DNA from: a virus
Taxonomy: Duplodnaviria; Heunggongvirae; Uroviricota; Caudoviricetes
Virus record (IMG/VR): IMGVR_UViG_3300019867_000001
Coordinates: 29,244 to 93,243 of that record
Length of the DNA: 64,000 nucleotides
Direction: 5' to 3' (one strand)
Position numbers and translations under genes: made by a program. The notes beneath the pieces were generated by a model that ran no database searches, had not been told where the DNA came from, and worked only from the letters and a program-made list of their open reading frames with translations. This document shows, in pieces, positions 1 through 64,000 of this stretch; position 1 is the first letter of the stretch; each line of letters begins with the position of its first letter.

Positions 1-1414
1 CTGTCATACCTCTAGCTAATTCAACTATGCTATATAACAGATTATCCATATTACCAAATCTAAATGTAAGTAATGTATCTCTTGTTCCACCAATATATCT
101 ATCTAAATCTTGAAGTGCATATTCAAATCTACGAACAAAATTACCAATAGCTGGCCACCAGCTAGTAGTATTTTCAATAATTGCATCAGATAACTCAGAA
201 AAAGCTTCTCCATATAACCTCAGTGTTTCAACACTAAAGAATCTTTTTATTGTTTGCGAATCCCAACCACCAGTCAACCAAACATCAGGTCCAATACGTT
301 TAATCTTTTTAAATGCTCTTTCTATATTACTGTCCCAATCTATTAAGTCTTTAATTCCAAATTGAATAATTCTAGAAATTGAAGTAAAAGCTCCACCCGT
401 AATATCATCAAGAGTTCTTAAGCCTTCTTTAGCATCACTAATAAAAGTTCTTGTAAAAAATCCTTGCGGCAATGCTTTTATTAATTGTTTGCCCAATTCA
501 AGAATAATAGTAATTATTGGTTTTACTACTGATTCAACTACTGCTAAACCACTTCTAAATCTTTGTAAGAATAAGTAAGCATCTGTCGCAATATTTTGAG
601 ATGCTCCTCTAATATTACTAGCAGTTCTTAGTAGTAAACCTCCAATAGAACCAGAAATACCTAAACCAATATCTAATTCTGCAACAAATTCACTTATAGA
701 TTGTGATAAAAGTGTAATACCTTGATTTAAAGTCGGATTAACTTGTGAAAATTCTTTATTTATCTTTTCAGATTGACTTAAAATTCCTTGAAATACTGAA
801 GTACCAGATAACTTTCCTTCTTCTGCTACTTTTCTTAATTGTCCAACTTGTAAATTCATGCTATCTGCAATAGCTTGAGCAATTCTAGGAGTTTGCTCTA
901 ATACTGAATTTAATTCTTCGCCTCTCAAAGTATTAGATGCAATACCTTGACCTAATTGAATAATTGCAGAAGCAGCTGATTCTGCACTAGAACCAGAAAT
1001 TGTAATAGCTTTCTGAATTGTTTCTGTTACTTTCAGTAATTGATCAGTAGATACACCTGATGATTTTAAAGCTTTTCCAAAAGTAGAAAAGATTGAAACG
1101 CTACCCTCTATAGAGCTTCTAGTTTTTTCAGTTATATCTCTCAATTTCATTTGAGAATATATTAAATCATTTGTACGTCCTGTCACTAATGCTATCTTAT
1201 TTCCAATATCAGTATACTGTGAAGAAGCTTTTGCTAAAAATGAAAAGGCTAATCCAGATGTAGCAATTGCTGCTAAACCTTTTGCTAAATTTAACATTGC
1301 CTCTGCAGCTTTTGACGTTGTAGATTGAATGCCAGCTACTGAAGCTTTTATAGCATCTAAATCTCGTTTTGCTTTTTCAGTTCGAGTATCAACATCAATG
1401 ACAATGCCAGACAT
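1..1414 (-). CDS. tape measure protein (N-terminal part; ORF runs off window start)
   Basis: Minus-strand ORF starts at ATG 1414..1412 (MSGIVIDVDTRTEKAKRDLDAIKASVAG...) after an RBS-like GGA. The product is long, Ala/Ser/Gly/Leu-rich and helical-repeat-like. It sits immediately after the putative tail chaperones. Confidence 0.5.
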   Translation of the reverse strand, partial: MSGIVIDVDTRTEKAKRDLDAIKASVAGIQSTTSKAAEAMLNLAKGLAAIATSGLAFSFLAKASSQYTDIGNKIALVTGRTNDLIYSQMKLRDITEKTRSSIEGSVSIFSTFGKALKSSGVSTDQLLKVTETIQKAITISGSSAESAASAIIQLGQGIASNTLRGEELNSVLEQTPRIAQAIADSMNLQVGQLRKVAEEGKLSGTSVFQGILSQSEKINKEFSQVNPTLNQGITLLSQSISEFVAELDIGLGISGSIGGLLLRTASNIRGASQNIATDAYLFLQRFRSGLAVVESVVKPIITIILELGKQLIKALPQGFFTRTFISDAKEGLRTLDDITGGAFTSISRIIQFGIKDLIDWDSNIERAFKKIKRIGPDVWLTGGWDSQTIKRFFSVETLRLYGEAFSELSDAIIENTTSWWPAIGNFVRRFEYALQDLDRYIGGTRDTLLTFRFGNMDNLLYSIVELARGMT

Positions 1415-1427
1415 ATCAAAATTCCTA

Positions 1428-1748
1428 TTAAGAATACCTTACAATACTTCCTTTAGCTTTAACATCCGAAGATCCTAATACTTCTCTTTCAATAAAATAA
1501 CTAGGTGCTTGCTGCGAGCTACCATCATTTAATTCTGAAATATACTCTTTTTCATTTTCTATAGACATTCCAAAAGGAGATATATTAATTTTCCAAGCAT
1601 CTCTTGCAGCACCTGTTTCAACAGGTGTTTGTTTTTTGAGTCTTCCTAATATTTTTTCCACAATAATTTTTTGAACAAATTTAATATTTTTTAATTTAAA
1701 ATCTATTTCATTATAAAGATTATCAATCCCATATATCTCTATATTCAT
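1428..1748 (-). CDS. hypothetical tail-module protein
   Basis: 106-aa ORF between the putative chaperones and the tape measure. Its start overlaps the upstream gene. Confidence 0.3.
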   Translation of the reverse strand: MNIEIYGIDNLYNEIDFKLKNIKFVQKIIVEKILGRLKKQTPVETGAARDAWKINISPFGMSIENEKEYISELNDGSSQQAPSYFIEREVLGSSDVKAKGSIVRYS

Positions 1749-2089
1749 TCTGTCTCCTTAAAGATGTCTAGTTTATCCCCACCAATAGCAGTAGACATTT
1801 TACTAAAGAATAATGAATTTTTAAAATTGGCGAAAATTGATTTCCTGCTATTTTCGTAATCTTCTAAACTAGCAATAGATTGAAATATTTCTCGAGGTCT
1901 CGCTTTAACACCTTGAGTTTGTAAAAATTTCATGGTACGATCATCATCTCGCCAATCTATTGGACGTGCTTTAAAGTATTCTTGCCATTTTAAAAATTCT
2001 TCAAATGACATTTCATGTTTTATATAATTAACTTTATAACCAGTATGAAAAGCTAATTCAAAAATAGCTAGTTCTTCTTGGTCCAACAT
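1745..2089 (-). CDS. putative tail assembly chaperone (downstream member of G/GT-like pair)
   Basis: 114 aa. Its ATG overlaps the stop of ORF 2089..2397. Position between tail tube and tape measure. Product acidic at the N-terminus. Confidence 0.3.
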   Translation of the reverse strand: MLDQEELAIFELAFHTGYKVNYIKHEMSFEEFLKWQEYFKARPIDWRDDDRTMKFLQTQGVKARPREIFQSIASLEDYENSRKSIFANFKNSLFFSKMSTAIGGDKLDIFKETE

Positions 2090-2397
2090 TATTGCTTTAC
2101 TTCTTTCTGCTCAGCACCCAATCCTGAAAATTTCATAATTTCATTTGATAGCTTTGATAATTCATCCATAGGAAATGCATCAAAATCAGTATCAGAAAGA
2201 CTTTCAGCATTCTCTACAGAAGCTCGAATAACTGTTCGTAAAATCTCAAATCCTTTTGTTTCATCACTACCTATATTTTTAGCAGCATCTTGAATGCTTA
2301 AAACTTCAGCAACACTTAATTTTGAAATTTTAATCTCTTCACCCATAAACTTAGTAGGTTTTGACATTTTCTTACCAATTAAATCTTTAATACCCAT
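2089..2397 (-). CDS. putative tail assembly chaperone
   Basis: 102-aa acidic protein directly upstream of the tape-measure cluster. Position-based call only. Confidence 0.3.
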   Translation of the reverse strand: MGIKDLIGKKMSKPTKFMGEEIKISKLSVAEVLSIQDAAKNIGSDETKGFEILRTVIRASVENAESLSDTDFDAFPMDELSKLSNEIMKFSGLGAEQKEVKQ

Positions 2398-2403
2398 ATC
2401 AAT

Positions 2404-2640
2404 TTATCCTTTTAATTGAAAGTCTTTAATTTGTTTACGCATCATATGTAATGCGGCTAATGTCCTAAAGACTTCTTGTGATTTTTCCTGATTACCATCA
2501 AATTCCTGTATGCGCTCAAGTGTCTTTCGGATAGAAACATCAATCATTTCATCCATGCGCGCAACAGTTGTATGTATAACATACATATAGCTAAATGGCT
2601 TTATTGGCATCATTATCCTACTAATACGTATATGCACCAT
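2404..2640 (-). CDS. hypothetical protein
   Basis: 78-aa ORF whose start overlaps the end of the tail tube paralogue. Confidence 0.25.
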   Translation of the reverse strand: MVHIRISRIMMPIKPFSYMYVIHTTVARMDEMIDVSIRKTLERIQEFDGNQEKSQEVFRTLAALHMMRKQIKDFQLKG

Positions 2641-3205
2641 AAAAATCAGATTGCATTGAAAGTGTTAAAGTTGCAGTTGTAGCATCAGTAAGTGAAGGTT
2701 TAACAAGTAATGCTTCCATTCTGCCTGTCCAATAATAAACACTATTCTGAACAGTACCTAAACCTAATGCAAGAGAAGCATATTTCGTGGCAGCAGTTAT
2801 ACCAGTGCTATCTTGATTTAAAAGTGCAAATCTAAATGCACGAGTAATATTATCCCCAACAAACTTACTAAGACCCGTAACAGGATCCCAATTTGCAGGA
2901 ATATAATTTAATGTTATTTCCATTGTAGGAGCATCAGCTTGACCTTGAATTTGTTGTGATTGTTTTACTCCAAATACAGGTACTTTAACAATATTTGCTG
3001 GTGTTCCCATTGCAGGAAATTCACGTACATCTAAAATACGATAAAAGCCACCTGCGATTGCAGCGTCTGTAAGTGTACCAGTATCGATAGTTGCAAATAA
3101 TGCCTTAAAGCCAGTATCATCGTATGTTGCAGGTACAATAGAAGTACCTATCGCAATAGATAAATCTGTAAAAAGGCCAACGCCAAGTGAATTAATATGA
3201 GCCAT
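2621..3205 (-). CDS. major tail (tube) protein, paralogue 2
   Basis: 194 aa. Clearly paralogous to 3220..3750: shared MAHI(N/S)S.G.G.FT start, REFP..GTPANIVKVP.FG.KQS.Q.QGQADAP core, and LVKPSLTDATTAT.TLSM.SDFYGA.T end. Sits between head-tail joining genes and chaperones. Confidence 0.45.
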   Translation of the reverse strand: MAHINSLGVGLFTDLSIAIGTSIVPATYDDTGFKALFATIDTGTLTDAAIAGGFYRILDVREFPAMGTPANIVKVPVFGVKQSQQIQGQADAPTMEITLNYIPANWDPVTGLSKFVGDNITRAFRFALLNQDSTGITAATKYASLALGLGTVQNSVYYWTGRMEALLVKPSLTDATTATLTLSMQSDFYGAYTY

Positions 3206-3219
3206 TTATATCTCCAATA

Positions 3220-3750
3220 TTAGTGAGTAAATGCACCATAGAAATCAGATAGCATCGACAATGTTACAGTAGCAGTTGTAGCATCAGTAAGTGAAGGCTT
3301 AACTAATACAGCCTCAATACGACCAAGCCAGTAATAACAGGAATTATCTGTAGCAAGACCAGTAACAGCTGCACCTGGATCAGTATTCATCAATGCAAAT
3401 CTAAATGCATATACAATATCACTATTTAAAGCATAACCAAGTGTACCAGCACCACCATCAACCCAATCGCTTGCTATATAATTAACAGTAACTTCAAGCG
3501 ATGGTGCATCGGCTTGCCCTTGTACTTGTTTTGATTGCTTAAAACCAAAACTCGGTACCTTAACAATATTTGCAGGCGTACCAATAGAAGGAAATTCTCT
3601 TACATTTCCTACTGATGTTCTTTCTGCTCCAGTATCAAATAAAGCATGCCAATCTGACGCAGCGCCTGCACCAGGTACTACAGTTGTAGATACCTTGTTA
3701 AGATTCAGTGTAGTAAAAATTCCAGCTCCAACAGATGAAATATGAGCCAT
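3220..3750 (-). CDS. major tail (tube) protein, paralogue 1
   Basis: 176 aa. Tandem paralogue of 2621..3205. Confidence 0.45.
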   Translation of the reverse strand: MAHISSVGAGIFTTLNLNKVSTTVVPGAGAASDWHALFDTGAERTSVGNVREFPSIGTPANIVKVPSFGFKQSKQVQGQADAPSLEVTVNYIASDWVDGGAGTLGYALNSDIVYAFRFALMNTDPGAAVTGLATDNSCYYWLGRIEAVLVKPSLTDATTATVTLSMLSDFYGAFTH

Positions 3751-3752
3751 TC

Positions 3753-4139
3753 TTAAACTCCAAAGTAATTAAAGGGTATTGAGTATTTGGATCTATAAAG
3801 ACTTGCATTAGCTGTATCATTTCCGATTTCAGTTAATGTACTTGAAAAGAATTGAATAGCGCTATTAACTGTTTTACCAGCAAGGTATTTATCTAACTTA
3901 TCTGCTATTGTAATAGCACGTAATGAACCACCACCTGCAGGATAAAATATATCTATTATTACCTGGCCTGTAGCAGATTTTATATCTGCATCTCCACTAG
4001 CAACAATAGAGATCCTTATATACTCATCAACCCCTGAACCAACAAAGTTCGTAGGGAATGTAGGAATAGCTTCAGCTTTCCATCCATTGGTTGCAAAGAT
4101 TGAATAAATGGCTTGGTATAATGAACTATATTTATCCAT
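3753..4139 (-). CDS. putative tail completion/terminator protein
   Basis: 128 aa. Position immediately upstream of the tail tube genes. Confidence 0.3.
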   Translation of the reverse strand: MDKYSSLYQAIYSIFATNGWKAEAIPTFPTNFVGSGVDEYIRISIVASGDADIKSATGQVIIDIFYPAGGGSLRAITIADKLDKYLAGKTVNSAIQFFSSTLTEIGNDTANASLYRSKYSIPFNYFGV

Positions 4140-4505
4140 TTAAGATTCCTTTGCAACATCAACTTTAATTATAAAGCCATCATTTTTATATGGTGGTATT
4201 GCCTTCCATACTTCACCGTTAGGCATAGTAAATTTATCATAGATAGTAGGATTATCTAAATCTATTGCCTGAAATAGAATTTCCATTGTAGATGTTGAAA
4301 CATCTTTTGATGATTTTTCTACTAAAATACCTTTTATAACTTTAGTAGTTGTTGACAGAGTCGTAGTATTTGTTGCAAAATTAAATGTATTAGAACTTTT
4401 CTGTATTAGTGTAACATCTACAGCTAGATCCTTTACTGCTGCAAAAGCTTTACTAACACTTTTACGAATCAAACTAGCATATCCCATTAATTCGCCCTCC
4501 ACCAA
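4140..4505 (-). CDS. putative head-tail adaptor/head closure protein
   Basis: 121 aa. Position between connector and tail completion genes. Confidence 0.3.
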   Translation of the reverse strand: MVEGELMGYASLIRKSVSKAFAAVKDLAVDVTLIQKSSNTFNFATNTTTLSTTTKVIKGILVEKSSKDVSTSTMEILFQAIDLDNPTIYDKFTMPNGEVWKAIPPYKNDGFIIKVDVAKES

Positions 4506-4969
4506 TTTAATGCACCAGCATTAACTAATAAAGGTTTAATCATGCGATTTACGTTATGTGGGATAGTATTTGGTGTAATTGCATTATTTAAGCTAATTGA
4601 GCCTACAGTAAGTTCTTTTACATACCCTGTATCATCAAGAAGTCCATCATTATTTAATAAATGATATGCTAATTCTATTGTTGCTGTATAAATTCTATTT
4701 GGTAAAGTATTACTTAATTCAACATTTATACCTAATCTTGGATCAAAATAAATACCAGTTCTTGGAAATGCCAGTGGCTGAGTCTCATTTACAGCTACAC
4801 CAGTCCAAGGCATATCATCAAGTATACCAGTTGCAGTTACTAAAGCTTGTGCCCTAATTTCATTATCAGCTGAAGTCCATGCTGCAACATCTAGCCGATT
4901 ATCAAAATAAACGGAAGCTTCTGCAACAGTTACATAAGAGTTAACACCTTTAACCAAGTTAGTAGCCAT
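4487..4969 (-). CDS. head-tail connector (gp6-like) protein
   Basis: 160 aa directly downstream of the capsid gene. N-terminus (VKGVNSYVTVAEASVYF...W) resembles the phage head-tail connector/'DNA packaging' family. Confidence 0.4.
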   Translation of the reverse strand: MATNLVKGVNSYVTVAEASVYFDNRLDVAAWTSADNEIRAQALVTATGILDDMPWTGVAVNETQPLAFPRTGIYFDPRLGINVELSNTLPNRIYTATIELAYHLLNNDGLLDDTGYVKELTVGSISLNNAITPNTIPHNVNRMIKPLLVNAGALNWWRAN

Positions 4970-4980
4970 AAGATTACCTT

Positions 4981-6171
4981 TTATGCGTGAAAAACAGGTA
5001 AAATTCCAAGGCTCAATGCAGATGTTGCTTTACGTATCCAAGTACCTGTAGTCGTAACACCAACAGTAGCAGCAGTCAAATCTTCTGGAGTTCCGCCAGT
5101 AGCAGACTTCATATAATCAGCATCTGTTGGGAAAGCAGTAACAGCACCAGCCCAATTATAGCCTTTCGGATGCAATACATAACCCCAACGATACCAGATA
5201 TCAGTTGCGCCACCACCTTTATAAGCACGTCCATCTCTGAAAATTTCAACAGGAGTAGGTACAGTTAAAGGTTCAAATGCAAGTGCATTGGGTAAAACTA
5301 AAAACGAAGTCTTAGTACCAACAAGATCAACTCCAGCACCTGTATTCAGCTTAGTAAGCTGTGCTGAAGAAAGACTTTGATTAGCACGTGTTTGAATCAA
5401 CCTGAACTTACCACCAAAGATAGTATCAAACGTAATATTACCTTCAGATACTTTGGTTTCATCTACCAAATTAGCTGAACGTAAGGAAGCTAATACAGCA
5501 GGACTAGTTACCAGATACAGCCAATCTGGTTCATAGTCTTTGAAACCCATTCCAATCGCATTTAAGAATCCCTCGGCCCTTGCAGCACCAAGCTTACCAG
5601 TGGGGGTATCCGCAGCTACTACAGGCAAGGCAGAGCCAAGGTCAACATAGAAGCCATAACGAGCACTAGTAGGATCATTATCAAATGTTTGCCCACCAAG
5701 GCCTGTAGAACCTGCACCTGTAGCAGCACCATTCAATACTTCAGAAATAGCAATACCTTTCAAAACTGAAAGAATTGCATTATGCTCATCTTGTGCGCGA
5801 GTTTCACCAAAATCACGAGCAATCTTAGCAAGACCATCAACTTGCGTCACAATTTGTTGCATATTAACCTGAGTCGCACCATGCGTACGAACAGTCTTAA
5901 TATACGTAAGATAATCTGAAGAATACGTTTGACCTGTACCTGCAGCAGAATCTGTCAAACTTGCAACGTTAATAACTGCAGTCATCGGTTTAAACCAACG
6001 CATTTGACCGATATATGTTTCAGTATCAGTATTAATTTGTGGGTTTGGACCGACAATACCTGTTCCAGAGAGTTTACGTGCAGTAGTGTAAGCTTCATCG
6101 CTATATGCACCTAAAGCACTTTGAAGAACAAAATTACTTGCACCAGATAAAGTGGTATCAGGAGTAGACAT
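4981..6171 (-). CDS. major capsid protein (HK97 fold)
   Basis: 396 aa directly downstream of a coiled-coil scaffold gene. Size and composition typical of HK97-fold capsid proteins. Confidence 0.6.
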   Translation of the reverse strand: MSTPDTTLSGASNFVLQSALGAYSDEAYTTARKLSGTGIVGPNPQINTDTETYIGQMRWFKPMTAVINVASLTDSAAGTGQTYSSDYLTYIKTVRTHGATQVNMQQIVTQVDGLAKIARDFGETRAQDEHNAILSVLKGIAISEVLNGAATGAGSTGLGGQTFDNDPTSARYGFYVDLGSALPVVAADTPTGKLGAARAEGFLNAIGMGFKDYEPDWLYLVTSPAVLASLRSANLVDETKVSEGNITFDTIFGGKFRLIQTRANQSLSSAQLTKLNTGAGVDLVGTKTSFLVLPNALAFEPLTVPTPVEIFRDGRAYKGGGATDIWYRWGYVLHPKGYNWAGAVTAFPTDADYMKSATGGTPEDLTAATVGVTTTGTWIRKATSALSLGILPVFHA

Positions 6172-6181
6172 TTAAAATTCC

Positions 6182-6907
6182 TTATTGGTTTGAGGTACTC
6201 CTTAATTTGCCTTCTTCCGCTAATTTAAGAACTTCGGCTTGAGACAAATCGAAGAGTGATTTGGGTTTAGTTTTGGTAGATGGCGGTTTCCCATCATCAT
6301 CTTTTGTACCTGCGCCAGAAGAAGATTTCGGTTTAAATAAAAATGATTGTTCTTCACCTTTTGCAAAAGCTTCTACAAAGTCTTTGACTGAAATACCAGA
6401 GCGATGTATCCAAATACCTTTATCATTACGTGTAAGTTGGGCTACAACTTCTCTGTATGCCATTTCAGTAGCAGTATCATTCCTAAAGTTATAACCCTTA
6501 AGTGCATCTCGCACAGCAACATCACGGCTTAGTTCCGTGTTTCGCTTTTCAAGAGCTTCAACTTTTGCTTGTTGCTCAGCAAGCTTTAATTCATATACTT
6601 CTTTATGCTTGCCTTCTTCTTCAAGTCTTTTCATATGTGCTTCACGCTCTTTAGTTTCAAAATCAGCGATCTTGACAAGAGCTTCATCACGAGACTTATA
6701 ACTAGCATCAAGCTTGGCTTTAATACTTGCTAACTTAGTATCGAGTTCCTTTTGAACACGTTCTTCAACGATACTCTTTATTAAGTCTTCATCTTTTGTT
6801 TTATCATCTTTACTTAGCCTTGCTGTAGCTTCTGCACGAGCAACTTCTTCAGCAACTCTAGCAGCTTCTTCATCTTCTACAGCTTTAATTTCTTCTGGTG
6901 TAGCCAT
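6182..6907 (-). CDS. capsid scaffolding protein
   Basis: 241 aa, highly charged with a predicted coiled coil (EE/KK/AE repeats). Immediately upstream of the capsid gene. Confidence 0.55.
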   Translation of the reverse strand: MATPEEIKAVEDEEAARVAEEVARAEATARLSKDDKTKDEDLIKSIVEERVQKELDTKLASIKAKLDASYKSRDEALVKIADFETKEREAHMKRLEEEGKHKEVYELKLAEQQAKVEALEKRNTELSRDVAVRDALKGYNFRNDTATEMAYREVVAQLTRNDKGIWIHRSGISVKDFVEAFAKGEEQSFLFKPKSSSGAGTKDDDGKPPSTKTKPKSLFDLSQAEVLKLAEEGKLRSTSNQ

Positions 6908-6940
6908 AATATTTCCTTATTCTAAACACAGTTTAGCACC

Positions 6941-7711
6941 TCAAACACAGTTTGGGGATTTGCCTAAGAATTTCATTTCATGTTCGTTACAATAACGCCT
7001 AAAAGCAGCTTCATGTAACTCATTGGGTAACATCCCAATACCATGACCTATTGTACCACCTTTCCACGAACCCTTACGTTTTCCTGTTTCTTTAGTAAAA
7101 CGTAAGTCTAAACTACGAGAAATTTTATTTGATTTAAATAATGATAACCATTTAAACCATTTATCTCCAAAAGCCCATTCTCGTTTTTCAATATGAGTTA
7201 TAACTTCTATTTCTTCATTATCAAAATCAAGAAATTTAAATTTTACTTTTGGTATTAAGTCTTCTTTATCTTGTCGAGCTTTCCAATTCATATGCGTATC
7301 TTCAGTATATAGAAATTCACCTTGTAGACCGTAATAACTAAGTCTTATAAATCTCCATTGTGTCCAAGGTAAGAAACAACTCCAATGCTGTTCAGTGCTT
7401 CTACCAAAATAGATACTAAGATGGCCACTACTTAAAAGAAATCCATAATCACGTTTAGTATATGCAATATAGTAATTACGACCTAATCGTTCTATGGTTT
7501 CATCATCCCATTTAGGATATACTGTTTTTGTTTCAGGATAAATAATCAGTGGTAATTTAATTGCAATTCTAAACCAATAAGCATATATTATTAATTTACA
7601 ATCTGGTTTATCGTCCTCACCATTACCAGATGTAATCCAAATACCAATAGGATTCCAGTTTGTTAGCTTTTCTATTTCGATAATAGAATTTTTAAGTGTT
7701 AACGTATTCAT
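6941..7711 (-). CDS. hypothetical protein (Trp-rich)
   Basis: 256-aa ORF between the RNA polymerase genes and the scaffold gene. No recognisable motif. Confidence 0.3.
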   Translation of the reverse strand: MNTLTLKNSIIEIEKLTNWNPIGIWITSGNGEDDKPDCKLIIYAYWFRIAIKLPLIIYPETKTVYPKWDDETIERLGRNYYIAYTKRDYGFLLSSGHLSIYFGRSTEQHWSCFLPWTQWRFIRLSYYGLQGEFLYTEDTHMNWKARQDKEDLIPKVKFKFLDFDNEEIEVITHIEKREWAFGDKWFKWLSLFKSNKISRSLDLRFTKETGKRKGSWKGGTIGHGIGMLPNELHEAAFRRYCNEHEMKFLGKSPNCV

Positions 7712-7712
7712 T

Positions 7713-7961
7713 TTATGCTTCTTTAATAACTATATACCTAGTACTAGTTAAATACACATCACTGCTTGTCATTGACGTTGGATAATCTAAATTAATTACT
7801 TTTGCAAGTTTATCTGGTTCTCCTTTATCCCAAATTTCTACTATTACTTTATAATTAGAAGTATCTGCATTTTCAATTCTAACTAGCTTAGTCATTCCTA
7901 ACTCCTTTATACGTTTACGTACTTTAAATGCAGATAAATTATACATCGGATGATTTATCAT
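7713..7961 (-). CDS. hypothetical protein
   Basis: 82-aa ORF. Confidence 0.25.
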   Translation of the reverse strand: MINHPMYNLSAFKVRKRIKELGMTKLVRIENADTSNYKVIVEIWDKGEPDKLAKVINLDYPTSMTSSDVYLTSTRYIVIKEA

Positions 7962-8145
7962 AATAGGGTCCGGGCTAATATGCTTTTAGGGAGGAGAAGC
8001 TACCATGCCAGGAGAGACGACATGGATACTAGCCCGGAGTTTTAAGATGTATTACAAATGAACTCTGCAAGCAAAATTAATAAAGTCATTGTAGCTAAAG
8101 AAAGAATTAAAAGTATAAAGATCTGTACAGCTATCTTAAACATTA

Positions 8146-8526
8146 TCAGCCAATGGCATACCAGTACAGATCCTTATTAAAATCCCCTGGGACACTACGA
8201 AGTATATCCTCACGTTTTAAGATATCCTTCTCTGTTATAAGTTTTCCGCCTATTCTAGAACGACCCGCTACAGGAATAAGTCCTATATCAATTGCTTCAT
8301 TAAGGTATCGATTATAGATCTCTCGGGGAAGTCCTCTAGCAAGCATTTCATTTAAGGTATCTAATGTAGTATTAGCTTTTAAAGCATCTGCATAGATTTC
8401 TTTAAGTGCAGCTCTTGCTTTTAACATATCTGCGGTATTAGTTACAAATGCGTCATGTACACTGAAAGTTTGTATGTTATTCTTTTTGCCCCAAAGATGG
8501 AACCTTTTAACCAGAACTGCATCATT
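8146..8526 (-). CDS. single-subunit RNA polymerase, terminal exon (motif C)
   Basis: The frame of ORF 8146..8427 stays open upstream to 8526. It encodes ...FSVHDAFVTNTADMLKARAALKEIYADAL, matching T7 RNAP motif C (IHDSFGTIPADAANLFKAVRETMVDTY). The 3' splice site lies somewhere in 8430-8526. Confidence 0.5.
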   Translation of the reverse strand, partial: NDAVLVKRFHLWGKKNNIQTFSVHDAFVTNTADMLKARAALKEIYADALKANTTLDTLNEMLARGLPREIYNRYLNEAIDIGLIPVAGRSRIGGKLITEKDILKREDILRSVPGDFNKDLYWYAIG

Positions 8527-8796
8527 CAGTGTGTTAAATAGAATTCGTTAGATTCTATCGGTATTGCGCCAAGTATTAATTTGCTTGGCGCGCAACTCCT
8601 GCATGTTACCATGCAGCTCAGACTATCTCTTATAAGAATACTGTCAAGTATTCAAATCTCCATGTTTCAGACCTACTTAGGCCTTACAGGTTTCATAATC
8701 CGTTCTGGATTGTATACCTTAGTCGTTGCACCTTCAAACCTATTCCTAGGTAAGCTTGGCTCAGGATTGTCCTATAACGATAGGAGTTTCCCTGAA
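8527..8796 (-). mobile_element. group I intron-like element (family A, no ORF) in the RNAP gene
   Basis: Non-coding block between RNAP motif-B and motif-C exons. Carries the family core (plus strand): atgcagctcagactat..., tagtcgttgcaccttcaaac, cttggctcaggattgtcc. Boundaries approximate. Confidence 0.45.
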
Positions 8797-9870
8797 TTAA
8801 TGGAGTTTATTCACAGCAAAGTATTTACTGTGATTTGCATTTACAGCATAAGCAGTACGTGCCTTACCAGTATCTGCAATGCTATTAATCTTTCCATCTT
8901 TGTTTATAAGTTCTTCCCACCATGTTGGATCAGTTTTTTGTGCAATTTGAAGTATATTAGTAACCCATTTACCTTCTGCATCTTTATAATTAAGTCTTTC
9001 TTCAAATACTTGAGTAAAGTTCTGTTCTATTATCTTACCATCAAAATTCACACTTGGAACATTGACCCAATTCTTTGGCATTTTATTTGCTATACCTATT
9101 TCTAATTCAAATAGCTTTTTAATTTGAAAAGGTTCTAATTGCAACATCTTAAAACCAGTAAGTCTATCTTTAGGTGCTTCTACACCATAAAGCATTTGAG
9201 CTAAAGTACTATCAGGCTTATACCAACCCATTTGCTTTAATACTTTCTCACTTAAAACTTCATCTTTCCAACCAAGCATTTCACTTATACGTTTAGGTAA
9301 TTTATAACCAGCCTTTTTAGTACCAAGAACTTTAGTTTTAAGGAACTCGACGTAGTCAATATCACTTTCTTTAGGTTTAGCATTAATCATGAAATCTTCA
9401 GCTAGCCTACCGTGAAAACGTGTAAATTCACGTAATACAGGTACTTGAGATTCCAAGTTTTCAGACATAATCTGAGCTATTAATTGGAAGTCTTTGGGTG
9501 TTACTCGTTTCTCATAAGCACCAGACATCTTTTCAACTAAATCTAAAGTTTTGCTGTCTAGAAAGTATAACTCTTCGAGTACATCATCGCCTGGAACTTG
9601 ACCTTTATTAAATATATCTTTTACATCTTGACGTAATGCAAGTAATTCTTGATGCATTTCAGGATCCCATTTTTCGTATCGAGCAGCACGAGCAGAGATT
9701 TCTGAGAGGATTTTATCGCGGTCTTTGGAGTTTACTACAAGTACGCCTTCTTGTTTATCTAAAGCTTTTGCAAGTTTTTGTTCTACATTAAGTATTCCTG
9801 TACGTTTTCCTGCACCATATCGAAATGTTAAATAGAATTCGTTAGATTCTACTAATTTTCTACAAAGCAA
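8797..9870 (-). CDS. single-subunit RNA polymerase, exon with motif B
   Basis: KPDSTLAQMLYGVEAPKDRLTGF aligns with T7 RNAP motif B (KRSVMTLAYGSKEFGF). The ORF ends read into intron sequence on both sides. Confidence 0.55.
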   Translation of the reverse strand: MLCRKLVESNEFYLTFRYGAGKRTGILNVEQKLAKALDKQEGVLVVNSKDRDKILSEISARAARYEKWDPEMHQELLALRQDVKDIFNKGQVPGDDVLEELYFLDSKTLDLVEKMSGAYEKRVTPKDFQLIAQIMSENLESQVPVLREFTRFHGRLAEDFMINAKPKESDIDYVEFLKTKVLGTKKAGYKLPKRISEMLGWKDEVLSEKVLKQMGWYKPDSTLAQMLYGVEAPKDRLTGFKMLQLEPFQIKKLFELEIGIANKMPKNWVNVPSVNFDGKIIEQNFTQVFEERLNYKDAEGKWVTNILQIAQKTDPTWWEELINKDGKINSIADTGKARTAYAVNANHSKYFAVNKLH

Positions 9871-10643
9871 TACTCAGGCATATTAACAGATTTTATTTTA
9901 TAACGTAAAGTTTCTCTGCAAATACCTAAAGCATTTGCAGCTTCCATTGTACTGTTAAATATACCAATCGGTGTTTTTACCTGTTTTCTATTACATGAAA
10001 TAGATCCAATTCTATTACTTTGTTTAGGAGGATCTAAGTAATAATATTCATCAGGATTTTCTAAACAACGCCTTGATACTGTTTTATTTGAAATACCATG
10101 CGCTGTTGATGCTGCACCTACATATGGAAATATACCTAATGGTGTTCTAATACGTCTACTCATACCATGATTCTCTTTACTTGCTGATACCATTTTTCTT
10201 ATACTACCTAAATCTTCAAAACCTTCTGTATGTCTTCTAATAATGTCCTGAAATGTACTTGCTGGAATTTTATGTGCTTCTGCTGCATCAAGATATGTTT
10301 TAAATATACCTAAAGGGGTTTTTACAGCTTTACATAACATTCCATATTTATTCATTGCATTATTTGAAGATCTAATCTCAATTTTATTTAATATATAATT
10401 AGATTTATTAGCACGCATCATAAAAAATGCCATTGCCATTTCAGGGCTGTTATGAATTTTAAATAATAACCAATGTGCTAACAAATGTTGTCTACCTGTT
10501 AAATATATTAAATTTGATTTATCATTATTACCACCTAAAGCTTTAGGTATAATATGATGACGTTCATAACCATTAGTATTAATAGGTCTATTTACAAATC
10601 CATATTTTTGTAATAGATTATTATAGTGTAACTTATAATTCAT
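9852..10643 (-). CDS. HNH homing endonuclease with three NUMOD3-like repeats (intron-encoded)
   Basis: HNH motif ERHHIIPKALGG...NLIYLTGRQH. Three K/RTPLGIF...A(A/E)A...GI repeats. Lies inside the intron between RNAP motif-A and motif-B exons, and overlaps the downstream exon start. Confidence 0.6.
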   Translation of the reverse strand: MNYKLHYNNLLQKYGFVNRPINTNGYERHHIIPKALGGNNDKSNLIYLTGRQHLLAHWLLFKIHNSPEMAMAFFMMRANKSNYILNKIEIRSSNNAMNKYGMLCKAVKTPLGIFKTYLDAAEAHKIPASTFQDIIRRHTEGFEDLGSIRKMVSASKENHGMSRRIRTPLGIFPYVGAASTAHGISNKTVSRRCLENPDEYYYLDPPKQSNRIGSISCNRKQVKTPIGIFNSTMEAANALGICRETLRYKIKSVNMPEYCFVEN

Positions 10644-11217
10644 TTAAGTTTCCTATATTTGCTTTGTTAAAATTCTACATATTCCTATGCAGTCCAGACT
10701 ATATCATCAAGCAAAAGATAAACTTAATTTATCAATTGTTTGTCGGGCGCTTCGATAGGACTTCCTATCTACTTCCTTTCGGAATAGTCGTTGCACCTTA
10801 AAACAAACCATTGTACCATATTTCATGGTACTATAGTAAGTAATCTTGGCTCAGGATTGACCGTTCTGGTGTTCCCCTGAATTCACCCGATTTTCGATGC
10901 ATATTACTATGCAAAGCCTCTATAAGTTAAAGGTGACCATATTTTGCCGTAAATGTTCAAATCTGTTCGTTACTCAGATTCGGTTTAATAATAAACTTCT
11001 ATTAATAAACACCTGCATGTCACCATGCAGCTCAGACTATATCTTCAAACAAAAATTACTTATTTTCGAATGTCCCGCGTTTCGACTGGACTACCAGTCT
11101 ATGGGTTTCATCTTCTGTTCTAGAAGGTATACCCTAGTCGTTGAACCTTCAAACTCATTCCTGAGTAAGCTTGGCTGCTGATTGACTCGTGTGAGCGTTT
11201 CCAGCAATTAACGGGAT
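9871..11217 (-). mobile_element. group I intron-like region with two tandem family-A cores (10681-10920 and 11021-11217) plus HNH ORF
   Basis: Both cores carry cagactatatcatca / tagtcgttg(c/a)accttcaa / cttggctc(ag)gattg blocks. The 100-nt spacer between them has stops in all frames. Could be tandem introns, a twintron, or a degenerate duplicate. Confidence 0.4.
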
Positions 11218-11640
11218 TTAGGCAAGACACAAAGAATTTATCTTGCTTGCCTTACGGAGGTCTTTTTCCGTAAGGCCTAACTTAACATTTAATTCTCGAA
11301 ATCTTGGATCATTAAATGTTAATGCAGCTATCTGATCATATAGACGCTTTTTATGATCAGTAGGGATCACATTACTTAACTCTGCTAACTGTTTGTTTTT
11401 AGTAGTAAGCGCTATGATCTGCGCACCACTACTTGATGCATCTTGCTCTAAGGCTAATGCTGTTTTATATGAATTAAGCTTTTCAAGTGACTTGACAGAG
11501 TAATTACCTTCTAAATAATTATCTATTTTAGCTGTTTCTTGAGCCAAACGTAAGACTTTACCTATATCTTCGGCATCAACATTTGCAAGGAATTTAGAAT
11601 CCAATATTGCGCGTATATCATTTGGTTTACCTTTAAGCAT
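11218..11640 (-). CDS. single-subunit RNA polymerase, exon with motif A
   Basis: MLKGKPNDI... aligns with T7 LAKGKPIGK. ALEQDASSSGAQIIAL aligns with T7 motif A (LAFDGSCSGIQHFSAM). Confidence 0.55.
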   Translation of the reverse strand: MLKGKPNDIRAILDSKFLANVDAEDIGKVLRLAQETAKIDNYLEGNYSVKSLEKLNSYKTALALEQDASSSGAQIIALTTKNKQLAELSNVIPTDHKKRLYDQIAALTFNDPRFRELNVKLGLTEKDLRKASKINSLCLA

Positions 11641-12805
11641 ATGATTGCCAATATCAACTAAGTCTTTACGCCAATATTGAGCTATTTGTTGTCTTCCAGT
11701 GATAGAAAGTGAATTGTATTTTAATTCGTATGAGTCATCTAAGCCGCCTAAGAATGCCCCAATTTGATCTTGAAAATTAGCAAAACCGGGTATTCCAAGA
11801 ATTTTCGATTCTTCAGTATTTAAAAACGGTCTACATTTATGTTCAAGTATATTCGCTAAATATACTCAGGCTTATCAGGCATTTATTAATAATTCTTCCA
11901 AGATCTTCCTTGTTTTATTCCACTAATTGTACCAGAATGAACTTTAAATTTTTTTGCAATATTAGCAAGGCTAATTCCATCAAGAAGCATTTGTCTTATA
12001 ATAGGAATATCTGTTACTGTTAATTTTTTTATAATTCCAACTTTATCAAAAACAGGTCGTTTTATATGTTTCCAACTAATTCCAACACGTATTTTATAAA
12101 TAGAAGAATGTACAATATTATATATTTTTGCTATTTCAATATCTGTACAACCATCTTTAATAAGTTCTATTATATCAAGAACATCAGATTCTTTTAATAT
12201 AGATTCAGGTCTATCCTCACCTTTACAACTACAATTATTAGTAATACCATGTTTATAATTATCAATAAGACTCATCCATTCTAAATTATTATAATTATTA
12301 TTAAGTTTATTACAATCTTTATGATTAACAGTTAAACCTTCAACATACCCATCTACAAAGGCTTTTGCAACAAGTCTATGTACAGTGCGTGTATTTAATT
12401 TACTGTCAAAAAATAAACTTATCTTTAAGTAACCCCTTTCAGTAAGTGATTGACTTAAGATATAATCATATTTATTTTTAACACGTCCTAATGAACTGAT
12501 TTCATACGTTGTATCTTCTATTTGTTTCCATATTTCTTCCATTTTACACCTAAATGTTGTGCCTGATAGCACTTCTGCAATTTCGTTTCCTTATATGCAG
12601 ATCAGACTATATCATCAACCCATAAAGGTTGTCGCGCGCTTCCACTAGGCTTCTAGTGTACAGACTTCATAATCCTTTAACAGGATCGTATGTCTTAGTC
12701 GTTGCACCTTCAAGAGTATTACTACTCAAGCTTGGCTCAGTATTGTCCTTGCGAGGATATCCACTGAATTCACGCGATTTTCGATGTATATTACTATACA
12801 AAGCG
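11641..12805 (-). mobile_element. group I intron-like element (family A) carrying an HNH endonuclease gene
   Basis: Family core at 12590-12805. The T7 alignment runs continuously across the junction (…GETLIS | MLKGKP…), so about 1.17 kb must be removed. Confidence 0.5.
11886..12572 (-). CDS. HNH homing endonuclease (NUMOD4-like N-terminus, C-terminal HTH), intron-encoded
   Basis: EEIWKQIEDTTYEISSLGRVKN resembles NUMOD4. HNH core VNHKDCNKLNNNYNNLEW. C-terminal GISLANIAKKFKVHSGTI looks like a helix-turn-helix. Confidence 0.55.
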   Translation of the reverse strand: MLSGTTFRCKMEEIWKQIEDTTYEISSLGRVKNKYDYILSQSLTERGYLKISLFFDSKLNTRTVHRLVAKAFVDGYVEGLTVNHKDCNKLNNNYNNLEWMSLIDNYKHGITNNCSCKGEDRPESILKESDVLDIIELIKDGCTDIEIAKIYNIVHSSIYKIRVGISWKHIKRPVFDKVGIIKKLTVTDIPIIRQMLLDGISLANIAKKFKVHSGTISGIKQGRSWKNY

Positions 12806-13282
12806 TCAAGAAATTAACGTTTCCCCTGATTGAACACCGATAAGTCCACGTTCATAAATCCTAGCTCTATGATCCAAAAATGGATGATTACTAAAAGCAT
12901 AATTATTCTTTCTTAACCACTCCATCGCCTTAAGTCGTTCATAAGAATCTCCACGTTCAATCATAAACTCACGATAACGATTTAAGTCATTGTAGTATTG
13001 AGCTTTACCTTTATCATCTTGAAAATTAAGCAATTTACCTATAAAATCATGAAATTCAGGGTCTATTTTATACTTAGCATTTGCTGTCCAATTAAGAGCA
13101 TCAGTCATGTCTTTATCTATTAGCTTGGTAGGAAAATTCTTAAAGCTATCTGTTGATGTTAAAGGTATCTGTGTATCTCTGTTTTTATAATCAAAATAAG
13201 TTTTATAGCCTTCACGTATTTTAAGTCTATTCTTATCATCTACTACGCTTACTCTTAATCCTAATTCAATTTTTCGTTGCAA
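12806..13282 (-). CDS. single-subunit RNA polymerase, exon with T/DxxGR motif
   Basis: NNYAFSNHPFLDHRARIYERG aligns with T7 ANHKAIWFPYNMDWRGRVYA. The coding frame stays open upstream into 13283-13450. Confidence 0.55.
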   Translation of the reverse strand: MQRKIELGLRVSVVDDKNRLKIREGYKTYFDYKNRDTQIPLTSTDSFKNFPTKLIDKDMTDALNWTANAKYKIDPEFHDFIGKLLNFQDDKGKAQYYNDLNRYREFMIERGDSYERLKAMEWLRKNNYAFSNHPFLDHRARIYERGLIGVQSGETLIS

Positions 13283-13672
13283 TTTAGAATACTCTTGAAT
13301 TCGAGGATCGACAATTCTAAGATTAACTGAGAATGTGTCGTAGTACGGACCCGTTTTGTTAGATGGTCTTCGTTAAAGATCATCAAATGCTTGCCATTTA
13401 TTTCTCTATGTGTTGTGCTGGCAAGCACTTCTGCAATTTCAAAAATAAACTCATTTAATTATATGCAGACCAGACTATATCATCATCCTATTACTAGGAT
13501 GCTGCGCGCTTTGAGCAGACTTCTGCCCTATGGACTTCATCGTCTGTTCTAGACGGTATGTCCTAGTCGTTGAACCTTCGAACCTGTCCCCAGGTAAGCT
13601 TGGCTGCTGATTGTCCTGAAAGATTTTTTAACGAAAAATCTTATAGGATGTTCCAGCAATTCACGCAGTTAT
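13283..13672 (-). mobile_element. group I intron-like element (family A) with a decayed endonuclease-gene start, between MuF gene and RNAP exon
   Basis: Family core at 13451-13672. Its 3' tail (gaaattgcagaagtgct…aaataaATGgcaagcatTTGA) is homologous to the region preceding the HNH ORF at 12572, but here the ORF stops after 4 codons. The 5' family sequence extends into the last codons of the MuF ORF. Confidence 0.4.
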
Positions 13673-16600
13673 TCAATATACATTACTGTATAAGGCTTCA
13701 TTTAAAAAGTATCTTCTGCCTACTCTACTCTTCATTCGTCGTTTTTGTACACCATAAGTTTCTAATTTATAAATACCCTTGTCATCTGCAACATCCAGAA
13801 GTTTTACGCCTAGTTCAAACCATTCTTTTCGGCTACCTCTATAATTAGCCATATTATAAAGATCACGACCTAAACTAACAGCGAATTGATCTCTATCAGG
13901 CATATCAGCTAATGAAAGCCTATGGGCAAACTTTAAGTAAAATTCTGATAAATCACGGTCTGTTAGACTTAAAAAGTTTTTCTTTAGAGGCAATTTTGGA
14001 TCAATAAAAACCCTACCTAAAACTCCTCTTAACTCTCTTGCAATTTTAGGCGCAGTAGTATTTTCCCAAGTATTTCGCTTTTGTATATTCTCAAGAAAGT
14101 TATCATGTAAATCTTGTAATTGGACTGGTCCTAAAACTGGATCAATGTAATTTTCTTGCTTCAGCTTGAAAAGTAAATTAGCATCTTTGCGTATTTGTGT
14201 TTCAATGTAATCAGACACATTCATTACATCAAATTTCATTTGTCCATTTAGAACAGCTTTTAAATTAGCCCAAGGTATTTTGTTTTCACGTGCTCGTTGA
14301 AATATAATCCTTAAATTATCCGTTATAACAGCACGTTGATTAGTACCCATATGACCATCAAGGTCATCTACAAACTTAAGTATAAAGTCTTTATCTTTAG
14401 GTAGTAATACCTCTGATTCTTCTACTAGTCTTTTAGTATTCTCTAATACCTGCATATTTGGTTGGTAAATCCTTGCATCATCATACCTACCAGTAAAGGG
14501 ATTATACTTCAAATTATCTTCAGTAGGCGGTGAACTTAATACTCTAATTTTAGTATTACGTTTATTATGTAATAATGTACCCCTATAATTAGTAAGCGAA
14601 AGCATTCCATCCAACTCACCATCCTGTAGCAAATAATACTCTTTAAGTGCTTTTTGAAATTCTTTAGATTCTAAAATTTCATCAGGACGTGCTGCACCAA
14701 GTTTAAGAGTATCAAGTTTTTCTTTAGCTAATGCAAATCTACGTGTATCTCCTGGTAAAGCATAACCTGGATCTGTAAGTTTACGGAGTTCCTTAATACC
14801 TATTGAATTGCCTTCATCATTAGTAAATTTATCAAGAGTTAATTGTCCACTTCTGAATACTTCAAGTTTTTTGATATCTCCTAAATGCCTTAACTGAACT
14901 TCTGATGCTTGCCGCGTCAGCCATTCATTATAGGATTCCTTTAATGGAGACTGCCCATCATAAAATGCAATTTGCTTATCAGTTAATCCTTCGAGATTCC
15001 GTTTACGTATTTGGGCTATCCCTTCAAGTTCACCTAGTTGCTCATAGCTTTTTACAATCGGTATAGTAGAGGATCTACAATTACTACCCCAAATTATCTT
15101 ACCATTTCTTTTAGTAAGCAATGTATGCTTATCAGCTAATTCTATATCATAAACTTTGTATAGGCCATCACATTCAACTATAATAGTAGCATCCGTTAAC
15201 CTTCTATATTGACTTCTATTCCAAGCAATATGATAAACTAAATAATTACCATCAATTGTATCTCCATTTTTCTTTATAACAAAACTTGGAAGTCGTTCAT
15301 AAACACTTGCTGAATCCCCAACTTTAATTATAAGTTCACATAAATCTGCCATTAATTGTTTTGAAGTAGTAAAAAATTTTCTTACTAGATTTGAAGTATA
15401 TCCTTCAAAATCAGATTGTTTAACAGAAGTACCATCTCCTAACAAGTATGCTTCAAGAAAAACTAATAAATCACTTTTAGGTAAATTTTTAATTTCTTTT
15501 GGTATATACTTTTCAGTACATTTTCCAAATTTTAATAACCAATTATTTAAATTTTGATCAACAAAACCTAATCCAGTTTGACGATTAGATGGGTTTAATT
15601 CTTTTAATTCTTCTAACATTAATTGTTTATGTGTATACTGCGAAATACAACAATCAATGTAACCTTTATTTTTAATTGATACAGATCCATCCGATAACCA
15701 CCAAGCCATAAATTTACAAAATATAGAAACAGATGGAAATTCAAAATTATTTACAATTATTTTATCTATACTTTTGCCTATCCACTTAGATGATGCAAAC
15801 ATTCTAAAATCAACTTTAGGCGGTATATCTAAAATTGAATTATAATATTTTGGTAAATATTCTTTATAATTGCCTCTATCAACCCTCTTTTGTCCTATGA
15901 AAGGATGATCTGCAGTTACTGCGATGTCGACTGAAAATGCTTTTATAAAAATTATCTCTTCAACTTCTTTTTCAAATTTAGTTATAATTGGTTGCCAAGT
16001 TAAGTCTTCAGTTTCAGGATCTAAAGATAAACATTTTTCATTTATAATTGTATCTTTAATTAATTTAAATCCATTTTCAGTCAATACTTCTGTATCTTCC
16101 AGGTAACAGAAAAAGTGACTGGGCGGGAGATGACTTGTATCACTTATTGGGTACACAGTGCCATCTCGATGAGCACAAAGTGGCGTTGTTCTGCTATCCA
16201 ATACAGCAACATATTGCCATCCTTGTAATGCTTTTTCATTAACTTTATAAACTTCGTGATCTGTTTGAGCGTATACACTTGTAATAGCAGTAGTAACTAA
16301 GCCTTGAGATTGGTTCTTTGTTATTTTAAATATACTACCTTTACGTACATTTAAGGCTATTTCTTCTTCTGTAAGTCCTTCTGCTAATCCTTTACGTATT
16401 AACGATTCAATCCTAATCTTCTCACCTTTAGCAATACTATTCCAGCCTTGAGCTAGAGTTTGATTGCTATAAATTGGACGTGATAAAACTATATCCTCAG
16501 CTATCCTTCGAGTAGGCTTAGAAGTATGCCAAATTTTGCCTAAAGACGCATCTAAACTTTGATATGTATACGAAATTTGATCTCCAACTAAATCAAGCAA

Positions 16601-16870
16601 TGATCGTTTAGTAGTTGTATGTAAAGCATGAGTTGTTCTTGCTAATTCTGCATCTACAGCTTCTCTAAATTTAATAAAACCAGGTCCATTCATTTTAGCT
16701 TTACGTACCAAGTCTTCGATTTTAACTGCATGCCCATCTACTATTAATGATACTTTGCCTTGAACTCTTCGCTCATAAAGTCTTATCATTGCTGATCGAT
16801 CTATTGATTTATCATAAATTTCAGTATTTACATTTATAGCAGTCATACTAATCCTTAATAAAGTAATCAA
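13673..16870 (-). CDS. head morphogenesis protein (Mu F / SPP1 gp7 family) with intein and long C-terminal extension
   Basis: Exteins reconstitute the Mu-F signature ...YVAVLDSRTTPLCAHRDGTVYP...LPPSHFF|CRSS (H.NCRC-like). 1065 aa, including a 343-aa intein and about 470 aa after the MuF domain. Confidence 0.6.
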   Translation of the reverse strand: MITLLRISMTAINVNTEIYDKSIDRSAMIRLYERRVQGKVSLIVDGHAVKIEDLVRKAKMNGPGFIKFREAVDAELARTTHALHTTTKRSLLDLVGDQISYTYQSLDASLGKIWHTSKPTRRIAEDIVLSRPIYSNQTLAQGWNSIAKGEKIRIESLIRKGLAEGLTEEEIALNVRKGSIFKITKNQSQGLVTTAITSVYAQTDHEVYKVNEKALQGWQYVAVLDSRTTPLCAHRDGTVYPISDTSHLPPSHFFCYLEDTEVLTENGFKLIKDTIINEKCLSLDPETEDLTWQPIITKFEKEVEEIIFIKAFSVDIAVTADHPFIGQKRVDRGNYKEYLPKYYNSILDIPPKVDFRMFASSKWIGKSIDKIIVNNFEFPSVSIFCKFMAWWLSDGSVSIKNKGYIDCCISQYTHKQLMLEELKELNPSNRQTGLGFVDQNLNNWLLKFGKCTEKYIPKEIKNLPKSDLLVFLEAYLLGDGTSVKQSDFEGYTSNLVRKFFTTSKQLMADLCELIIKVGDSASVYERLPSFVIKKNGDTIDGNYLVYHIAWNRSQYRRLTDATIIVECDGLYKVYDIELADKHTLLTKRNGKIIWGSNCRSSTIPIVKSYEQLGELEGIAQIRKRNLEGLTDKQIAFYDGQSPLKESYNEWLTRQASEVQLRHLGDIKKLEVFRSGQLTLDKFTNDEGNSIGIKELRKLTDPGYALPGDTRRFALAKEKLDTLKLGAARPDEILESKEFQKALKEYYLLQDGELDGMLSLTNYRGTLLHNKRNTKIRVLSSPPTEDNLKYNPFTGRYDDARIYQPNMQVLENTKRLVEESEVLLPKDKDFILKFVDDLDGHMGTNQRAVITDNLRIIFQRARENKIPWANLKAVLNGQMKFDVMNVSDYIETQIRKDANLLFKLKQENYIDPVLGPVQLQDLHDNFLENIQKRNTWENTTAPKIARELRGVLGRVFIDPKLPLKKNFLSLTDRDLSEFYLKFAHRLSLADMPDRDQFAVSLGRDLYNMANYRGSRKEWFELGVKLLDVADDKGIYKLETYGVQKRRMKSRVGRRYFLNEALYSNVY
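15080..16108 (-). mobile_element. intein with LAGLIDADG homing endonuclease in the MuF protein (residues 255-597)
   Basis: N-terminal block CYLEDTEVLTENG. Two LAGLIDADG motifs (FMAWWLSDGS, LEAYLLGDGTS). C-terminal ...IIWGSN followed by extein Cys. Flanks rejoin to HFF-CRSS. Confidence 0.6.
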
Positions 16871-17060
16871 GTACTAAATCTTCATGCCATGTACGTAATG
16901 CATTACCATTATAAGTTTTAGGACAAGCTTTAATATTATGTTTAAATGAACCACAGTATCCACATTTTAAATATAATCTATTTGATTGACCATCTGCAGT
17001 TTTAGAGCATAATACTTTATTATGCAATTTACTACCACAATATGTGCAATAATGACTCAT
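16848..17060 (-). CDS. small Cys-rich zinc-ribbon protein
   Basis: 70 aa with CTYCGS...C and CGYCGS...C pairs. Confidence 0.3.
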
Positions 17061-17185
17061 TTTTTAGCCTTCCGTTTCATACTGTATGCAATAGCAATTG
17101 CTTGTTTAACAGGTTTTCCAGCTTTAACTTCAGCTTTAATATTCGATTTAAATGCTTTTTCTGATTTAGATTTAATTAGCGGCAT
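17057..17185 (-). CDS. small basic protein (42 aa), below the ORF-track cutoff
   Basis: [42 protein letters not shown]. Its stop overlaps the next ATG (ATGA). Confidence 0.25.
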
Positions 17186-17187
17186 AA

Positions 17188-17664
17188 TTACGATTCCTTT
17201 GCAAACTCTCCATGATATTCTTTAACTGCTTCATTACGAGCATTACGAGCTTCTTCTTCAGTGTCAAACAAGCCTAAAGTGTGCCTTTGACCATCAACAG
17301 TTATTCTCGCACGATACTTACCACTAAATAAATCTACACCTTTAATACCTGTAGTATTCGTTTCAGGCATTGATCGATTTTGCATATTTTGTTCGGCAGT
17401 AGCTGGTCGAAGATTCTCAGGTGTATTATTAAGTCTATCTGTATCTTTATGATCTATACGCTCGGGGTAATCATCATTATATAACATATAGATTAAACGA
17501 TGAACTTTATATGTATGCCCTGCAAACTTTACTTGTAAATAACCTTCACTATTAAGCGTACCTACAGGTTGATTCTTTACTATATTAGGCCCATTATTTA
17601 TATTCCAAAATAACTTGCCATTTTTATAATAAAATACTTCACGGACTTGCTTATGGTTAAGCAT
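17188..17664 (-). CDS. HNH-AP2 homing endonuclease (free-standing)
   Basis: HNH core [19 protein letters not shown]2-like GIKGV...[28 protein letters not shown]. Confidence 0.6.
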
Positions 17665-19379
17665 TATTGCAATTGAGCAGGTTGTTTAGATTTCTTTTTA
17701 ACTGGATTTTCTTGTGCATCTACTGCATTCTCTAGATTTCCTTGTTGAGTCATTGCTTTAATATAACTAGGATCAGATAAATTCTTATCAACTATTCCTT
17801 GTTGCATTATAGCAGCATAATCAGCAACTTCAGGTGAAGCACCAGTAGCTAAAATAATATTATCTGTAATAATTTCTTGTTGGCCTTCTCCATCATCATA
17901 ATCTGGTTCAAGAATATCATTATGCTTCATAATAAGTATCCAAATGCTTCTTGGTATTAAGCCTTGTTGATACCATTCAGTAATTAATCTGAGCCAATCT
18001 GCACCTAGTGGAGCTGGGTTAAAATCAGCAGAAAGCATAAATTTAACATCTTTTGCTGTATATTTAGTTCCATAACGCCAGTTTAACATACATGCAATTA
18101 TACTAGCAAATTGATTACTTACTTTAATATTAAAAGTACCAAGTTGCGCTGTCTGTGCTGCATTTCGAATATCAAGTGCTACTCCACTTTGACTTACTTC
18201 TGGAGCAAGCATTCGAAGACCCATTTTAGCCATTTCTTCAAATGCTGCAGCTATACTCCTATCCATATCTTTAAGAGATTCTGTTGGTGTTTCTAATACA
18301 GTTGCAGTATCGCCTTGTTGTAAATGAAGCCATGTACCTAAACCAGCACCAACAATTTCTTTGAATTTATCATCATTCATATCAGAGCATATAACTGGTG
18401 TATATGTCGCTGCACCATAAAGTAAGTGATTACGTCTACTTATTTTATTATACAATGCTATTTCTTTATCGATTAAGGGAATTAAAATAGGCTCTACAGG
18501 TTGAACACTGCCATTAACAGGCCATGCTGGTATGTAATTGAGTCTTTCACCATTCATCATAATATTAGTGATTGTATCAACTAAAATAAAGCCTTGACCA
18601 AAATTAGTTAAAACGCCATAACCATAATTTTGTTGTATTTGACCATTTATTACTGGTATCATTGCGCTTTCATTTCTATTTTGAAATTTACGTATTTGGT
18701 AATATCCATCTACTATTTCATGTACCCATACAGTATCTAGCTGTTTAGCATGAAATTCATCTTTATCTCGTACTGATTCATAATTACGTACTATGACCAT
18801 TATTAAATCTTGGGAACCATCACCGCTAGGATCACCTAAATCCCAATTAATTACACTTTCAGCTTTCCATAATACTGGATAAGGCTTGTACATAAGTAAT
18901 TCTTGCTGAGTTAAATTTTCATTATTTCCAATATTAGGATAATCTAAATATACCCAAGCTCTGCTAGTTTGTACTTCTTCCCATAATGCTCTATCAAGAA
19001 AACTAATAAGTGGTGAACAATCTTGAGCAAATTCATTCATTATCCAATTATAAGCATCTGCAGGGGCATCTTTAGGAAGCACTAATTGAGGTTGTTTTCT
19101 AAGTAATCCACCTACTACTGTTTTGGCGTATTGGGATACTATGCCTGGTAGCTCAGCTTCTGCCTTGTAGAAGTTATACTGTAATTGTGTCATTGAAGGT
19201 GAAAAAGGAATCAATAGATTCTTAAAAGAAAACACATCTAATACAGAATCTAAATCTTTTACAAACCTTTCACCACCACAAACAGCCCTTGATTTACTCC
19301 ATAATGGTTGCATTGATTCATAAACAGTAAGTGGATCAGCTACTGTTTTACCTATACGAGTCTCATTAAAAACTGTCAT
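17664..19379 (-). CDS. portal protein
   Basis: 571 aa immediately upstream of the MuF gene, in the canonical terminase-portal-MuF order. Size typical of portals. Confidence 0.5.
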   Translation of the reverse strand: MTVFNETRIGKTVADPLTVYESMQPLWSKSRAVCGGERFVKDLDSVLDVFSFKNLLIPFSPSMTQLQYNFYKAEAELPGIVSQYAKTVVGGLLRKQPQLVLPKDAPADAYNWIMNEFAQDCSPLISFLDRALWEEVQTSRAWVYLDYPNIGNNENLTQQELLMYKPYPVLWKAESVINWDLGDPSGDGSQDLIMVIVRNYESVRDKDEFHAKQLDTVWVHEIVDGYYQIRKFQNRNESAMIPVINGQIQQNYGYGVLTNFGQGFILVDTITNIMMNGERLNYIPAWPVNGSVQPVEPILIPLIDKEIALYNKISRRNHLLYGAATYTPVICSDMNDDKFKEIVGAGLGTWLHLQQGDTATVLETPTESLKDMDRSIAAAFEEMAKMGLRMLAPEVSQSGVALDIRNAAQTAQLGTFNIKVSNQFASIIACMLNWRYGTKYTAKDVKFMLSADFNPAPLGADWLRLITEWYQQGLIPRSIWILIMKHNDILEPDYDDGEGQQEIITDNIILATGASPEVADYAAIMQQGIVDKNLSDPSYIKAMTQQGNLENAVDAQENPVKKKSKQPAQLQ

Positions 19380-19469
19380 CTCAGACTCCTAAGATATACG
19401 AATCTTCTACAGTACCATTAGCTATATATTGTACAATCTTCCAATTGGAAGGTGTATAAGGAATAGCCA

Positions 19470-19718
19470 TTAAATTTGACCTTTTAAGTGTTTACCAAAA
19501 TCTTTAGGTGTACCACTAAATACAGAACCAGTAATACTATTTCTTGCTTCAATCTGATCGCCAGTTGTAGGTAAAACATTCCAATTAGCAGGTACTGAAT
19601 CAGCATACTTATTAGTAGTAGGTATGGTCTTCAGTCTACTGGCATCAAATCCTGAAGGAGTATCTGTAACTGGAGTTTTAGGTATATTAATTGGTCCTCT
19701 TGCTGTATCTAAACTCAT
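19470..19718 (-). CDS. hypothetical protein
   Basis: 82-aa ORF. Confidence 0.25.
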   Translation of the reverse strand: MSLDTARGPINIPKTPVTDTPSGFDASRLKTIPTTNKYADSVPANWNVLPTTGDQIEARNSITGSVFSGTPKDFGKHLKGQI

Positions 19719-19730
19719 TTTAATTTCCTT

Positions 19731-22331
19731 TTATAATTGACCAACATATTGATCTAATACGATTACATCCAAAAATGTCCCACTTGGTAAATATAAACGT
19801 TCAAGACGCGTTGTAATAGGCAAAGAAGTAAGTGTAATAGTTTGTATATTATTTATTGTATACGGCGCTTGATTAAATACCCAATTAGTATTATTTCCAC
19901 CATTTGTTGCACCGTAAATAACGCTACCTGCATAAAAAGTATTAGCAGGACTTGCTATGCTATATGAAACATTAGCATGATTGCCAAAATTCAGCTTACC
20001 AGTTCCAGATTTAACTAAAGTATGTGTGGCATTAGTAATCGAACTGATCTTAATTTCTAGACTAAACAGAGCATATCCGTTCCGCGTCCACACTTCGCCG
20101 GTCGTTGAGGATGTGAAGGTGTTGCCGGATACCCAGTCGTTAGGATTGAAATCTACAGCGAGCGTACCGTTTATGCCGTTGTAAATTTGGGCACGATATA
20201 CATCACCAGCACACGGCTGAGTTTGCCCAATGCTAATCTGCGCAACGCTGTCAAAGAAACCAGAACCAACGGATACTGTGACTGTTGCTCCTAATTGAAC
20301 CCAAGTAACGCCATCTTCTGTCGGGCAAGTATAAAATTTCGTGTCACCAGATGATACCTGCCTTGTAACTCGCACCCAATGTAGAGAACCGGCTATAAAC
20401 CCATGCACTACGGTAGAAATCGCACCTACCCCAGAAACTGCGGTGCCAGTCGGATAAATAATAAAGTTTAATTGTCCACTATTCACTCTAAATAAGTAAG
20501 TACGATGACTACCATTATTATCATCTTTGCCAATTAAACATTGTGTGATCGTTGGAGAAGCCCAATTATTAAGCGCAACCTGTACTCTAATATCAATGTC
20601 GCCAAGAATTGCAGAGGTCACACTGTTTGGGGTAGACAGCTGGTTATAGACAAGTACTGGGTCAGTTCGTACAAACTTCACTGCCGCCGGATTGTAAAGA
20701 GGTACGTTCACACTCGCCACGGTCATAGTCGTGCTCGCCGTTAAGCGGATATTTTTGGGGCCGTTGTCGGTTCGGAACTCGTTAAAAGTGTTGCTGCCGG
20801 TGAAGTCGAAGGAGCCTGAGCCTGCGCCTGAGAGCCAGATATTGTTGTAGGTCTTGCCGCCGCCTGCGAAGGTCTTGATGGCTGATGTGGCATCGGTTAG
20901 CTTAGTCGTTCCGCTGTCAGTCACTGTTACACCCGCTGCGGTACTGAGCACTGTTCCACTGCCTGTGATCGCCCTTAGTCCAGTGCGGATAATCGTGCTT
21001 GCATTGGACGAGGTGAAGCTCGCCATCGTGGTATTGAATCCGGCATCGTTCTTAGTGCCATTGGTGACTGTGAATGCGCCATTCGTAATAAAAGCGTCAG
21101 CGAGAGTAAGCGTTCCTCCCGGCATATTCTCTATGACTGGCTGCGTGAATGTGTGGCCTGCACTTGTTAGCGTGACTGAACTGCGGGCACCAAACGTGAG
21201 TGCAGCAGTACCTGAGAGTACACCCGCATTCGTCAAATTCAATGAGCCGTAGAGTGTATTGGCAACAGTTGTATTCAGGATTGGCGAATTGCCTGCCCCA
21301 GTGAAGTTGATGTTTTTTCCTAGTCTCGGCATATCCATCGTGACCGTTCTGCCAGCGATGAAGGCGTTCGGAACATCTACATCATCCTGTGGCAGCGGTA
21401 CGCGAGAAGTCCAGCCATGCGTGCTCCAAGCGAATGATGCGGTTCCTGTAGCAGTCTGCTTGACTGAAGCAGCGAATGTGATATTAGAGTTTCCGCCACA
21501 ATCTCCTAAGTTGCCTGATGTAGCGACCCACGTCCCGCCTGCACCGGCAGCGGTGATGTCCATAAAGTCACAGTTGGTGAGGATTGGGGGATTAGTGCAA
21601 GTGATGGTACGTGGCGTGCCTACTGATAAGACATACGCCGTGGCTGCTTGTACCAATACGGGCATAGTAGGGCTGGAGCCAGAAATTGTTAGAAAATGCG
21701 TGACAGCAATATCATTGTTAAACGCATTTATACAATTTGCAACATTAGTACCAGGAAACACAAGGTCATAGAAGCTGAACGCGCCACCGATGATCGTGCC
21801 GGCGGGGCGATCCAAAGTCATCTTCTTTCCGTTCGGATCAAAACTGGCCGTAGCGATAAGGCTAAAAACGGAGGGATTCAACGTCCAGTCACCCATTAAC
21901 TTGTATGTGGCAGCCCCGTTTAAGTTGACGGTACTACCAAAAGTAAAATCCAATACCTCGTTAGGTGTAATCGTTTGAATGCCAGAAGGTGCAAGGAATT
22001 GCAAAGTTCCGTTGTATTTGCCTGAAGCACCTACATCCATCCCTGCTAACAACTTCAATGAGCCATAACAGTTAATTGATCCACTACCCACCAGCGTAAT
22101 CGTCCCACCTGCGCCATCCCCCGGCTTGGCGTCGAACATCAGGTCACGGCAATTGAACGTCACATCTACGGTAACTGTGTAGCCGGCGTTACTGGTATTG
22201 CTCAGACCATCAAAGTGTGCATCAAGAACAGACGTAGGCAAGTTGCCAGCGCCTGGCGCACCGCCTGACGTAGCCGCCCAATGATTCGCGGCGTCACTGG
22301 TATTGCCCGTACCGTTGACCCAGAAGCTCAT
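19731..22331 (-). CDS. large Gly/Thr/Ser/Asn-rich protein, putative tail fibre/receptor-binding protein (GC-rich island)
   Basis: 866 aa, beta-rich and low in charged residues, with a C-terminal lectin/LamG-like region. Local GC is clearly higher than the flanks. Confidence 0.4.
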   Translation of the reverse strand: MSFWVNGTGNTSDAANHWAATSGGAPGAGNLPTSVLDAHFDGLSNTSNAGYTVTVDVTFNCRDLMFDAKPGDGAGGTITLVGSGSINCYGSLKLLAGMDVGASGKYNGTLQFLAPSGIQTITPNEVLDFTFGSTVNLNGAATYKLMGDWTLNPSVFSLIATASFDPNGKKMTLDRPAGTIIGGAFSFYDLVFPGTNVANCINAFNNDIAVTHFLTISGSSPTMPVLVQAATAYVLSVGTPRTITCTNPPILTNCDFMDITAAGAGGTWVATSGNLGDCGGNSNITFAASVKQTATGTASFAWSTHGWTSRVPLPQDDVDVPNAFIAGRTVTMDMPRLGKNINFTGAGNSPILNTTVANTLYGSLNLTNAGVLSGTAALTFGARSSVTLTSAGHTFTQPVIENMPGGTLTLADAFITNGAFTVTNGTKNDAGFNTTMASFTSSNASTIIRTGLRAITGSGTVLSTAAGVTVTDSGTTKLTDATSAIKTFAGGGKTYNNIWLSGAGSGSFDFTGSNTFNEFRTDNGPKNIRLTASTTMTVASVNVPLYNPAAVKFVRTDPVLVYNQLSTPNSVTSAILGDIDIRVQVALNNWASPTITQCLIGKDDNNGSHRTYLFRVNSGQLNFIIYPTGTAVSGVGAISTVVHGFIAGSLHWVRVTRQVSSGDTKFYTCPTEDGVTWVQLGATVTVSVGSGFFDSVAQISIGQTQPCAGDVYRAQIYNGINGTLAVDFNPNDWVSGNTFTSSTTGEVWTRNGYALFSLEIKISSITNATHTLVKSGTGKLNFGNHANVSYSIASPANTFYAGSVIYGATNGGNNTNWVFNQAPYTINNIQTITLTSLPITTRLERLYLPSGTFLDVIVLDQYVGQL

Positions 22332-22576
22332 GGCTTCACCACTTGAAGCTCGTCAGGTGTTAGCTCGACCACTGGTACAGGCGGAGCTGTAATGAGCGCT
22401 ATCCAATTATCATGGCGACGGTGCATTTCCTCCTCTAGCATTACAGGCGTCTGGTTCGGCCATTCCTCAATACTGAAGTGTAATGCATCACGCCACTCCA
22501 TTGGTCCGTTCTTATCCATTGTATAATCTACAATGACACGAGTAGATCCTATAAGTATTTCTTTATCTATAATCAT
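22328..22576 (-). CDS. hypothetical protein (within GC-rich island)
   Basis: 82-aa ORF. Confidence 0.25.
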   Translation of the reverse strand: MIIDKEILIGSTRVIVDYTMDKNGPMEWRDALHFSIEEWPNQTPVMLEEEMHRRHDNWIALITAPPVPVVELTPDELQVVKP

Positions 22577-22971
22577 GATCCGCTAAAAATCCCATTAATT
22601 TGATCAGCATCAATAACAAAACTTTCACTTATTGGAATTGTAATCGAGTACCCATAATCATACCAACTTAGTAATGGCTTATTAGTCTGAGTATCATTAT
22701 AAATTACCATATATCGAAATGGTCCAATTGTTACACTTGCTGCTACAAATGTAGCATCAGAACCTAAAATAAATCGATTATTAGAGACAGTAAGCGGGCC
22801 AATCAATAGTCCTCCCGCAGTGTAATTAGCATTTGTAGTAATTTCTATTATATCAGCATAAACAGTATTACTTGCACTTGGTAAAGTATTACTTAACATT
22901 ACCTTATAGGTATCTGTTAATCTATGTTTACCTGAAAACAAATCATTAATAATACAATTAAAATTCGGCAT
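22573..22971 (-). CDS. hypothetical protein
   Basis: 132-aa ORF. Confidence 0.3.
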   Translation of the reverse strand: MPNFNCIINDLFSGKHRLTDTYKVMLSNTLPSASNTVYADIIEITTNANYTAGGLLIGPLTVSNNRFILGSDATFVAASVTIGPFRYMVIYNDTQTNKPLLSWYDYGYSITIPISESFVIDADQINGIFSGS

Positions 22972-22983
22972 TAAAATAAATTC

Positions 22984-23328
22984 CTATATCATTAGCTGAA
23001 ATATAGCTTGTACCCAATAAGGACATTGCTCTCGTGCGAAGATAACTATACCAATATCTCCAAGTACTTTATATTCTGCCATACTTGAATCAATAGTAAG
23101 TACATCATTTACAAGTAATCGCGGGCCTCTTGTGATATATGGTGTAAGTGCTGCAGCAAATTTTAAACCACCAGAAGGTATACCAAGTACTGATCCAAAA
23201 TTAATCCGTTTAGCTACTACATATGCAAGTGTATCTAAATCTTCAACTGTTAAATCATCACATTCTATTTTCCAATCAAGCATAATACCGGAATGGGATA
23301 TTAAGTCTTTTCTTATAAACATAATCAT
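22984..23328 (-). CDS. hypothetical protein
   Basis: 114-aa ORF. Confidence 0.3.
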   Translation of the reverse strand: MIMFIRKDLISHSGIMLDWKIECDDLTVEDLDTLAYVVAKRINFGSVLGIPSGGLKFAAALTPYITRGPRLLVNDVLTIDSSMAEYKVLGDIGIVIFAREQCPYWVQAIFQLMI

Positions 23329-23657
23329 TTCCTACGTTCATCAAGCGATTGCTGTATTCTACCAACTTGATTTATAATACTATTATGCTCTGCTTGAAAA
23401 CCACTCAATTGAGCTTTAAGTGCGCCATCTGATTCAACACTGTGTAATTGAATTAATGCCATTTGTTTATCACGTTCTTCTATTTTAGTTTCCAGAGCTG
23501 TAAAACGTATTTTTTGCGCTTGTTGCTCTGCAGCAACCTCAATTACTTTTTCTTTCATATTACCAATACCTGCTATCCATGCAACTAGTATTCCAAGCAA
23601 GATAGTAATTGCGCTACCTATAAAAGACTTTAAAGCAGAATTAACTATTTCCTTCAT
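23325..23657 (-). CDS. membrane-anchored coiled-coil protein
   Basis: N-terminal TM segment (ITILLGILVAWIAGIG) followed by a coiled coil. Confidence 0.3.
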   Translation of the reverse strand: MKEIVNSALKSFIGSAITILLGILVAWIAGIGNMKEKVIEVAAEQQAQKIRFTALETKIEERDKQMALIQLHSVESDGALKAQLSGFQAEHNSIINQVGRIQQSLDERRK

Positions 23658-23800
23658 TAGATTTTACCCCAATGATAGAGCCATGCTACTGTACATGCAA
23701 ATATTATAAGTATTATTAATTCCATCTTTTCTTTAGTGGATAATTTCATAAATGCAAACCATTATAGCAATAACCGCACATACAATAAGGAAAATTCTCA

Positions 23801-24355
23801 TCAGAATCCAAATCCTCTTACAGCTGGAATACTACTAGATCTAATTGAAAAAAGATACTCTATGGAATAGCGAACACCATCTGAGAAATGTTCTACACCT
23901 TCCTTTTTATCTATAGTTGCTGAATCAGGGTTGTTATCAAGCCAAGAAGTACGTTCTATAGACATAATAGTTCCAGTACAACGTGGATGAAAAAACAAGT
24001 TAATCTCGCCTGCTGCTGTCTTAAGCATACGATTTACAGCATTCACTGAATCCACAATAGGTGGCGATTTATTATGTGAAAATACTCTAAAACCATAAGA
24101 TCCAAGTATATTAAAATCTGTTCTACCCATTACAGCTGAAGTTTTTCTGCTCTTCCCTGTAGGATCGGGATATAATGAGATCTTACAAGGCTTTACTCGA
24201 GTCTTTTCATACTTAGGCCAGTAACGTCCTATAATAGCACGAGCTAACATATCAGTATCAGGGAATCCTTGTAATTCATCTAAATACTGAACTTGTCCAC
24301 CTCTAACTGCAAATACTGAAGAGCATTGGAGACCTACGTTAAACCAGTTGTTCAT
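23801..24355 (-). CDS. terminase large subunit, exon 2 (nuclease domain)
   Basis: 184 aa with RNase-H-like terminase nuclease features (…HFSDGVRY…). Downstream of the ATPase exon. Confidence 0.5.
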   Translation of the reverse strand: MNNWFNVGLQCSSVFAVRGGQVQYLDELQGFPDTDMLARAIIGRYWPKYEKTRVKPCKISLYPDPTGKSRKTSAVMGRTDFNILGSYGFRVFSHNKSPPIVDSVNAVNRMLKTAAGEINLFFHPRCTGTIMSIERTSWLDNNPDSATIDKKEGVEHFSDGVRYSIEYLFSIRSSSIPAVRGFGF

Positions 24356-25082
24356 TAAAGCTCGTTAAACTTTAACCGAGTCTTGAAGATACCCAATTGC
24401 ACTTTTAAGACTATTTATATTGTCTTTAAAAGCACCTAAACCAGTATTACAAAAACCACAAAGAACACCACGAATTTCGCCTGTAAGATGATCATGATCA
24501 ATTACAGCTTCTTCACTAATATTCTTTCCATGGCCTTGTTTAAGTTTAAAATTTGTTATATTGCCACAAATCGCACATAGATTATTTTGCTTTTGAAGAA
24601 AAGAATCACGTTCTTCTAAAGATAAACTATGTTTACGTTTGTAATACCATTTTGATTGTCGTTCTTTACCACATTCTTTACAATAAGTTTGTAATTTATC
24701 TGCTCTATACGCATTATTACTAAACTCAGTAAATGTTTTTTCTTTACGACAAACATAACAAATTTTAAAACCTTCTCTTTGATTGAAATTTAATTTATTT
24801 CTTGTTAATGGAATATTTCCATTTTCAGTCAAATGTACTGGTAATTTAAACACTATATCTCCTAACTCTGCTATACATTACTGTATAGAGCAGACTATAT
24901 TATCAAAAGTCTTTAGTGGAGTAGCTTTTAAATTAAAGCCACATCCCAACCTTTGTTCGGCGCTTCCACTGGACTTCCAGTGTACTCCTTTACAGGATAG
25001 TCGTTGCACCTTCAAACTTTAAATTAAGCATACTTTGTATGCTAAACTCTTAGTAAGCTTGGCTCAGGATTGACCACGAGGG
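24356..25082 (-). mobile_element. group I intron-like element (family A) with EndoVII-type HEG, in terminase large subunit gene
   Basis: Family core 24880-25082 plus ORF 24365..24853. The family sequence overlaps the last codons of the exon-1 ORF, so the true 5' splice site is slightly upstream of 25083. Confidence 0.45.
24365..24853 (-). CDS. endonuclease VII-family homing endonuclease (intron-encoded)
   Basis: Cys/His zinc clusters typical of T4 endoVII-like nucleases (CAICG...DHDHLTGEIRGVLCGFCN). Confidence 0.5.
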   Translation of the reverse strand: MFKLPVHLTENGNIPLTRNKLNFNQREGFKICYVCRKEKTFTEFSNNAYRADKLQTYCKECGKERQSKWYYKRKHSLSLEERDSFLQKQNNLCAICGNITNFKLKQGHGKNISEEAVIDHDHLTGEIRGVLCGFCNTGLGAFKDNINSLKSAIGYLQDSVKV

Positions 25083-25958
25083 TTATCCCCTGAGTTCACC
25101 GAATTTTATATCGACCAATAAATCGATACCAATATGAATATCCTCAATGATATCCCCTTCATCATTCATTTTAAACCATTCTAAATCATTTCTAATATGT
25201 AGTTTTCGGTCAAAACAATAAAATACATTATTTCCTGATTCTTGGAATGATGCCAAATACTCCCTCGCGAATCGAATGGGGTCTATGTTATGACGAATAC
25301 GCTCTATTTCAACAGGATCTAAGAGTGGACTTGTTGTATAGTCAAGTTGGTAACTTTTCCAAGTGACGTCAGTATCCTGAAATGTAAACATTTCATAAAG
25401 ATAATCATAACCTTTAGGAGTACTAATAGTAAGTGACCTACCGCTTCGAGGACTTCCGTATTGCTTAGCCTGTTTTGGGCTCCAACGAGTTACTATGGTT
25501 GGCTGAATTATTGATTCCCAAGCTTCCTTTGCTCCTGGAGTTTTAGCCCAATCACGTATTTCATCATTAACGACATAATAAGCTCCACTTCCACGAAGTC
25601 TCTCTATTGCTTCAAAAGAAATTAACTTGAGTTCCACATTCTTAGGAAACCATAACCTGCCTGCATCACGAGAGTACTTCAAGCAATATCCTGATAAACC
25701 TAATTCATAGATAAGTAAAGGAAAGTATATTTCAGAAACCTGCGTATATGTTGGTGCAATAATTAATACATTTTTATTAGGCACAGACTCATCAAGTTGC
25801 ATGAGCTCAAATATAGCATTTGTTGCACAAGTGGCAGCTAAGAAAGATTTGCCCCAGCCTCTCGACGTCACTGCGACTATATTTTGTACTATATCCTTTA
25901 AGAATATTTCTGAGAATATCTCACTCTGCTTTGGGTGAAGTGTGATCGTTGAATTCAT
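25083..25958 (-). CDS. terminase large subunit, exon 1 (ATPase domain)
   Basis: Walker A VTSRGWGKS, Walker B-like VVNDE. Confidence 0.55.
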   Translation of the reverse strand: MNSTITLHPKQSEIFSEIFLKDIVQNIVAVTSRGWGKSFLAATCATNAIFELMQLDESVPNKNVLIIAPTYTQVSEIYFPLLIYELGLSGYCLKYSRDAGRLWFPKNVELKLISFEAIERLRGSGAYYVVNDEIRDWAKTPGAKEAWESIIQPTIVTRWSPKQAKQYGSPRSGRSLTISTPKGYDYLYEMFTFQDTDVTWKSYQLDYTTSPLLDPVEIERIRHNIDPIRFAREYLASFQESGNNVFYCFDRKLHIRNDLEWFKMNDEGDIIEDIHIGIDLLVDIKFGELRG

Positions 25959-26742
25959 CTAAAATTGACCTATTTCTATAATCTTTATTACCTTTAGCTT
26001 TTAAATAAGCTTGAGATGCTTCTTCGGATGTATTAAAAGTACCTAAATAAATAGATTTTTTATTTTCCATAATATCAGCTCTATATCTATTTCTAGCTTT
26101 ACGGACACCTATAGGTAATCCAGTAGTTAATTCTAAATATACTTTTTCACTAATTAAATTTTTTTCAAATGCGATATCTTGACATTTCTTAAAAACCAAG
26201 TTTTCATCAAATTCTCTTAGATTTTCAGCTATTTTTCGAAAACGCATGCTTATCTTATTAAAAACTGAATCTCTTAACAAAGAATCTGGTAACGAATTAA
26301 TATAAGTATTTAAATCAGACTTATCTCTATTCATATTGTATTCTTCAACCCAAGATTTCTTCTTTTTCTTTAAGTATAAATTTTCAATCGCCAAATTATG
26401 TGGGTTTTCATCTTTAAAACAAACTTTCATATTGTCAGGAATACTATCATTATGGTATATCCAAATCAAATAATGATATCTAAATGGTATATTATCAATT
26501 TGAATAACCCATCTATTCCAAGGTTGAATAAAACAACCTGGTTCTGATTTAGTAGTATAATATGGTTTTTCTTTATACTTAAATTTACCATTTTCATAAA
26601 TAAATCTTCGTTTTAATTCTTCTGAAGTTATAGGTCTATTAGGGGATATTTTTAGCATTTGATAGCCTAGCAGTATCAAAATCAACAGGAGTCCCTGTGA
26701 GATTAATTTGAATTGGCATTGTAGCCATAGTATTAATCTCAA
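25921..26742 (-). CDS. HNH-AP2-like homing endonuclease (free-standing, between putative terS and terL)
   Basis: Degenerate HNH region (YHNDSIPDNMKVCFKDENPHNLAIENLYL). Clear AP2-like C-terminus (GVRKARNRYRADIMENKKSIYLGTFNTSEEASQAY). Confidence 0.45.
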   Translation of the reverse strand: MRLILWLQCQFKLISQGLLLILILLGYQMLKISPNRPITSEELKRRFIYENGKFKYKEKPYYTTKSEPGCFIQPWNRWVIQIDNIPFRYHYLIWIYHNDSIPDNMKVCFKDENPHNLAIENLYLKKKKKSWVEEYNMNRDKSDLNTYINSLPDSLLRDSVFNKISMRFRKIAENLREFDENLVFKKCQDIAFEKNLISEKVYLELTTGLPIGVRKARNRYRADIMENKKSIYLGTFNTSEEASQAYLKAKGNKDYRNRSILDEFNDHTSPKAE

Positions 26743-27127
26743 CAGTTTCTATTGCTCGAGCATAGCCATAACGTAACAAGTCACTGATGATCCTTTGTTT
26801 AACTGACACAAGTGTAGTCATTGCTATTGTTGAAAACCGCTTAGGATCACCAGTTTCATCATACATCATATTAAAAATATCTTTTTCAAGCTGACGATAC
26901 ATTTCTATCATCTGCTCAATAGGATCAAATTGCAGCTCTTCTAACTTCTTCGCAGCTTTCTTTGAGTAAATCCTAGTCTCTCGAGGAGATTCGATTATAT
27001 CATCTGGAAGTTTATCTAAATGAAATAATTCAAGCGGCTCGCCCATCGTATCACCTGTATGCAATAAATTGGAAAAACGGACATTTACCATGTGGTGTTC
27101 GCTTTCCTTCGGAAAGCTTTTGGACAC
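26639..27127 (-). CDS. hypothetical protein; possible small terminase subunit by position
   Basis: 162-aa ORF at the head of the packaging module, directly flanking the repeat hub. Confidence 0.25.
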   Translation of the reverse strand: MSKSFPKESEHHMVNVRFSNLLHTGDTMGEPLELFHLDKLPDDIIESPRETRIYSKKAAKKLEELQFDPIEQMIEMYRQLEKDIFNMMYDETGDPKRFSTIAMTTLVSVKQRIISDLLRYGYARAIETVEINTMATMPIQINLTGTPVDFDTARLSNAKNIP

Positions 27128-27160
27128 AGAATTCTTAGTTTACACAGAAATACTGTTAAT

Positions 27161-27262
27161 ATTAATTTATTTACTATTTTTAACTTGCAAATAAAACAGT
27201 ATTAGTATTAACTGTATTTATTATTTTTAAATTGCAGATAAAAGTGTTAAAATATTAATTAT
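27161..27262. repeat. 102-bp direct repeat, copy 1
   Basis: Identical to 28070..28171 (attaatttatttactatttttaacttgcaaataaaacagtattagtattaactg...). Confidence 0.8.
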
Positions 27263-27344
27263 ATTTATTATTCTAAGTATAAACCACTATTATATAAAAT
27301 TTAATAGTATTATGTTTCGTTTTATTATAATATTATGTTTTATT

Positions 27345-27792
27345 TTGTTATAGTATTAGGTTTGTTATTATGTTTTATAGTATTAGGTTTGTTATTATGT
27401 TATAGTATTAGGTTTGTTATGTTTTATAGTATTAGGTTTGTTATTATGTTTTATAGTATTAGGTTTGTTATTATGTTATAGTATTAGGTTTGTTATGTTT
27501 TATAGTATTAGGTTTGTTATTATGTTATAGTATTAGGTTTGTTATTATGTTATAGTATTAGGTTTGTTATGTTTATAGTATTAAGTTTGTTATGTTTTAT
27601 AGTATTAGGTTTGTTATGTTTTATAGTATTAGGTTTATTATTATGTTATAGTATTAGGTTTGTTATGTTTTATAGTATTAGGTTTGTTATTATGTTATAG
27701 TATTAGGTTTGTTATGTTTATAGTATTAAGTTTGTTATGTTTTATAGTATTAGGTTTGTTATGTTTTATAGTATTAGGTTTATTATTATTAT
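27345..27792. repeat. tandem array A: about 19 copies of a 22-26-bp unit (atagtattaggtttgttat[tat]gtt[t]t)
   Basis: Read directly from the sequence. No unique spacers. Confidence 0.85.
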
Positions 27793-28069
27793 AATTTTAT
27801 ATAGGCATTAATAACATAAAAAATAGTATTAATGCCTATATTATAATTTTATTTAATTTTATAACATATAACTATTATATTTATTTTGGTTATTGTTTCT
27901 TATTATAATACTCTAGATAGACCAGTATATGTTAAGTTTACAGCTACATTTAAATAAATTTTACATTAAACTGGAATCTAAGTATTCAGATTTTATTTCG
28001 TTTTATAGAATAATGTTAAGGATTGTTTACTTAAATCATTATCTATAAGCAGATTTTAAAGCTATAAGT

Positions 28070-28171
28070 ATTAATTTATTTACTATTTTTAACTTGCAAA
28101 TAAAACAGTATTAGTATTAACTGTATTTATTATTTTTAAATTGCAGATAAAAGTGTTAAAATATTAATTAT
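28070..28171. repeat. 102-bp direct repeat, copy 2
   Basis: Identical to 27161..27262. Confidence 0.8.
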
Positions 28172-28208
28172 TTATTATAATTTAAAATATTATACAACTA
28201 TTTTACAT

Positions 28209-28550
28209 GATACTAAGTATTATAATACTACAATACTAAGTATTTAAAACTAACAACTAATATAATACTAAGTATTTAAAACTAACATGATACTAAGTAT
28301 TATAATACTACAATACTAAGTATTTAAAACTAACAACTAACATAATACTAAGTATTTAAAACTAACAACTAACATAATACTAAGTATTTAAAACTAACAA
28401 CTAATATAATACTAAGTATTTAAAACTAACAACTAACATAATACTAAGTATTTAAAACTAACAACTAACATAATACTAAGTATTTAAAACTAACAACTAA
28501 CATAATACTAAGTATTTAAAACTAACATAATACTACTAAGATTTAAAAAC
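28209..28550. repeat. tandem array B: about 10-12 copies of a roughly 31-bp unit (aactaacataatactaagtatttaaaactaac)
   Basis: Read directly from the sequence. Confidence 0.85.
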
Positions 28551-28792
28551 ATCATACAACTATTCATTTAATGTATAGATCGTCAATCTATCATTAAATT
28601 CTTAATTTGTCCATAATGGGTTAGCCCAATAGCTTTAGAGCCCATCCTGAAAGCTATTTACTACGGCTATTCTTTATTTTAATATCTTTTACTTTCAAAA
28701 ACTAAACCTTAAGGGAATCGTTCATATTAGGGTAAGTTTACAGCTGTTCTACCTAATCGCATAAACATTAAATCAATTTTTTCTATTAAATA

Positions 28793-28880
28793 AACAAAAA
28801 AAAAAAAAAAAAAAAAACAAAAAAAAAAACCTATAAGCCACTCTAACTCCCAATTGAGGGAATTAGAGTAGCTTATAGGT
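28793..28880 (-). terminator. strong intrinsic terminator for minus-strand transcription
   Basis: About 22-bp perfect hairpin (cctataagccactctaactccc/aattg/agggaattagagtagcttatagg). On the minus strand it is followed by a U-run of more than 30 nt. Confidence 0.5.
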
Positions 28881-28885
28881 TAAAT

Positions 28886-29236
28886 TTAATCTTCAGTTTG
28901 TATTAATTTTAAATTTTCAATTTGTTTTAATTGTATATATGTAACTTTCCTTGTTTTTAAAAGTTTAATTAGTCTTAATTCTAAATTTTCAATTCGATCA
29001 TCTAAATTCGATTCTTTATGAATTACCTTATAGCCTACAGGAATTTCTCCATTATGATATACCCAAACTAAATTTTTTCTTAAATGATATTTATTATTAT
29101 ATTTAATTCTAAAACCTGTTCTATAATGCTGAAAACCAGCTTTCTCACCAGCTTTTGATGATCCAGCACTAATTAACCAAATAAATTCACCAGTTATTAC
29201 ATATGACAAAATCAAATGCCAATTAATTAATTGCAT
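28886..29236 (-). CDS. HNH-like protein
   Basis: HNH-type motif LVWVYHNGEIPVGYKVIHKESNLDDRIENLEL. Confidence 0.35.
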   Translation of the reverse strand: MQLINWHLILSYVITGEFIWLISAGSSKAGEKAGFQHYRTGFRIKYNNKYHLRKNLVWVYHNGEIPVGYKVIHKESNLDDRIENLELRLIKLLKTRKVTYIQLKQIENLKLIQTED

Positions 29237-29685
29237 GGTATTAACTCTAAATTTTCAATTTTATTATTTAATGGATTTTTATCTTTATGATAAATTGTAT
29301 ATCCTACAGGTATAGCCCCATAATGCATTTCCCAAATAATACGTTCTTCTGAAAATTCTTCTCCAAAAATAGCTTTAAGTGATTCTTCTGTAGCTTTATC
29401 ACCTGGTTTAATTATTAATTCTAAATTATCAATACGATTATTTAATTTATTTCCATCTATATGATTTAAAACCATTCCATTTATCATAGATTTGCCATGC
29501 GCAATCCAAACAATTTCAGCTACAGTAGAATCTTTTCCGAAAACAGCTTGTACTTCTGCATCTGTAGTTGTAGGAATTATACGTATTACTTCTTTTCCTG
29601 TGTCTTCATCAATCATACTAAATTCTTTCATTATTCTCACTGCTTCCTCCTTTTTTGCGAGAAACTCGCAAATATCCATCCCCAA
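29227..29685 (-). CDS. protein with two HNH-like repeats
   Basis: Two repeats: NHIDGNKLNNRIDNLELI and YHKDKNPLNNKIENLELI. Confidence 0.4.
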   Translation of the reverse strand: MGMDICEFLAKKEEAVRIMKEFSMIDEDTGKEVIRIIPTTTDAEVQAVFGKDSTVAEIVWIAHGKSMINGMVLNHIDGNKLNNRIDNLELIIKPGDKATEESLKAIFGEEFSEERIIWEMHYGAIPVGYTIYHKDKNPLNNKIENLELIPCN

Positions 29686-30826
29686 GTATTGTTAATTGCT
29701 CGAAAAGCCAATTCTGCAGCTCCCTTGTACAGTCTTCAAATCCATGCTTTAAATGAACCCACTCCTCAATAAGAGTGCTTGCCAACATTAACTGCCCCAT
29801 TTGAATAGACCTACGAGCGATAAAAATTTGGTTATCTTCGGCTTTACCAAGTACACCTTCACCTAATGACTCAACAATTACAATCCTATATGTATCTACT
29901 GGATACTTCAATGCCTTACAAAAGTTAATAGCTTCTGCAAGAAGCCATTCTTCATTATCACGGAGATCAATACTCTCAATAATAGGTGGTGGCCGTTTTA
30001 TACGATATAGCTGTACAGCAGATCTATTAATATTCAAATGAGGATTATTCAATATTTCTTCAGTAACATCTAAAAACTCCTCAGAAACCTTTTCAGAATA
30101 CCAATTGATATCAATATAATGTTCTCGATAAACGTTTGATATAGTTAAAAATTCCTTCAGGAAACTTTTATCAGTAGCTTTAATAACAGTTTTTGCTATA
30201 AGTCTATCTACTCCCCATTGATCTGCTATTGTTCTATCTTCAGTCAAAGTGACTTGGTCTGTAATATTTGTAGTAAAATACCAAGGTCTAAATGGAGTTT
30301 CTCCTACTTTAATACATCTATAATATAAGTTCTTAGTTATACCTCTATGAAATTCAATACCTAGCTCGGTATGTATTGGTTTTGATTCAAGAATATAATC
30401 TGATTTATGTAAAAAGCATTTCTCAATTTCATGTAAATCAACAATGATCAATGTGGTATCAGGTTTCGGGTTGATCTTATATGTCCCAATTTTGCCTTCT
30501 TCATCTAGTGTGTTAGTATATAACTCGCGAAACGCCATCCAAGGTACCCAATGATGCCCAAGATGCGTTGTAAAGCCAAGTTCAACTTCATTCATTGTGA
30601 CAATACTTTGTGTTTCACCACGTATCATCACAAGCTTAACTCCAAACTTATATTCCTCGAAACCCCTCCATATACTGATTTTACCACCATTACGAAGTAT
30701 AATAGCAATTGCGTATTTCAGTCCTGTACCAAAAAAACCGATAGGATTTTTTGTCTCTTTAACTGAAACCCCAATCGTCGTAATACATCTAATATCAATT
30801 AATCCGTTACTCTCTAAATATAGCAT
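29618..30826 (-). CDS. hypothetical protein
   Basis: 402 aa. G-rich N-terminal loop (GFFGTGLKYA), C-terminal EEWVH. Confidence 0.3.
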   Translation of the reverse strand: MLYLESNGLIDIRCITTIGVSVKETKNPIGFFGTGLKYAIAIILRNGGKISIWRGFEEYKFGVKLVMIRGETQSIVTMNEVELGFTTHLGHHWVPWMAFRELYTNTLDEEGKIGTYKINPKPDTTLIIVDLHEIEKCFLHKSDYILESKPIHTELGIEFHRGITKNLYYRCIKVGETPFRPWYFTTNITDQVTLTEDRTIADQWGVDRLIAKTVIKATDKSFLKEFLTISNVYREHYIDINWYSEKVSEEFLDVTEEILNNPHLNINRSAVQLYRIKRPPPIIESIDLRDNEEWLLAEAINFCKALKYPVDTYRIVIVESLGEGVLGKAEDNQIFIARRSIQMGQLMLASTLIEEWVHLKHGFEDCTRELQNWLFEQLTILGDGYLRVSRKKGGSSENNERI

Positions 30827-30880
30827 TATATACCTTCCATACCTGACATTAATACTCCATCCTTAGCTACACGACTCATG

Positions 30881-31522
30881 CTAATCTCCTGGTGGTGTCC
30901 ATACTGCCTCATTTTCCTTCAGATTCCTTCCTAAATTATTTGCAATTACACTACCAGTTGAACGCATCATACTAACAGTATCTGAAGTGGTAGCATACAT
31001 AGCTTTTATACCTTTTACTGTATTACTATAACCTGCTGTATTTGCCATGCTAATACCCATAGAGCCAGCTTCAGCAAAAGCATCTACATTAGCGCCTAAG
31101 TAAATAAATGCCCATTTACCTGAATCCTGTCGAGTTTTAATCATTGCTTGTATTTTAGCTTTTGTGTATTCATTCGAAGCGTTTTCTTCACCATCAGTTA
31201 CTATGACTACGATAGCACGTTCTGGTTGTTCACGCTTCCAATCTTCATCTAATTGATTAATTGTAGTGCCAATAGCATCTAATAGCGGTGTACCACCACG
31301 AGGCTGAAAATCATCAGGAGTTAGCAATTTGCATTCATTTAACGCCTGCATAGGCTTAAAACGCTCAATTGCACCTGTATCAAATCTCACAAATGCAATA
31401 CTAGCTGAATCAGGTAGTTTTTGTTGTTCAATAATGAATGTATTTACACCACCAATAACATCAGTTTCACGACCAGACATTGAACCGCTACGATCAAGTA
31501 TAAGACAAATCATTGATTTCAT
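30881..31522 (-). CDS. von Willebrand factor A (vWA) domain protein
   Basis: MIDAS DRSGSMSG ... T ... TDGEEN. Confidence 0.55.
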   Translation of the reverse strand: MKSMICLILDRSGSMSGRETDVIGGVNTFIIEQQKLPDSASIAFVRFDTGAIERFKPMQALNECKLLTPDDFQPRGGTPLLDAIGTTINQLDEDWKREQPERAIVVIVTDGEENASNEYTKAKIQAMIKTRQDSGKWAFIYLGANVDAFAEAGSMGISMANTAGYSNTVKGIKAMYATTSDTVSMMRSTGSVIANNLGRNLKENEAVWTPPGD

Positions 31523-31532
31523 ATTAATATCC

Positions 31533-32447
31533 TTATTTTACACTCATAAAAGGAATTGGCGCACTCCCATAAATACTAACAGGCAATACACCATTCCAAA
31601 CTTCTGCTTTCTTCATTTCGACTTCAATCCTGCGAAGTTCGAGTACATCCTTATTCTGTAATAAAGCAGCATTTTGGATCTTTAATGCTTCAGCTTGAGC
31701 TTTTGCTACTGTTAAATTGGCGTAAGCTTCACCATCCGCTTTTGCTTTTACTGCGGTAGCTTCTGCTTCAGCTGTGACTACCTTAATTTTTTGTTCAGAT
31801 ATAGTGGTTAATACTCTATTGTCTGCTGCAAGCTTCTTTTGCTCTTGAGTTGTTTTGTCATTAATTGCATCCATATAAGACTTTTGAAATGAGAAATTAG
31901 TCATATCTATATTAATTACTTGTGCACCATATAATGCTAACTTGGTCTTAAGAGCAGCATTTATATCACCTGATACTTGCGCTCTTTTAGCAATCAAATC
32001 CGGTGCAGTGTAATGTGCTGTGACAGCTTTAAATGTTTCCATGGTAGCAGTTTGTACATATGAGGCTAAATTACCATCATGAGAATACTTTTCAAATACT
32101 TCTGCTACTTTGTCAATCATAATGCTATACCTCACAGTCATACTCACATGTACAGGCTGAGTATCACTAGTACTACCTTCAGCGTCTTTAATGTCTGCAG
32201 TTTCAGCCCGAATACTGAAATTACTTAATTTCTGCCATGGTAGAAGTATTGTTAAACCTTCTGCTTCAATGCCTATTATTTTGCCAAATTGAGTTACAAC
32301 ACCACGACTACCAGTCGGAACTGAGTAGAACGGCCAGAGGAATATTATACTTAAAACAACACTTACAAAAATTCCACTAGTTTTTAACTTATTACTCATT
32401 AAAGAATTCTCCATGTGCTTCCTTTGCAATTTTGTTTTTAGACCCAC
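31533..32447 (-). CDS. SPFH/band-7 (prohibitin/HflKC-like) membrane protein
   Basis: N-terminal TM segment. SPFH-like core followed by a long Ala/Glu/Lys coiled coil. Confidence 0.55.
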   Translation of the reverse strand: MGLKTKLQRKHMENSLMSNKLKTSGIFVSVVLSIIFLWPFYSVPTGSRGVVTQFGKIIGIEAEGLTILLPWQKLSNFSIRAETADIKDAEGSTSDTQPVHVSMTVRYSIMIDKVAEVFEKYSHDGNLASYVQTATMETFKAVTAHYTAPDLIAKRAQVSGDINAALKTKLALYGAQVINIDMTNFSFQKSYMDAINDKTTQEQKKLAADNRVLTTISEQKIKVVTAEAEATAVKAKADGEAYANLTVAKAQAEALKIQNAALLQNKDVLELRRIEVEMKKAEVWNGVLPVSIYGSAPIPFMSVK

Positions 32448-32680
32448 AGACTGAACACCAATAGATTAATCATTTTAGGTGGTGATCTACATCTGAATTC
32501 AGGTCATGATTATCATCCTTATGCCAAAGTAAATTTTCATCCACTTACTATACCCATTCCGCGCCATGTCGTTGTATACTCATTATATGAATAGGTTGTA
32601 GGTGACAATCTATAAAAGATGTAAGAGTACCATGCTCCACAATCACATTTAAGATAAAATGGGTCAAAATGATTCATATT

Positions 32681-32749
32681 GAGCGACCTAGGTAAGAATT
32701 GAACTTACAGTCTATAGGATTGAAAGCCTTTGGCTCACCATGCTAGGTC
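32681..32749 (-). ncRNA. tRNA-like element (acceptor-like stem + T-arm); candidate Y-RNA module
   Basis: Minus-strand RNA GACCUAG...GUAAG-UUCAAUU-CUUAC-CUAGGUC. 7-bp terminal stem and a 5-bp/7-nt T-arm-like hairpin. No canonical anticodon arm. Confidence 0.25.
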
Positions 32750-32924
32750 ATATTACTTTTTCAGCTGCATTATAAGTCTTATCATTTATAGTTTCTTTTT
32801 CTCATTTGCACCTTCTGCTCAGTTAATTCACTTCTATCCAAGCTTAGTGAATGCATCGTATTTCGCGCCCATAACTCTCCAAAATCATCTGTTTCATCAA
32901 TCCATGATGAAATAATAGGAATTC

Positions 32925-33125
32925 CTACTTCACGCAAATCAGCACTGCGGCATCCTCTGCCAGTTGCTTATTTGCGATCATACTAGTAGGTAGCATTGGA
33001 TGATTCAATGCATCAGCAGCAGCTACAAGTTGTCCCATTAATCCAGTAACCTCATCATTACGTATTCCACATTCTGAATTAGCATCTGCTAGCTCGCACT
33101 TCAACCCGCGTGCAAACTCCACCAA
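32925..33125 (-). CDS. hypothetical protein fragment (possibly frameshifted with upstream 33126-33250)
   Basis: 66-aa ORF. An adjacent open frame lies in another phase. Confidence 0.2.
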   Translation of the reverse strand: MVEFARGLKCELADANSECGIRNDEVTGLMGQLVAAADALNHPMLPTSMIANKQLAEDAAVLICVK

Positions 33126-33387
33126 CCTTCCCCAATCGGAAACCGCATCTGCACCGAGAATATGGGCATTGGTGAATGTGACATGACAATCACTTCTGCA
33201 GCAGTATGCTCAATATAGAAAAGTGGGGCATTATCTAATTTCATTAATAAGTTATCATTTTTGCTCATTCTATAATGCACGAATAAATATCCTGTAAATT
33301 AAGTAGGCGATAGCTAAAATACGCCCAGTCCTTGTTTTCATTAGCATACACTAGACGAGAGAAAAGTGTTACACAAGGTGCTTTTAT

Positions 33388-33573
33388 TCATTTAAATTTA
33401 GTATCCAGAAATAGTATATTTTCTTTCATACTTGCTATAATTTCTTGTAAACGTTTAATTTTACGACGATAAACTAAACCACAAGTACAAGGTTCTCCAC
33501 ATTCATAGCCATGTGGGTCTTCCCATGCAGGACAATTTCTTTCATGTCTTAATAATCTATTCTGTTCGTTCAT
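33388..33573 (-). CDS. small Cys-rich protein
   Basis: 61 aa. CPAWEDPHGYECGEPCTCG. Confidence 0.25.
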   Translation of the reverse strand: MNEQNRLLRHERNCPAWEDPHGYECGEPCTCGLVYRRKIKRLQEIIASMKENILFLDTKFK

Positions 33574-33637
33574 ATACTATTTTTACTTCTTCAAGAGAAA
33601 AGCCCTAGAGTAATCAATTCATTCTAGGGCTATTTGG

Positions 33638-35038
33638 TTATTGTATCACAGCATAACGAGGATTATTAATTACAGTCATCATTATACTGTAAGGTGAGAG
33701 ATTTTCCAATTCACCTGCAAGTATTGCCTTTAATACTGTAGGTGAATAACCAGAAACCATTACAATTCCTGACTGATTTGCAGTAGCAGGTACGTTCTTA
33801 TATTCCCCGTTTAAATTCCAGAATACAATAATAGGTATTTTATAACCTGCCTCTTTGTATTTATATGCAATTGCCTCTACAGCAGTATTATTGCCATATT
33901 GATCGAATTGCATATCTGAAAGTACAAGGAGTATCTTGGGCATTTCTTCTTGTTTAGCTTCACGTCTGATTGCAATGCTAAGTAGTAATTCAACTGCACC
34001 TACGAGATTTGTATTACCACCCCAAGGAAGTTCCTTTAGCATTTCATAACGTTGCTTAAGTGTTCCCTCCAACTTAAAGATCTCAGGATGAGCATCAAAA
34101 TTCAATACTTCTCCGTGGAATGCTCCAAGCTGTTTCTCAGCGATATATAAGCCAAGTGAAACAGATATATCAATTGCTCGTAAATTCTTGTTTCCAGTGA
34201 TTGGGACTGTCATTGAGCCTGAAGTGTCTACCATTGCAAGAATTCCAAAATCCGAATTAAGGTAGTTTGGAAGAGCAAGCCACTGAGCCTCTGCAGTTTC
34301 TTCTTGCCCTGCAGTTAATCCTTTGAGGACATCATGAGGAAAGATTGCAGTAGCATTGATCTTAACACCTTCTTTGCCAGCTTTAAGATCTGCTTGCCAA
34401 GCAGTATAGCGTGTTTCTTGATGTTTCTTGAAAGCATTTTGATAAATCTTGCTTGCAATGGACGGAACGTGATTGAAGTTAATATCATCCCACTGCTTTG
34501 CACACATTTGGGATTCAACAACTTTGGTCATGTTGACCAGAAGCTTACGGTAAGCTTTTGGAGTAAGTTTCAAATGCTGCCGAAGCTGTGTTGCTATTGG
34601 ACCTTTACGTGGCATCCATTTAGCACAAAGCCCATTATTTGCTTTTAAGCCTTGGTTAATGATACTAAATGCAATATTCTGCATTGTGGGATTATCATCA
34701 AAAATCAATAAATCATCCCAACGGCCAAATTCAGGAACATGTTGCAAATTACGAACTAAAGCTTCCAAATCTACTTTAGCAAGTGCTTTAAGGATATCCC
34801 TAAAAACTTTCCTCTCGCCAGCACCACCGCGGATATCCCTTGCCCAAAAGAGAATCCTAAGAGCTTCTATTTTGAATTGAACGAATGCTGTTAAGAACAA
34901 ACCTACAATTGCCAGATTGTTCCTGGCTGCACCTATGGCAAAGAACAAGTCTACTAAAGGGTTAGTAGTACTCTTGTAAGCAATCATTTTATTTTGTGTA
35001 GTCGTTAAGTTACCACTGGTCTCGCCCAGAAAGCTCAT
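33638..35038 (-). CDS. rsr: Ro60/Rsr-like protein (TROVE + vWA domains)
   Basis: Helical N-domain with FVQFK...GRWDDLL and IFPHDVL, similar to Ro60 FIQFK / GWSHKDLL / IHPFHIL as I recall them. C-terminal vWA with MIDAS MVDTSGSM. Confidence 0.5.
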   Translation of the reverse strand: MSFLGETSGNLTTTQNKMIAYKSTTNPLVDLFFAIGAARNNLAIVGLFLTAFVQFKIEALRILFWARDIRGGAGERKVFRDILKALAKVDLEALVRNLQHVPEFGRWDDLLIFDDNPTMQNIAFSIINQGLKANNGLCAKWMPRKGPIATQLRQHLKLTPKAYRKLLVNMTKVVESQMCAKQWDDINFNHVPSIASKIYQNAFKKHQETRYTAWQADLKAGKEGVKINATAIFPHDVLKGLTAGQEETAEAQWLALPNYLNSDFGILAMVDTSGSMTVPITGNKNLRAIDISVSLGLYIAEKQLGAFHGEVLNFDAHPEIFKLEGTLKQRYEMLKELPWGGNTNLVGAVELLLSIAIRREAKQEEMPKILLVLSDMQFDQYGNNTAVEAIAYKYKEAGYKIPIIVFWNLNGEYKNVPATANQSGIVMVSGYSPTVLKAILAGELENLSPYSIMMTVINNPRYAVIQ

Positions 35039-35137
35039 TTGTTTTTACCTTTCAAAGTGTTAAGTCAGGTTGACACGTTTAAAGTCCGCCGACTTGATTA
35101 GCCCGAAGGCTAATAATTTTTGCGGAAGTCAACCATT

Positions 35138-35515
35138 TCATGTTTCAAGTGATTCATTAGCTTCTTGCCATACAAATTCATTAAGCGGAAAGTGTGCTTT
35201 ACATTTAGTACAAAACGTACCATTATAAAAACCAGGATCTCGTGCATATGTTTCTGCTAGTGATAGACTCATAGTAGTAGCAGTTTCACATTTAGTATGA
35301 ACATATGTTCTTCTAACTGGTCTTATAAATCCTTTAGCTCGTTCTGCTAAAGTTAAGACTACATAAGCTTCCTGTTGTCCATCATCACGAAGCTTAGTAT
35401 GTGAATTATCTTTTGGTACAGGTTGACCATTAGTTAAAATTCGATTATCACGATTGACTGGTGTAGGTTTAAATGGATCGTCAAGCATATCAACTCTACG
35501 TTCTAATGATTTCAT
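35138..35515 (-). CDS. hypothetical protein with C-terminal Cys cluster
   Basis: 125 aa. C..C...CTKC. Confidence 0.3.
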   Translation of the reverse strand: MKSLERRVDMLDDPFKPTPVNRDNRILTNGQPVPKDNSHTKLRDDGQQEAYVVLTLAERAKGFIRPVRRTYVHTKCETATTMSLSLAETYARDPGFYNGTFCTKCKAHFPLNEFVWQEANESLET

Positions 35516-36067
35516 TTTAATTCCTTTATCAGATTAACACGCTTTAAGTCCGTCGACTTCGGTGAGCCGTAAGGCTCGATTTGTTGCGGAAGTTAATCTT
35601 ATCATATCAGGTTGGTTTTATAGGTTTAGCTATAGCGAGATGTCTTTTCATCAGTCAAGTGGAATACCACTATTACTACCGGCATATAAATTGGTAGTGC
35701 TGAACCCAACCTTAAACAGGATCATGCCTTTCGGCGTTCATTTAACGGATGAGATTTTAGGTGCTGCAATGATCCTTAATACTAACAGACTCGTCCATTT
35801 TGTGAGAATGGTAACTCATCTCTATATATGATGCTGAAACGAGTCTTAATTACTGGATTGCCCCTTCCGGGTTTCGCTATAGGAATTTTGGGATGCTGTA
35901 GCAATCCATTGATATCTCCTATTATGGTAGTTCTTTAATTAATACTTCCATAATAATCCCTCTGCAGCCTATTAACATTACCGCTTGTATTGCAGTTATT
36001 TCTTTTCAGGATATAGTGCTGCTATTATTTTATTTGCTAAAGTTAATGCATCAGATTTATTCATAGT

Positions 36068-37108
36068 TTATGGTGCAAGTAAACATTCTACATCATTCCT
36101 TTTTGGTCCGTATGAGCGATAATTAAATTTTAAAAAGTAATTATCTTCAACTTTTTTCTGATCTAAGCATGTAATTGCAATCTTATAAGACGATGTACTG
36201 TTATTATGATCTTTAATAATTCTTTGTTCTAATTCTTTTATGTTTAATGGAGCATACCGTAATTTACCTTGAAATTTATTTTCAAAATTAGTTTCATCTT
36301 TAACCCAATTTGGTAATGGCTGCTCATTAACTAGTGGACCAGCACCATGTCGCGTTAAATAAGACCGAGATACATATATAGGATTAAGTTCTTTGATATC
36401 CCATTCATTACAAAGTTCTAATACATTTTTAATTCCAGTATTAGATGGTGTTAAATATGGAAACCCAGGATAATTTTGATCTAACATTAAACCTTGTGCG
36501 CCCTCAAATACAAAATTAGTACCTTTAGGTTTTTCACTAATTATTATTTTATCAAGAAATTTTTCTACATAACTAAAGTATATCTCTCTCCACTTTGCTT
36601 CAAATTCTAAATTAAAAAGATTTAAGTTTAATAATCTTTTAGGTATATATTCTTTTAAAATTCTATCATATACACTCTTATCTCTAATTGTTTTTACTTT
36701 TATACAGTATTTAGGATCTCTAGACCTAAGGACTGTTTCAAAAATTCCAACTCCACAAGTATCTAATTTCGCAATTGCTTGATTTATTAACATGTCAAGT
36801 GGTGTCGTTACAGTAGATGATGGATGTACATGTGTTGGTGATAATTGTAATTCGTTAAAGAATAAAATAGGATTGCAAATAAAGTGTTCACTTAAATAGG
36901 TCGGGATATTTAAGAAGCCACCAGAAGCATGATGGTGAAATACATTTCGTTCACCTTTAGGAGTTACAACAGAATGACCTGCCTGACTGCCACCATTAAA
37001 GCGAATTACAAAATCAGGGGAATGTTTTGAGCAAATATAATCTGTTATATGACCTTTTGATTCATCACCATAATTAGAACCTATGACAGCATATGCTTGC
37101 GCTTGCAT
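36068..37108 (-). CDS. adenylosuccinate synthetase (PurA)-family protein, short form; candidate PurZ
   Basis: GDESKGH / NGGSQAGHS / FEGAQGLMLD / TRHGAGP match the PurA signature blocks (GDEGKGK / QGGHNAGHT / FEGAQGTLLD / TRVGAGP). 346 aa, against about 430 for cellular PurA. Confidence 0.6.
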   Translation of the reverse strand: MQAQAYAVIGSNYGDESKGHITDYICSKHSPDFVIRFNGGSQAGHSVVTPKGERNVFHHHASGGFLNIPTYLSEHFICNPILFFNELQLSPTHVHPSSTVTTPLDMLINQAIAKLDTCGVGIFETVLRSRDPKYCIKVKTIRDKSVYDRILKEYIPKRLLNLNLFNLEFEAKWREIYFSYVEKFLDKIIISEKPKGTNFVFEGAQGLMLDQNYPGFPYLTPSNTGIKNVLELCNEWDIKELNPIYVSRSYLTRHGAGPLVNEQPLPNWVKDETNFENKFQGKLRYAPLNIKELEQRIIKDHNNSTSSYKIAITCLDQKKVEDNYFLKFNYRSYGPKRNDVECLLAP

Positions 37109-37109
37109 T

Positions 37110-37589
37110 TAATTTCCTTCATTATAAAATTCACCATGTAATGTTTTAGCTTTTTCATTGTATGCATCTCTAGCTTTTTCAGCAGTATCAAAGTAGCCGA
37201 GATGTATTATTTTTCTGAAGTGTAGTATTAAACATTTGTTCTTGTCTTGTCGCTAATCTTAGATTTTCAATTCTATTATTTAAGCTATTTAAGTCTTTGT
37301 GATCTATTTCAAATCCCTTTGGAATCTCACCATTAAACATTTCCCAAATGATTCTGGCTGCTGTAAAAGTAATTCTATTATAGCTAATTCGCCAGCTGCA
37401 ATAGCCATTCGAACTTTTACTAATATTACCTGCTAAATCACCAATATTAACATTATATGCAGGTTTGATTTTCCAAAATAGACTACCTTCGTCATATATA
37501 AAAATTTTATGCCAATTTATAACTTGAGTAATAGATGAAATATTATCAATTAAATATTCAGGTAATTTGAATTTTTCTTGTTCTTCCAT
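37110..37589 (-). pseudogene. HNH-AP2 homing endonuclease, disrupted (AP2 tail in another frame)
   Basis: ORF 37188..37589 ends ...IENLRLATRQEQMFNTTLQKNNTSRLL*. The AP2 C-terminus (…FDTAEKARDAYNEKAKTLHGEF) is readable downstream in a different frame. Confidence 0.4.
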
Positions 37590-37679
37590 ATCTATCCTTT
37601 ATTTAAAGTAATTACATAAGGGCTATAGTTTGCTGTTTAATCCTTATTTTACAGGATTATTTAGCCCTTATATAATACT

Positions 37680-37865
37680 TTATTTTATAAAATGGCCTAA
37701 TGTGAATGCTACTGCAACTATAATTCCTAGGATAATACTTAAAAACTTAATAAATTCTCTTGTAAACGTATAAGCAGTACGACAGCTATATTCAAAATAT
37801 ATTGCTATTGAAAGACTTAAAATAAATAGAAATGCTGGAAACCACCACCAGTTAATAATAGTCAT
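37680..37865 (-). CDS. small membrane protein (2 TM)
   Basis: 61 aa, hydrophobic. Confidence 0.3.
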   Translation of the reverse strand: MTIINWWWFPAFLFILSLSIAIYFEYSCRTAYTFTREFIKFLSIILGIIVAVAFTLGHFIK

Positions 37866-37867
37866 AC

Positions 37868-38734
37868 TTAAGCAGGCAATAATGCTAAGTAACCAGGTAA
37901 TTCTTTTTGATGTATAGATCTAGTATTGCCAAGATTACCTTCATTCCTCTGAATAATAGAAATAATTCCATCTGCAAGTTTATTATGGTCTTTCAAACTA
38001 AAACAGTTTTGGCCTATTAATTTATTCCATGAATTTTGAACTGCAGGTAAGTCTCCTCTTGCATAATTGCCTTCTTCAATGATAATATGATAAGTATTAT
38101 AAATACGACTTACTAAATTATATAAGGCTTCTGCAGTATAATCTTGTTGTGGTGTTATTCCAATTACTTTTGCTATTTGCTCTTTTGTTAATATTGGTGG
38201 AGCTTCTTCATCACCAACAGTGAATAGATATCCTTTCTTTCCACGCTTTTCAAAGCAATCAATACTTGTGTGGAAAGCTGCAAAATACCAAGGGAAGCTA
38301 TATGATTCATGATCATTTCCACCACCACCACCTTCAAGCCATAAACCAGTTAATTGCTCCACAATTCTAATATCTGCTTCGAATTGAGAGACTTGGAGTG
38401 GAGCGCGATCATATGCCACATCCCCTATGCCCATGAACATAATATGTGGATCACTAACAGGTTGTTCATCGTAGAGCTTGTTAAACAGTATACCTAAACT
38501 TTTCTTAGCAATATCTTCCGATATGTGACCCATGCTGCCCGTTACGTCCAGCGCAATAACAATTGCGTTAGATTTAGGATTATCTGCTGAATCTCTAGAT
38601 TCACGAAATTTTACACCAAAAGGATTTAATTCCTCTTTAATACCTCGTGAAGTAAATCGTTGTTCACGAGAAAAATCTTGTGTTGTACTAGTATAGTTTG
38701 CATATGCTGTATGATCAAAACGACCACTGCCCAT
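37868..38734 (-). CDS. vWA domain protein
   Basis: MIDAS DVTGSMG. Confidence 0.5.
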   Translation of the reverse strand: MGSGRFDHTAYANYTSTTQDFSREQRFTSRGIKEELNPFGVKFRESRDSADNPKSNAIVIALDVTGSMGHISEDIAKKSLGILFNKLYDEQPVSDPHIMFMGIGDVAYDRAPLQVSQFEADIRIVEQLTGLWLEGGGGGNDHESYSFPWYFAAFHTSIDCFEKRGKKGYLFTVGDEEAPPILTKEQIAKVIGITPQQDYTAEALYNLVSRIYNTYHIIIEEGNYARGDLPAVQNSWNKLIGQNCFSLKDHNKLADGIISIIQRNEGNLGNTRSIHQKELPGYLALLPA

Positions 38735-38739
38735 GTTAA

Positions 38740-39322
38740 TTATCCTTTATTAAAAAATTCACCATGTAATGCTTTAGCTCTTTCATTATAAGCTTCTCCT
38801 GCTTCTTCAGGAGTATTAAAATAGCCGATATGAATAGATTTATTGTTTATTCTAATTGTTGCTACCCATTTTTTATCTCGTTTATGCCAAGAAACTCCTT
38901 TATAACCAGATGCATTATCTTTTCTAAGTACAGTATTAAAATTTTGTTCTTGTCTTGTGGCTAATCTTAAATTTTCTATTTAAACTATCTCTATCAATGT
39001 GATCTACTTCCATTCCTTCAGGTATAGCTCCATTAAACATTTCCCAAATAATTCTAGCTGCTATAAACGCTATTTTATTATATCTAACTTGCCAAGACTT
39101 ATAGCACTGTTTTGTTATTATTAAATAACCAGCCAAATCACCAATATTAACTCGTGCTGAAGGCTTTATTTTCCAAAATAAATTACCTTTATCGTATTCA
39201 AAAATTTCATAAATTGATATCTTCTTTTTGTTAGTTAATTGCTGCTTGTTTAAGGCACAAGCAGCAAAGCCTATTAAGCGACACCAGCACTTATTGCTAG
39301 TTATATCTAGAATGACTAACAA
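38740..39322 (-). pseudogene. HNH-AP2 homing endonuclease, frameshifted
   Basis: ORF 38936..39322 has the HNH part (MEVDHIDRDSLN). The AP2 part (GYKGVSWHKRDKKWVATIRINNKSIHIGYFNTPEEAGEAYNERAKALHGEF) lies in another frame. There is a small deletion relative to the paralogue at 47991-48020. Confidence 0.45.
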
Positions 39323-39984
39323 GATTTAGCTGGATTGCTTAATCTGTAATCTTTTATGATCTTCTCTGCTTGCATATATAATACCGAATCACCTTCAGTT
39401 AAAACTTTAAGTAACAACTCGAATTCATTCATAAAAACTCTAGCAAATCCAGGATCATACTTAATAACGCTATCCGCATTATTAATTAAATCAGCAAGTT
39501 TAACAGTTTTCGCATCTGCAGGAGCTTGCCTTAAGTATTCTCTTTGAAGCTTTTTACGTTGTGCTCTATTACCCTTAAATGCTTGATCAGTTAACCAAAC
39601 TACAAGATTTGTAATTTCAATACCAAATATTGCTATTAATCCTTCTTTTGTAGTCTGTGTATCCTCGAGTGTATCATGAAGAATAGCTGCGCAAACCATT
39701 TCAACTGTATGTGGTACAGTTTTAACCAATTTAGCAACAGCAATACAATGATTAATGTATGGTTCTTTTGTATATTTTCGAATTTGGTCTTCATGCGCTT
39801 TAATTGCAAAATCTAAAGCTGTTGCTTCTAGATCCTCAATAATCTCCACAGTCCATCCTTTAAATTTGCAGTAGTCTAAAATCTTTCTTAATTTCCAACC
39901 TTTCATGTATTTTATTATTGGTGCTACAGCTCCGCCTTGTATTATACCAGCTATAAAATGTGGGGCAATAATACGCAGCATCAT
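39316..39984 (-). CDS. RelA/SpoT-type HD-domain hydrolase (small alarmone hydrolase-like)
   Basis: ALDFAIKAHEDQIRKYTKEPYINHCIAVAKL...CAAILHDTLEDT matches the RSH hydrolase signature (H...HD...ED). Confidence 0.55.
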   Translation of the reverse strand: MMLRIIAPHFIAGIIQGGAVAPIIKYMKGWKLRKILDYCKFKGWTVEIIEDLEATALDFAIKAHEDQIRKYTKEPYINHCIAVAKLVKTVPHTVEMVCAAILHDTLEDTQTTKEGLIAIFGIEITNLVVWLTDQAFKGNRAQRKKLQREYLRQAPADAKTVKLADLINNADSVIKYDPGFARVFMNEFELLLKVLTEGDSVLYMQAEKIIKDYRLSNPAKSC

Positions 39985-40202
39985 TTTAAAGCCTCTACTC
40001 CCAATACAAATTTATTTATTAAATCTATAGTTCTGCTATCAATATAATCATATAGATGATAATAAGAATATTCAATTATAGTAATAACATCTTTTTCTGT
40101 AATAATATGTAACATTCCATTCTCATACTCAATTACTTTATCACATACTATAATCATAAATGGCATTACTTCATCTGAATGATAAACAGTCACTAGTTTC
40201 AT
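39981..40202 (-). CDS. hypothetical protein
   Basis: 73-aa ORF. Confidence 0.2.
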   Translation of the reverse strand: MKLVTVYHSDEVMPFMIIVCDKVIEYENGMLHIITEKDVITIIEYSYYHLYDYIDSRTIDLINKFVLGVEALK

Positions 40203-40205
40203 TTT

Positions 40206-40445
40206 TCACCAATAAAAAACATGCGGTTTTTTGGCCAATGGAAATAATGGGATCTCTTCCAAGTTTTTTAATTTCAATACTAATTCCAATAAGATTCTCG
40301 TTTTCGCTCTTTGTGGTTTTGTCATCATAAGATGAATCCATTCATGTGGAGCAGAACTCATCCATCTAAATTTACATTGACTACGTTTTTTCTTAGAATG
40401 CTGTAATTTTAGTATTATTTTTAAATCATATAAGATTATTAACAT
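40206..40445 (-). CDS. hypothetical protein
   Basis: 79-aa ORF. Confidence 0.2.
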   Translation of the reverse strand: MLIILYDLKIILKLQHSKKKRSQCKFRWMSSAPHEWIHLMMTKPQRAKTRILLELVLKLKNLEEIPLFPLAKKPHVFYW

Positions 40446-40714
40446 TATTTATACATACTCGATTTATACATTACAGCCTTTATCTCAACATCATCTTCAT
40501 CATCCGAGTTTATAATTTCAAATAAGCCTACTACATCACCTTCATTAATTTTTCTAAATTTAAGATCTTCTTTATTATCATCAATTACCTCGTCTTTTAA
40601 TTCCTTTACACTATTCCCATAATAGTTAAGTGTATTGTCTTCTGCATTTCCGACTTCGTAATCTTCTTTAGTACCATTAAAGGTAACAAAGTATTTACCC
40701 ATAACTTTTGTCAT
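40445..40714 (-). CDS. small highly acidic protein
   Basis: 89 aa, rich in Asp/Glu. Confidence 0.25.
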   Translation of the reverse strand: MTKVMGKYFVTFNGTKEDYEVGNAEDNTLNYYGNSVKELKDEVIDDNKEDLKFRKINEGDVVGLFEIINSDDEDDVEIKAVMYKSSMYK

Positions 40715-40806
40715 AACTATCCTTTATCAATTGATATTATGCGTTTTCAACAGAAGGTTAAATTAAACCTTCATACTCAAGCTATACTATTAACCAACAG
40801 TATTTA

Positions 40807-41088
40807 TCATAATGTAATTTTTAATTCAGCCTTATTCACAATATTTACCAATTCATTTCTATCTAAAAAATGAACAGTCCCGAAATTAATATTTAAAACC
40901 ATTGGTACGCCTTCATTTAGCTTATCACCAATTATTTTACTATTCAATAAGTATTGTGTTGGTCTAACTCTCATATAATACTCATTAGTATTTCCATGAC
41001 GTCTAAATACCTCCATATGAGCGACTTTATATGCTGGTATTTCTTCAGATGCATTGTTAGATGTTTTTGAAACTACAAGAATACTCAT
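40807..41088 (-). CDS. hypothetical protein
   Basis: 93-aa ORF. Confidence 0.25.
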   Translation of the reverse strand: MSILVVSKTSNNASEEIPAYKVAHMEVFRRHGNTNEYYMRVRPTQYLLNSKIIGDKLNEGVPMVLNINFGTVHFLDRNELVNIVNKAELKITL

Positions 41089-41143
41089 ATTTTTCCTATA
41101 AAAAAGCCCAATTGATTTACTTAATCAATCAGGCTTTTATTTC

Positions 41144-41704
41144 TTAAGCGGCTTTTGCTTTTGCAGCTTCTACTGCTGCTTTCTTTGCAGCCCTAGAAGC
41201 TTCCAAGGCTTCCATTGCTTTGGGATTCATGATTCTCTTTTCAATTCCGGCCTCATATGCTGCGAGGATCGCATCTTTATTCTTTGCAATCCAGTTTGCA
41301 GCATTTTCATCTGCAAGCTTTTTCAGCATCGTTAACGTCTCAATAGCTTTTTCTTCTGGTGTAAGACGCTTAACGCTAGGCCATCTAAACGATTCCAATA
41401 CAGCATCTGAGTTATCTTGGATAAATTTTAATTTTGGATCAGTTACAGTCTTTAGATACTCAAGTGATTTTTTAAGTTTACCCCTTTCGCTCTTGGTTAC
41501 ACGGGCTACGACCCCTGCTTCAAAAGCTTTTTCTATTTCATCTTGCTGTTCCAACAAAAATCCTGCAAGGTTAGCATCACCAGCAGCTATACGCTTTAAT
41601 GCTGTTTCGATAAGTGGCTTCCGCAAATAATCTCTTGCTTCCGCTGCAGTTTCAAAAGTCTTACCATCTGGCGTAACGTATGCTTGTCTAAGTTTATTAT
41701 TCAT
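41144..41704 (-). CDS. hypothetical Ala/Lys/Glu-rich helical protein
   Basis: 186 aa. Confidence 0.3.
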   Translation of the reverse strand: MNNKLRQAYVTPDGKTFETAAEARDYLRKPLIETALKRIAAGDANLAGFLLEQQDEIEKAFEAGVVARVTKSERGKLKKSLEYLKTVTDPKLKFIQDNSDAVLESFRWPSVKRLTPEEKAIETLTMLKKLADENAANWIAKNKDAILAAYEAGIEKRIMNPKAMEALEASRAAKKAAVEAAKAKAA

Positions 41705-41853
41705 TTAATATCCCTCTAGTTAGTTACAAAAACCGAATTCAGATAATTCTGCCTGTTCGGGATAATTTAACGGTGTAATTTTAAGAAATCTATATGTGAT
41801 TTTAATATTTTCTTGATATTTTATTTTTGATTTTATATTTAAACTATTAAATT

Positions 41854-42231
41854 TTATTTTGAATCTATCCTAGATGTATTTGCTTTGCTTTCAGCTAATG
41901 TAGACCATTCTAAATTACTAAAATGGTTATTTGTTTTTCTGCCATCCTTATGACTAATTTGTGGCTTATTTTTTGGATTTATAATAAATACTTCACCTAC
42001 TATTCTATGTAAACGAATAGTCTTTGAAATTCCTTTAATATTAACAATGGCTGTTAAATAGCCTTTTGTATCTAATGTTAGTTTTAACTTTCTTCCTCTT
42101 CGTAATGACATTGTTCCATGTCTATTCTCTACATATCTATCAATACTACGTATATTACCTAAATTTGAAACTTCATAATAGCCCTCAATATATGTTTTCC
42201 AAATTTCAAATTGAAACACATTTGATGGCAT
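41854..42231 (-). CDS. HNH homing endonuclease (NUMOD4-like N-terminus)
   Basis: EIWKTYIEGYYEVSNLGNIRS. HNH core ISHKDGRKTNNHFSNLEW. Confidence 0.5.
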   Translation of the reverse strand: MPSNVFQFEIWKTYIEGYYEVSNLGNIRSIDRYVENRHGTMSLRRGRKLKLTLDTKGYLTAIVNIKGISKTIRLHRIVGEVFIINPKNKPQISHKDGRKTNNHFSNLEWSTLAESKANTSRIDSK

Positions 42232-42243
42232 TTTAGATCCTAA

Positions 42244-42459
42244 TTACTTGAGAAGTTCAATCGGCAATACACGTGTTTTGCTGCAAATTACTTCAAATTC
42301 TTTATTAAGATTTATTGACGCATTTATATGCGTTTCGTTTGCTTTTGCCAAATTAAGTTTTGCTTTATTAAATTCATTTTGAGCAGCCTTTAATTCTTTA
42401 GTAACTTGCTCTAAGTACTTTTGCGCCTCTCCTAATGAAAGGCTTTTTTCCTCTTTCAT
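42244..42459 (-). CDS. hypothetical coiled-coil protein
   Basis: 71-aa ORF. Confidence 0.25.
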   Translation of the reverse strand: MKEEKSLSLGEAQKYLEQVTKELKAAQNEFNKAKLNLAKANETHINASINLNKEFEVICSKTRVLPIELLK

Positions 42460-42468
42460 TCTCAGTCC

Positions 42469-43362
42469 TTATATTTTTGCTAATGAGTGTTCTCTCAGCA
42501 CACTAAATCCAGCAGCATGCTTATGCCCTCCACCACCAAATTGTAATGCTATTTTAGAAACATCTACTCCATTTGATCGAGATCTCAAGCTAAAGTATCT
42601 TCGATTTGGTCCATCGGTATATGTAACTGCAAATGGATTATTTTCAGCCATTATATGACCAGCATCACTAGCCATTGTATGTGAAATATTAACTAATGGT
42701 ACTATATACTCAGCAAGCGTAATCTCTCTTTGATTTGATTTAAGTATTTCTCTTATATCTTTATCATTTTTCTTTAATAGTATCTCTCCATATTTTATCA
42801 TTTGATTCATTTTTAATTTATTTGCTATTATTAATTTATCCCATATCTTAAAGTCATACTCAAATATGGCTAGATAAGCAATAATTTCTTTTGTATACGG
42901 TATTTTAAATTGCCATAAATCGCGATCTTGAACATGTTTAAGAATTTTATATGGCTCTTTTTTAGGATTTAAATATTCCCAAGCAAGTATTGCTCCTGAT
43001 TTTTCTAAATGACTAGATTCCATATACAAGCCTTTCAAATCCCATAGATCTTCTAAAGCTGATTTGTGGTGATCTAGCAGTATGACAGAATTAGCAAATT
43101 TGACTATTTCTTGCATAACTTCTCGTTTATATGAGAAATCTGTTAAATATACATCTCTACATGCTATTTCTGGTGGGGATTGGTTATAAAAACCAGGAAA
43201 GTATTCCATATCATCCTGATACTTTTTCCAAAAACACCATGCACTACAAAAACCATCAATACAGTTAGCATGATATATTACAATTGGCTTACTCATAATG
43301 ATATAGCCTTTGCCATGCTTGCATTTTTTCTTTACTTCCCCATGAATTTGGTGGTGCTTCAT
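42469..43362 (-). CDS. DHH-DHHA1 family phosphoesterase (NrnA/nanoRNase-like)
   Basis: DHH motif VILLDHHK. DHHA1 motif GGGGHKHAAGF. Confidence 0.55.
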   Translation of the reverse strand: MKHHQIHGEVKKKCKHGKGYIIMSKPIVIYHANCIDGFCSAWCFWKKYQDDMEYFPGFYNQSPPEIACRDVYLTDFSYKREVMQEIVKFANSVILLDHHKSALEDLWDLKGLYMESSHLEKSGAILAWEYLNPKKEPYKILKHVQDRDLWQFKIPYTKEIIAYLAIFEYDFKIWDKLIIANKLKMNQMIKYGEILLKKNDKDIREILKSNQREITLAEYIVPLVNISHTMASDAGHIMAENNPFAVTYTDGPNRRYFSLRSRSNGVDVSKIALQFGGGGHKHAAGFSVLREHSLAKI

Positions 43363-43576
43363 TATAGAAAAATATTATACAAACTGCAATTACTTTAATG
43401 TTATTTTCATCAGCATATAGGTATGTATTTAAAAGATTATTTGAAATTACGCTTTTTAAAAAATCTCCTGGTAGAATACCACTACTTAGATAGTTTTCAA
43501 TTCCTTGTATAAGGGATCCTGGTATTTTTTGATTTTTATAACTAAAGTTTTCAAGTCTATTTCTTAATGTATTCAC
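43289..43576 (-). CDS. hypothetical protein
   Basis: 95-aa ORF. Confidence 0.25.
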   Translation of the reverse strand: MNTLRNRLENFSYKNQKIPGSLIQGIENYLSSGILPGDFLKSVISNNLLNTYLYADENNIKVIAVCIIFFYNEAPPNSWGSKEKMQAWQRLYHYE

Positions 43577-43584
43577 TTTGGCTC

Positions 43585-43821
43585 CTAATGTTTATAATGT
43601 TCCCTTAATTTTTGAGATACTTCCTTAGCAATGTTATACCATGTAAGTTTTGAAATTATAGCAGTCCCATCATCTTCAGGTTTAGGTGATTTTAAAACTT
43701 CATTTGTATATGTTTCAATTGCTGTTAATATAAATATTTGTGCTAATGCACCATGAGTACTGAAATCCATTAACTCAGTAACAAGACTTGTACTTGATTT
43801 TGATTTCATTTTGGGAGCCAT
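43585..43821 (-). CDS. hypothetical protein
   Basis: 78-aa ORF. Confidence 0.25.
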   Translation of the reverse strand: MAPKMKSKSSTSLVTELMDFSTHGALAQIFILTAIETYTNEVLKSPKPEDDGTAIISKLTWYNIAKEVSQKLREHYKH

Positions 43822-44774
43822 TATTCGAATACTCCGTCTATAATTTTAGCTAAATATGTAGCATCAATTAATTTTAAATCAGTATTTTTCAAAGCTTCTA
43901 TGATTTGATGCATATACGCCTGATCAACACCAATAAGTTGTTCTTGAAGTACTTCTCTATTATTAAGATCTAACTTACTTATTTGAAATGTAATTTTCAA
44001 TAATTGACCAGCAGTAATTCTCCAACCACGCTCTATAAACTTACGTAATCTAAAAATTGAAGCAATAGGGTATAAACTACCGCAATATATTAAAGATTTA
44101 GACGCTAATGCATTGTATACTTCGATTGGTACTTCCAAATGATTTTCTCTATAATCATAGTATGCAGTAGCATGAAGATAATCAAAATTACGATGTATGT
44201 TATGTGGTGTGCCATAAAATCTAGTAATAAATTGAATTTTATCGCTTAATGTAATAGCATTCTGAGACATATAAATAGGTCTATACTTACCTGAATCTTT
44301 AGCTTTTAGATTTGTGATAATTGATTCTGCAAAATTATCTGCTTCTGTTTCACTCATCGCTTCGAAGTAGTGATACGTTTCTTGATCTTCACCGACAATA
44401 CCTGCTGATTGTATATGCACTTCAACACGTTCTTCTTCTTCATTTAAGCTATTCTTCTTAGTTATAAGACGAACTGCTGGATTACATGGCTTTGAAGCTG
44501 AAGTCGGCAATACTCCTTTATGTGTGTTAAAGAAGTTTACATAGTATTCGGCTAACTTTAATGTTGCCTCCTTACTTTTAAAATAAATATCATAGTCTTT
44601 AACATGTTCTCCTAACAGCATTGAGGCAATGCAGCCACCTGTTATAATTATATTATTAGCAATTAATTCTTTTATTTCAGGATTTATGGTGCTAAGCCAA
44701 TCTTCTATTTTTCTTTTTAATAGTAATTTAATTGTGCTTTGCTTCATTCCTGGATGCTTGTATTCTTCTAGCAT
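43821..44774 (-). CDS. Pol-beta-superfamily nucleotidyltransferase
   Basis: hG[GS] ... DhDh signature: IITGGCIASMLLGEHVKDYDIYF. Confidence 0.4.
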   Translation of the reverse strand: MLEEYKHPGMKQSTIKLLLKRKIEDWLSTINPEIKELIANNIIITGGCIASMLLGEHVKDYDIYFKSKEATLKLAEYYVNFFNTHKGVLPTSASKPCNPAVRLITKKNSLNEEEERVEVHIQSAGIVGEDQETYHYFEAMSETEADNFAESIITNLKAKDSGKYRPIYMSQNAITLSDKIQFITRFYGTPHNIHRNFDYLHATAYYDYRENHLEVPIEVYNALASKSLIYCGSLYPIASIFRLRKFIERGWRITAGQLLKITFQISKLDLNNREVLQEQLIGVDQAYMHQIIEALKNTDLKLIDATYLAKIIDGVFE

Positions 44775-45172
44775 TATTTTCTCTCCTTTCGATACTCATT
44801 ATAAGCTTCTATTAGATTTTGTGATATTTCTTGTATTGCATATGCTTCTTCTTCACTAGAGCCTTTACCGCCTATTTCTTCTAGATGTGCTTGCCAAATG
44901 TGTGTTGCTTCATGCACTAGGATTCCATACACTGAAGTTAATTTTCTTTTTAAACTAGCTTTTCCATCAAGACAAACAAATGCAATTCCTTTGCCTTCCA
45001 TTGTAAAATAATTTACTCTTGCAAAATTTGTACTTTTTATAAAATCAGGCCAAATACGTTTATTAATTTTAAATTGTTTTAATTCTTTTTTAAACTGCTT
45101 TTTAGAATAACAAATACCATAATAATATGTACATCTTGAAAGAGTTCTATCTAGCCATTTTATTTTATTCAT
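44774..45172 (-). CDS. putative HExxH zinc metallopeptidase (SprT-like)
   Basis: VHEATHIWQAH. Confidence 0.35.
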   Translation of the reverse strand: MNKIKWLDRTLSRCTYYYGICYSKKQFKKELKQFKINKRIWPDFIKSTNFARVNYFTMEGKGIAFVCLDGKASLKRKLTSVYGILVHEATHIWQAHLEEIGGKGSSEEEAYAIQEISQNLIEAYNEYRKERK

Positions 45173-45413
45173 ATACAGTCATCATTTTAATTAATTTAAA
45201 TACTTCTTTACATTCGATTTCATCTGGTTCATATTCATAAGGTGATTCATCTTGCATTTCAGTAGCGCCTACACGGTATACTGTTTCATAGTATTTATTA
45301 TCAAATTTAAAAATTAAACGAAAAGACACAGCCCACCTATGATGTTCATATATCTCATCTGAAATAATATCATTTGCTGGAATATGAAGTAAGAATTCTT
45401 TTTTAAATTTCAT
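45165..45413 (-). CDS. hypothetical protein
   Basis: 82-aa ORF. Confidence 0.25.
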   Translation of the reverse strand: MKFKKEFLLHIPANDIISDEIYEHHRWAVSFRLIFKFDNKYYETVYRVGATEMQDESPYEYEPDEIECKEVFKLIKMMTVYE

Positions 45414-45616
45414 TTTAATCCTTTAGTTTTAAGAAAATCAAAGTCTTCATTACTTAATGGTGCTAATTCTGATTCTTCTACATATGCTGAAGCAATTACT
45501 GTTATAGCTGTAGGATTCAATGGAAAATCTGGGAGGTTTTCAGTAATAGAATTAAGTATATACTCAATTTCCTCTAAAGTTTCTGCATTTGTTTTACATA
45601 GGATATAATAGCTCAT
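45410..45616 (-). CDS. hypothetical protein
   Basis: 68-aa ORF. Confidence 0.2.
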   Translation of the reverse strand: MSYYILCKTNAETLEEIEYILNSITENLPDFPLNPTAITVIASAYVEESELAPLSNEDFDFLKTKGLK

Positions 45617-45861
45617 TTAGATTCCTTTATACTAATAGTTATAAGACTTCTTTTAATTGCAGTATGAATTTCATCATTTGCACCATCAGTAAAAGAATCT
45701 AATAAAACTTCAAAAGCAAAATCCAGAATGTTTTGCTGAGAATTATCAAACACTACTATTTGATAATAATTTTCATCTGCACTTAAAATTGGGAAGTCTT
45801 CAGTATATAACTTATTATTAAATAATTTAAATCCAGTATCTGATAAGGCTGTATATAACAT
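45613..45861 (-). CDS. hypothetical protein
   Basis: 82-aa ORF. Confidence 0.25.
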   Translation of the reverse strand: MLYTALSDTGFKLFNNKLYTEDFPILSADENYYQIVVFDNSQQNILDFAFEVLLDSFTDGANDEIHTAIKRSLITISIKESK

Positions 45862-46782
45862 TTAAGTATCCATTTTATCTCGAAAGCCAATTGCTCTTGG
45901 CATTCTAGGTTTATGTTTTATTCCATGACCGAAGAAGCGGAATTTTAATATTCTGCCTAAGCAGAAATTCATATTTTTCCAAATCCATAATCTCTCTGTA
46001 TGTAAAAAAGCACCACATCCAATTTCAAGTTCAAGTCCATTATAATCAACTACAAATTTACCAAGTGTACCTGCAAGTACCATTCCAGCTTTAGCAGTGC
46101 TACGTTTAGCTCCACCAAGGTTACTACGTATATCTTCATTTGTATTTGTCTGTTGTTCTATAAATCCTATAATTTTTGCTTCATCATCTTGAAACCGTTT
46201 AAGCTTATAAATAAGACCTTCCTTGAATGTCCCTCGGCCATGCTTATAACGACCAAAAGGGTTTCTCATCATAACGCCCTCATAGCCAAGTTCTAATTGC
46301 TTTTCTTCATACTCAAGTAATTCTTCTTTATTATTACATAATGTATGTTCTACAATTGAAACTTTTGGATTTTTATATTTAGCAATTGCTACATTCGCGA
46401 TTATCAATCTTTCATGAAATACCATATCAGCTACACATTCTTCAGCCCAGTCGAATACACGGAATTTAATATCATCATGTATTTTATTTTCAGACATTAC
46501 ATAAGATTGAGTTCGATTATATACATTAAAGTCTGTTTCATTGCCAACTATAAGCTCACCATCTAATTCGTCACAGTTGCTAAATAACGCTTGAACTTGA
46601 TTAGATGGTAAATCAATATAAGTTCTGCTCTTACATCTTTGTTCCTTAACAATCATCCTAATACCATCGATTTTACTAGAACATAATAAAGGATACTTTA
46701 ACTCATTCCAATAATTTGGATCTTTAAGAGGATCATTATTAGGCGCTAGTATTGGTCGAAATCTATTTAAAAGTTTTTCCAT
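45862..46782 (-). CDS. ATP-dependent DNA ligase
   Basis: Motif I SKIDGIRMI (KxDG). Phage-ligase size (306 aa). Confidence 0.65.
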   Translation of the reverse strand: MEKLLNRFRPILAPNNDPLKDPNYWNELKYPLLCSSKIDGIRMIVKEQRCKSRTYIDLPSNQVQALFSNCDELDGELIVGNETDFNVYNRTQSYVMSENKIHDDIKFRVFDWAEECVADMVFHERLIIANVAIAKYKNPKVSIVEHTLCNNKEELLEYEEKQLELGYEGVMMRNPFGRYKHGRGTFKEGLIYKLKRFQDDEAKIIGFIEQQTNTNEDIRSNLGGAKRSTAKAGMVLAGTLGKFVVDYNGLELEIGCGAFLHTERLWIWKNMNFCLGRILKFRFFGHGIKHKPRMPRAIGFRDKMDT

Positions 46783-47251
46783 TTAAAACACGACCTATAG
46801 AAGTATGATCAACATTATAAAATCTACCAATATCTCTTTGTGAAAAACCATATTTATATAATTGAAAAATTTCTGATTGTTTTAATTTAGCTAAAACTGC
46901 ATTTTCACCAATATTTGTAATACAATTATTTATATGCGCATGTACAATACTTTCTTTATGCGTCATCCATTCTAAATTATCAACAAAATTATTAGTTTTT
47001 ATAGTATCTTTATGATTTACTTCTGGATTTTTAATAAATGCTTCTGCAACAAGTCTATTAATTCTCTTAGTTTTTCGATCGCCATCTTTACATAATACCA
47101 CAAAATAGTATCCTGATTTTCTACCAAGTGTTTGCTTTAATATTATTTCTTTAATACTAGTATTTGAATTTAAACTTTTTACACGACCAAAATTACTAAT
47201 TTCATAAACTCCTTCATAATCTTGAATTGGTTTCCAAATTTCCTCCTGCAT
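46763..47251 (-). CDS. HNH homing endonuclease (NUMOD4-like), overlapping ligase gene start
   Basis: EEIWKPIQDYEGVYEISNFGRVKS. HNH core VNHKDTIKTNNFVDNLEW. C-terminal HTH-like. Confidence 0.55.
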   Translation of the reverse strand: MQEEIWKPIQDYEGVYEISNFGRVKSLNSNTSIKEIILKQTLGRKSGYYFVVLCKDGDRKTKRINRLVAEAFIKNPEVNHKDTIKTNNFVDNLEWMTHKESIVHAHINNCITNIGENAVLAKLKQSEIFQLYKYGFSQRDIGRFYNVDHTSIGRVLNGKTFK

Positions 47252-47431
47252 TATTTTTTCCTTAATAATTCTAATGTTAATATCACAATAATAGCCTCTA
47301 TTGCAGCTTTATCATTATGATCCAATTTATCTGAAAGATTTAATATTAATCCTCTAGAAGTTTTTAATGCTTATAAGATACTTGTTTTAGCTCAATATAC
47401 GCTTTATCTCTAACTCTTTCTATAATTAGAT

Positions 47432-47722
47432 TTACCATTCTACTTTCTCAAATATTTTTTCAAATCTAATAGGATCATATATTTCTATATTATGTTTTTG
47501 ATTTTCTACGATCCAATCACCTGTAAGTATAATACTACCGCCATTTTGTCCTAAAATTAAACCTATATCTTCTTTTTCAGCACTATAATTATCAAAATCA
47601 TTTTGTAAACATTCTGATAAGTTGTCATAAATTTCATCTGTAACTTTTATAACTGCAGGATGATCACCATGTTTAAACCATTGTGTTGCTTCTATAAGTT
47701 CTACTTTTGTTTTATATTTCAC
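47432..47722 (-). CDS. hypothetical protein
   Basis: 96-aa ORF. Confidence 0.25.
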   Translation of the reverse strand: MKYKTKVELIEATQWFKHGDHPAVIKVTDEIYDNLSECLQNDFDNYSAEKEDIGLILGQNGGSIILTGDWIVENQKHNIEIYDPIRFEKIFEKVEW

Positions 47723-47759
47723 GTTTAAATTCTCCTTTTAAATTTAATAGGATTATATA

Positions 47760-48323
47760 TTATTCTCTATAAAATTCTCCATGTGCTTCTTTTGCAATTA
47801 TATTATATGCATTGCTAGCTTCTTCAGGAGTATCAAAATTACCAAGATGTATAGTTTTATTATTTATATCAATTTGTGCTCGCCATCTTTTTGCTTGTTT
47901 ATCCCAATAAATTCCTTTATAACCAGATGTATTATTTTTATGAAGCGTAGAATTAAACTTTTGCTGCTGTCTTGTAGCTAACCTTAAATTTTCTATTTTA
48001 TTATTTAAACTGTCTCCATCAATGTGATCTATCTCCATCTCTTCAGGTATAGTTCCAAAATGTATTTCCCAAATGAGTCTAGATGCTATAAAATTAATTT
48101 TATTATAACGAATTTGCCAGCTGCAATAACCATTTGAATTTTTACTAATATTACCTGCTAAATCACCAATATTAACATTATATGCAGGTTTGATTTTCCA
48201 ATACAACCAACCTTCTAAATACTTAAAAATATTATTCCAATTATATTTCCATATTTTTTTATTAATTAGGCTAGTGTTCACTATTATTCCAATTAGCATT
48301 AATGAATGAATCCATACTTTCAT
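47760..48323 (-). CDS. HNH-AP2 homing endonuclease (intact)
   Basis: MEIDHIDGDSLNNKIENLRLATRQQQ + GYKGIYWDKQAKRWRAQIDINNKTIHLGNFDTPEEASNAYN. Confidence 0.65.
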   Translation of the reverse strand: MKVWIHSLMLIGIIVNTSLINKKIWKYNWNNIFKYLEGWLYWKIKPAYNVNIGDLAGNISKNSNGYCSWQIRYNKINFIASRLIWEIHFGTIPEEMEIDHIDGDSLNNKIENLRLATRQQQKFNSTLHKNNTSGYKGIYWDKQAKRWRAQIDINNKTIHLGNFDTPEEASNAYNIIAKEAHGEFYRE

Positions 48324-48471
48324 CAGGTTCTTCTAAAAAATTAAATGCTATTTCTAAATCATTTATTAAACTTAAAGCATTTTCAACTTCTAAAAGATCA
48401 GAATTATTATTAATTACTTTTAATAAATATACATATGATTTTCTAATTACTTCTAATTGCTCCGTATTCAT
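48271..48471 (-). CDS. hypothetical protein
   Basis: 66-aa ORF. Confidence 0.2.
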   Translation of the reverse strand: MNTEQLEVIRKSYVYLLKVINNNSDLLEVENALSLINDLEIAFNFLEEPDESMDSFINANWNNSEH

Positions 48472-48483
48472 TTTTTACCTCCA

Positions 48484-49410
48484 TTACAATAAACTTAATA
48501 CCTTTCTAAATGTTCTATTCTTTAGCATCTCTCCCTTTCCAAACCATGCTGAATTAAGACGAGTATCTGCAGTATTACCCTTAATATGGTCTAAATAGCC
48601 CGTCATACCATTGACAACACCCCATAAAGTATTTTCTGCACCTGGAGCATATTTATAAACTTGCATAATATCTCTTATGGCTTTGTTATCTTTATAAAAG
48701 ATACTATAAACCTCTTCTTCTAACTCATCATTATTTAATAAAATTTGTGTATATATCTTTTGTGCTTCTGTTTCATTAATTCTATAACTTACTAATTTTA
48801 AGACATTTCCTTTAAATTCATCCCATTCATCTTCGATTAAACCCATTTCGAGTTTGACTTCAGTTTCGTTAAATTCATTGCCATGATGCACTTTAATTGC
48901 AGGCTCTTTATTATTAATTGCCATACCTAAAGTATTTTGACAAACTACTCTAACACTAGTATGTTTACATGTTGTAGACATACTTCCATCATATGATGTA
49001 GCTAATAAAATAAATTCATTAATTATATCTTTACCTTTTAAAATTAAAGATTGACCTGTTCGGACTAATGCCCAAACCTTACGGCCACCATCTAATGAAC
49101 CTGCAGTTTCAAATTTAAATTTATATTTAGTAATTAAATCGGAAAAGAAATTAATTATTTCACTTGGTTGTACTACTTTGTAGTTTTTACCTACAATTGA
49201 AAGTTCTTTATTTGTATCTTCACGATATAGAATAAAGAAATGCTTTGATTTTATAAATTTTCCATACATCACAGATTCTTTTATAACTTCAAAATTTAAA
49301 CCTGAATTTTGTTTCCATTCCTCAATTGTTGCATTATCAGGCATTACATATTCCAATCCATGCCAACTTGGTTGGCCAATTAATGCCATTCTCTCAACAT
49401 TTGCGCTCAT
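48484..49410 (-). CDS. hypothetical protein, possibly DUF932-like phage/plasmid protein
   Basis: 308 aa. LATSYDGSMSTTC...RVVCQNTL block. Weak recollection only. Confidence 0.3.
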   Translation of the reverse strand: MSANVERMALIGQPSWHGLEYVMPDNATIEEWKQNSGLNFEVIKESVMYGKFIKSKHFFILYREDTNKELSIVGKNYKVVQPSEIINFFSDLITKYKFKFETAGSLDGGRKVWALVRTGQSLILKGKDIINEFILLATSYDGSMSTTCKHTSVRVVCQNTLGMAINNKEPAIKVHHGNEFNETEVKLEMGLIEDEWDEFKGNVLKLVSYRINETEAQKIYTQILLNNDELEEEVYSIFYKDNKAIRDIMQVYKYAPGAENTLWGVVNGMTGYLDHIKGNTADTRLNSAWFGKGEMLKNRTFRKVLSLL

Positions 49411-49473
49411 ATAAACTCCAAATTACTTACATAAGAATTATTACTTTTGTAATTTCTAATGCTTTTTCTTTTG

Positions 49474-49788
49474 TCATTTAATAACATGATTTAATTCATT
49501 ACCAGCTTTTTCTAGTTCTAAACTTGCACTAAGTCTATTAGGTGAATTCCAATGTATTAAAAATTCTATTATAACATTTCTTAATTTTTTATCATTTAGC
49601 ATCCACCTAATTTGATTATCAAGAGATAATTCATATAATAATTTCATGTAATTGTATTTAGATTCTAAATTAGTATACTCAAACCTTATAGTATCAATTG
49701 CATTTATTAATTTTTTATTAGTTTGTGGATTAAATTCACTAATACTTAATAATTCATAACATGCTTGTTCTATATTAGATCGTGACAT
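49474..49788 (-). CDS. hypothetical protein
   Basis: 104-aa ORF. Confidence 0.25.
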   Translation of the reverse strand: MSRSNIEQACYELLSISEFNPQTNKKLINAIDTIRFEYTNLESKYNYMKLLYELSLDNQIRWMLNDKKLRNVIIEFLIHWNSPNRLSASLELEKAGNELNHVIK

Positions 49789-50018
49789 TATCTAAACTCC
49801 AATTCTAATCCTTTTATTTCAGCTTTCATAAATTGATGCCATTGATATTCTAATGTACCATCTATTTCTTTATTTTCTATATATAACTTTTTACCATTTA
49901 GAATTTTAATTTTAGCTTCCATTAAATACCAACCATTATCATTATAATGATTAATTTCTGTTTCTGAGAATACTTCTGTTAGGCGTTTCATCTTACAGGA
50001 CACACTCCAGTTGAACAA
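49788..50018 (-). CDS. hypothetical protein
   Basis: 76-aa ORF overlapping the RNR exon-2 end. Confidence 0.2.
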   Translation of the reverse strand: MFNWSVSCKMKRLTEVFSETEINHYNDNGWYLMEAKIKILNGKKLYIENKEIDGTLEYQWHQFMKAEIKGLELEFR

Positions 50019-50872
50019 TCATCTAATCCCTCAAACTCTGCATAGTTTAACATTGTAATTGGTTTTACTGTAGCAATAAGTTTATCATATTCTTCTTTAG
50101 TAATCTCTTCATATGGTGCTTGTGCAAATCCATGTTCTGAATGTAATAAAAATGATAAAGTTTTATAGTTATCTTTATAATGCGCTGTTAAATACTCTTT
50201 GATTTCTGGTAATTCTTCTTTTTTATAGTATACTGTACATGATACTGAATTATCACTCCAGAATTCTTGCAGCTTCTTGATTTCTTTTAATTGATCTATT
50301 GCTGTCATATCTTTAGCAAGTTTAGTCCCTTCAGGATACATAAAGGGAAATGTTACAACTACTGTATTATAATCTTCAGAACCATCAAAGTTCCGTTGGT
50401 ATTCTACGGGGTATCCATGTAATTTGCAAATATTAACGAGTTCATGTTCTGCTGATATACGAATACGTCTTAGCATATGTGATGAAAACCCTGGATGAAT
50501 TCCAGGCGAAACTCCTGGTAAAAGGGATAAGGAACCCGAGGGCTGTACCGTAGTCAATTTAATTGACTTGTTAAAACCGTGAAGTTCCGAATAACGCTTG
50601 TCGTAATCACGTATATGCTCATAACCTTCATTTAACCATGAAAGCTGCTCTTGTGATGCTTGCATAATTCCAGTTAATGAAATACCCATTCTTTGATTTT
50701 TCTTTACAATTGCCTCAGTTTCAGGATGATGACATGGTAGCTGAAGTGAATGTTTACTTATACGATAAAGTAGTGTTATAAGATCTATGAATTCTTCTTG
50801 ATTTGCTATATTTGGAAGAAATACAGTACTTAACGTACAAGTTTCCATTGGAGCTAAACTTTGTTCTGCACA
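49988..50872 (-). CDS. nrdJ: class II (B12-dependent) ribonucleotide reductase NrdJ, exon 2
   Basis: Begins …CAEQSLAPMETCTLSTVFL, i.e. the second half of the NPC(G/A)E radical-Cys motif plus the C(N/T)L motif. The first 14 codons of the ORF (to 50914) are intron sequence. Confidence 0.6.
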   Translation of the reverse strand, partial: CAEQSLAPMETCTLSTVFLPNIANQEEFIDLITLLYRISKHSLQLPCHHPETEAIVKKNQRMGISLTGIMQASQEQLSWLNEGYEHIRDYDKRYSELHGFNKSIKLTTVQPSGSLSLLPGVSPGIHPGFSSHMLRRIRISAEHELVNICKLHGYPVEYQRNFDGSEDYNTVVVTFPFMYPEGTKLAKDMTAIDQLKEIKKLQEFWSDNSVSCTVYYKKEELPEIKEYLTAHYKDNYKTLSFLLHSEHGFAQAPYEEITKEEYDKLIATVKPITMLNYAEFEGLDDCSTGVCPVR

Positions 50873-51130
50873 CTGCTTTGTTACTACAAAACACAAAATA
50901 CAAGTATTTTGCATTAAGTGGTATAGTCATTTCTGCTATACTCTATGCATCCCTGCATAGCACGGACTGTATCATATACCAAACTGAGGAATTTGGTACT
51001 CCTTGTCAGTCTCTAGCGCCTCTTGATTATAGGGACCATAATCAGAATTGCGTCGGGATTGTCTGTTCTAGAGTTTCCCCGATATTCGGATTTTCGAAAG
51101 AGATTACTCTCTTAAGCCCCAATGTTGTTT
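50873..51130 (-). mobile_element. group I intron (family B, ORF-less, about 258 nt) in nrdJ
   Basis: Splits the NP|CAEQ motif. Exon 1 ends …AAC CCU (U before the splice site). The intron ends in G. It contains GGGGAAAC (P4-like), GCUAGAGACUGACAAGG (R-like) and AUGAUACAGUCCG (S-like). Confidence 0.5.
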
Positions 51131-53293
51131 AGGGTTGTATCCCATAACTTCAGGATCTGGATATTCTATCTCTCCAAGTCTTCCAATTTCTCTCGAGAGG
51201 CGCAAGTTAACGATACCAATGGGTTCACCCTTATTCTGATAGGTATCCCAGAAGTATTCGTGAAGATTTGAAATGTCTTCACACACGACGGAATTATTTG
51301 ACATTGCCCTGTGAGAGGGCACGTGCGATAAATCAAATCTTTTAGCCAGTAGGCATTCGATATCGTCTTCGTCAAATAAAGCAAGTTGTGCTGAGTTATG
51401 GGTAAGATATCCTTCACAAAAGAACTCATTCATTGTCTCCACTTCAATGTCAAAAGTTTCGATAGAACGGCCTTTTTCAATACCTACAACTTTAACTGGA
51501 AGTAAGTCTGGATATTCACCAGTTAAATCTGTAAATTTGCGTATTGCTACTTCTCGATTATATCCTCCAGAATTTAAAGTAAATCCATGACTTGTTAACC
51601 AGCCTTGCAAGTAGGTATTTGTATAGCAATCACGAGTTCCTTTTCGCATTATTTTACAAAGTTGCGGTACTTTATGAAATACATCTTTAACATAATCATT
51701 TATAATATCTACTTCATATGTATCTTGTTTGTTAATTTCTTTACTTACGAATGGTCCAGCTAACCTAGTTTCTAATCCACATGAATAACACAATAATTGA
51801 ACAGATTTTGCGAATTCAGGATATATTGTAGTTACTAGTCTAACTGGTGTATGATTTCTGGAACCATCTGTATCAAATATACCTGCAAGATATGCTAATT
51901 TAATTTCTTGTTTGCTATTAATTATCCAATTTGGAATTATAATTGGTGTATTTGGTTGTTTTATGTACTTATAGAAGTATCTTGCAAGTTCTATTGAATG
52001 CGAGTTTATGCGTATTGATGCTTGTCTGTCATCATGCCTGGTCGAAACATTAAAACCAAAACGTTTAAACTGTTCTTCTGTAAATATTATTTCTTTTATA
52101 TCTTTATCATTAAATTCAATTGTAATATGCCCATTACTTTTACCTTCTTTGTGCAGATATACATACCCATTTCCATGAAATACTCCAATTAACCAAGCAA
52201 GATCTGCATCTAATACTGGTGTAATTTCAAGTCCTTCAGGTAATTGTGTTTCTGTACCTTCTATTGGAATTCTTGATGTAATTAATCTATCATCAATTTT
52301 AAGCTCTTGTGCTTCTTTCCATTTATACTCATCAACTCCAGTCATTACTGCCATTTTATGATTCGGTGTACATTCAAATGAACCGTCTTGTGTTTTAATG
52401 ATAATAGTTTCTTGAATGCCTTGTGCAAATTTATTTATTACCTTATGATAACCTTCAGATGTTAATACTTCTTCTCCTATTTCTATATCCTTAATAGTCG
52501 TAAGTCCTCCTTTATAAAATATTTTGGATGTTTGTGGTATACAACGTCTTACATTGCCCGCGACAATGACTTCACCAATTATATTCATCATATCTAAACA
52601 GTCAATTGGACGTACTTTTCTGCCTGCACGTTTAAGTAAAACGTTACTAATCTTGTTTATCCCTACAACTAAGGCTTCAGGGCCACTTGAAGTACCACCA
52701 AAACCCTTAATTGGTAATCCCTTTCCACGTACAACTTGTGTAGAATAAGTAAAGCTGCCTTTATCCTTCCTTTCTGAAAGAAAGGCTGCTTTAAGTGTCT
52801 TAGCAAGAAACCTAACCCAACCTTCTCTAGAGTCTGGTATAATAAAATCAGCACTGCCATTGTCTATTCTAGTTGGTATTTTAAACCAGTCTCTTACAGC
52901 AGGTATCTTATTGACATGTTCTCGTTGTATATTGTATCCAACTCCTGCGCCTAACGCTAACATATCCATTGTCCAAGTAAATGGCACAATGGGTTTATCA
53001 ACTACCGTAAATGCACAGTTCTGTAAACTAGCTAAACCAAACCTATTAACTGTATCAGTTCCAAGTTGCCACAGGAATCTGCCCGCAACAGAACCTTTAA
53101 GAGAAAGAAAATAATACCTGAGTCTTTCTTCTTCTTCTTTTGTAAATTTACAATTTAATTGTTGATTGCACGCAGTAATTACTCTTTCTATTGTTTCAGG
53201 AAACTCTTCAGTTCGATCAGACCCTTCTATTACACGACTATATGTTCGTTTATAAGTGATATATCCTATCGATGACCAAGGTGTATTAATCAT
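51131..53293 (-). CDS. nrdJ: class II ribonucleotide reductase NrdJ, exon 1 (contains intein)
   Basis: Exteins give …VIVAGNVRR|SAQLALFDEDD… and …EVMGYNP. The ORF's last 8 codons (KQHWGLRE) are intron-encoded. Confidence 0.6.
51395..52543 (-). mobile_element. intein with LAGLIDADG endonuclease in NrdJ (residues 251-633)
   Basis: N-terminal CIPQTSKIFYKGG. Block B TPNHKMAV. LAGLIDADG motifs LAWLIGVFHGNG and LAYLAGIFDTDGS. C-terminal …CEGYLTHN followed by extein Ser. Confidence 0.6.
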
Positions 53294-53443
53294 TTTTGGC
53301 CATTACCTCAAGTACTAACTGCTCAAATGTCCATATTCCAAGTGGATAAAAAATATCATCCTCTTTAGAATAAAGTTTAATTTGATTTCTTTCAGTATCT
53401 ATCAGGATACCATAATCACTTCCATCTTCTTTTTGAAATTCAA

Positions 53444-53668
53444 TCACGGTGCTCTCCATTGATTTGGCCAGGGTAAAGCGGGCATTTCAGCTTTAATATA
53501 ACAATTAGTACATAAGAAATGCCCATTTGTTGGATTCAAAGTTCCTTCTTCTGATAATACGTATTCTTCAGCTGTCATATCATTTTCGTAACCTGCATCT
53601 ACGTATTCTTGAAGTTCTGCTGGCTTCTTATTACAACCAGTACATATAAGTTGTTCAATTAAGCGCAT
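53444..53668 (-). CDS. small Cys-rich protein
   Basis: 74 aa. CTGC…C..C pairs. Confidence 0.25.
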   Translation of the reverse strand: MRLIEQLICTGCNKKPAELQEYVDAGYENDMTAEEYVLSEEGTLNPTNGHFLCTNCYIKAEMPALPWPNQWRAP

Positions 53669-53816
53669 CTGCTAAATCCTTCTGCAAAATCTATAGCTTT
53701 TTGAGCTATTACTTTATCAATATGATAACAATCAATTGAACTTTGTAATAAAACTTCTTGTTCATTTTTATCATTAAATACCATTGCATTTCTATTTGTA
53801 TATAATATGAAAGTTT

Positions 53817-55874
53817 TCATTGAATTCCAAAAGTATCTTTTACAGGAATAGCTTCAATAGCAAGTAGTCTACCAGTTGCATAGTCATACCAGACACCTTG
53901 AACTGGACCTGTTAGACCTGAAGTTCTTGCTTTTAAAACTGACATTTTAATTGTATTACGTTCTAATCCCTCTTCAGCTAACATATTTCGAGCAAATGCA
54001 ACTATATCAAAGCTAATTTGCTTAATTGAGCCAGATCCTTTTATATCATCAACACTAGGTAAACGACCTTCTTCAAATGACTTGCCACCACTTGGTGATT
54101 TACGTAAATGTGATACAAGACCAATCCATACTGGATACCTTTTGACTAGCCTTAGTAAATCATTCATTATTTTATCAATTGCAGTGTTTCCACTTAGTTC
54201 TTCTGCACCTTCAGATACAAGAATTGTTATGTGATCAACAAATATATACCTACAACCGACTAAACACATATATTCTAATTGATCTATTATACTACTATCC
54301 TTAATAGAACCTTGGTGATCTAGTAGTATAACACGATCATCATTAAAAACTTTGTCAAATCCAATTTTAAGGTCATCTATTGGAATTTCTTCATTTGATG
54401 GATTTCTAAGTATAGTCATTCCTGCAAGTTTTCGTGCATGTTCTGCAGGGGATTCTTCTAAACTGACAACTCCAATTTTATCTTTAGTAACAAGTAATAC
54501 ATGTAATTCAATTTCACGTATAATAGAACTTTTACCACTATTATGGGTAACTATAAAATTACCCAATACGAACCTGTTATTACCATCTGTACTAAAACCA
54601 TAAAAATTATCTTCTTCTAACCATTCAATTTCAAAAGAATACTGCGTATATAAATCTGATTTTGAGTATTTAAAAGCTTTTGATTTACATTTTTGTTCAT
54701 ATGGCAATAAATCATAATCTTTAAGTTTTATATCTATAATTTTATTATTTATAATTATAGAAATGATATGCGAACAATTACATATAAATCCTGTACCGTC
54801 TTGTAATTTAATATGGGCCATCTGTTCTCTTCCGCTAAATAATGAAAGAACAGTTCGAGGTGTACCATCATCACCCATAATACAATCATTTACTTTAATA
54901 TTTTCTATTAATTCTTTATCTCCATTCGCCATTAATACTTCAGTGCCTCTCCCAAAGCAACCTGTACCAGAAATAAATAAAGTTATTTCTCCTTCCCGCA
55001 TACCCTTAAGCTTGCCATTTAAACCTTCAAGGCATGCTGGATATGGTACTGGTATCACTTTATTTAATTCGGATAATTCTTTCCATAGCTGTTCTTTGCC
55101 AATAATACCTGCTGGTTGCCATGGTATAGCATCCCAGATTAGATATAGTAACTTTTCTGGACCTAATTGAGTTAGCACCTCACTTGCGTCTTTTAAGCTA
55201 GGCTTCCATATTTTAGCCTTATCAATACCAACGATTTTAAGTGCTCGTTGTGTTGCATCCTCTCCTGCCTTATCATTATCAAGACATAAGACTACTTCAT
55301 CAAATCCACGTATCCATTCTCGATGCTCTAAAAGAGATTTTGTCTCGGTTGCTGAAGATATTGAGATTACAGGATAAAATTGTTTATATTTCTCCCAATT
55401 AGCTTGACTTACAGCTAATGCATCAATTTCACCTTCAGTAATTACTAATCTCTTACCACCTGTACTGAATTTATTTAAGCCAAAGAGACCACCTGGTGTA
55501 CCAATCCAACTAAAGATTTTAGGTAGCTTGCGATGTTTATATCCTCCATTACTATAAGGATAATAATGATCAGTTATTATTCCATCTGTATCACATTTTA
55601 CCTTAACATCAAAAAATTCACAAACATGTTTCTCTATTTGTCGTTCTCTAAAGCCACGACTTTTTAATGCTTTAATACTATCAATTACATTAATATTAGG
55701 AAATGCTTTTAATTCTATTTTAATTTCTTCTGTTTCAACAGCTGTTTTATCAGCTTTAAAGTATGTTTTACAACTAAAACAATACGCTGTATTGTCTTCA
55801 TATATTTGCATCGCATCAGAACTACCACAGGTAGCGAGATAGCAAGCTTGATTTTTTAATTTAATCTGACTCAT
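53817..55874 (-). CDS. DNA primase-helicase (T7 gp4-like) with mini-intein in the P-loop
   Basis: N-terminal Zn-ribbon (CYLATCGS…CFSCK). Primase/TOPRIM-like region (EGEIDALAV…LDND). Helicase Walker A ISGTG|…|SGKSS once the intein is removed; this aligns with T7 TSGSGMGKST. Confidence 0.6.
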   Translation of the reverse strand: MSQIKLKNQACYLATCGSSDAMQIYEDNTAYCFSCKTYFKADKTAVETEEIKIELKAFPNINVIDSIKALKSRGFRERQIEKHVCEFFDVKVKCDTDGIITDHYYPYSNGGYKHRKLPKIFSWIGTPGGLFGLNKFSTGGKRLVITEGEIDALAVSQANWEKYKQFYPVISISSATETKSLLEHREWIRGFDEVVLCLDNDKAGEDATQRALKIVGIDKAKIWKPSLKDASEVLTQLGPEKLLYLIWDAIPWQPAGIIGKEQLWKELSELNKVIPVPYPACLEGLNGKLKGMREGEITLFISGTGCFGRGTEVLMANGDKELIENIKVNDCIMGDDGTPRTVLSLFSGREQMAHIKLQDGTGFICNCSHIISIIINNKIIDIKLKDYDLLPYEQKCKSKAFKYSKSDLYTQYSFEIEWLEEDNFYGFSTDGNNRFVLGNFIVTHNSGKSSIIREIELHVLLVTKDKIGVVSLEESPAEHARKLAGMTILRNPSNEEIPIDDLKIGFDKVFNDDRVILLDHQGSIKDSSIIDQLEYMCLVGCRYIFVDHITILVSEGAEELSGNTAIDKIMNDLLRLVKRYPVWIGLVSHLRKSPSGGKSFEEGRLPSVDDIKGSGSIKQISFDIVAFARNMLAEEGLERNTIKMSVLKARTSGLTGPVQGVWYDYATGRLLAIEAIPVKDTFGIQ
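54540..54959 (-). mobile_element. mini-intein (about 140 aa, no endonuclease domain) in helicase Walker A
   Basis: Residues 306-445: CFGRGTEVLMANG … FVLGNFIVTHN, followed by S. Confidence 0.5.
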
Positions 55875-56050
55875 TTTTTATTGCCTAAATTAGCAAAACC
55901 GGCTCCTAGTATTAAGGCTGTAATTCCTACTAGTAAAAAATCTTCCGTATTTAAAGGTGATTTACTTAATGCAGTAAAAGAACCCACACATAAAAGTGAC
56001 ATGCCTACTATTATAAGCAATGCTGATATCATTCCTAAAAATATCTTCAT
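55871..56050 (-). CDS. small membrane protein (59 aa)
   Basis: MKIFLGMISALLIIVGMSLLCVGSF…, preceded by AAAGGAG. Its stop overlaps the primase ATG (ATGA). Confidence 0.25.
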   Translation of the reverse strand: MKIFLGMISALLIIVGMSLLCVGSFTALSKSPLNTEDFLLVGITALILGAGFANLGNKK

Positions 56051-56153
56051 TCTACTCCTTTATTACATATTTCTGCTAGGAAGTCTCCATGACATCTGAG
56101 TGGTTTACACCAGCAGCCTAAACGTTTTCCTGTTAGTTGTGATTTTACTTGAG

Positions 56154-56759
56154 TTATAGTTTGCAATCTATATCTCCTTTGAAATTTACAGCTTTTAGCA
56201 TCATGCTTAAACGATCCTTATGTCTTTGTGTTATAGGTTCTTTAATAATCCATTTAATTCCATTGATTAATCGATTATACCAGATATCTTGATAAAATGA
56301 GCTTTGACAAATTATTAAAGACCATGTTTCTGCATATGAAAGTGTAGCTTTTGTTTTATATTGTTCTAATGCAATAAATTCAAAGTATTGTTTCCCAAGT
56401 CTTTTTACTCGAACTGATAATTCTTTACTGCTAGAAATATACCAAGGCCAGTTTAAATCTTTAGAAACTCGACGAGTTGTACCAGATTCTAATACTTTAC
56501 TTCTAAATTGTTTTTTTCCCAAATATAGCTTATTTGCTTCTACATCCCGTATAATATAAATAAAACCTATATATTCAGATATACCTAGTATTTCTGGAAA
56601 AATCCAATGACCGTTATTACGATACTTAGTAGGGTCCACTCGACTTCCATTTACGCCTTCAAGTGAGATTTTTTTAATTTTAAGCTTTTCATGGGAAGGA
56701 ACTATAGCTACTGTATTAATGAGATATGGAGGTAGTATAAATTTATTCTGTTCTTCCAT
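56154..56759 (-). CDS. GIY-YIG homing endonuclease
   Basis: YIGFIYIIRD…NKLYLGKK (GIY…YIG motif). Confidence 0.45.
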   Translation of the reverse strand: MEEQNKFILPPYLINTVAIVPSHEKLKIKKISLEGVNGSRVDPTKYRNNGHWIFPEILGISEYIGFIYIIRDVEANKLYLGKKQFRSKVLESGTTRRVSKDLNWPWYISSSKELSVRVKRLGKQYFEFIALEQYKTKATLSYAETWSLIICQSSFYQDIWYNRLINGIKWIIKEPITQRHKDRLSMMLKAVNFKGDIDCKL

Positions 56760-56761
56760 AG

Positions 56762-57130
56762 TTATCTTTCTCTATAAAATTTTCCATGAATTTCTTTAGC
56801 AATTTTATTATATGCATTACTTGCTTCTTCAGCAGTATTAAAAGCTTGTTGTGTATGAGTAGCAAGCCTAAGATTTTCAATTTTATTATTTAAACTATTT
56901 CCATCTATATGGTCTATTTCAAATCCAGTTGGAATCACTCCATTAGACATTTCCCAGATTATACGAGCGACTACATAATTTATATTGTTAAATCTTACTC
57001 TATAAAATAAATATTTTGCTTTAGTTTTATTTAGATAACCAGCTCTATCTCCTATTTTTATTCTATTACCTGACGGTATTTTGTTTTAATCGGTATATTA
57101 CAGGAATACCATTTTCTATTACAGTACTTG
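56762..57130 (-). pseudogene. decayed HNH-AP2 homing endonuclease remnant
   Basis: The 62-aa ORF retains EIDHIDGNSLNNKIENLRLATHTQQ, fused directly to the extreme AP2 C-terminus (EEASNAYNKIAKEIHGKF). N-terminal pieces lie upstream in other frames. Confidence 0.4.
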
Positions 57131-57171
57131 GCATTATAGTATCTAGATCTATACTTTTTGGAAACTCAAAA

Positions 57172-57636
57172 TCATCCATTCTTGATTCCTTTTAAAAATT
57201 CATAAACTTCTTTAAGCCATAAAGCATCATTTAATGCATGATGTTTACTTGATTTTTGCTTTGGTAATTTAGGATTACCTTTGAACTCTGCTAGTAATTT
57301 AAGGTCTTTAACGTATAAAGGCCAGTTAGTAGGAATATTTATCATTTTTCCATATAACTGGCAAAGTACTACCCAATCATATGAAGCGTAGTATGACCAA
57401 AATTCAGGTCTATCACCAATTATACGTTGAATATCTATTGCTATGTGTTCTCTAGGAATTTTTGGACCTTCAAGATTTGGAATTACATTTTGTTGTATCC
57501 ATTTATCTGTTGTAGTTAAATCGATTTCAGATGACTCAGCATAATAAGTTCTTTCATTTTCACATATTAAACCAATACTAATTAATTCAATTGTTTTACC
57601 GTTATCGATAAATTCTGTGTCGAAGAAAACTTTCAT
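57172..57636 (-). CDS. DnaQ-like 3'-5' exonuclease (DEDD family)
   Basis: Exo I-like VFFDTEF…, about 150 aa. Confidence 0.45.
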   Translation of the reverse strand: MKVFFDTEFIDNGKTIELISIGLICENERTYYAESSEIDLTTTDKWIQQNVIPNLEGPKIPREHIAIDIQRIIGDRPEFWSYYASYDWVVLCQLYGKMINIPTNWPLYVKDLKLLAEFKGNPKLPKQKSSKHHALNDALWLKEVYEFLKGIKNG

Positions 57637-57637
57637 T

Positions 57638-58153
57638 TTAGTCCTTTACGTGTAACTGCAAAGCTTTCTTATCATACGCTGCTTTTGCCTCCTTTATTGT
57701 ATCAAATAATCCTAAATCATTTTTTATTTTATTAACTATTATTTCTGCTTTATATTTTTTACCATACTTTCTAACACCTTTCACACCTAATTTGCTATTA
57801 CTTGGTGCTTTTGCATTTAAACGCTTTTCAGCTGGTGTTATAAGTTGTAAGTTTTCAATTGTATCATTTAAATTATTGCCATCAATATGATGTATTTGCT
57901 CTCCGAGTTTTATTGGTCCTTTGAACATAACATATATTACACGTGCCGTAGTGAAATATGTATCATTATATTTAAAATTTGAAAATAATTTTCCTTTAGG
58001 TAAAAATTCGCCTTTATGTTCTCCACCTAACCAATAAAGTCTATTATTAAAATAACCAAGAATGCTATGCCACTCTATGCTATTCAAAAGTAAATTATTT
58101 CTTTCTGTCCCTTCCTTTGTATTCATAATTTTTCTCTGAGTTGTAAATTTCAT
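57638..58153 (-). CDS. HNH-AP2 homing endonuclease (intact)
   Basis: IHHIDGNNLNDTIENLQLIT + GVKGVRKYGKKYKAEIIVNKIKNDLGLFDTIKEAKAAYD. Confidence 0.6.
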   Translation of the reverse strand: MKFTTQRKIMNTKEGTERNNLLLNSIEWHSILGYFNNRLYWLGGEHKGEFLPKGKLFSNFKYNDTYFTTARVIYVMFKGPIKLGEQIHHIDGNNLNDTIENLQLITPAEKRLNAKAPSNSKLGVKGVRKYGKKYKAEIIVNKIKNDLGLFDTIKEAKAAYDKKALQLHVKD

Positions 58154-58363
58154 TATAACAATTTTTATATTGTTTTAATAGCTTACTACAAATTCTAAAG
58201 TTTGAATTTGTATTTTAAATTAGAATACGTTGCAAGTTGTAACGGAGGCCTATCCCTGAAGTATCTCTCAGTACCTTGCAGCTACATTCCGGACGTTGGA
58301 ATCAGCTTGAAATTGCACACTTCAGGAGGCATACACATTTCTAATGTTTATGATATTTTATTC

Positions 58364-58570
58364 TTACCTCAATTTGAACGGTGAATCAGCATCAACTTTT
58401 TGTGGCTGTAGTGGCTTTTCAAATGTAACTAGTAAATAACACTTTAAAACGTTCTTTTCATGATAAGCTCCAACATGTCCATCTTTTGTTCTGTATGCTG
58501 GTAAAGGTAAGTATTCAGGTTGATCTTTTGCATAAATAAAATTTTGTTCTTTAAATGATATTGGTATCAT
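58364..58570 (-). CDS. hypothetical protein
   Basis: 68-aa ORF. Confidence 0.2.
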   Translation of the reverse strand: MIPISFKEQNFIYAKDQPEYLPLPAYRTKDGHVGAYHEKNVLKCYLLVTFEKPLQPQKVDADSPFKLR

Positions 58571-58808
58571 AATATTAAATTAAGTAATGTAAGTGCGAGT
58601 ATGACCATTATTAACGCTACAGTAATATTTGGCCAGTCAATACGCGGAGGCATTATTTCTCCTTTGTAAAAATTTCTCGCCAATGAATTAAAATCACTAA
58701 AACACCGCATATAGCCATAAAAGCAAAAAATGCGAGTATTCCAAAAATACTATTTTGATCAGCACAAGATATCATAATTAGCACTATAGTTAAAAGTTTG
58801 TTTCATAT

Positions 58809-58994
58809 TTAATACCTAGAAGATTGAACTACAACAGTACTCCAATCAGTATGCTCTAACTTCTTAATTGTTTCTCGTACTTCATTTTCAGATCCCCATT
58901 CACATGATGTCCAGAATATTGGTCCATTTTCTTCATCACGTATAACAGCCTTAAATTTTCTACGAAAGGTCATGATATCGATAAGCATATTCAA
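58809..58994 (-). CDS. hypothetical protein
   Basis: 61-aa ORF. Confidence 0.2.
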   Translation of the reverse strand: MNMLIDIMTFRRKFKAVIRDEENGPIFWTSCEWGSENEVRETIKKLEHTDWSTVVVQSSRY

Positions 58995-59194
58995 CCTCCT
59001 TATATAACTACTTTTCTACTAGTGATCACCAACTAGGTATTCCGCTTATTTCTTACAAGTACATTCTTCATACTCTGGCCAAGTGATATGAATTAATAAA
59101 AAATCCCAATCACCACAAAAATGCCATCCTTGATCTATTTCTTCTTTAATAAGTCTTTCGTTCTTATATTCAATTTCGTTATACCGTTCTTGTT

Positions 59195-59515
59195 TCATAT
59201 TACCTCCTCAAGTATTCTCCAGGTTGCTAATTTATTATCCTCAAATAATACTTCAACAGGAATTCCTACTAACTCTGATAATTTATTCTTTTTAGCTGAA
59301 ATTAATAAATTATTTACCCACATTATAGTTTCACCTAAAAATTTAATTCTCTCTTCTTTTGAGTATCCATTTGGTTCTGTATTTGAGAAAGCTTTATCAC
59401 TATTAACACCCCAATGCTCTGAATCGCTACCTAATTCATAAAAAATTCCAATTCTAGAATTATCTATAAACCCTAATTCTATTCTCTTAATTTTACCTAA
59501 TCTTTTATCTTTCAT
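59195..59515 (-). CDS. hypothetical protein
   Basis: 106-aa ORF. Confidence 0.25.
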   Translation of the reverse strand: MKDKRLGKIKRIELGFIDNSRIGIFYELGSDSEHWGVNSDKAFSNTEPNGYSKEERIKFLGETIMWVNNLLISAKKNKLSELVGIPVEVLFEDNKLATWRILEEVI

Positions 59516-59604
59516 TTTTATAAGCCTATTGTTGATTTTAACTTCTTTTATTGTAGCATGAATATGATATTTATTTTTTTAAAATACTCCGACTTCACCT
59601 GTGA

Positions 59605-59931
59605 TTAGATCAAGAAAAGCATGCTCTCCATTTTGCCATTTCTTTGTAAATTTATTATCTTTATATTGAAAACTAAATATTTAATTGTTATGCTCTCTAT
59701 ACGATTATTTATCGTTTTTGATTTCCAATTTACTGTTTTACAATATAATCCTCTTGTTGCAAATTCAGAATCACCAGCTATATATTCTGAATCAATAAGT
59801 CGTGCTATTATAGGATATAATACTTTTGCATTATGTAACTCTTGAAACATCATAGCCAGCGTTCTTGAAGAAAAATGTTCATTATCAGATTTATTGATGC
59901 AACGATAATTATTTTTTCTATCATACTCCAT
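59605..59931 (-). CDS. hypothetical protein
   Basis: 108-aa ORF. Confidence 0.2.
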   Translation of the reverse strand: MEYDRKNNYRCINKSDNEHFSSRTLAMMFQELHNAKVLYPIIARLIDSEYIAGDSEFATRGLYCKTVNWKSKTINNRIESITIKYLVFNIKIINLQRNGKMESMLFLI

Positions 59932-60007
59932 AATCGTGCTAATGCATTTGTAACATATAATCCAAAATCATTATCTCCAAATTGAACACATAAAAATTTA
60001 GCATTCA

Positions 60008-60382
60008 TTATAATCCTGCCTCCCTTTTATATGCTGAATGCTGATTTGATCTTTTCCAAAACATATGTTCGTCTGCACGCATTAACATTAGATGTGCAAT
60101 TATATCATCTGTAGGACACATCGCACCAGCCCAAGAATCAGCATAATAAGCTATTGGATGCATACAAAGCGTACACATAATACGTGTATCATTACCTTTT
60201 AAATCTATTGCAACTGTCGGCCTGAGTTTACGAAAACAATACATAACTCCACTTCTTTTACTAGTTTCAAGAAACATTCCAGTAAGTAAATATCGTTTAA
60301 ATTGAGAATGCCTAAGCAATCCCGCAAGTGTTTGTAATGCATTACTTTCTTGCTCAATCCCCCAGGCATCTGAACAACTCAT
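60008..60382 (-). CDS. hypothetical Cys/His-rich protein
   Basis: 124-aa ORF. Confidence 0.25.
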   Translation of the reverse strand: MSCSDAWGIEQESNALQTLAGLLRHSQFKRYLLTGMFLETSKRSGVMYCFRKLRPTVAIDLKGNDTRIMCTLCMHPIAYYADSWAGAMCPTDDIIAHLMLMRADEHMFWKRSNQHSAYKREAGL

Positions 60383-60432
60383 AGTATGCAGATCTAAAGC
60401 AAAGTGATGAATATTTGGTTCAAAGGTCCAAA

Positions 60433-60795
60433 TTACTTTATTATCTTTTTTTTTTCAATTACGTAGATTTTGCAACGTTTAGAAGTAGAATAGAATGAAT
60501 TACGAATTTTGTATTCAGTGTTCTCTTCTGATTTTTTACTCATCAATTCTTTAGCATGAGGATAAGTAGGTTCTACTACTAGCTGCTCATTTTCAAGAGG
60601 CATTGGAATTCCACAATAATAATCTTTTATTTCTGATATAGCTTTTAAACCATTTCTTAATCCTGCAAGATTATCAAAAGATTCTATTACTTTAATCTTA
60701 ACCTCCCGCTGTTCTTGCAACTGCGATCCCGTTTGTTTCTTTTGCTGAAATTGATTTTCTACCTGGTTTCTTTTTTTCCATTTGGCTTGTCTCAT
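60433..60795 (-). CDS. hypothetical protein
   Basis: 120-aa ORF overlapping 60698..61018. At most one of the two is likely real over the overlap. Confidence 0.2.
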   Translation of the reverse strand: MRQAKWKKRNQVENQFQQKKQTGSQLQEQREVKIKVIESFDNLAGLRNGLKAISEIKDYYCGIPMPLENEQLVVEPTYPHAKELMSKKSEENTEYKIRNSFYSTSKRCKIYVIEKKKIIK

Positions 60796-61018
60796 CTTGT
60801 TTCTCCTCGAAATCAGCTATTATATATTCATATTTTTTATCATCAAATTCAAGAACTCTTTGATATTTACCTTTTGAAACTTCAACTAATAATACATAGC
60901 CACGCTTCATCATATCTTTTACAATACGAGCAGCACGTATACATTCTGCTGTATTTTTAGGATCAAAGCTGATCTTTATATCACCGCAACCAACATTCAA
61001 AATTCCTATATTAGCCAT
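60698..61018 (-). CDS. hypothetical protein
   Basis: 106-aa ORF. Confidence 0.25.
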   Translation of the reverse strand: MANIGILNVGCGDIKISFDPKNTAECIRAARIVKDMMKRGYVLLVEVSKGKYQRVLEFDDKKYEYIIADFEEKQDETSQMEKKKPGRKSISAKETNGIAVARTAGG

Positions 61019-61033
61019 TACTTCCTCATATAT

Positions 61034-61516
61034 TTATTTTAATCTCACAAATTCACCATGCAATTTTATTGCTATTGTATTATACGCATCTTCTGCTTCT
61101 TTTAATGTATTATAACATCCAATATGAGATGTTTTACCATTTATACGTATTTGTGCTCTATATTGGCCATTAAATTTATGAACACCTTTAATTCCGGAAG
61201 CATTAGTTTTTGGAAGCTTTTGATTATATGCTTGTTGAGCTTGTGTTGCTAATCTTAAATTTTCAATTTTATTATTTAAACTGTCTCCATCAATATGATC
61301 TACTTCCATTCCTTCAGGTATAGCTCCATTATGCATTTCCCAAATTATTCTTGAAACAGTATAATTTTTATTATTATACCTAATTCTCCATCTAAGATAT
61401 CCGTTTTTATTTATAGTTAGGGAACCGGCTAAATCTCCTATATGAATTTTATTAGCAGGTCTTATTTTCCAATATAACCAACCAGCATTATATTTAAAAA
61501 TTTCATTCCAATTCAT
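61034..61516 (-). CDS. HNH-AP2 homing endonuclease (intact)
   Basis: MEVDHIDGDSLNNKIENLRLATQAQQ + GIKGVHKFNGQYRAQIRINGKTSHIGCYNTLKEAEDAYN. Confidence 0.65.
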   Translation of the reverse strand: MNWNEIFKYNAGWLYWKIRPANKIHIGDLAGSLTINKNGYLRWRIRYNNKNYTVSRIIWEMHNGAIPEGMEVDHIDGDSLNNKIENLRLATQAQQAYNQKLPKTNASGIKGVHKFNGQYRAQIRINGKTSHIGCYNTLKEAEDAYNTIAIKLHGEFVRLK

Positions 61517-61520
61517 TTTC

Positions 61521-61730
61521 TTATCCCAATGTTTTTGTCATAGGTCTTCCTTGACATATTAATCTTGGTCCATTACAACCACTACATGGATCATTTCCTA
61601 AACCAATTTCATCCATGATAACTATACCACCTAATAAACATGTAGATGGTACATATCCTTGCTCTATTGCTAACTTTAAATTGAAGTCATCTTGATCAGC
61701 AATCTCTTGATTAAAATAATGTACTTTCAA
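61521..61730 (-). CDS. hypothetical small Cys-containing protein
   Basis: 69 aa. …DPCSGCNGPRLICQG. Confidence 0.2.
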   Translation of the reverse strand: MKVHYFNQEIADQDDFNLKLAIEQGYVPSTCLLGGIVIMDEIGLGNDPCSGCNGPRLICQGRPMTKTLG

Positions 61731-61922
61731 TTACTCTTCCTTTATAAAACCATTTCTTTCAGCCCAATCCTCTAATACTGAATCTTCGAATACTTCTTCT
61801 GGTTTATTATTTTTTATAAATTCAATAATTTCATGTTCTGAATAAATATCATCTATTTCAATATTATTCTTTATAAGAAATATAATATTTTCAAATAAAC
61901 TTACTTTATCTCGATCACGCAT
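61731..61922 (-). CDS. hypothetical protein
   Basis: 63-aa ORF. Confidence 0.2.
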   Translation of the reverse strand: MRDRDKVSLFENIIFLIKNNIEIDDIYSEHEIIEFIKNNKPEEVFEDSVLEDWAERNGFIKEE

Positions 61923-62747
61923 TTATACCTCCTTACCTAAATTTATACATTCTGTTTCCTCTAACTTAATATATGGAACATTTGGCCAATTTGCAATTGA
62001 AAATTCATCATCTCTTGTTTTTCTTAAATATAAAAGTTTACCATTTAAAGTAAGCTCTTTCAACCAATCATCACCAAAGAAATCTTGATAACAAGAAACT
62101 ACTGTAAATTGAAATTCTTCTTCTGTGGAGTACTTTTCAAGTATCCTTTTGGCTTTAACTGGTCCAATACTTGGTATACCTTTAATATTATCAGTAGGAT
62201 CGCCTTTGAGTAGTTGCTCATAGAAAAAACGTAATGCTTCCTCTTCTGAAACTGTTACAAATTGGTTTTTATGCATTAAGTAATGTCTACCAGGTATACA
62301 CTGCAAATCCTTATCTATGGACGAAATTATATAATCTTTACCTTCTAAAATTGCTTCTTCTCTCCAAATACGTAATAAGTCATCTGCCTCCATTCCATCT
62401 GCGGCTATAGCCATATTAGCATCAACAGCTCGCTGACGTAAGATAGGGACAAAAGGAAAATCATCTCTATTACTTTTTCGATTTGCTTTATATTCAGGGT
62501 AAATTATATCTCTAAAATTATTTAAGCCTTTTACTGCCATTTTGTATTCATCAGCAAAACAAGTTTCAATTAATTCATTTGTCATTTCTTGAAAAGTAAT
62601 CCACGCTTCTTCTAAGTAAGCTTCATTTTGTTCAGGAGTAAAAGTTTCTGTATCTATAGTTACTAATGTAAAACCATCAGGAGTTTTAAATCTATTCTTA
62701 CAAGCATTGTAGGCGATGACATCGCCATCTAACAAAGCAATAGTCAT
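61923..62747 (-). CDS. 5'-3' exonuclease / flap endonuclease (T7 gene 6 / Pol I 5'-nuclease family)
   Basis: IALLDGDVIAYNA (N-terminal acidic cluster). H3TH-like GIPSIGPVKAKRILEKY. Confidence 0.55.
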   Translation of the reverse strand: MTIALLDGDVIAYNACKNRFKTPDGFTLVTIDTETFTPEQNEAYLEEAWITFQEMTNELIETCFADEYKMAVKGLNNFRDIIYPEYKANRKSNRDDFPFVPILRQRAVDANMAIAADGMEADDLLRIWREEAILEGKDYIISSIDKDLQCIPGRHYLMHKNQFVTVSEEEALRFFYEQLLKGDPTDNIKGIPSIGPVKAKRILEKYSTEEEFQFTVVSCYQDFFGDDWLKELTLNGKLLYLRKTRDDEFSIANWPNVPYIKLEETECINLGKEV

Positions 62748-62756
62748 AATTCACCA

Positions 62757-63275
62757 TTATTCTGATTTAGCAAATTCACCATAAATTTCTTGAGCTGCTT
62801 TATCATAAGCAACTTTTGCTTCTTCTATAGAATGGTAATAGCCTAATGATTTATGTTTACCATTAATACTAATTTGTGCATTCCATTTATTTTTCTTTTT
62901 AAACCAAGTCACACCTTTATAACCAGAAGTATTATCTTTACGAATACCAACATTCATTTGATTTTGGGATCTTGTAGCTTCTCTTAAATTTTCAAGTAAA
63001 TTATTATAAACAATTTCATCTATATGATCTACTTCTAATTCCGTATCACCAAAATGCATTTCATAAATAATACGATGAGTATAATAAAGTTTACCATAAA
63101 TATTAATTACCCAATATCCTCTTGAATTTATACTACCAGCTTGATCACCAGCTTTTATTTTATTTCCGCGATCTTTCTTCCAATATAAATAACCAATTTT
63201 ATAAAAGAACAATGAATTCAAAAATTCTTGTCTACTTGCATATCTTTGTAATTCTTCTTCAAATATAATTTTCAT
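62757..63275 (-). CDS. HNH-AP2 homing endonuclease
   Basis: LEVDHIDEIVYNNLLENLREATRSQN + GYKGVTWFKKKNKWNAQISINGKHKSLGYYHSIEEAKVAYD. Confidence 0.55.
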   Translation of the reverse strand: MKIIFEEELQRYASRQEFLNSLFFYKIGYLYWKKDRGNKIKAGDQAGSINSRGYWVINIYGKLYYTHRIIYEMHFGDTELEVDHIDEIVYNNLLENLREATRSQNQMNVGIRKDNTSGYKGVTWFKKKNKWNAQISINGKHKSLGYYHSIEEAKVAYDKAAQEIYGEFAKSE

Positions 63276-63457
63276 AATTTTTTAATTCCATTATCTAGTT
63301 GTCCTGCAATGAATGCGATCATAACAGCATTAGTTGCTATGATTTGCATACTTGTACTTATTCGTTTAGGGTCATCTATTCCTTCAACTACTTTTAATGC
63401 ATTAAGTGTTTCATGTATTAATTGTTTTACTCTAATCATATCATTAGGATTATTCAT
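63272..63457 (-). CDS. hypothetical protein
   Basis: 61-aa ORF. Confidence 0.2.
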   Translation of the reverse strand: MNNPNDMIRVKQLIHETLNALKVVEGIDDPKRISTSMQIIATNAVMIAFIAGQLDNGIKKL

Positions 63458-63729
63458 TCTAATGTTCCAAGTTGTTGGGATCTTACCATATAACCTTTTA
63501 ACTTATCTATTTTATCTTGACTGAATTTTTTATCGAATTCTATTTTTAATTCATTTTCAAGTAAATATAAAACTGACATTACATCAGTTAATTCAAGTTG
63601 AACTCGCTCTATATTACTTAATTCATAGTAATGATGCTCAGTAGTAAATCTTAAACATTTTATACAGTTCTGTGCTAATTCATTGCATTCTTCTGCTAAA
63701 CAAAGAAGTAAATATTCTTGTTTATTCAT
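63454..63729 (-). CDS. MazG-like nucleotide pyrophosphohydrolase (small all-alpha NTP-PPase)
   Basis: LAEECNELAQ (EExxE motif) and LELTDVMSVL (second acidic motif). 91 aa, with an RBS GAGGA upstream. Confidence 0.45.
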   Translation of the reverse strand: MNKQEYLLLCLAEECNELAQNCIKCLRFTTEHHYYELSNIERVQLELTDVMSVLYLLENELKIEFDKKFSQDKIDKLKGYMVRSQQLGTLE

Positions 63730-63732
63730 TTA

Positions 63733-64000
63733 ATATAAATCCTCTGAGTATAACTTTTTGTCTGTTTTTTCTTGAATTTGATTTGCAGCTACTGCAATTA
63801 TATACGATTGCTCTCTTGTAAAGAAATCACTAAATTGATCTAAAAATCCTTGTTCCCAATCAGAGTGATGTGAAAGTGGATTAGTAATTTGTTTAGCCAT
63901 TATTAAATCAAAATGCCGAATACCACATATTACATGATTAGTTTGTATATTTCTTATTGCTGCACATATAATTTTTTGTGGATTTTCTTCTCTTAAATTT
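63733..64000 (-). CDS. hypothetical protein (C-terminal part; ORF enters window from the right edge)
   Basis: Open minus-strand frame …IICAAIRNIQTNHVICGIRHFDL…YSEDLY*, ending at 63733 just upstream of the MazG-like gene. Confidence 0.3.

What the first reader, a model, noticed from the sequence alone, without database searches (positions are those of the whole stretch)
49988..53293. Class II RNR gene carrying both a LAGLIDADG intein and an unrelated ORF-less group I intron that interrupts the NPC(G/A)E radical-cysteine motif
- **Intein.** Removing residues 251-633 restores GNVRR|SAQLALFDEDD.
- **Intron.** Removing 50873-51130 restores …GYNP|CAEQSLAPMETCTL…, the class II catalytic Cys motif.
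- **Splice-site features.** The 5' exon ends in U and the intron ends in G. P4-like GGGGAAAC and R/S-like elements are visible.
- **Distinct lineage.** The core sequence is unlike the family-A introns.

Two different kinds of selfish elements target the two most conserved sites of one enzyme.
Basis: partly seen in the sequence, partly recalled or inferred. Interest (0 to 1): 0.65.

Follow-up and report, generated by a model that had tools for sequence, protein, structure and literature searches.

The report
Phage RNR gene with intein and intron
A phage gene for a B12-type (class II) ribonucleotide reductase is interrupted by a protein-splicing intein and, 88 codons later, by a small self-splicing group I intron placed just before the catalytic cysteine codon; this is real, but it is a new example of a known phenomenon.

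Summary
Removing 50873-51130 (258 nt) and precursor residues 251-633 (383 aa, DNA 51395-52543) gives a 632-aa protein, not about 550 aa. It aligns colinearly with the Lactobacillus leichmannii monomeric class II reductase 1L1L (E 5e-77) and with uninterrupted alleles in about 17 contigs (60-74% identity).

The intein has C1, TPNH, THN|S and two LAGLIDADG motifs; the first motif has Asn where the acidic residue is expected.

The intron has a U.G pair at the 5' splice site, a terminal G, and helices P1-P9. Standard annotation would miss it: RF00028 scores 41 bits against a threshold of 50, and only in a targeted scan. Its compact core lacks P7.1/P7.2, so it differs from the window's five other introns.

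Orthologous genes in other viral contigs carry other introns, contiguous inteins and a split intein within 4 nt of the same Cys codon. The window's intron sits 1 nt upstream of most related introns, and its guide sequence matches its own exon. It looks mosaic, with a core from one relative and periphery from another.

Precedents exist (SPbeta nrdE, Twort nrdE). Verdict: genuine, a new member of a known kind, moderate interest.

The parts
52544..53293 (-). Exon 1, first part: N-extein, mature residues 1-250, ending ...VAGNVRR. It contains C93 (LQNCAF), the counterpart of the L. leichmannii redox Cys in LNNCWF.
51395..52543 (-). Intein, 383 aa, 43.9 kDa. Features: C1 (CIPQTS, 52526-52543); block B CTPNHKM (52352-52372); LAGLIDADG motif 1 LAWLIGVFHGNGY (52163-52201, Asn where the acidic residue is expected); motif 2 LAYLAGIFDTDGS (51860-51898); block F TFDIEVE (51419-51457); block G GYLTHN followed by +1 Ser (51392-51412).
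   Evidence: Allelic inteins at the same site: L023 (50% identity) and P0001/L273 (49%). Homologous site in another RNR family: P0002-P0005 (37%).
51131..51394 (-). Exon 1, second part: C-extein residues 251-338 of the mature protein (SAQLALFDEDD...EVMGYNP). The last four bases, CCCU (51134-51131), form the exon strand of P1.
50873..51130 (-). Group I intron, 258 nt, with no ORF of its own.
- Guide sequence GGGG: 51120-51117.
- P2: 51112-51099. Its GUAA loop supplies the in-frame stop (51106-51104) that ends the upstream ORF.
- P3: AUCC 51091-51088 with GGAG 51002-50999.
- P4: 51082-51078 with 51057-51053.
- P5: 51072-51062.
- P6: 51052-51017.
- P7: GACUG 51011-51007 with CAGUC 50969-50965.
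- P8: 50998-50976.
- P9: 50960-50943, with a GGGA loop.
- P9.1: 50941-50921, followed by further 3' hairpins.
- Terminal G: 50873.
49988..50872 (-). Exon 2: mature residues 339-632 plus the stop codon. It starts with C339 (radical Cys, NPCAEQ) and contains C350 (METCTL) and the C-terminal pair C624/C629 (CSTGVCPVR).

Best explanation
This is one functional phage gene for a monomeric, adenosylcobalamin-type (class II, RTPR-like) ribonucleotide reductase. It needs two successive self-catalysed removals.

**1. RNA splicing.**
- The 258-nt group I intron folds, and its guide sequence GGGG pairs with the exon end CCCU (U.G at the splice site).
- An external guanosine attacks after U51131.
- The freed exon then attacks after the terminal G50873.
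- This joins CCU to UGU, giving Pro338-Cys339.

**2. Protein splicing.** The spliced mRNA encodes a 1015-aa precursor.
- The 383-aa intein excises itself: acyl shift at Cys1, transfer to the +1 Ser, then cyclisation of the terminal Asn.
- This rejoins ...GNVRR to SAQLAL... and yields a 632-aa enzyme with the radical Cys339.

**3. Mobility (inferred).**
- The intein's LAGLIDADG domain is the remains of, or still is, a homing endonuclease.
- The intron has no endonuclease gene. It is either immobile or moved passively, for example by co-conversion during repair events nearby.

**Shown here:** sequence anatomy, junction restoration, and conservation and covariation of the ribozyme and intein blocks.

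**Inferred:** actual RNA and protein splicing, enzyme activity, and endonuclease activity.
For: - **Junctions.** The spliced product is colinear with 1L1L over both junctions and with uninterrupted alleles in about 17 contigs.
- **Ribozyme, database support.** RF00028 gives a full-length match at E 4.4e-9 in the targeted scan.
- **Ribozyme, unprompted fold.** RNAalifold on the window intron plus L064 and L020 recovers P1 (with U.G), P2, P4, P5, P6, P7, P8 and P9 without guidance. 16 of 48 pairs show compensatory changes.
- **Ribozyme, hand alignment.** In a hand-built core alignment of 8 introns, 99.7% of cells pair, 31 of 38 pairs show double changes, and 0 of 500 shuffles reach that. P7 changes A-U to G-C in the window only.
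- **Fold stability.** z-score -4.95.
- **Exons.** 632 codons are intact, with C93, N337, C339, E341, C350 and C624/C629 all present.
- **Intein.** C1, TPNH, THN and +1 Ser are invariant across six allelic or homologous inteins. Pfam LAGLIDADG_3 scores 36.8 bits against a cut-off of 22.5.
- **Related alleles.** They carry introns and inteins at the same places, which shows that these sites tolerate such elements.
Against: - **No expression data.**
- **Rfam.** The score is below the curated threshold (41.1 against 50). The intron is not reported in whole-window scans.
- **Weak helices.** P3 is only 3 standard pairs plus an A.G mismatch, and P5 is 3 bp. P10 is at best 3 bp.
- **Intein Pfam scores.** Intein_splicing scores 31.9 bits, below its cut-off of 35.8.
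- **Endonuclease motif.** LAGLIDADG motif 1 has GNG where two homologues have GDG. The endonuclease may be inactive.
- **Alignment bias.** The 8-intron alignment was picked by hand on the basis of pairing, so its statistics lean towards the structure.
Confidence: 0.85

Rival explanations
1. The gene is decaying. The intron, the intein or both have lost activity, and the reductase is no longer made. In this phage the gene is a graveyard of selfish elements, as has been suggested for Campylobacter phage nrdA.
For: - The Rfam score is below threshold.
- P3 has a mismatch and P5 is short.
- The intron has no endonuclease gene.
- LAGLIDADG motif 1 lacks the acidic residue.
- Dwivedi et al. describe degenerating, intein-ridden phage RNR genes (PMC3653736).
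Against: - There are no stops or frameshifts in 632 exon codons or 383 intein codons.
- All catalytic and redox residues and all splicing residues are intact.
- Every core helix is present, with compensatory changes relative to relatives.
- The closest core relative, L064, reaches the Rfam threshold.
Confidence: 0.08
2. The gene is split and there is no RNA splicing. The 729-aa and 308-aa ORFs are translated separately and associate non-covalently, as in the Aeh1 NrdA-a/NrdA-b or phiYS40 nrdJ-a/nrdJ-b arrangements.
For: - Split phage RNR genes that still function are documented (PMC3653736).
- The downstream ORF has its own ATG at 50914.
Against: - The break falls between Pro338 and the radical Cys339.
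- The first 14 residues of the downstream ORF and the last 8 of the upstream ORF are encoded by ribozyme helices.
- No Shine-Dalgarno-like sequence precedes ATG 50914.
- The intervening 258 nt has a complete, covarying group I fold. That would have no reason to be conserved under this model.
Confidence: 0.04
3. The intervening RNA is spliced, but at boundaries other than 51130/50873. For example, use of the G three bases upstream would add a Gln before the Cys.
For: - AAG|CAG is also in frame and ends in G.
- P10 is weak, so it does not fix the 3' site.
Against: - NPC is unbroken in 1L1L and in all 13 uninterrupted alleles whose site sequence was printed.
- The 3' ends of the related introns align flush with G50873 (GTAACAAAGCAG / GTAACAAAACTG / GTAACAAAAAAG).
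Confidence: 0.03

Closest known systems
[quoted passage not shown] 1998, as summarised in PMC3653736)
   Same: One phage ribonucleotide reductase large-subunit gene interrupted by a group I intron and by an in-frame intein coding sequence, both in conserved regions. It needs RNA splicing and then protein splicing.
   Different: SPbeta's gene is class Ib (NrdE), not the monomeric class II enzyme. The host lineage and insertion sites differ, and the elements are unrelated in sequence (no DNA match).
Staphylococcus phage Twort nrdE and T4 nrdB/nrdD/td group I introns
   Same: Small phage group IA-type ribozymes inserted next to functionally important, highly conserved codons of nucleotide-metabolism genes (PMC3653736).
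   Different: From my own knowledge, the T4 introns have the P7.1/P7.2 extension. The window's five other introns also have it, but this intron does not. The host gene class and the site also differ.
Inteins at the radical-Cys site of class I/II RNRs, for example Thermus phage G20c RTPR (KX987127) and the split NrdA/NrdJ inteins of Dassa et al. 2009 (PMC2677866)
   Same: The insertion point is the same: directly N-terminal to the thiyl-radical Cys, between the Pro and Cys codons. In G20c the sequence GLNP is followed by CLTGDTLV...CAEILL. Dassa et al. call this the most frequent RNR intein site. Locus L038 has a split intein there in a related class II reductase gene (38-51% identity).
   Different: At that phosphodiester the window carries a ribozyme, not an intein. 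Its intein sits 88 codons upstream, at GNVRR|S.
Unannotated group I introns in class II RTPR genes of Roseobacter phage CRP-7 (MK613349) and Rhizobium phage RHph_N3_13 (MN988507)
   Same: A group I intron splits a monomeric class II reductase gene of a phage close to the active site. GenBank annotates only two partial reductase ORFs.
   Different: Those introns are the P7.1/P7.2 type (RF00028 79-84 bits). They carry an ORF and sit 11 codons downstream, after the second active-site Cys (..QFC|NLTE).
Orthologous nrdJ alleles in IMG/VR, JGI and Logan contigs (L014/L032, L015/L033, L016/L034, L018/L023, L037, L273)
   Same: - Same gene family (60-74% identity), with an intron at the same Pro-Cys junction.
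- L023 and L273 also have the allelic intein at GNVRR|S.
- The 5' (P1-P2) and 3' (P9, P9.1, tail) parts of the window intron are most like the L018 and L037 introns.
   Different: - Five of the six are inserted 1 nt further downstream, after the first base of the Cys codon (CCG U|GU, guide GCGG). L273 appears to share the window's site.
- Their cores are of another type: either P7.1/P7.2 or a LAGLIDADG_2 gene in that position. The compact-core model does not hit them.
- The window's core is closest to the L064 intron, which sits after the Cys codon of a different RNR gene (90/106 identities).

Membership tests
Group I intron | P1 helix between the 5' exon end and an internal guide sequence, with a U.G wobble at the splice site | tested here: met
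   Exon CCCU|AA pairs with UUGGGG (51120-51117 and neighbours). The U.G pair is invariant in 8 of 8 related introns, and the other P1 pairs covary with each host exon.
Group I intron | Terminal G at the 3' splice site; excision restores the reading frame | tested here: met
   G50873. CCU+UGU gives NPCAEQ, matching 1L1L and all 13 uninterrupted alleles whose site sequence was printed.
Group I intron | Conserved catalytic core: P3-P8 with a P3/P7 pseudoknot, the P4-P6 domain, and J4/5, J6/7 and J8/7 in canonical order | tested here: met
   All helices were located in canonical order. RNAalifold recovers P4, P5, P6, P7 and P8 unaided. P3 is weak (3 pairs plus A.G). Covariation: 31 of 38 pairs (hand alignment).
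Group I intron | Match to the Rfam model RF00028 at its gathering score | tested here: not met
   41.1 bits against 50. E is 4.4e-9 in a 601-nt scan, and the intron is not listed in whole-window scans. The relatives sit at the edge of the model too: L064 scores 50.5 bits, and L020 and L063 are not found. I read this as a sensitivity limit of the model for this compact subtype, not as evidence against membership.
Group I intron | Guanosine-dependent self-splicing | not testable with these tools
   Needs in vitro transcription with GTP labelling, or RT-PCR.
Phage IA2-type introns (the type of the window's five other introns; T4-like by my own knowledge) | P7.1/P7.2 extension between P7 (5') and P3 (3') | tested here: not met
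   Only 4 nt (ACAA) lie between GACUG and GGAG. In the four of the five other window introns whose alignments were printed, the insertion there is roughly 33-53 nt. The core model R1 scores those five at 15.5 bits or less.
Intein (Hint domain) | Nucleophile at position 1, block B TxxH, C-terminal His-Asn, and Ser/Thr/Cys at +1 | tested here: met
   C251, T309-P-N-H312, H632-N633 and S634 of the precursor. All are invariant in six homologues.
Intein (Hint domain) | Excision restores a conserved, colinear host protein | tested here: met
   VAGNVRR|SAQLAL against VAGNVRRSAELAL in 1L1L. As read from the printed alignment, this is the longest identical run in it.
Intein (Hint domain) | Pfam Intein_splicing / Hom_end_hint at curated threshold | tested here: inconclusive
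   Intein_splicing scores 31.9 bits against 35.8. Hom_end_hint scores 16.6 against 32.1. Sequence homologues with the same architecture reach 1.9e-100.
Intein (Hint domain) | Protein-splicing activity | not testable with these tools
   Needs expression and detection of 72-kDa and 44-kDa products.
LAGLIDADG homing endonuclease (double-motif) | Two LAGLIDADG motifs, each ending in a catalytic acidic residue | tested here: not met
   Both motifs are present (Pfam LAGLIDADG_3, 36.8 bits). Motif 2 is FDTDGS. Motif 1 is FHGNG, with Asn where P0004 and P0005 have GDG. The fold family is met, but catalytic competence is doubtful.
Class II (monomeric, RTPR-type) ribonucleotide reductase | Homology to L. 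leichmannii RTPR, including the class II insertion domain | tested here: met
   1L1L at E 5e-77 over the full length in 3 colinear stretches. Pfam RNR-II_ins_dom scores 43.4 bits against a cut-off of 27, and RNR_Alpha scores 36.3 against 26.4.
Class II (monomeric, RTPR-type) ribonucleotide reductase | Radical Cys in NPC.E, a redox Cys pair, and a C-terminal Cys pair | tested here: met
   C339 (NPCAEQ), C93 and C350, and C624/C629 align to the corresponding 1L1L residues. The role assignment comes from my own knowledge of RTPR.
Class II (monomeric, RTPR-type) ribonucleotide reductase | Adenosylcobalamin-dependent nucleotide reduction | not testable with these tools
   Enzyme assay needed.

The most novel reading that the evidence does not exclude
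The window's intron may be a natural example of a group I intron that was retargeted, or that 'slid', by one nucleotide and was rebuilt by recombination.

**Site shift.**
- The window's intron sits between the Pro and Cys codons (guide GGGG on exon CCCU).
- Five related introns in orthologous genes sit after the first base of the Cys codon (guide GCGG on CCGU).
- Its closest core relative sits after the Cys codon of another RNR gene (guide GCAG on CUGU).
- The partial contig L273 appears to share the window's site (guide GGGA on UCCU).

**Mosaic build.** The core resembles one relative (L064). The P1-P2 and P9-tail regions resemble the others (L018, L037).

**What it would mean.**
- Ribozyme cores and peripheries would be exchanging among introns that compete with each other, and with inteins, for one 4-nt hot spot at the radical cysteine.
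- Guide-sequence change, possibly through reverse splicing, would set the exact insertion point.

**Weak extra hint.** All three alleles that carry the GNVRR|S intein also carry an intron 264 bp away (3 of 3, against 4 of 18; Fisher p = 0.026, not corrected for relatedness). This could mean that the ORF-less intron hitch-hikes on intein homing.
Probability: 0.3. Interest if true: 0.55.

Novelty: new member of a known kind. Interest (0 to 1): 0.36.

Why it matters
- **Annotation.** Default Rfam scanning misses the intron, so the gene would be filed as two partial reductase ORFs. Two isolated phages in GenBank (CRP-7, RHph_N3_13) already show that pattern, with unannotated introns. Phage class II reductase counts and 'split gene' calls in metagenomes are probably affected.
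- **Biology.** The case adds the monomeric class II reductase of an uncultured phage group to the list of RNR genes that act as refuges for introns and inteins.
- **Hot spot.** The phosphodiester in front of the radical cysteine codon, already known as the commonest RNR intein site, is also used by at least three kinds of group I intron at positions 0, +1 and +3.
- **Use as a test system.** These alleles form a compact natural system for asking how selfish elements choose and share sites, and whether ORF-less introns move by guide-sequence change or by hitch-hiking.
- **Limits.** It does not change what is known about how such elements work.

Tried and rejected
- **Search for a described phage.** Megablast of the gene against 50,697 phage records found no match. 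blastn of the intron found only 35-40-nt core matches in Providencia and Klebsiella phages. No described close relative was found.
- **Exact-pattern scans of IMG/VR.**
  - Two core patterns gave mostly chance hits. After filtering they yielded only L063 and L064.
  - The splice-junction pattern gave only chance hits.
  - The P9 pattern gave L020, L024/L025 and L023.
- **MAFFT alignments of full introns.** They misplace L063 and parts of the window row. I therefore used loop-trimmed, equal-length cores. This makes the pair counts partly circular.
- **A simple sliding model for the 1-nt shift.** I considered a shift of both splice sites within an unchanged sequence and rejected it. The window needs one base fewer in the 5' exon and one more in the 3' exon than the phase-1 alleles, and its intron does not begin with U.
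- **Recent homing from an L018-type donor.** Unlikely. The window's exon flanks resemble uninterrupted alleles (QSLA, CCT) and not the CCG...QGL flanks shared by four of the five phase-1 alleles (L037 has CCG but QTL).
- **Search for further hidden compact-type introns in the window.** None found.
- **Papers I could not read.** Lazarevic 1998 and 2001, Derbyshire & Belfort 1998 and Landthaler 2002 were not held. They are cited only through Dwivedi 2013.
Full report
**1. What is in the sequence**

All genes in this part of the window run on the minus strand.
- Two adjacent ORFs, 51104..53293 (729 aa) and 49988..50914 (308 aa), carry reductase domains.
- The first ORF has RNR_Alpha, the class II insertion domain RNR-II_ins_dom, LAGLIDADG_3 and Intein_splicing.
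- The second ORF has the C-terminal barrel domain Ribonuc_red_lgC.

Read on the minus strand:
- The upstream frame runs ...GGA TAC AAC CCT and then continues for 8 codons to a TAA.
- The downstream frame contains ...AAG CAG TGT GCA GAA CAA....
- Cutting out 51130->50873 (258 nt) joins Pro to Cys and gives GYNP|CAEQSLAPMETCTL.
- Cutting out precursor residues 251-633 (DNA 51395-52543) gives GNVRR|SAQLALFDEDD.

The product is 632 aa (71.9 kDa), the intein is 383 aa (43.9 kDa) and the precursor is 1015 aa. The estimate of about 550 aa was wrong.

**2. Are the junctions right?**

- The 632-aa product matches one solved structure, the Lactobacillus leichmannii ribonucleoside-triphosphate reductase 1L1L (E 5e-77).
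- The alignment runs straight through both junctions: VAGNVRRSAQLAL/VAGNVRRSAELAL and GYNPCAEQSLAPMETCTL/GTNPCGEISLANGEPCNL.
- The closest records among isolated or deposited phages are uninterrupted genes: MW202701 (64%) and Maribacter phage Panino (56%).
- IMG/VR and JGI metagenome contigs supplied alleles at 60-74% identity. About 17 contigs, several with identical alleles, align as one segment across both sites.
- All 13 uninterrupted alleles whose site sequence was printed read AAY CCN TGY GCN GAR at the intron site.
- C93, C339, C350 and C624/C629 correspond to the redox, radical and C-terminal cysteines of RTPR. The roles are from my own knowledge.

**3. The intron**

*Database detection*
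- Rfam at gathering thresholds finds five group I introns at 8599-13716 but not this one.
- A whole-window scan at E <= 0.01 does not find it either.
- A targeted 601-nt scan gives a full-length RF00028 match, 51140..50943, at 41.1 bits and E 4.4e-9.
- The strand folds much better than shuffles (z = -4.95).

*Anatomy*
- P1: CCCU|AA with UUGGGG, U.G at the splice site.
- P2: a GUAA-capped hairpin whose loop provides the in-frame stop.
- P3: AUCC/GGAG.
- P4: UCGGG/CCCGA, with J4/5 GAAAC.
- P5: UCU/AGA.
- P6: CGC/GCG, with a long extension.
- P7: J6/7 CUAGA, then GACUG/CAGUC.
- P8, then J8/7 UAUGAUA.
- P9: a GGGA loop, followed by P9.1 and further hairpins.
- Terminal G at 50873.

*ORF content.* It encodes nothing of its own. 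Neither mechanical ORF that overlaps the intron most (109 aa on the plus strand, the C-terminal ORF's own 308 aa) has an endonuclease domain, and the third (58 aa, 50754-50930) was not scanned.

*Comparative support*
- Pattern scans of viral contigs recovered relatives:
  - L064: 190 nt, in another RNR gene of a 305-kb contig.
  - L020 and L063: in other genes.
- RNAalifold on the window intron plus L064 and L020, with no guidance, returned P1 (U.G), P2, P4, P5, P6, P7, P8 and P9. 16 of 48 pairs kept pairing through double changes.
- A hand-built, loop-trimmed alignment of eight introns, including the P3/P7 pseudoknot, gave three results:
  - 99.7% of cells paired.
  - 31 of 38 pairs had double changes.
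  - None of 500 shuffles, and none of the slid controls, came close.
- I chose the strands in that alignment by pairing, so the figure is an upper bound.
- The one non-pair in that alignment is the window's A.G in P3.

**4. Is it a different lineage from the window's other introns?**

Yes, at the level of the core.
- In the four of the five other introns whose alignments were printed, the insertion (P7.1/P7.2) between P7 and P3 is roughly 33-53 nt. This intron has 4 nt there.
- Crude global identity is 0.45-0.65 to those five, against 0.72-0.75 to L064, L020, L018 and L037.
- A covariance model built from the trimmed cores of the window intron, L064, L020 and L063 hits only this intron in the window (56.5 bits, by construction). 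It scores the others at 15.5 bits or less.
- RF00028 is at the limit of its sensitivity for this subtype. L064 scores 50.5 bits, and L020 and L063 are not found at all.

**5. The intein**

- C1, block B (CTPNHKM), block F (TFDIEVE) and GYLTHN|S are present. They are invariant in the alignment with five homologues.
- Only five homologues exist in the 5.8-billion-protein collection:
  - One is in the same gene family (P0001, 49%).
  - Four are in a different RNR family, inserted at the homologous place: TGGGRR|C...THN|SAH, 37%.
- The IMG/VR contig L023 carries a further allelic copy (50%).
- Both LAGLIDADG motifs are present. Motif 1 reads FHGNG where P0004 and P0005 have GDG. Motif 2 is FDTDGS.
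- From my own knowledge of PI-SceI-type enzymes, loss of that Asp usually abolishes double-strand cleavage. Splicing competence therefore looks intact, and endonuclease competence is doubtful.

**6. The surroundings in sequence space: a hot spot**

*The Pro-Cys junction.* Among orthologous alleles it is occupied as follows.
- L014/L032, L018/L023 and L037: introns of 807-839 nt carrying a LAGLIDADG_2 gene where P7.1/P7.2 would be.
- L016/L034: a 234-nt intron of the P7.1/P7.2 type.
- L015/L033: the same intron with a YunG-like ORF in the P6 loop.
- L038 (a more distant class II reductase gene, 38-51% identity): a split intein with a free-standing ORF (...VHN|CAEANL).

*Isolated Thermus phages.* G20c has a contiguous intein there (GLNP|CLTGD...|CAEILL). 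TSP4 and phiLo matched in two pieces but were not examined. [quoted passage not shown]

*The exact intron positions differ.*
- The five orthologous introns sit after the first base of the Cys codon: AAU CCG U|GU, guide GCGG.
- The window's intron sits one base upstream: AAC CCU|UGU, guide GGGG.
- The L064 intron sits after the Cys codon of another RNR gene: CCC UGU|GGU, guide GCAG.
- In every case the guide matches its own exon.

*The partial contig L273 (= P0001).*
- It starts an intron after AAU CCU with guide GGGA, giving a six-pair P1 of the same geometry as the window's. It therefore probably shares the window's position.
- The contig ends before the 3' splice site.
- L273 also has a further group I intron (83.6 bits) five codons upstream of the intein site.

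*Other multiply interrupted alleles.*
- L023 has three elements in one gene:
  - the allelic intein;
  - the endonuclease-bearing intron;
  - a second intein at ET|C that ends in THQ.
- L037 has a mini-intein at GFGGT|.

*Isolated phages with unannotated introns.* In CRP-7 and RHph_N3_13 the RTPR gene is annotated as two partial genes. Rfam finds a group I intron (79-84 bits) with an ORF, inserted after the second active-site Cys.

**7. Mosaic make-up**

- The window intron's first 39 nt (P1-P2-J2/3) are most like L037 and L018 (29/35 and 29/33 identities).
- Its last 92 nt (P9, P9.1, tail GUAACAAAGCAG) are most like L018 (44/51); L020 (30/37) and L037 (47/64) follow.
- Its core (P3-P7) is most like L064 (90/106).
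- The compact-core model does not hit the L014-L018 and L037 introns.
- The window's exon flanks look like those of uninterrupted alleles, not like the CCG...QGL flanks shared by four of the five phase-1 alleles (L037 has CCG but QTL). Recent endonuclease-driven homing from such a donor is therefore unlikely.
- Recombination between introns, retargeting through the guide sequence, or both would explain this. I could not decide between them.

**8. How it most likely works**

- Transcription is followed by guanosine-initiated self-splicing at U51131 and G50873.
- Translation gives a 1015-aa precursor.
- The intein excises itself through Cys251, Ser634 and Asn633.
- The result is a 632-aa monomeric class II reductase.
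- The in-frame stop in the P2 loop, 8 codons into the intron, would keep ribosomes out of the ribozyme core. This is inference.
- The anatomy and conservation are shown. Both splicing reactions, the enzyme activity and any mobility are inferred.

**9. Comparison with what is known, and verdict**

- Intron plus intein in one phage RNR gene is known from SPbeta nrdE. Introns next to catalytic residues are known from Twort nrdE and T4 (PMC3653736).
- The papers I could read list interrupted phage nrdJ genes only as splits or split inteins: phiYS40, P60 and the fractured NrdJ loci from the Global Ocean Sampling (GOS) data. None describes a group I intron in one.
- My literature access was partial, and public genomes already contain unannotated examples.
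- I therefore rate this as a new member of a known kind.
- The finding is correct and well observed. Its added value is threefold:
  - the annotation blind spot;
  - the population picture of a shared intron/intein hot spot;
  - the 1-nt offset with a matching guide sequence.

Noticed in passing
window 8599-13716 (minus strand): Five group I introns of the P7.1/P7.2 type (RF00028 67-98 bits) lie within about 5 kb, interleaved with ORFs that have HNH/NUMOD domains (9852-10643, 11886-12572). I did not identify which host gene or genes they interrupt.
   Followed up: partly
window 53817-55874 (minus strand): A primase-helicase (Toprim plus DnaB_C) contains what looks like a small intein inserted in the Walker A loop (...ISGTG|CFGRGTEVLMANGD...FIVTHN|SGKS). 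Pfam Hom_end_hint scores 77.6 bits. This would be a second intein in the window.
   Followed up: partly
L023 (IMGVR_UViG_3300037461_001104) 2208-7040; same as L018: An orthologous reductase gene carries three elements:
- the allelic intein at GNVRR|S (2961-4070);
- an 807-nt intron with a LAGLIDADG_2 gene at the Cys codon;
- a second intein at ET|C that ends in THQ instead of the usual HN.
   Followed up: partly
L273 (Logan SRR28201387 contig) 362-578 and 2076-2155: An orthologous gene fragment has a group I intron (83.6 bits) only five codons upstream of the intein insertion site. It then has the allelic intein, and then the start of an intron after AAT CCT, which appears to be the window's position. 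The contig ends before the 3' splice site.
   Followed up: partly
L038 (Ga0100403_1000762) about 3080-4000: A more distant class II reductase gene (38-51% identity) is broken at the radical Cys by a split intein (...LLSFE* / M...NILVHN|CAEANL). A free-standing 234-aa ORF with no Pfam match lies between the halves. This matches the 'fractured gene' arrangement of Dassa et al. 2009.
   Followed up: partly
L283 (Roseobacter phage CRP-7, MK613349) 1236-1446; L284 (Rhizobium phage RHph_N3_13, MN988507) 1230-1479: Two isolated phages have RTPR genes annotated as two partial genes. Rfam finds group I introns (79-84 bits) inserted after the second active-site Cys (..QFC|NLTE), each followed by an ORF. 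The records carry no intron annotation.
   Followed up: yes
L015/L033 2243-2759: This is the same intron as in L016, but with a 92-aa ORF inserted in the P6 loop. The ORF matches Pfam Phage_YunG-like and is not a recognised homing endonuclease.
   Followed up: no
L020 984-1205; L063 about 9620-9900: These compact-core group I introns have clear P1-P9 helices, but RF00028 does not report them even at E <= 10. This subtype is at or below the sensitivity of the Rfam model and its filters.
   Followed up: partly
L037 (Ga0315274_10023245) 4607-5023: A mini-intein of about 139 aa sits at GFGGT|...SHN|SGPE, in the conserved GFGGTxSGP motif. This is a third intein site in this reductase family.
   Followed up: no
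L024 1075-1321 and 1409-1628; L025: Two strong group I introns (76 and 91 bits) lie about 90 nt apart in one unidentified phage gene. One of them shares the window intron's P9 sequence.
   Followed up: no
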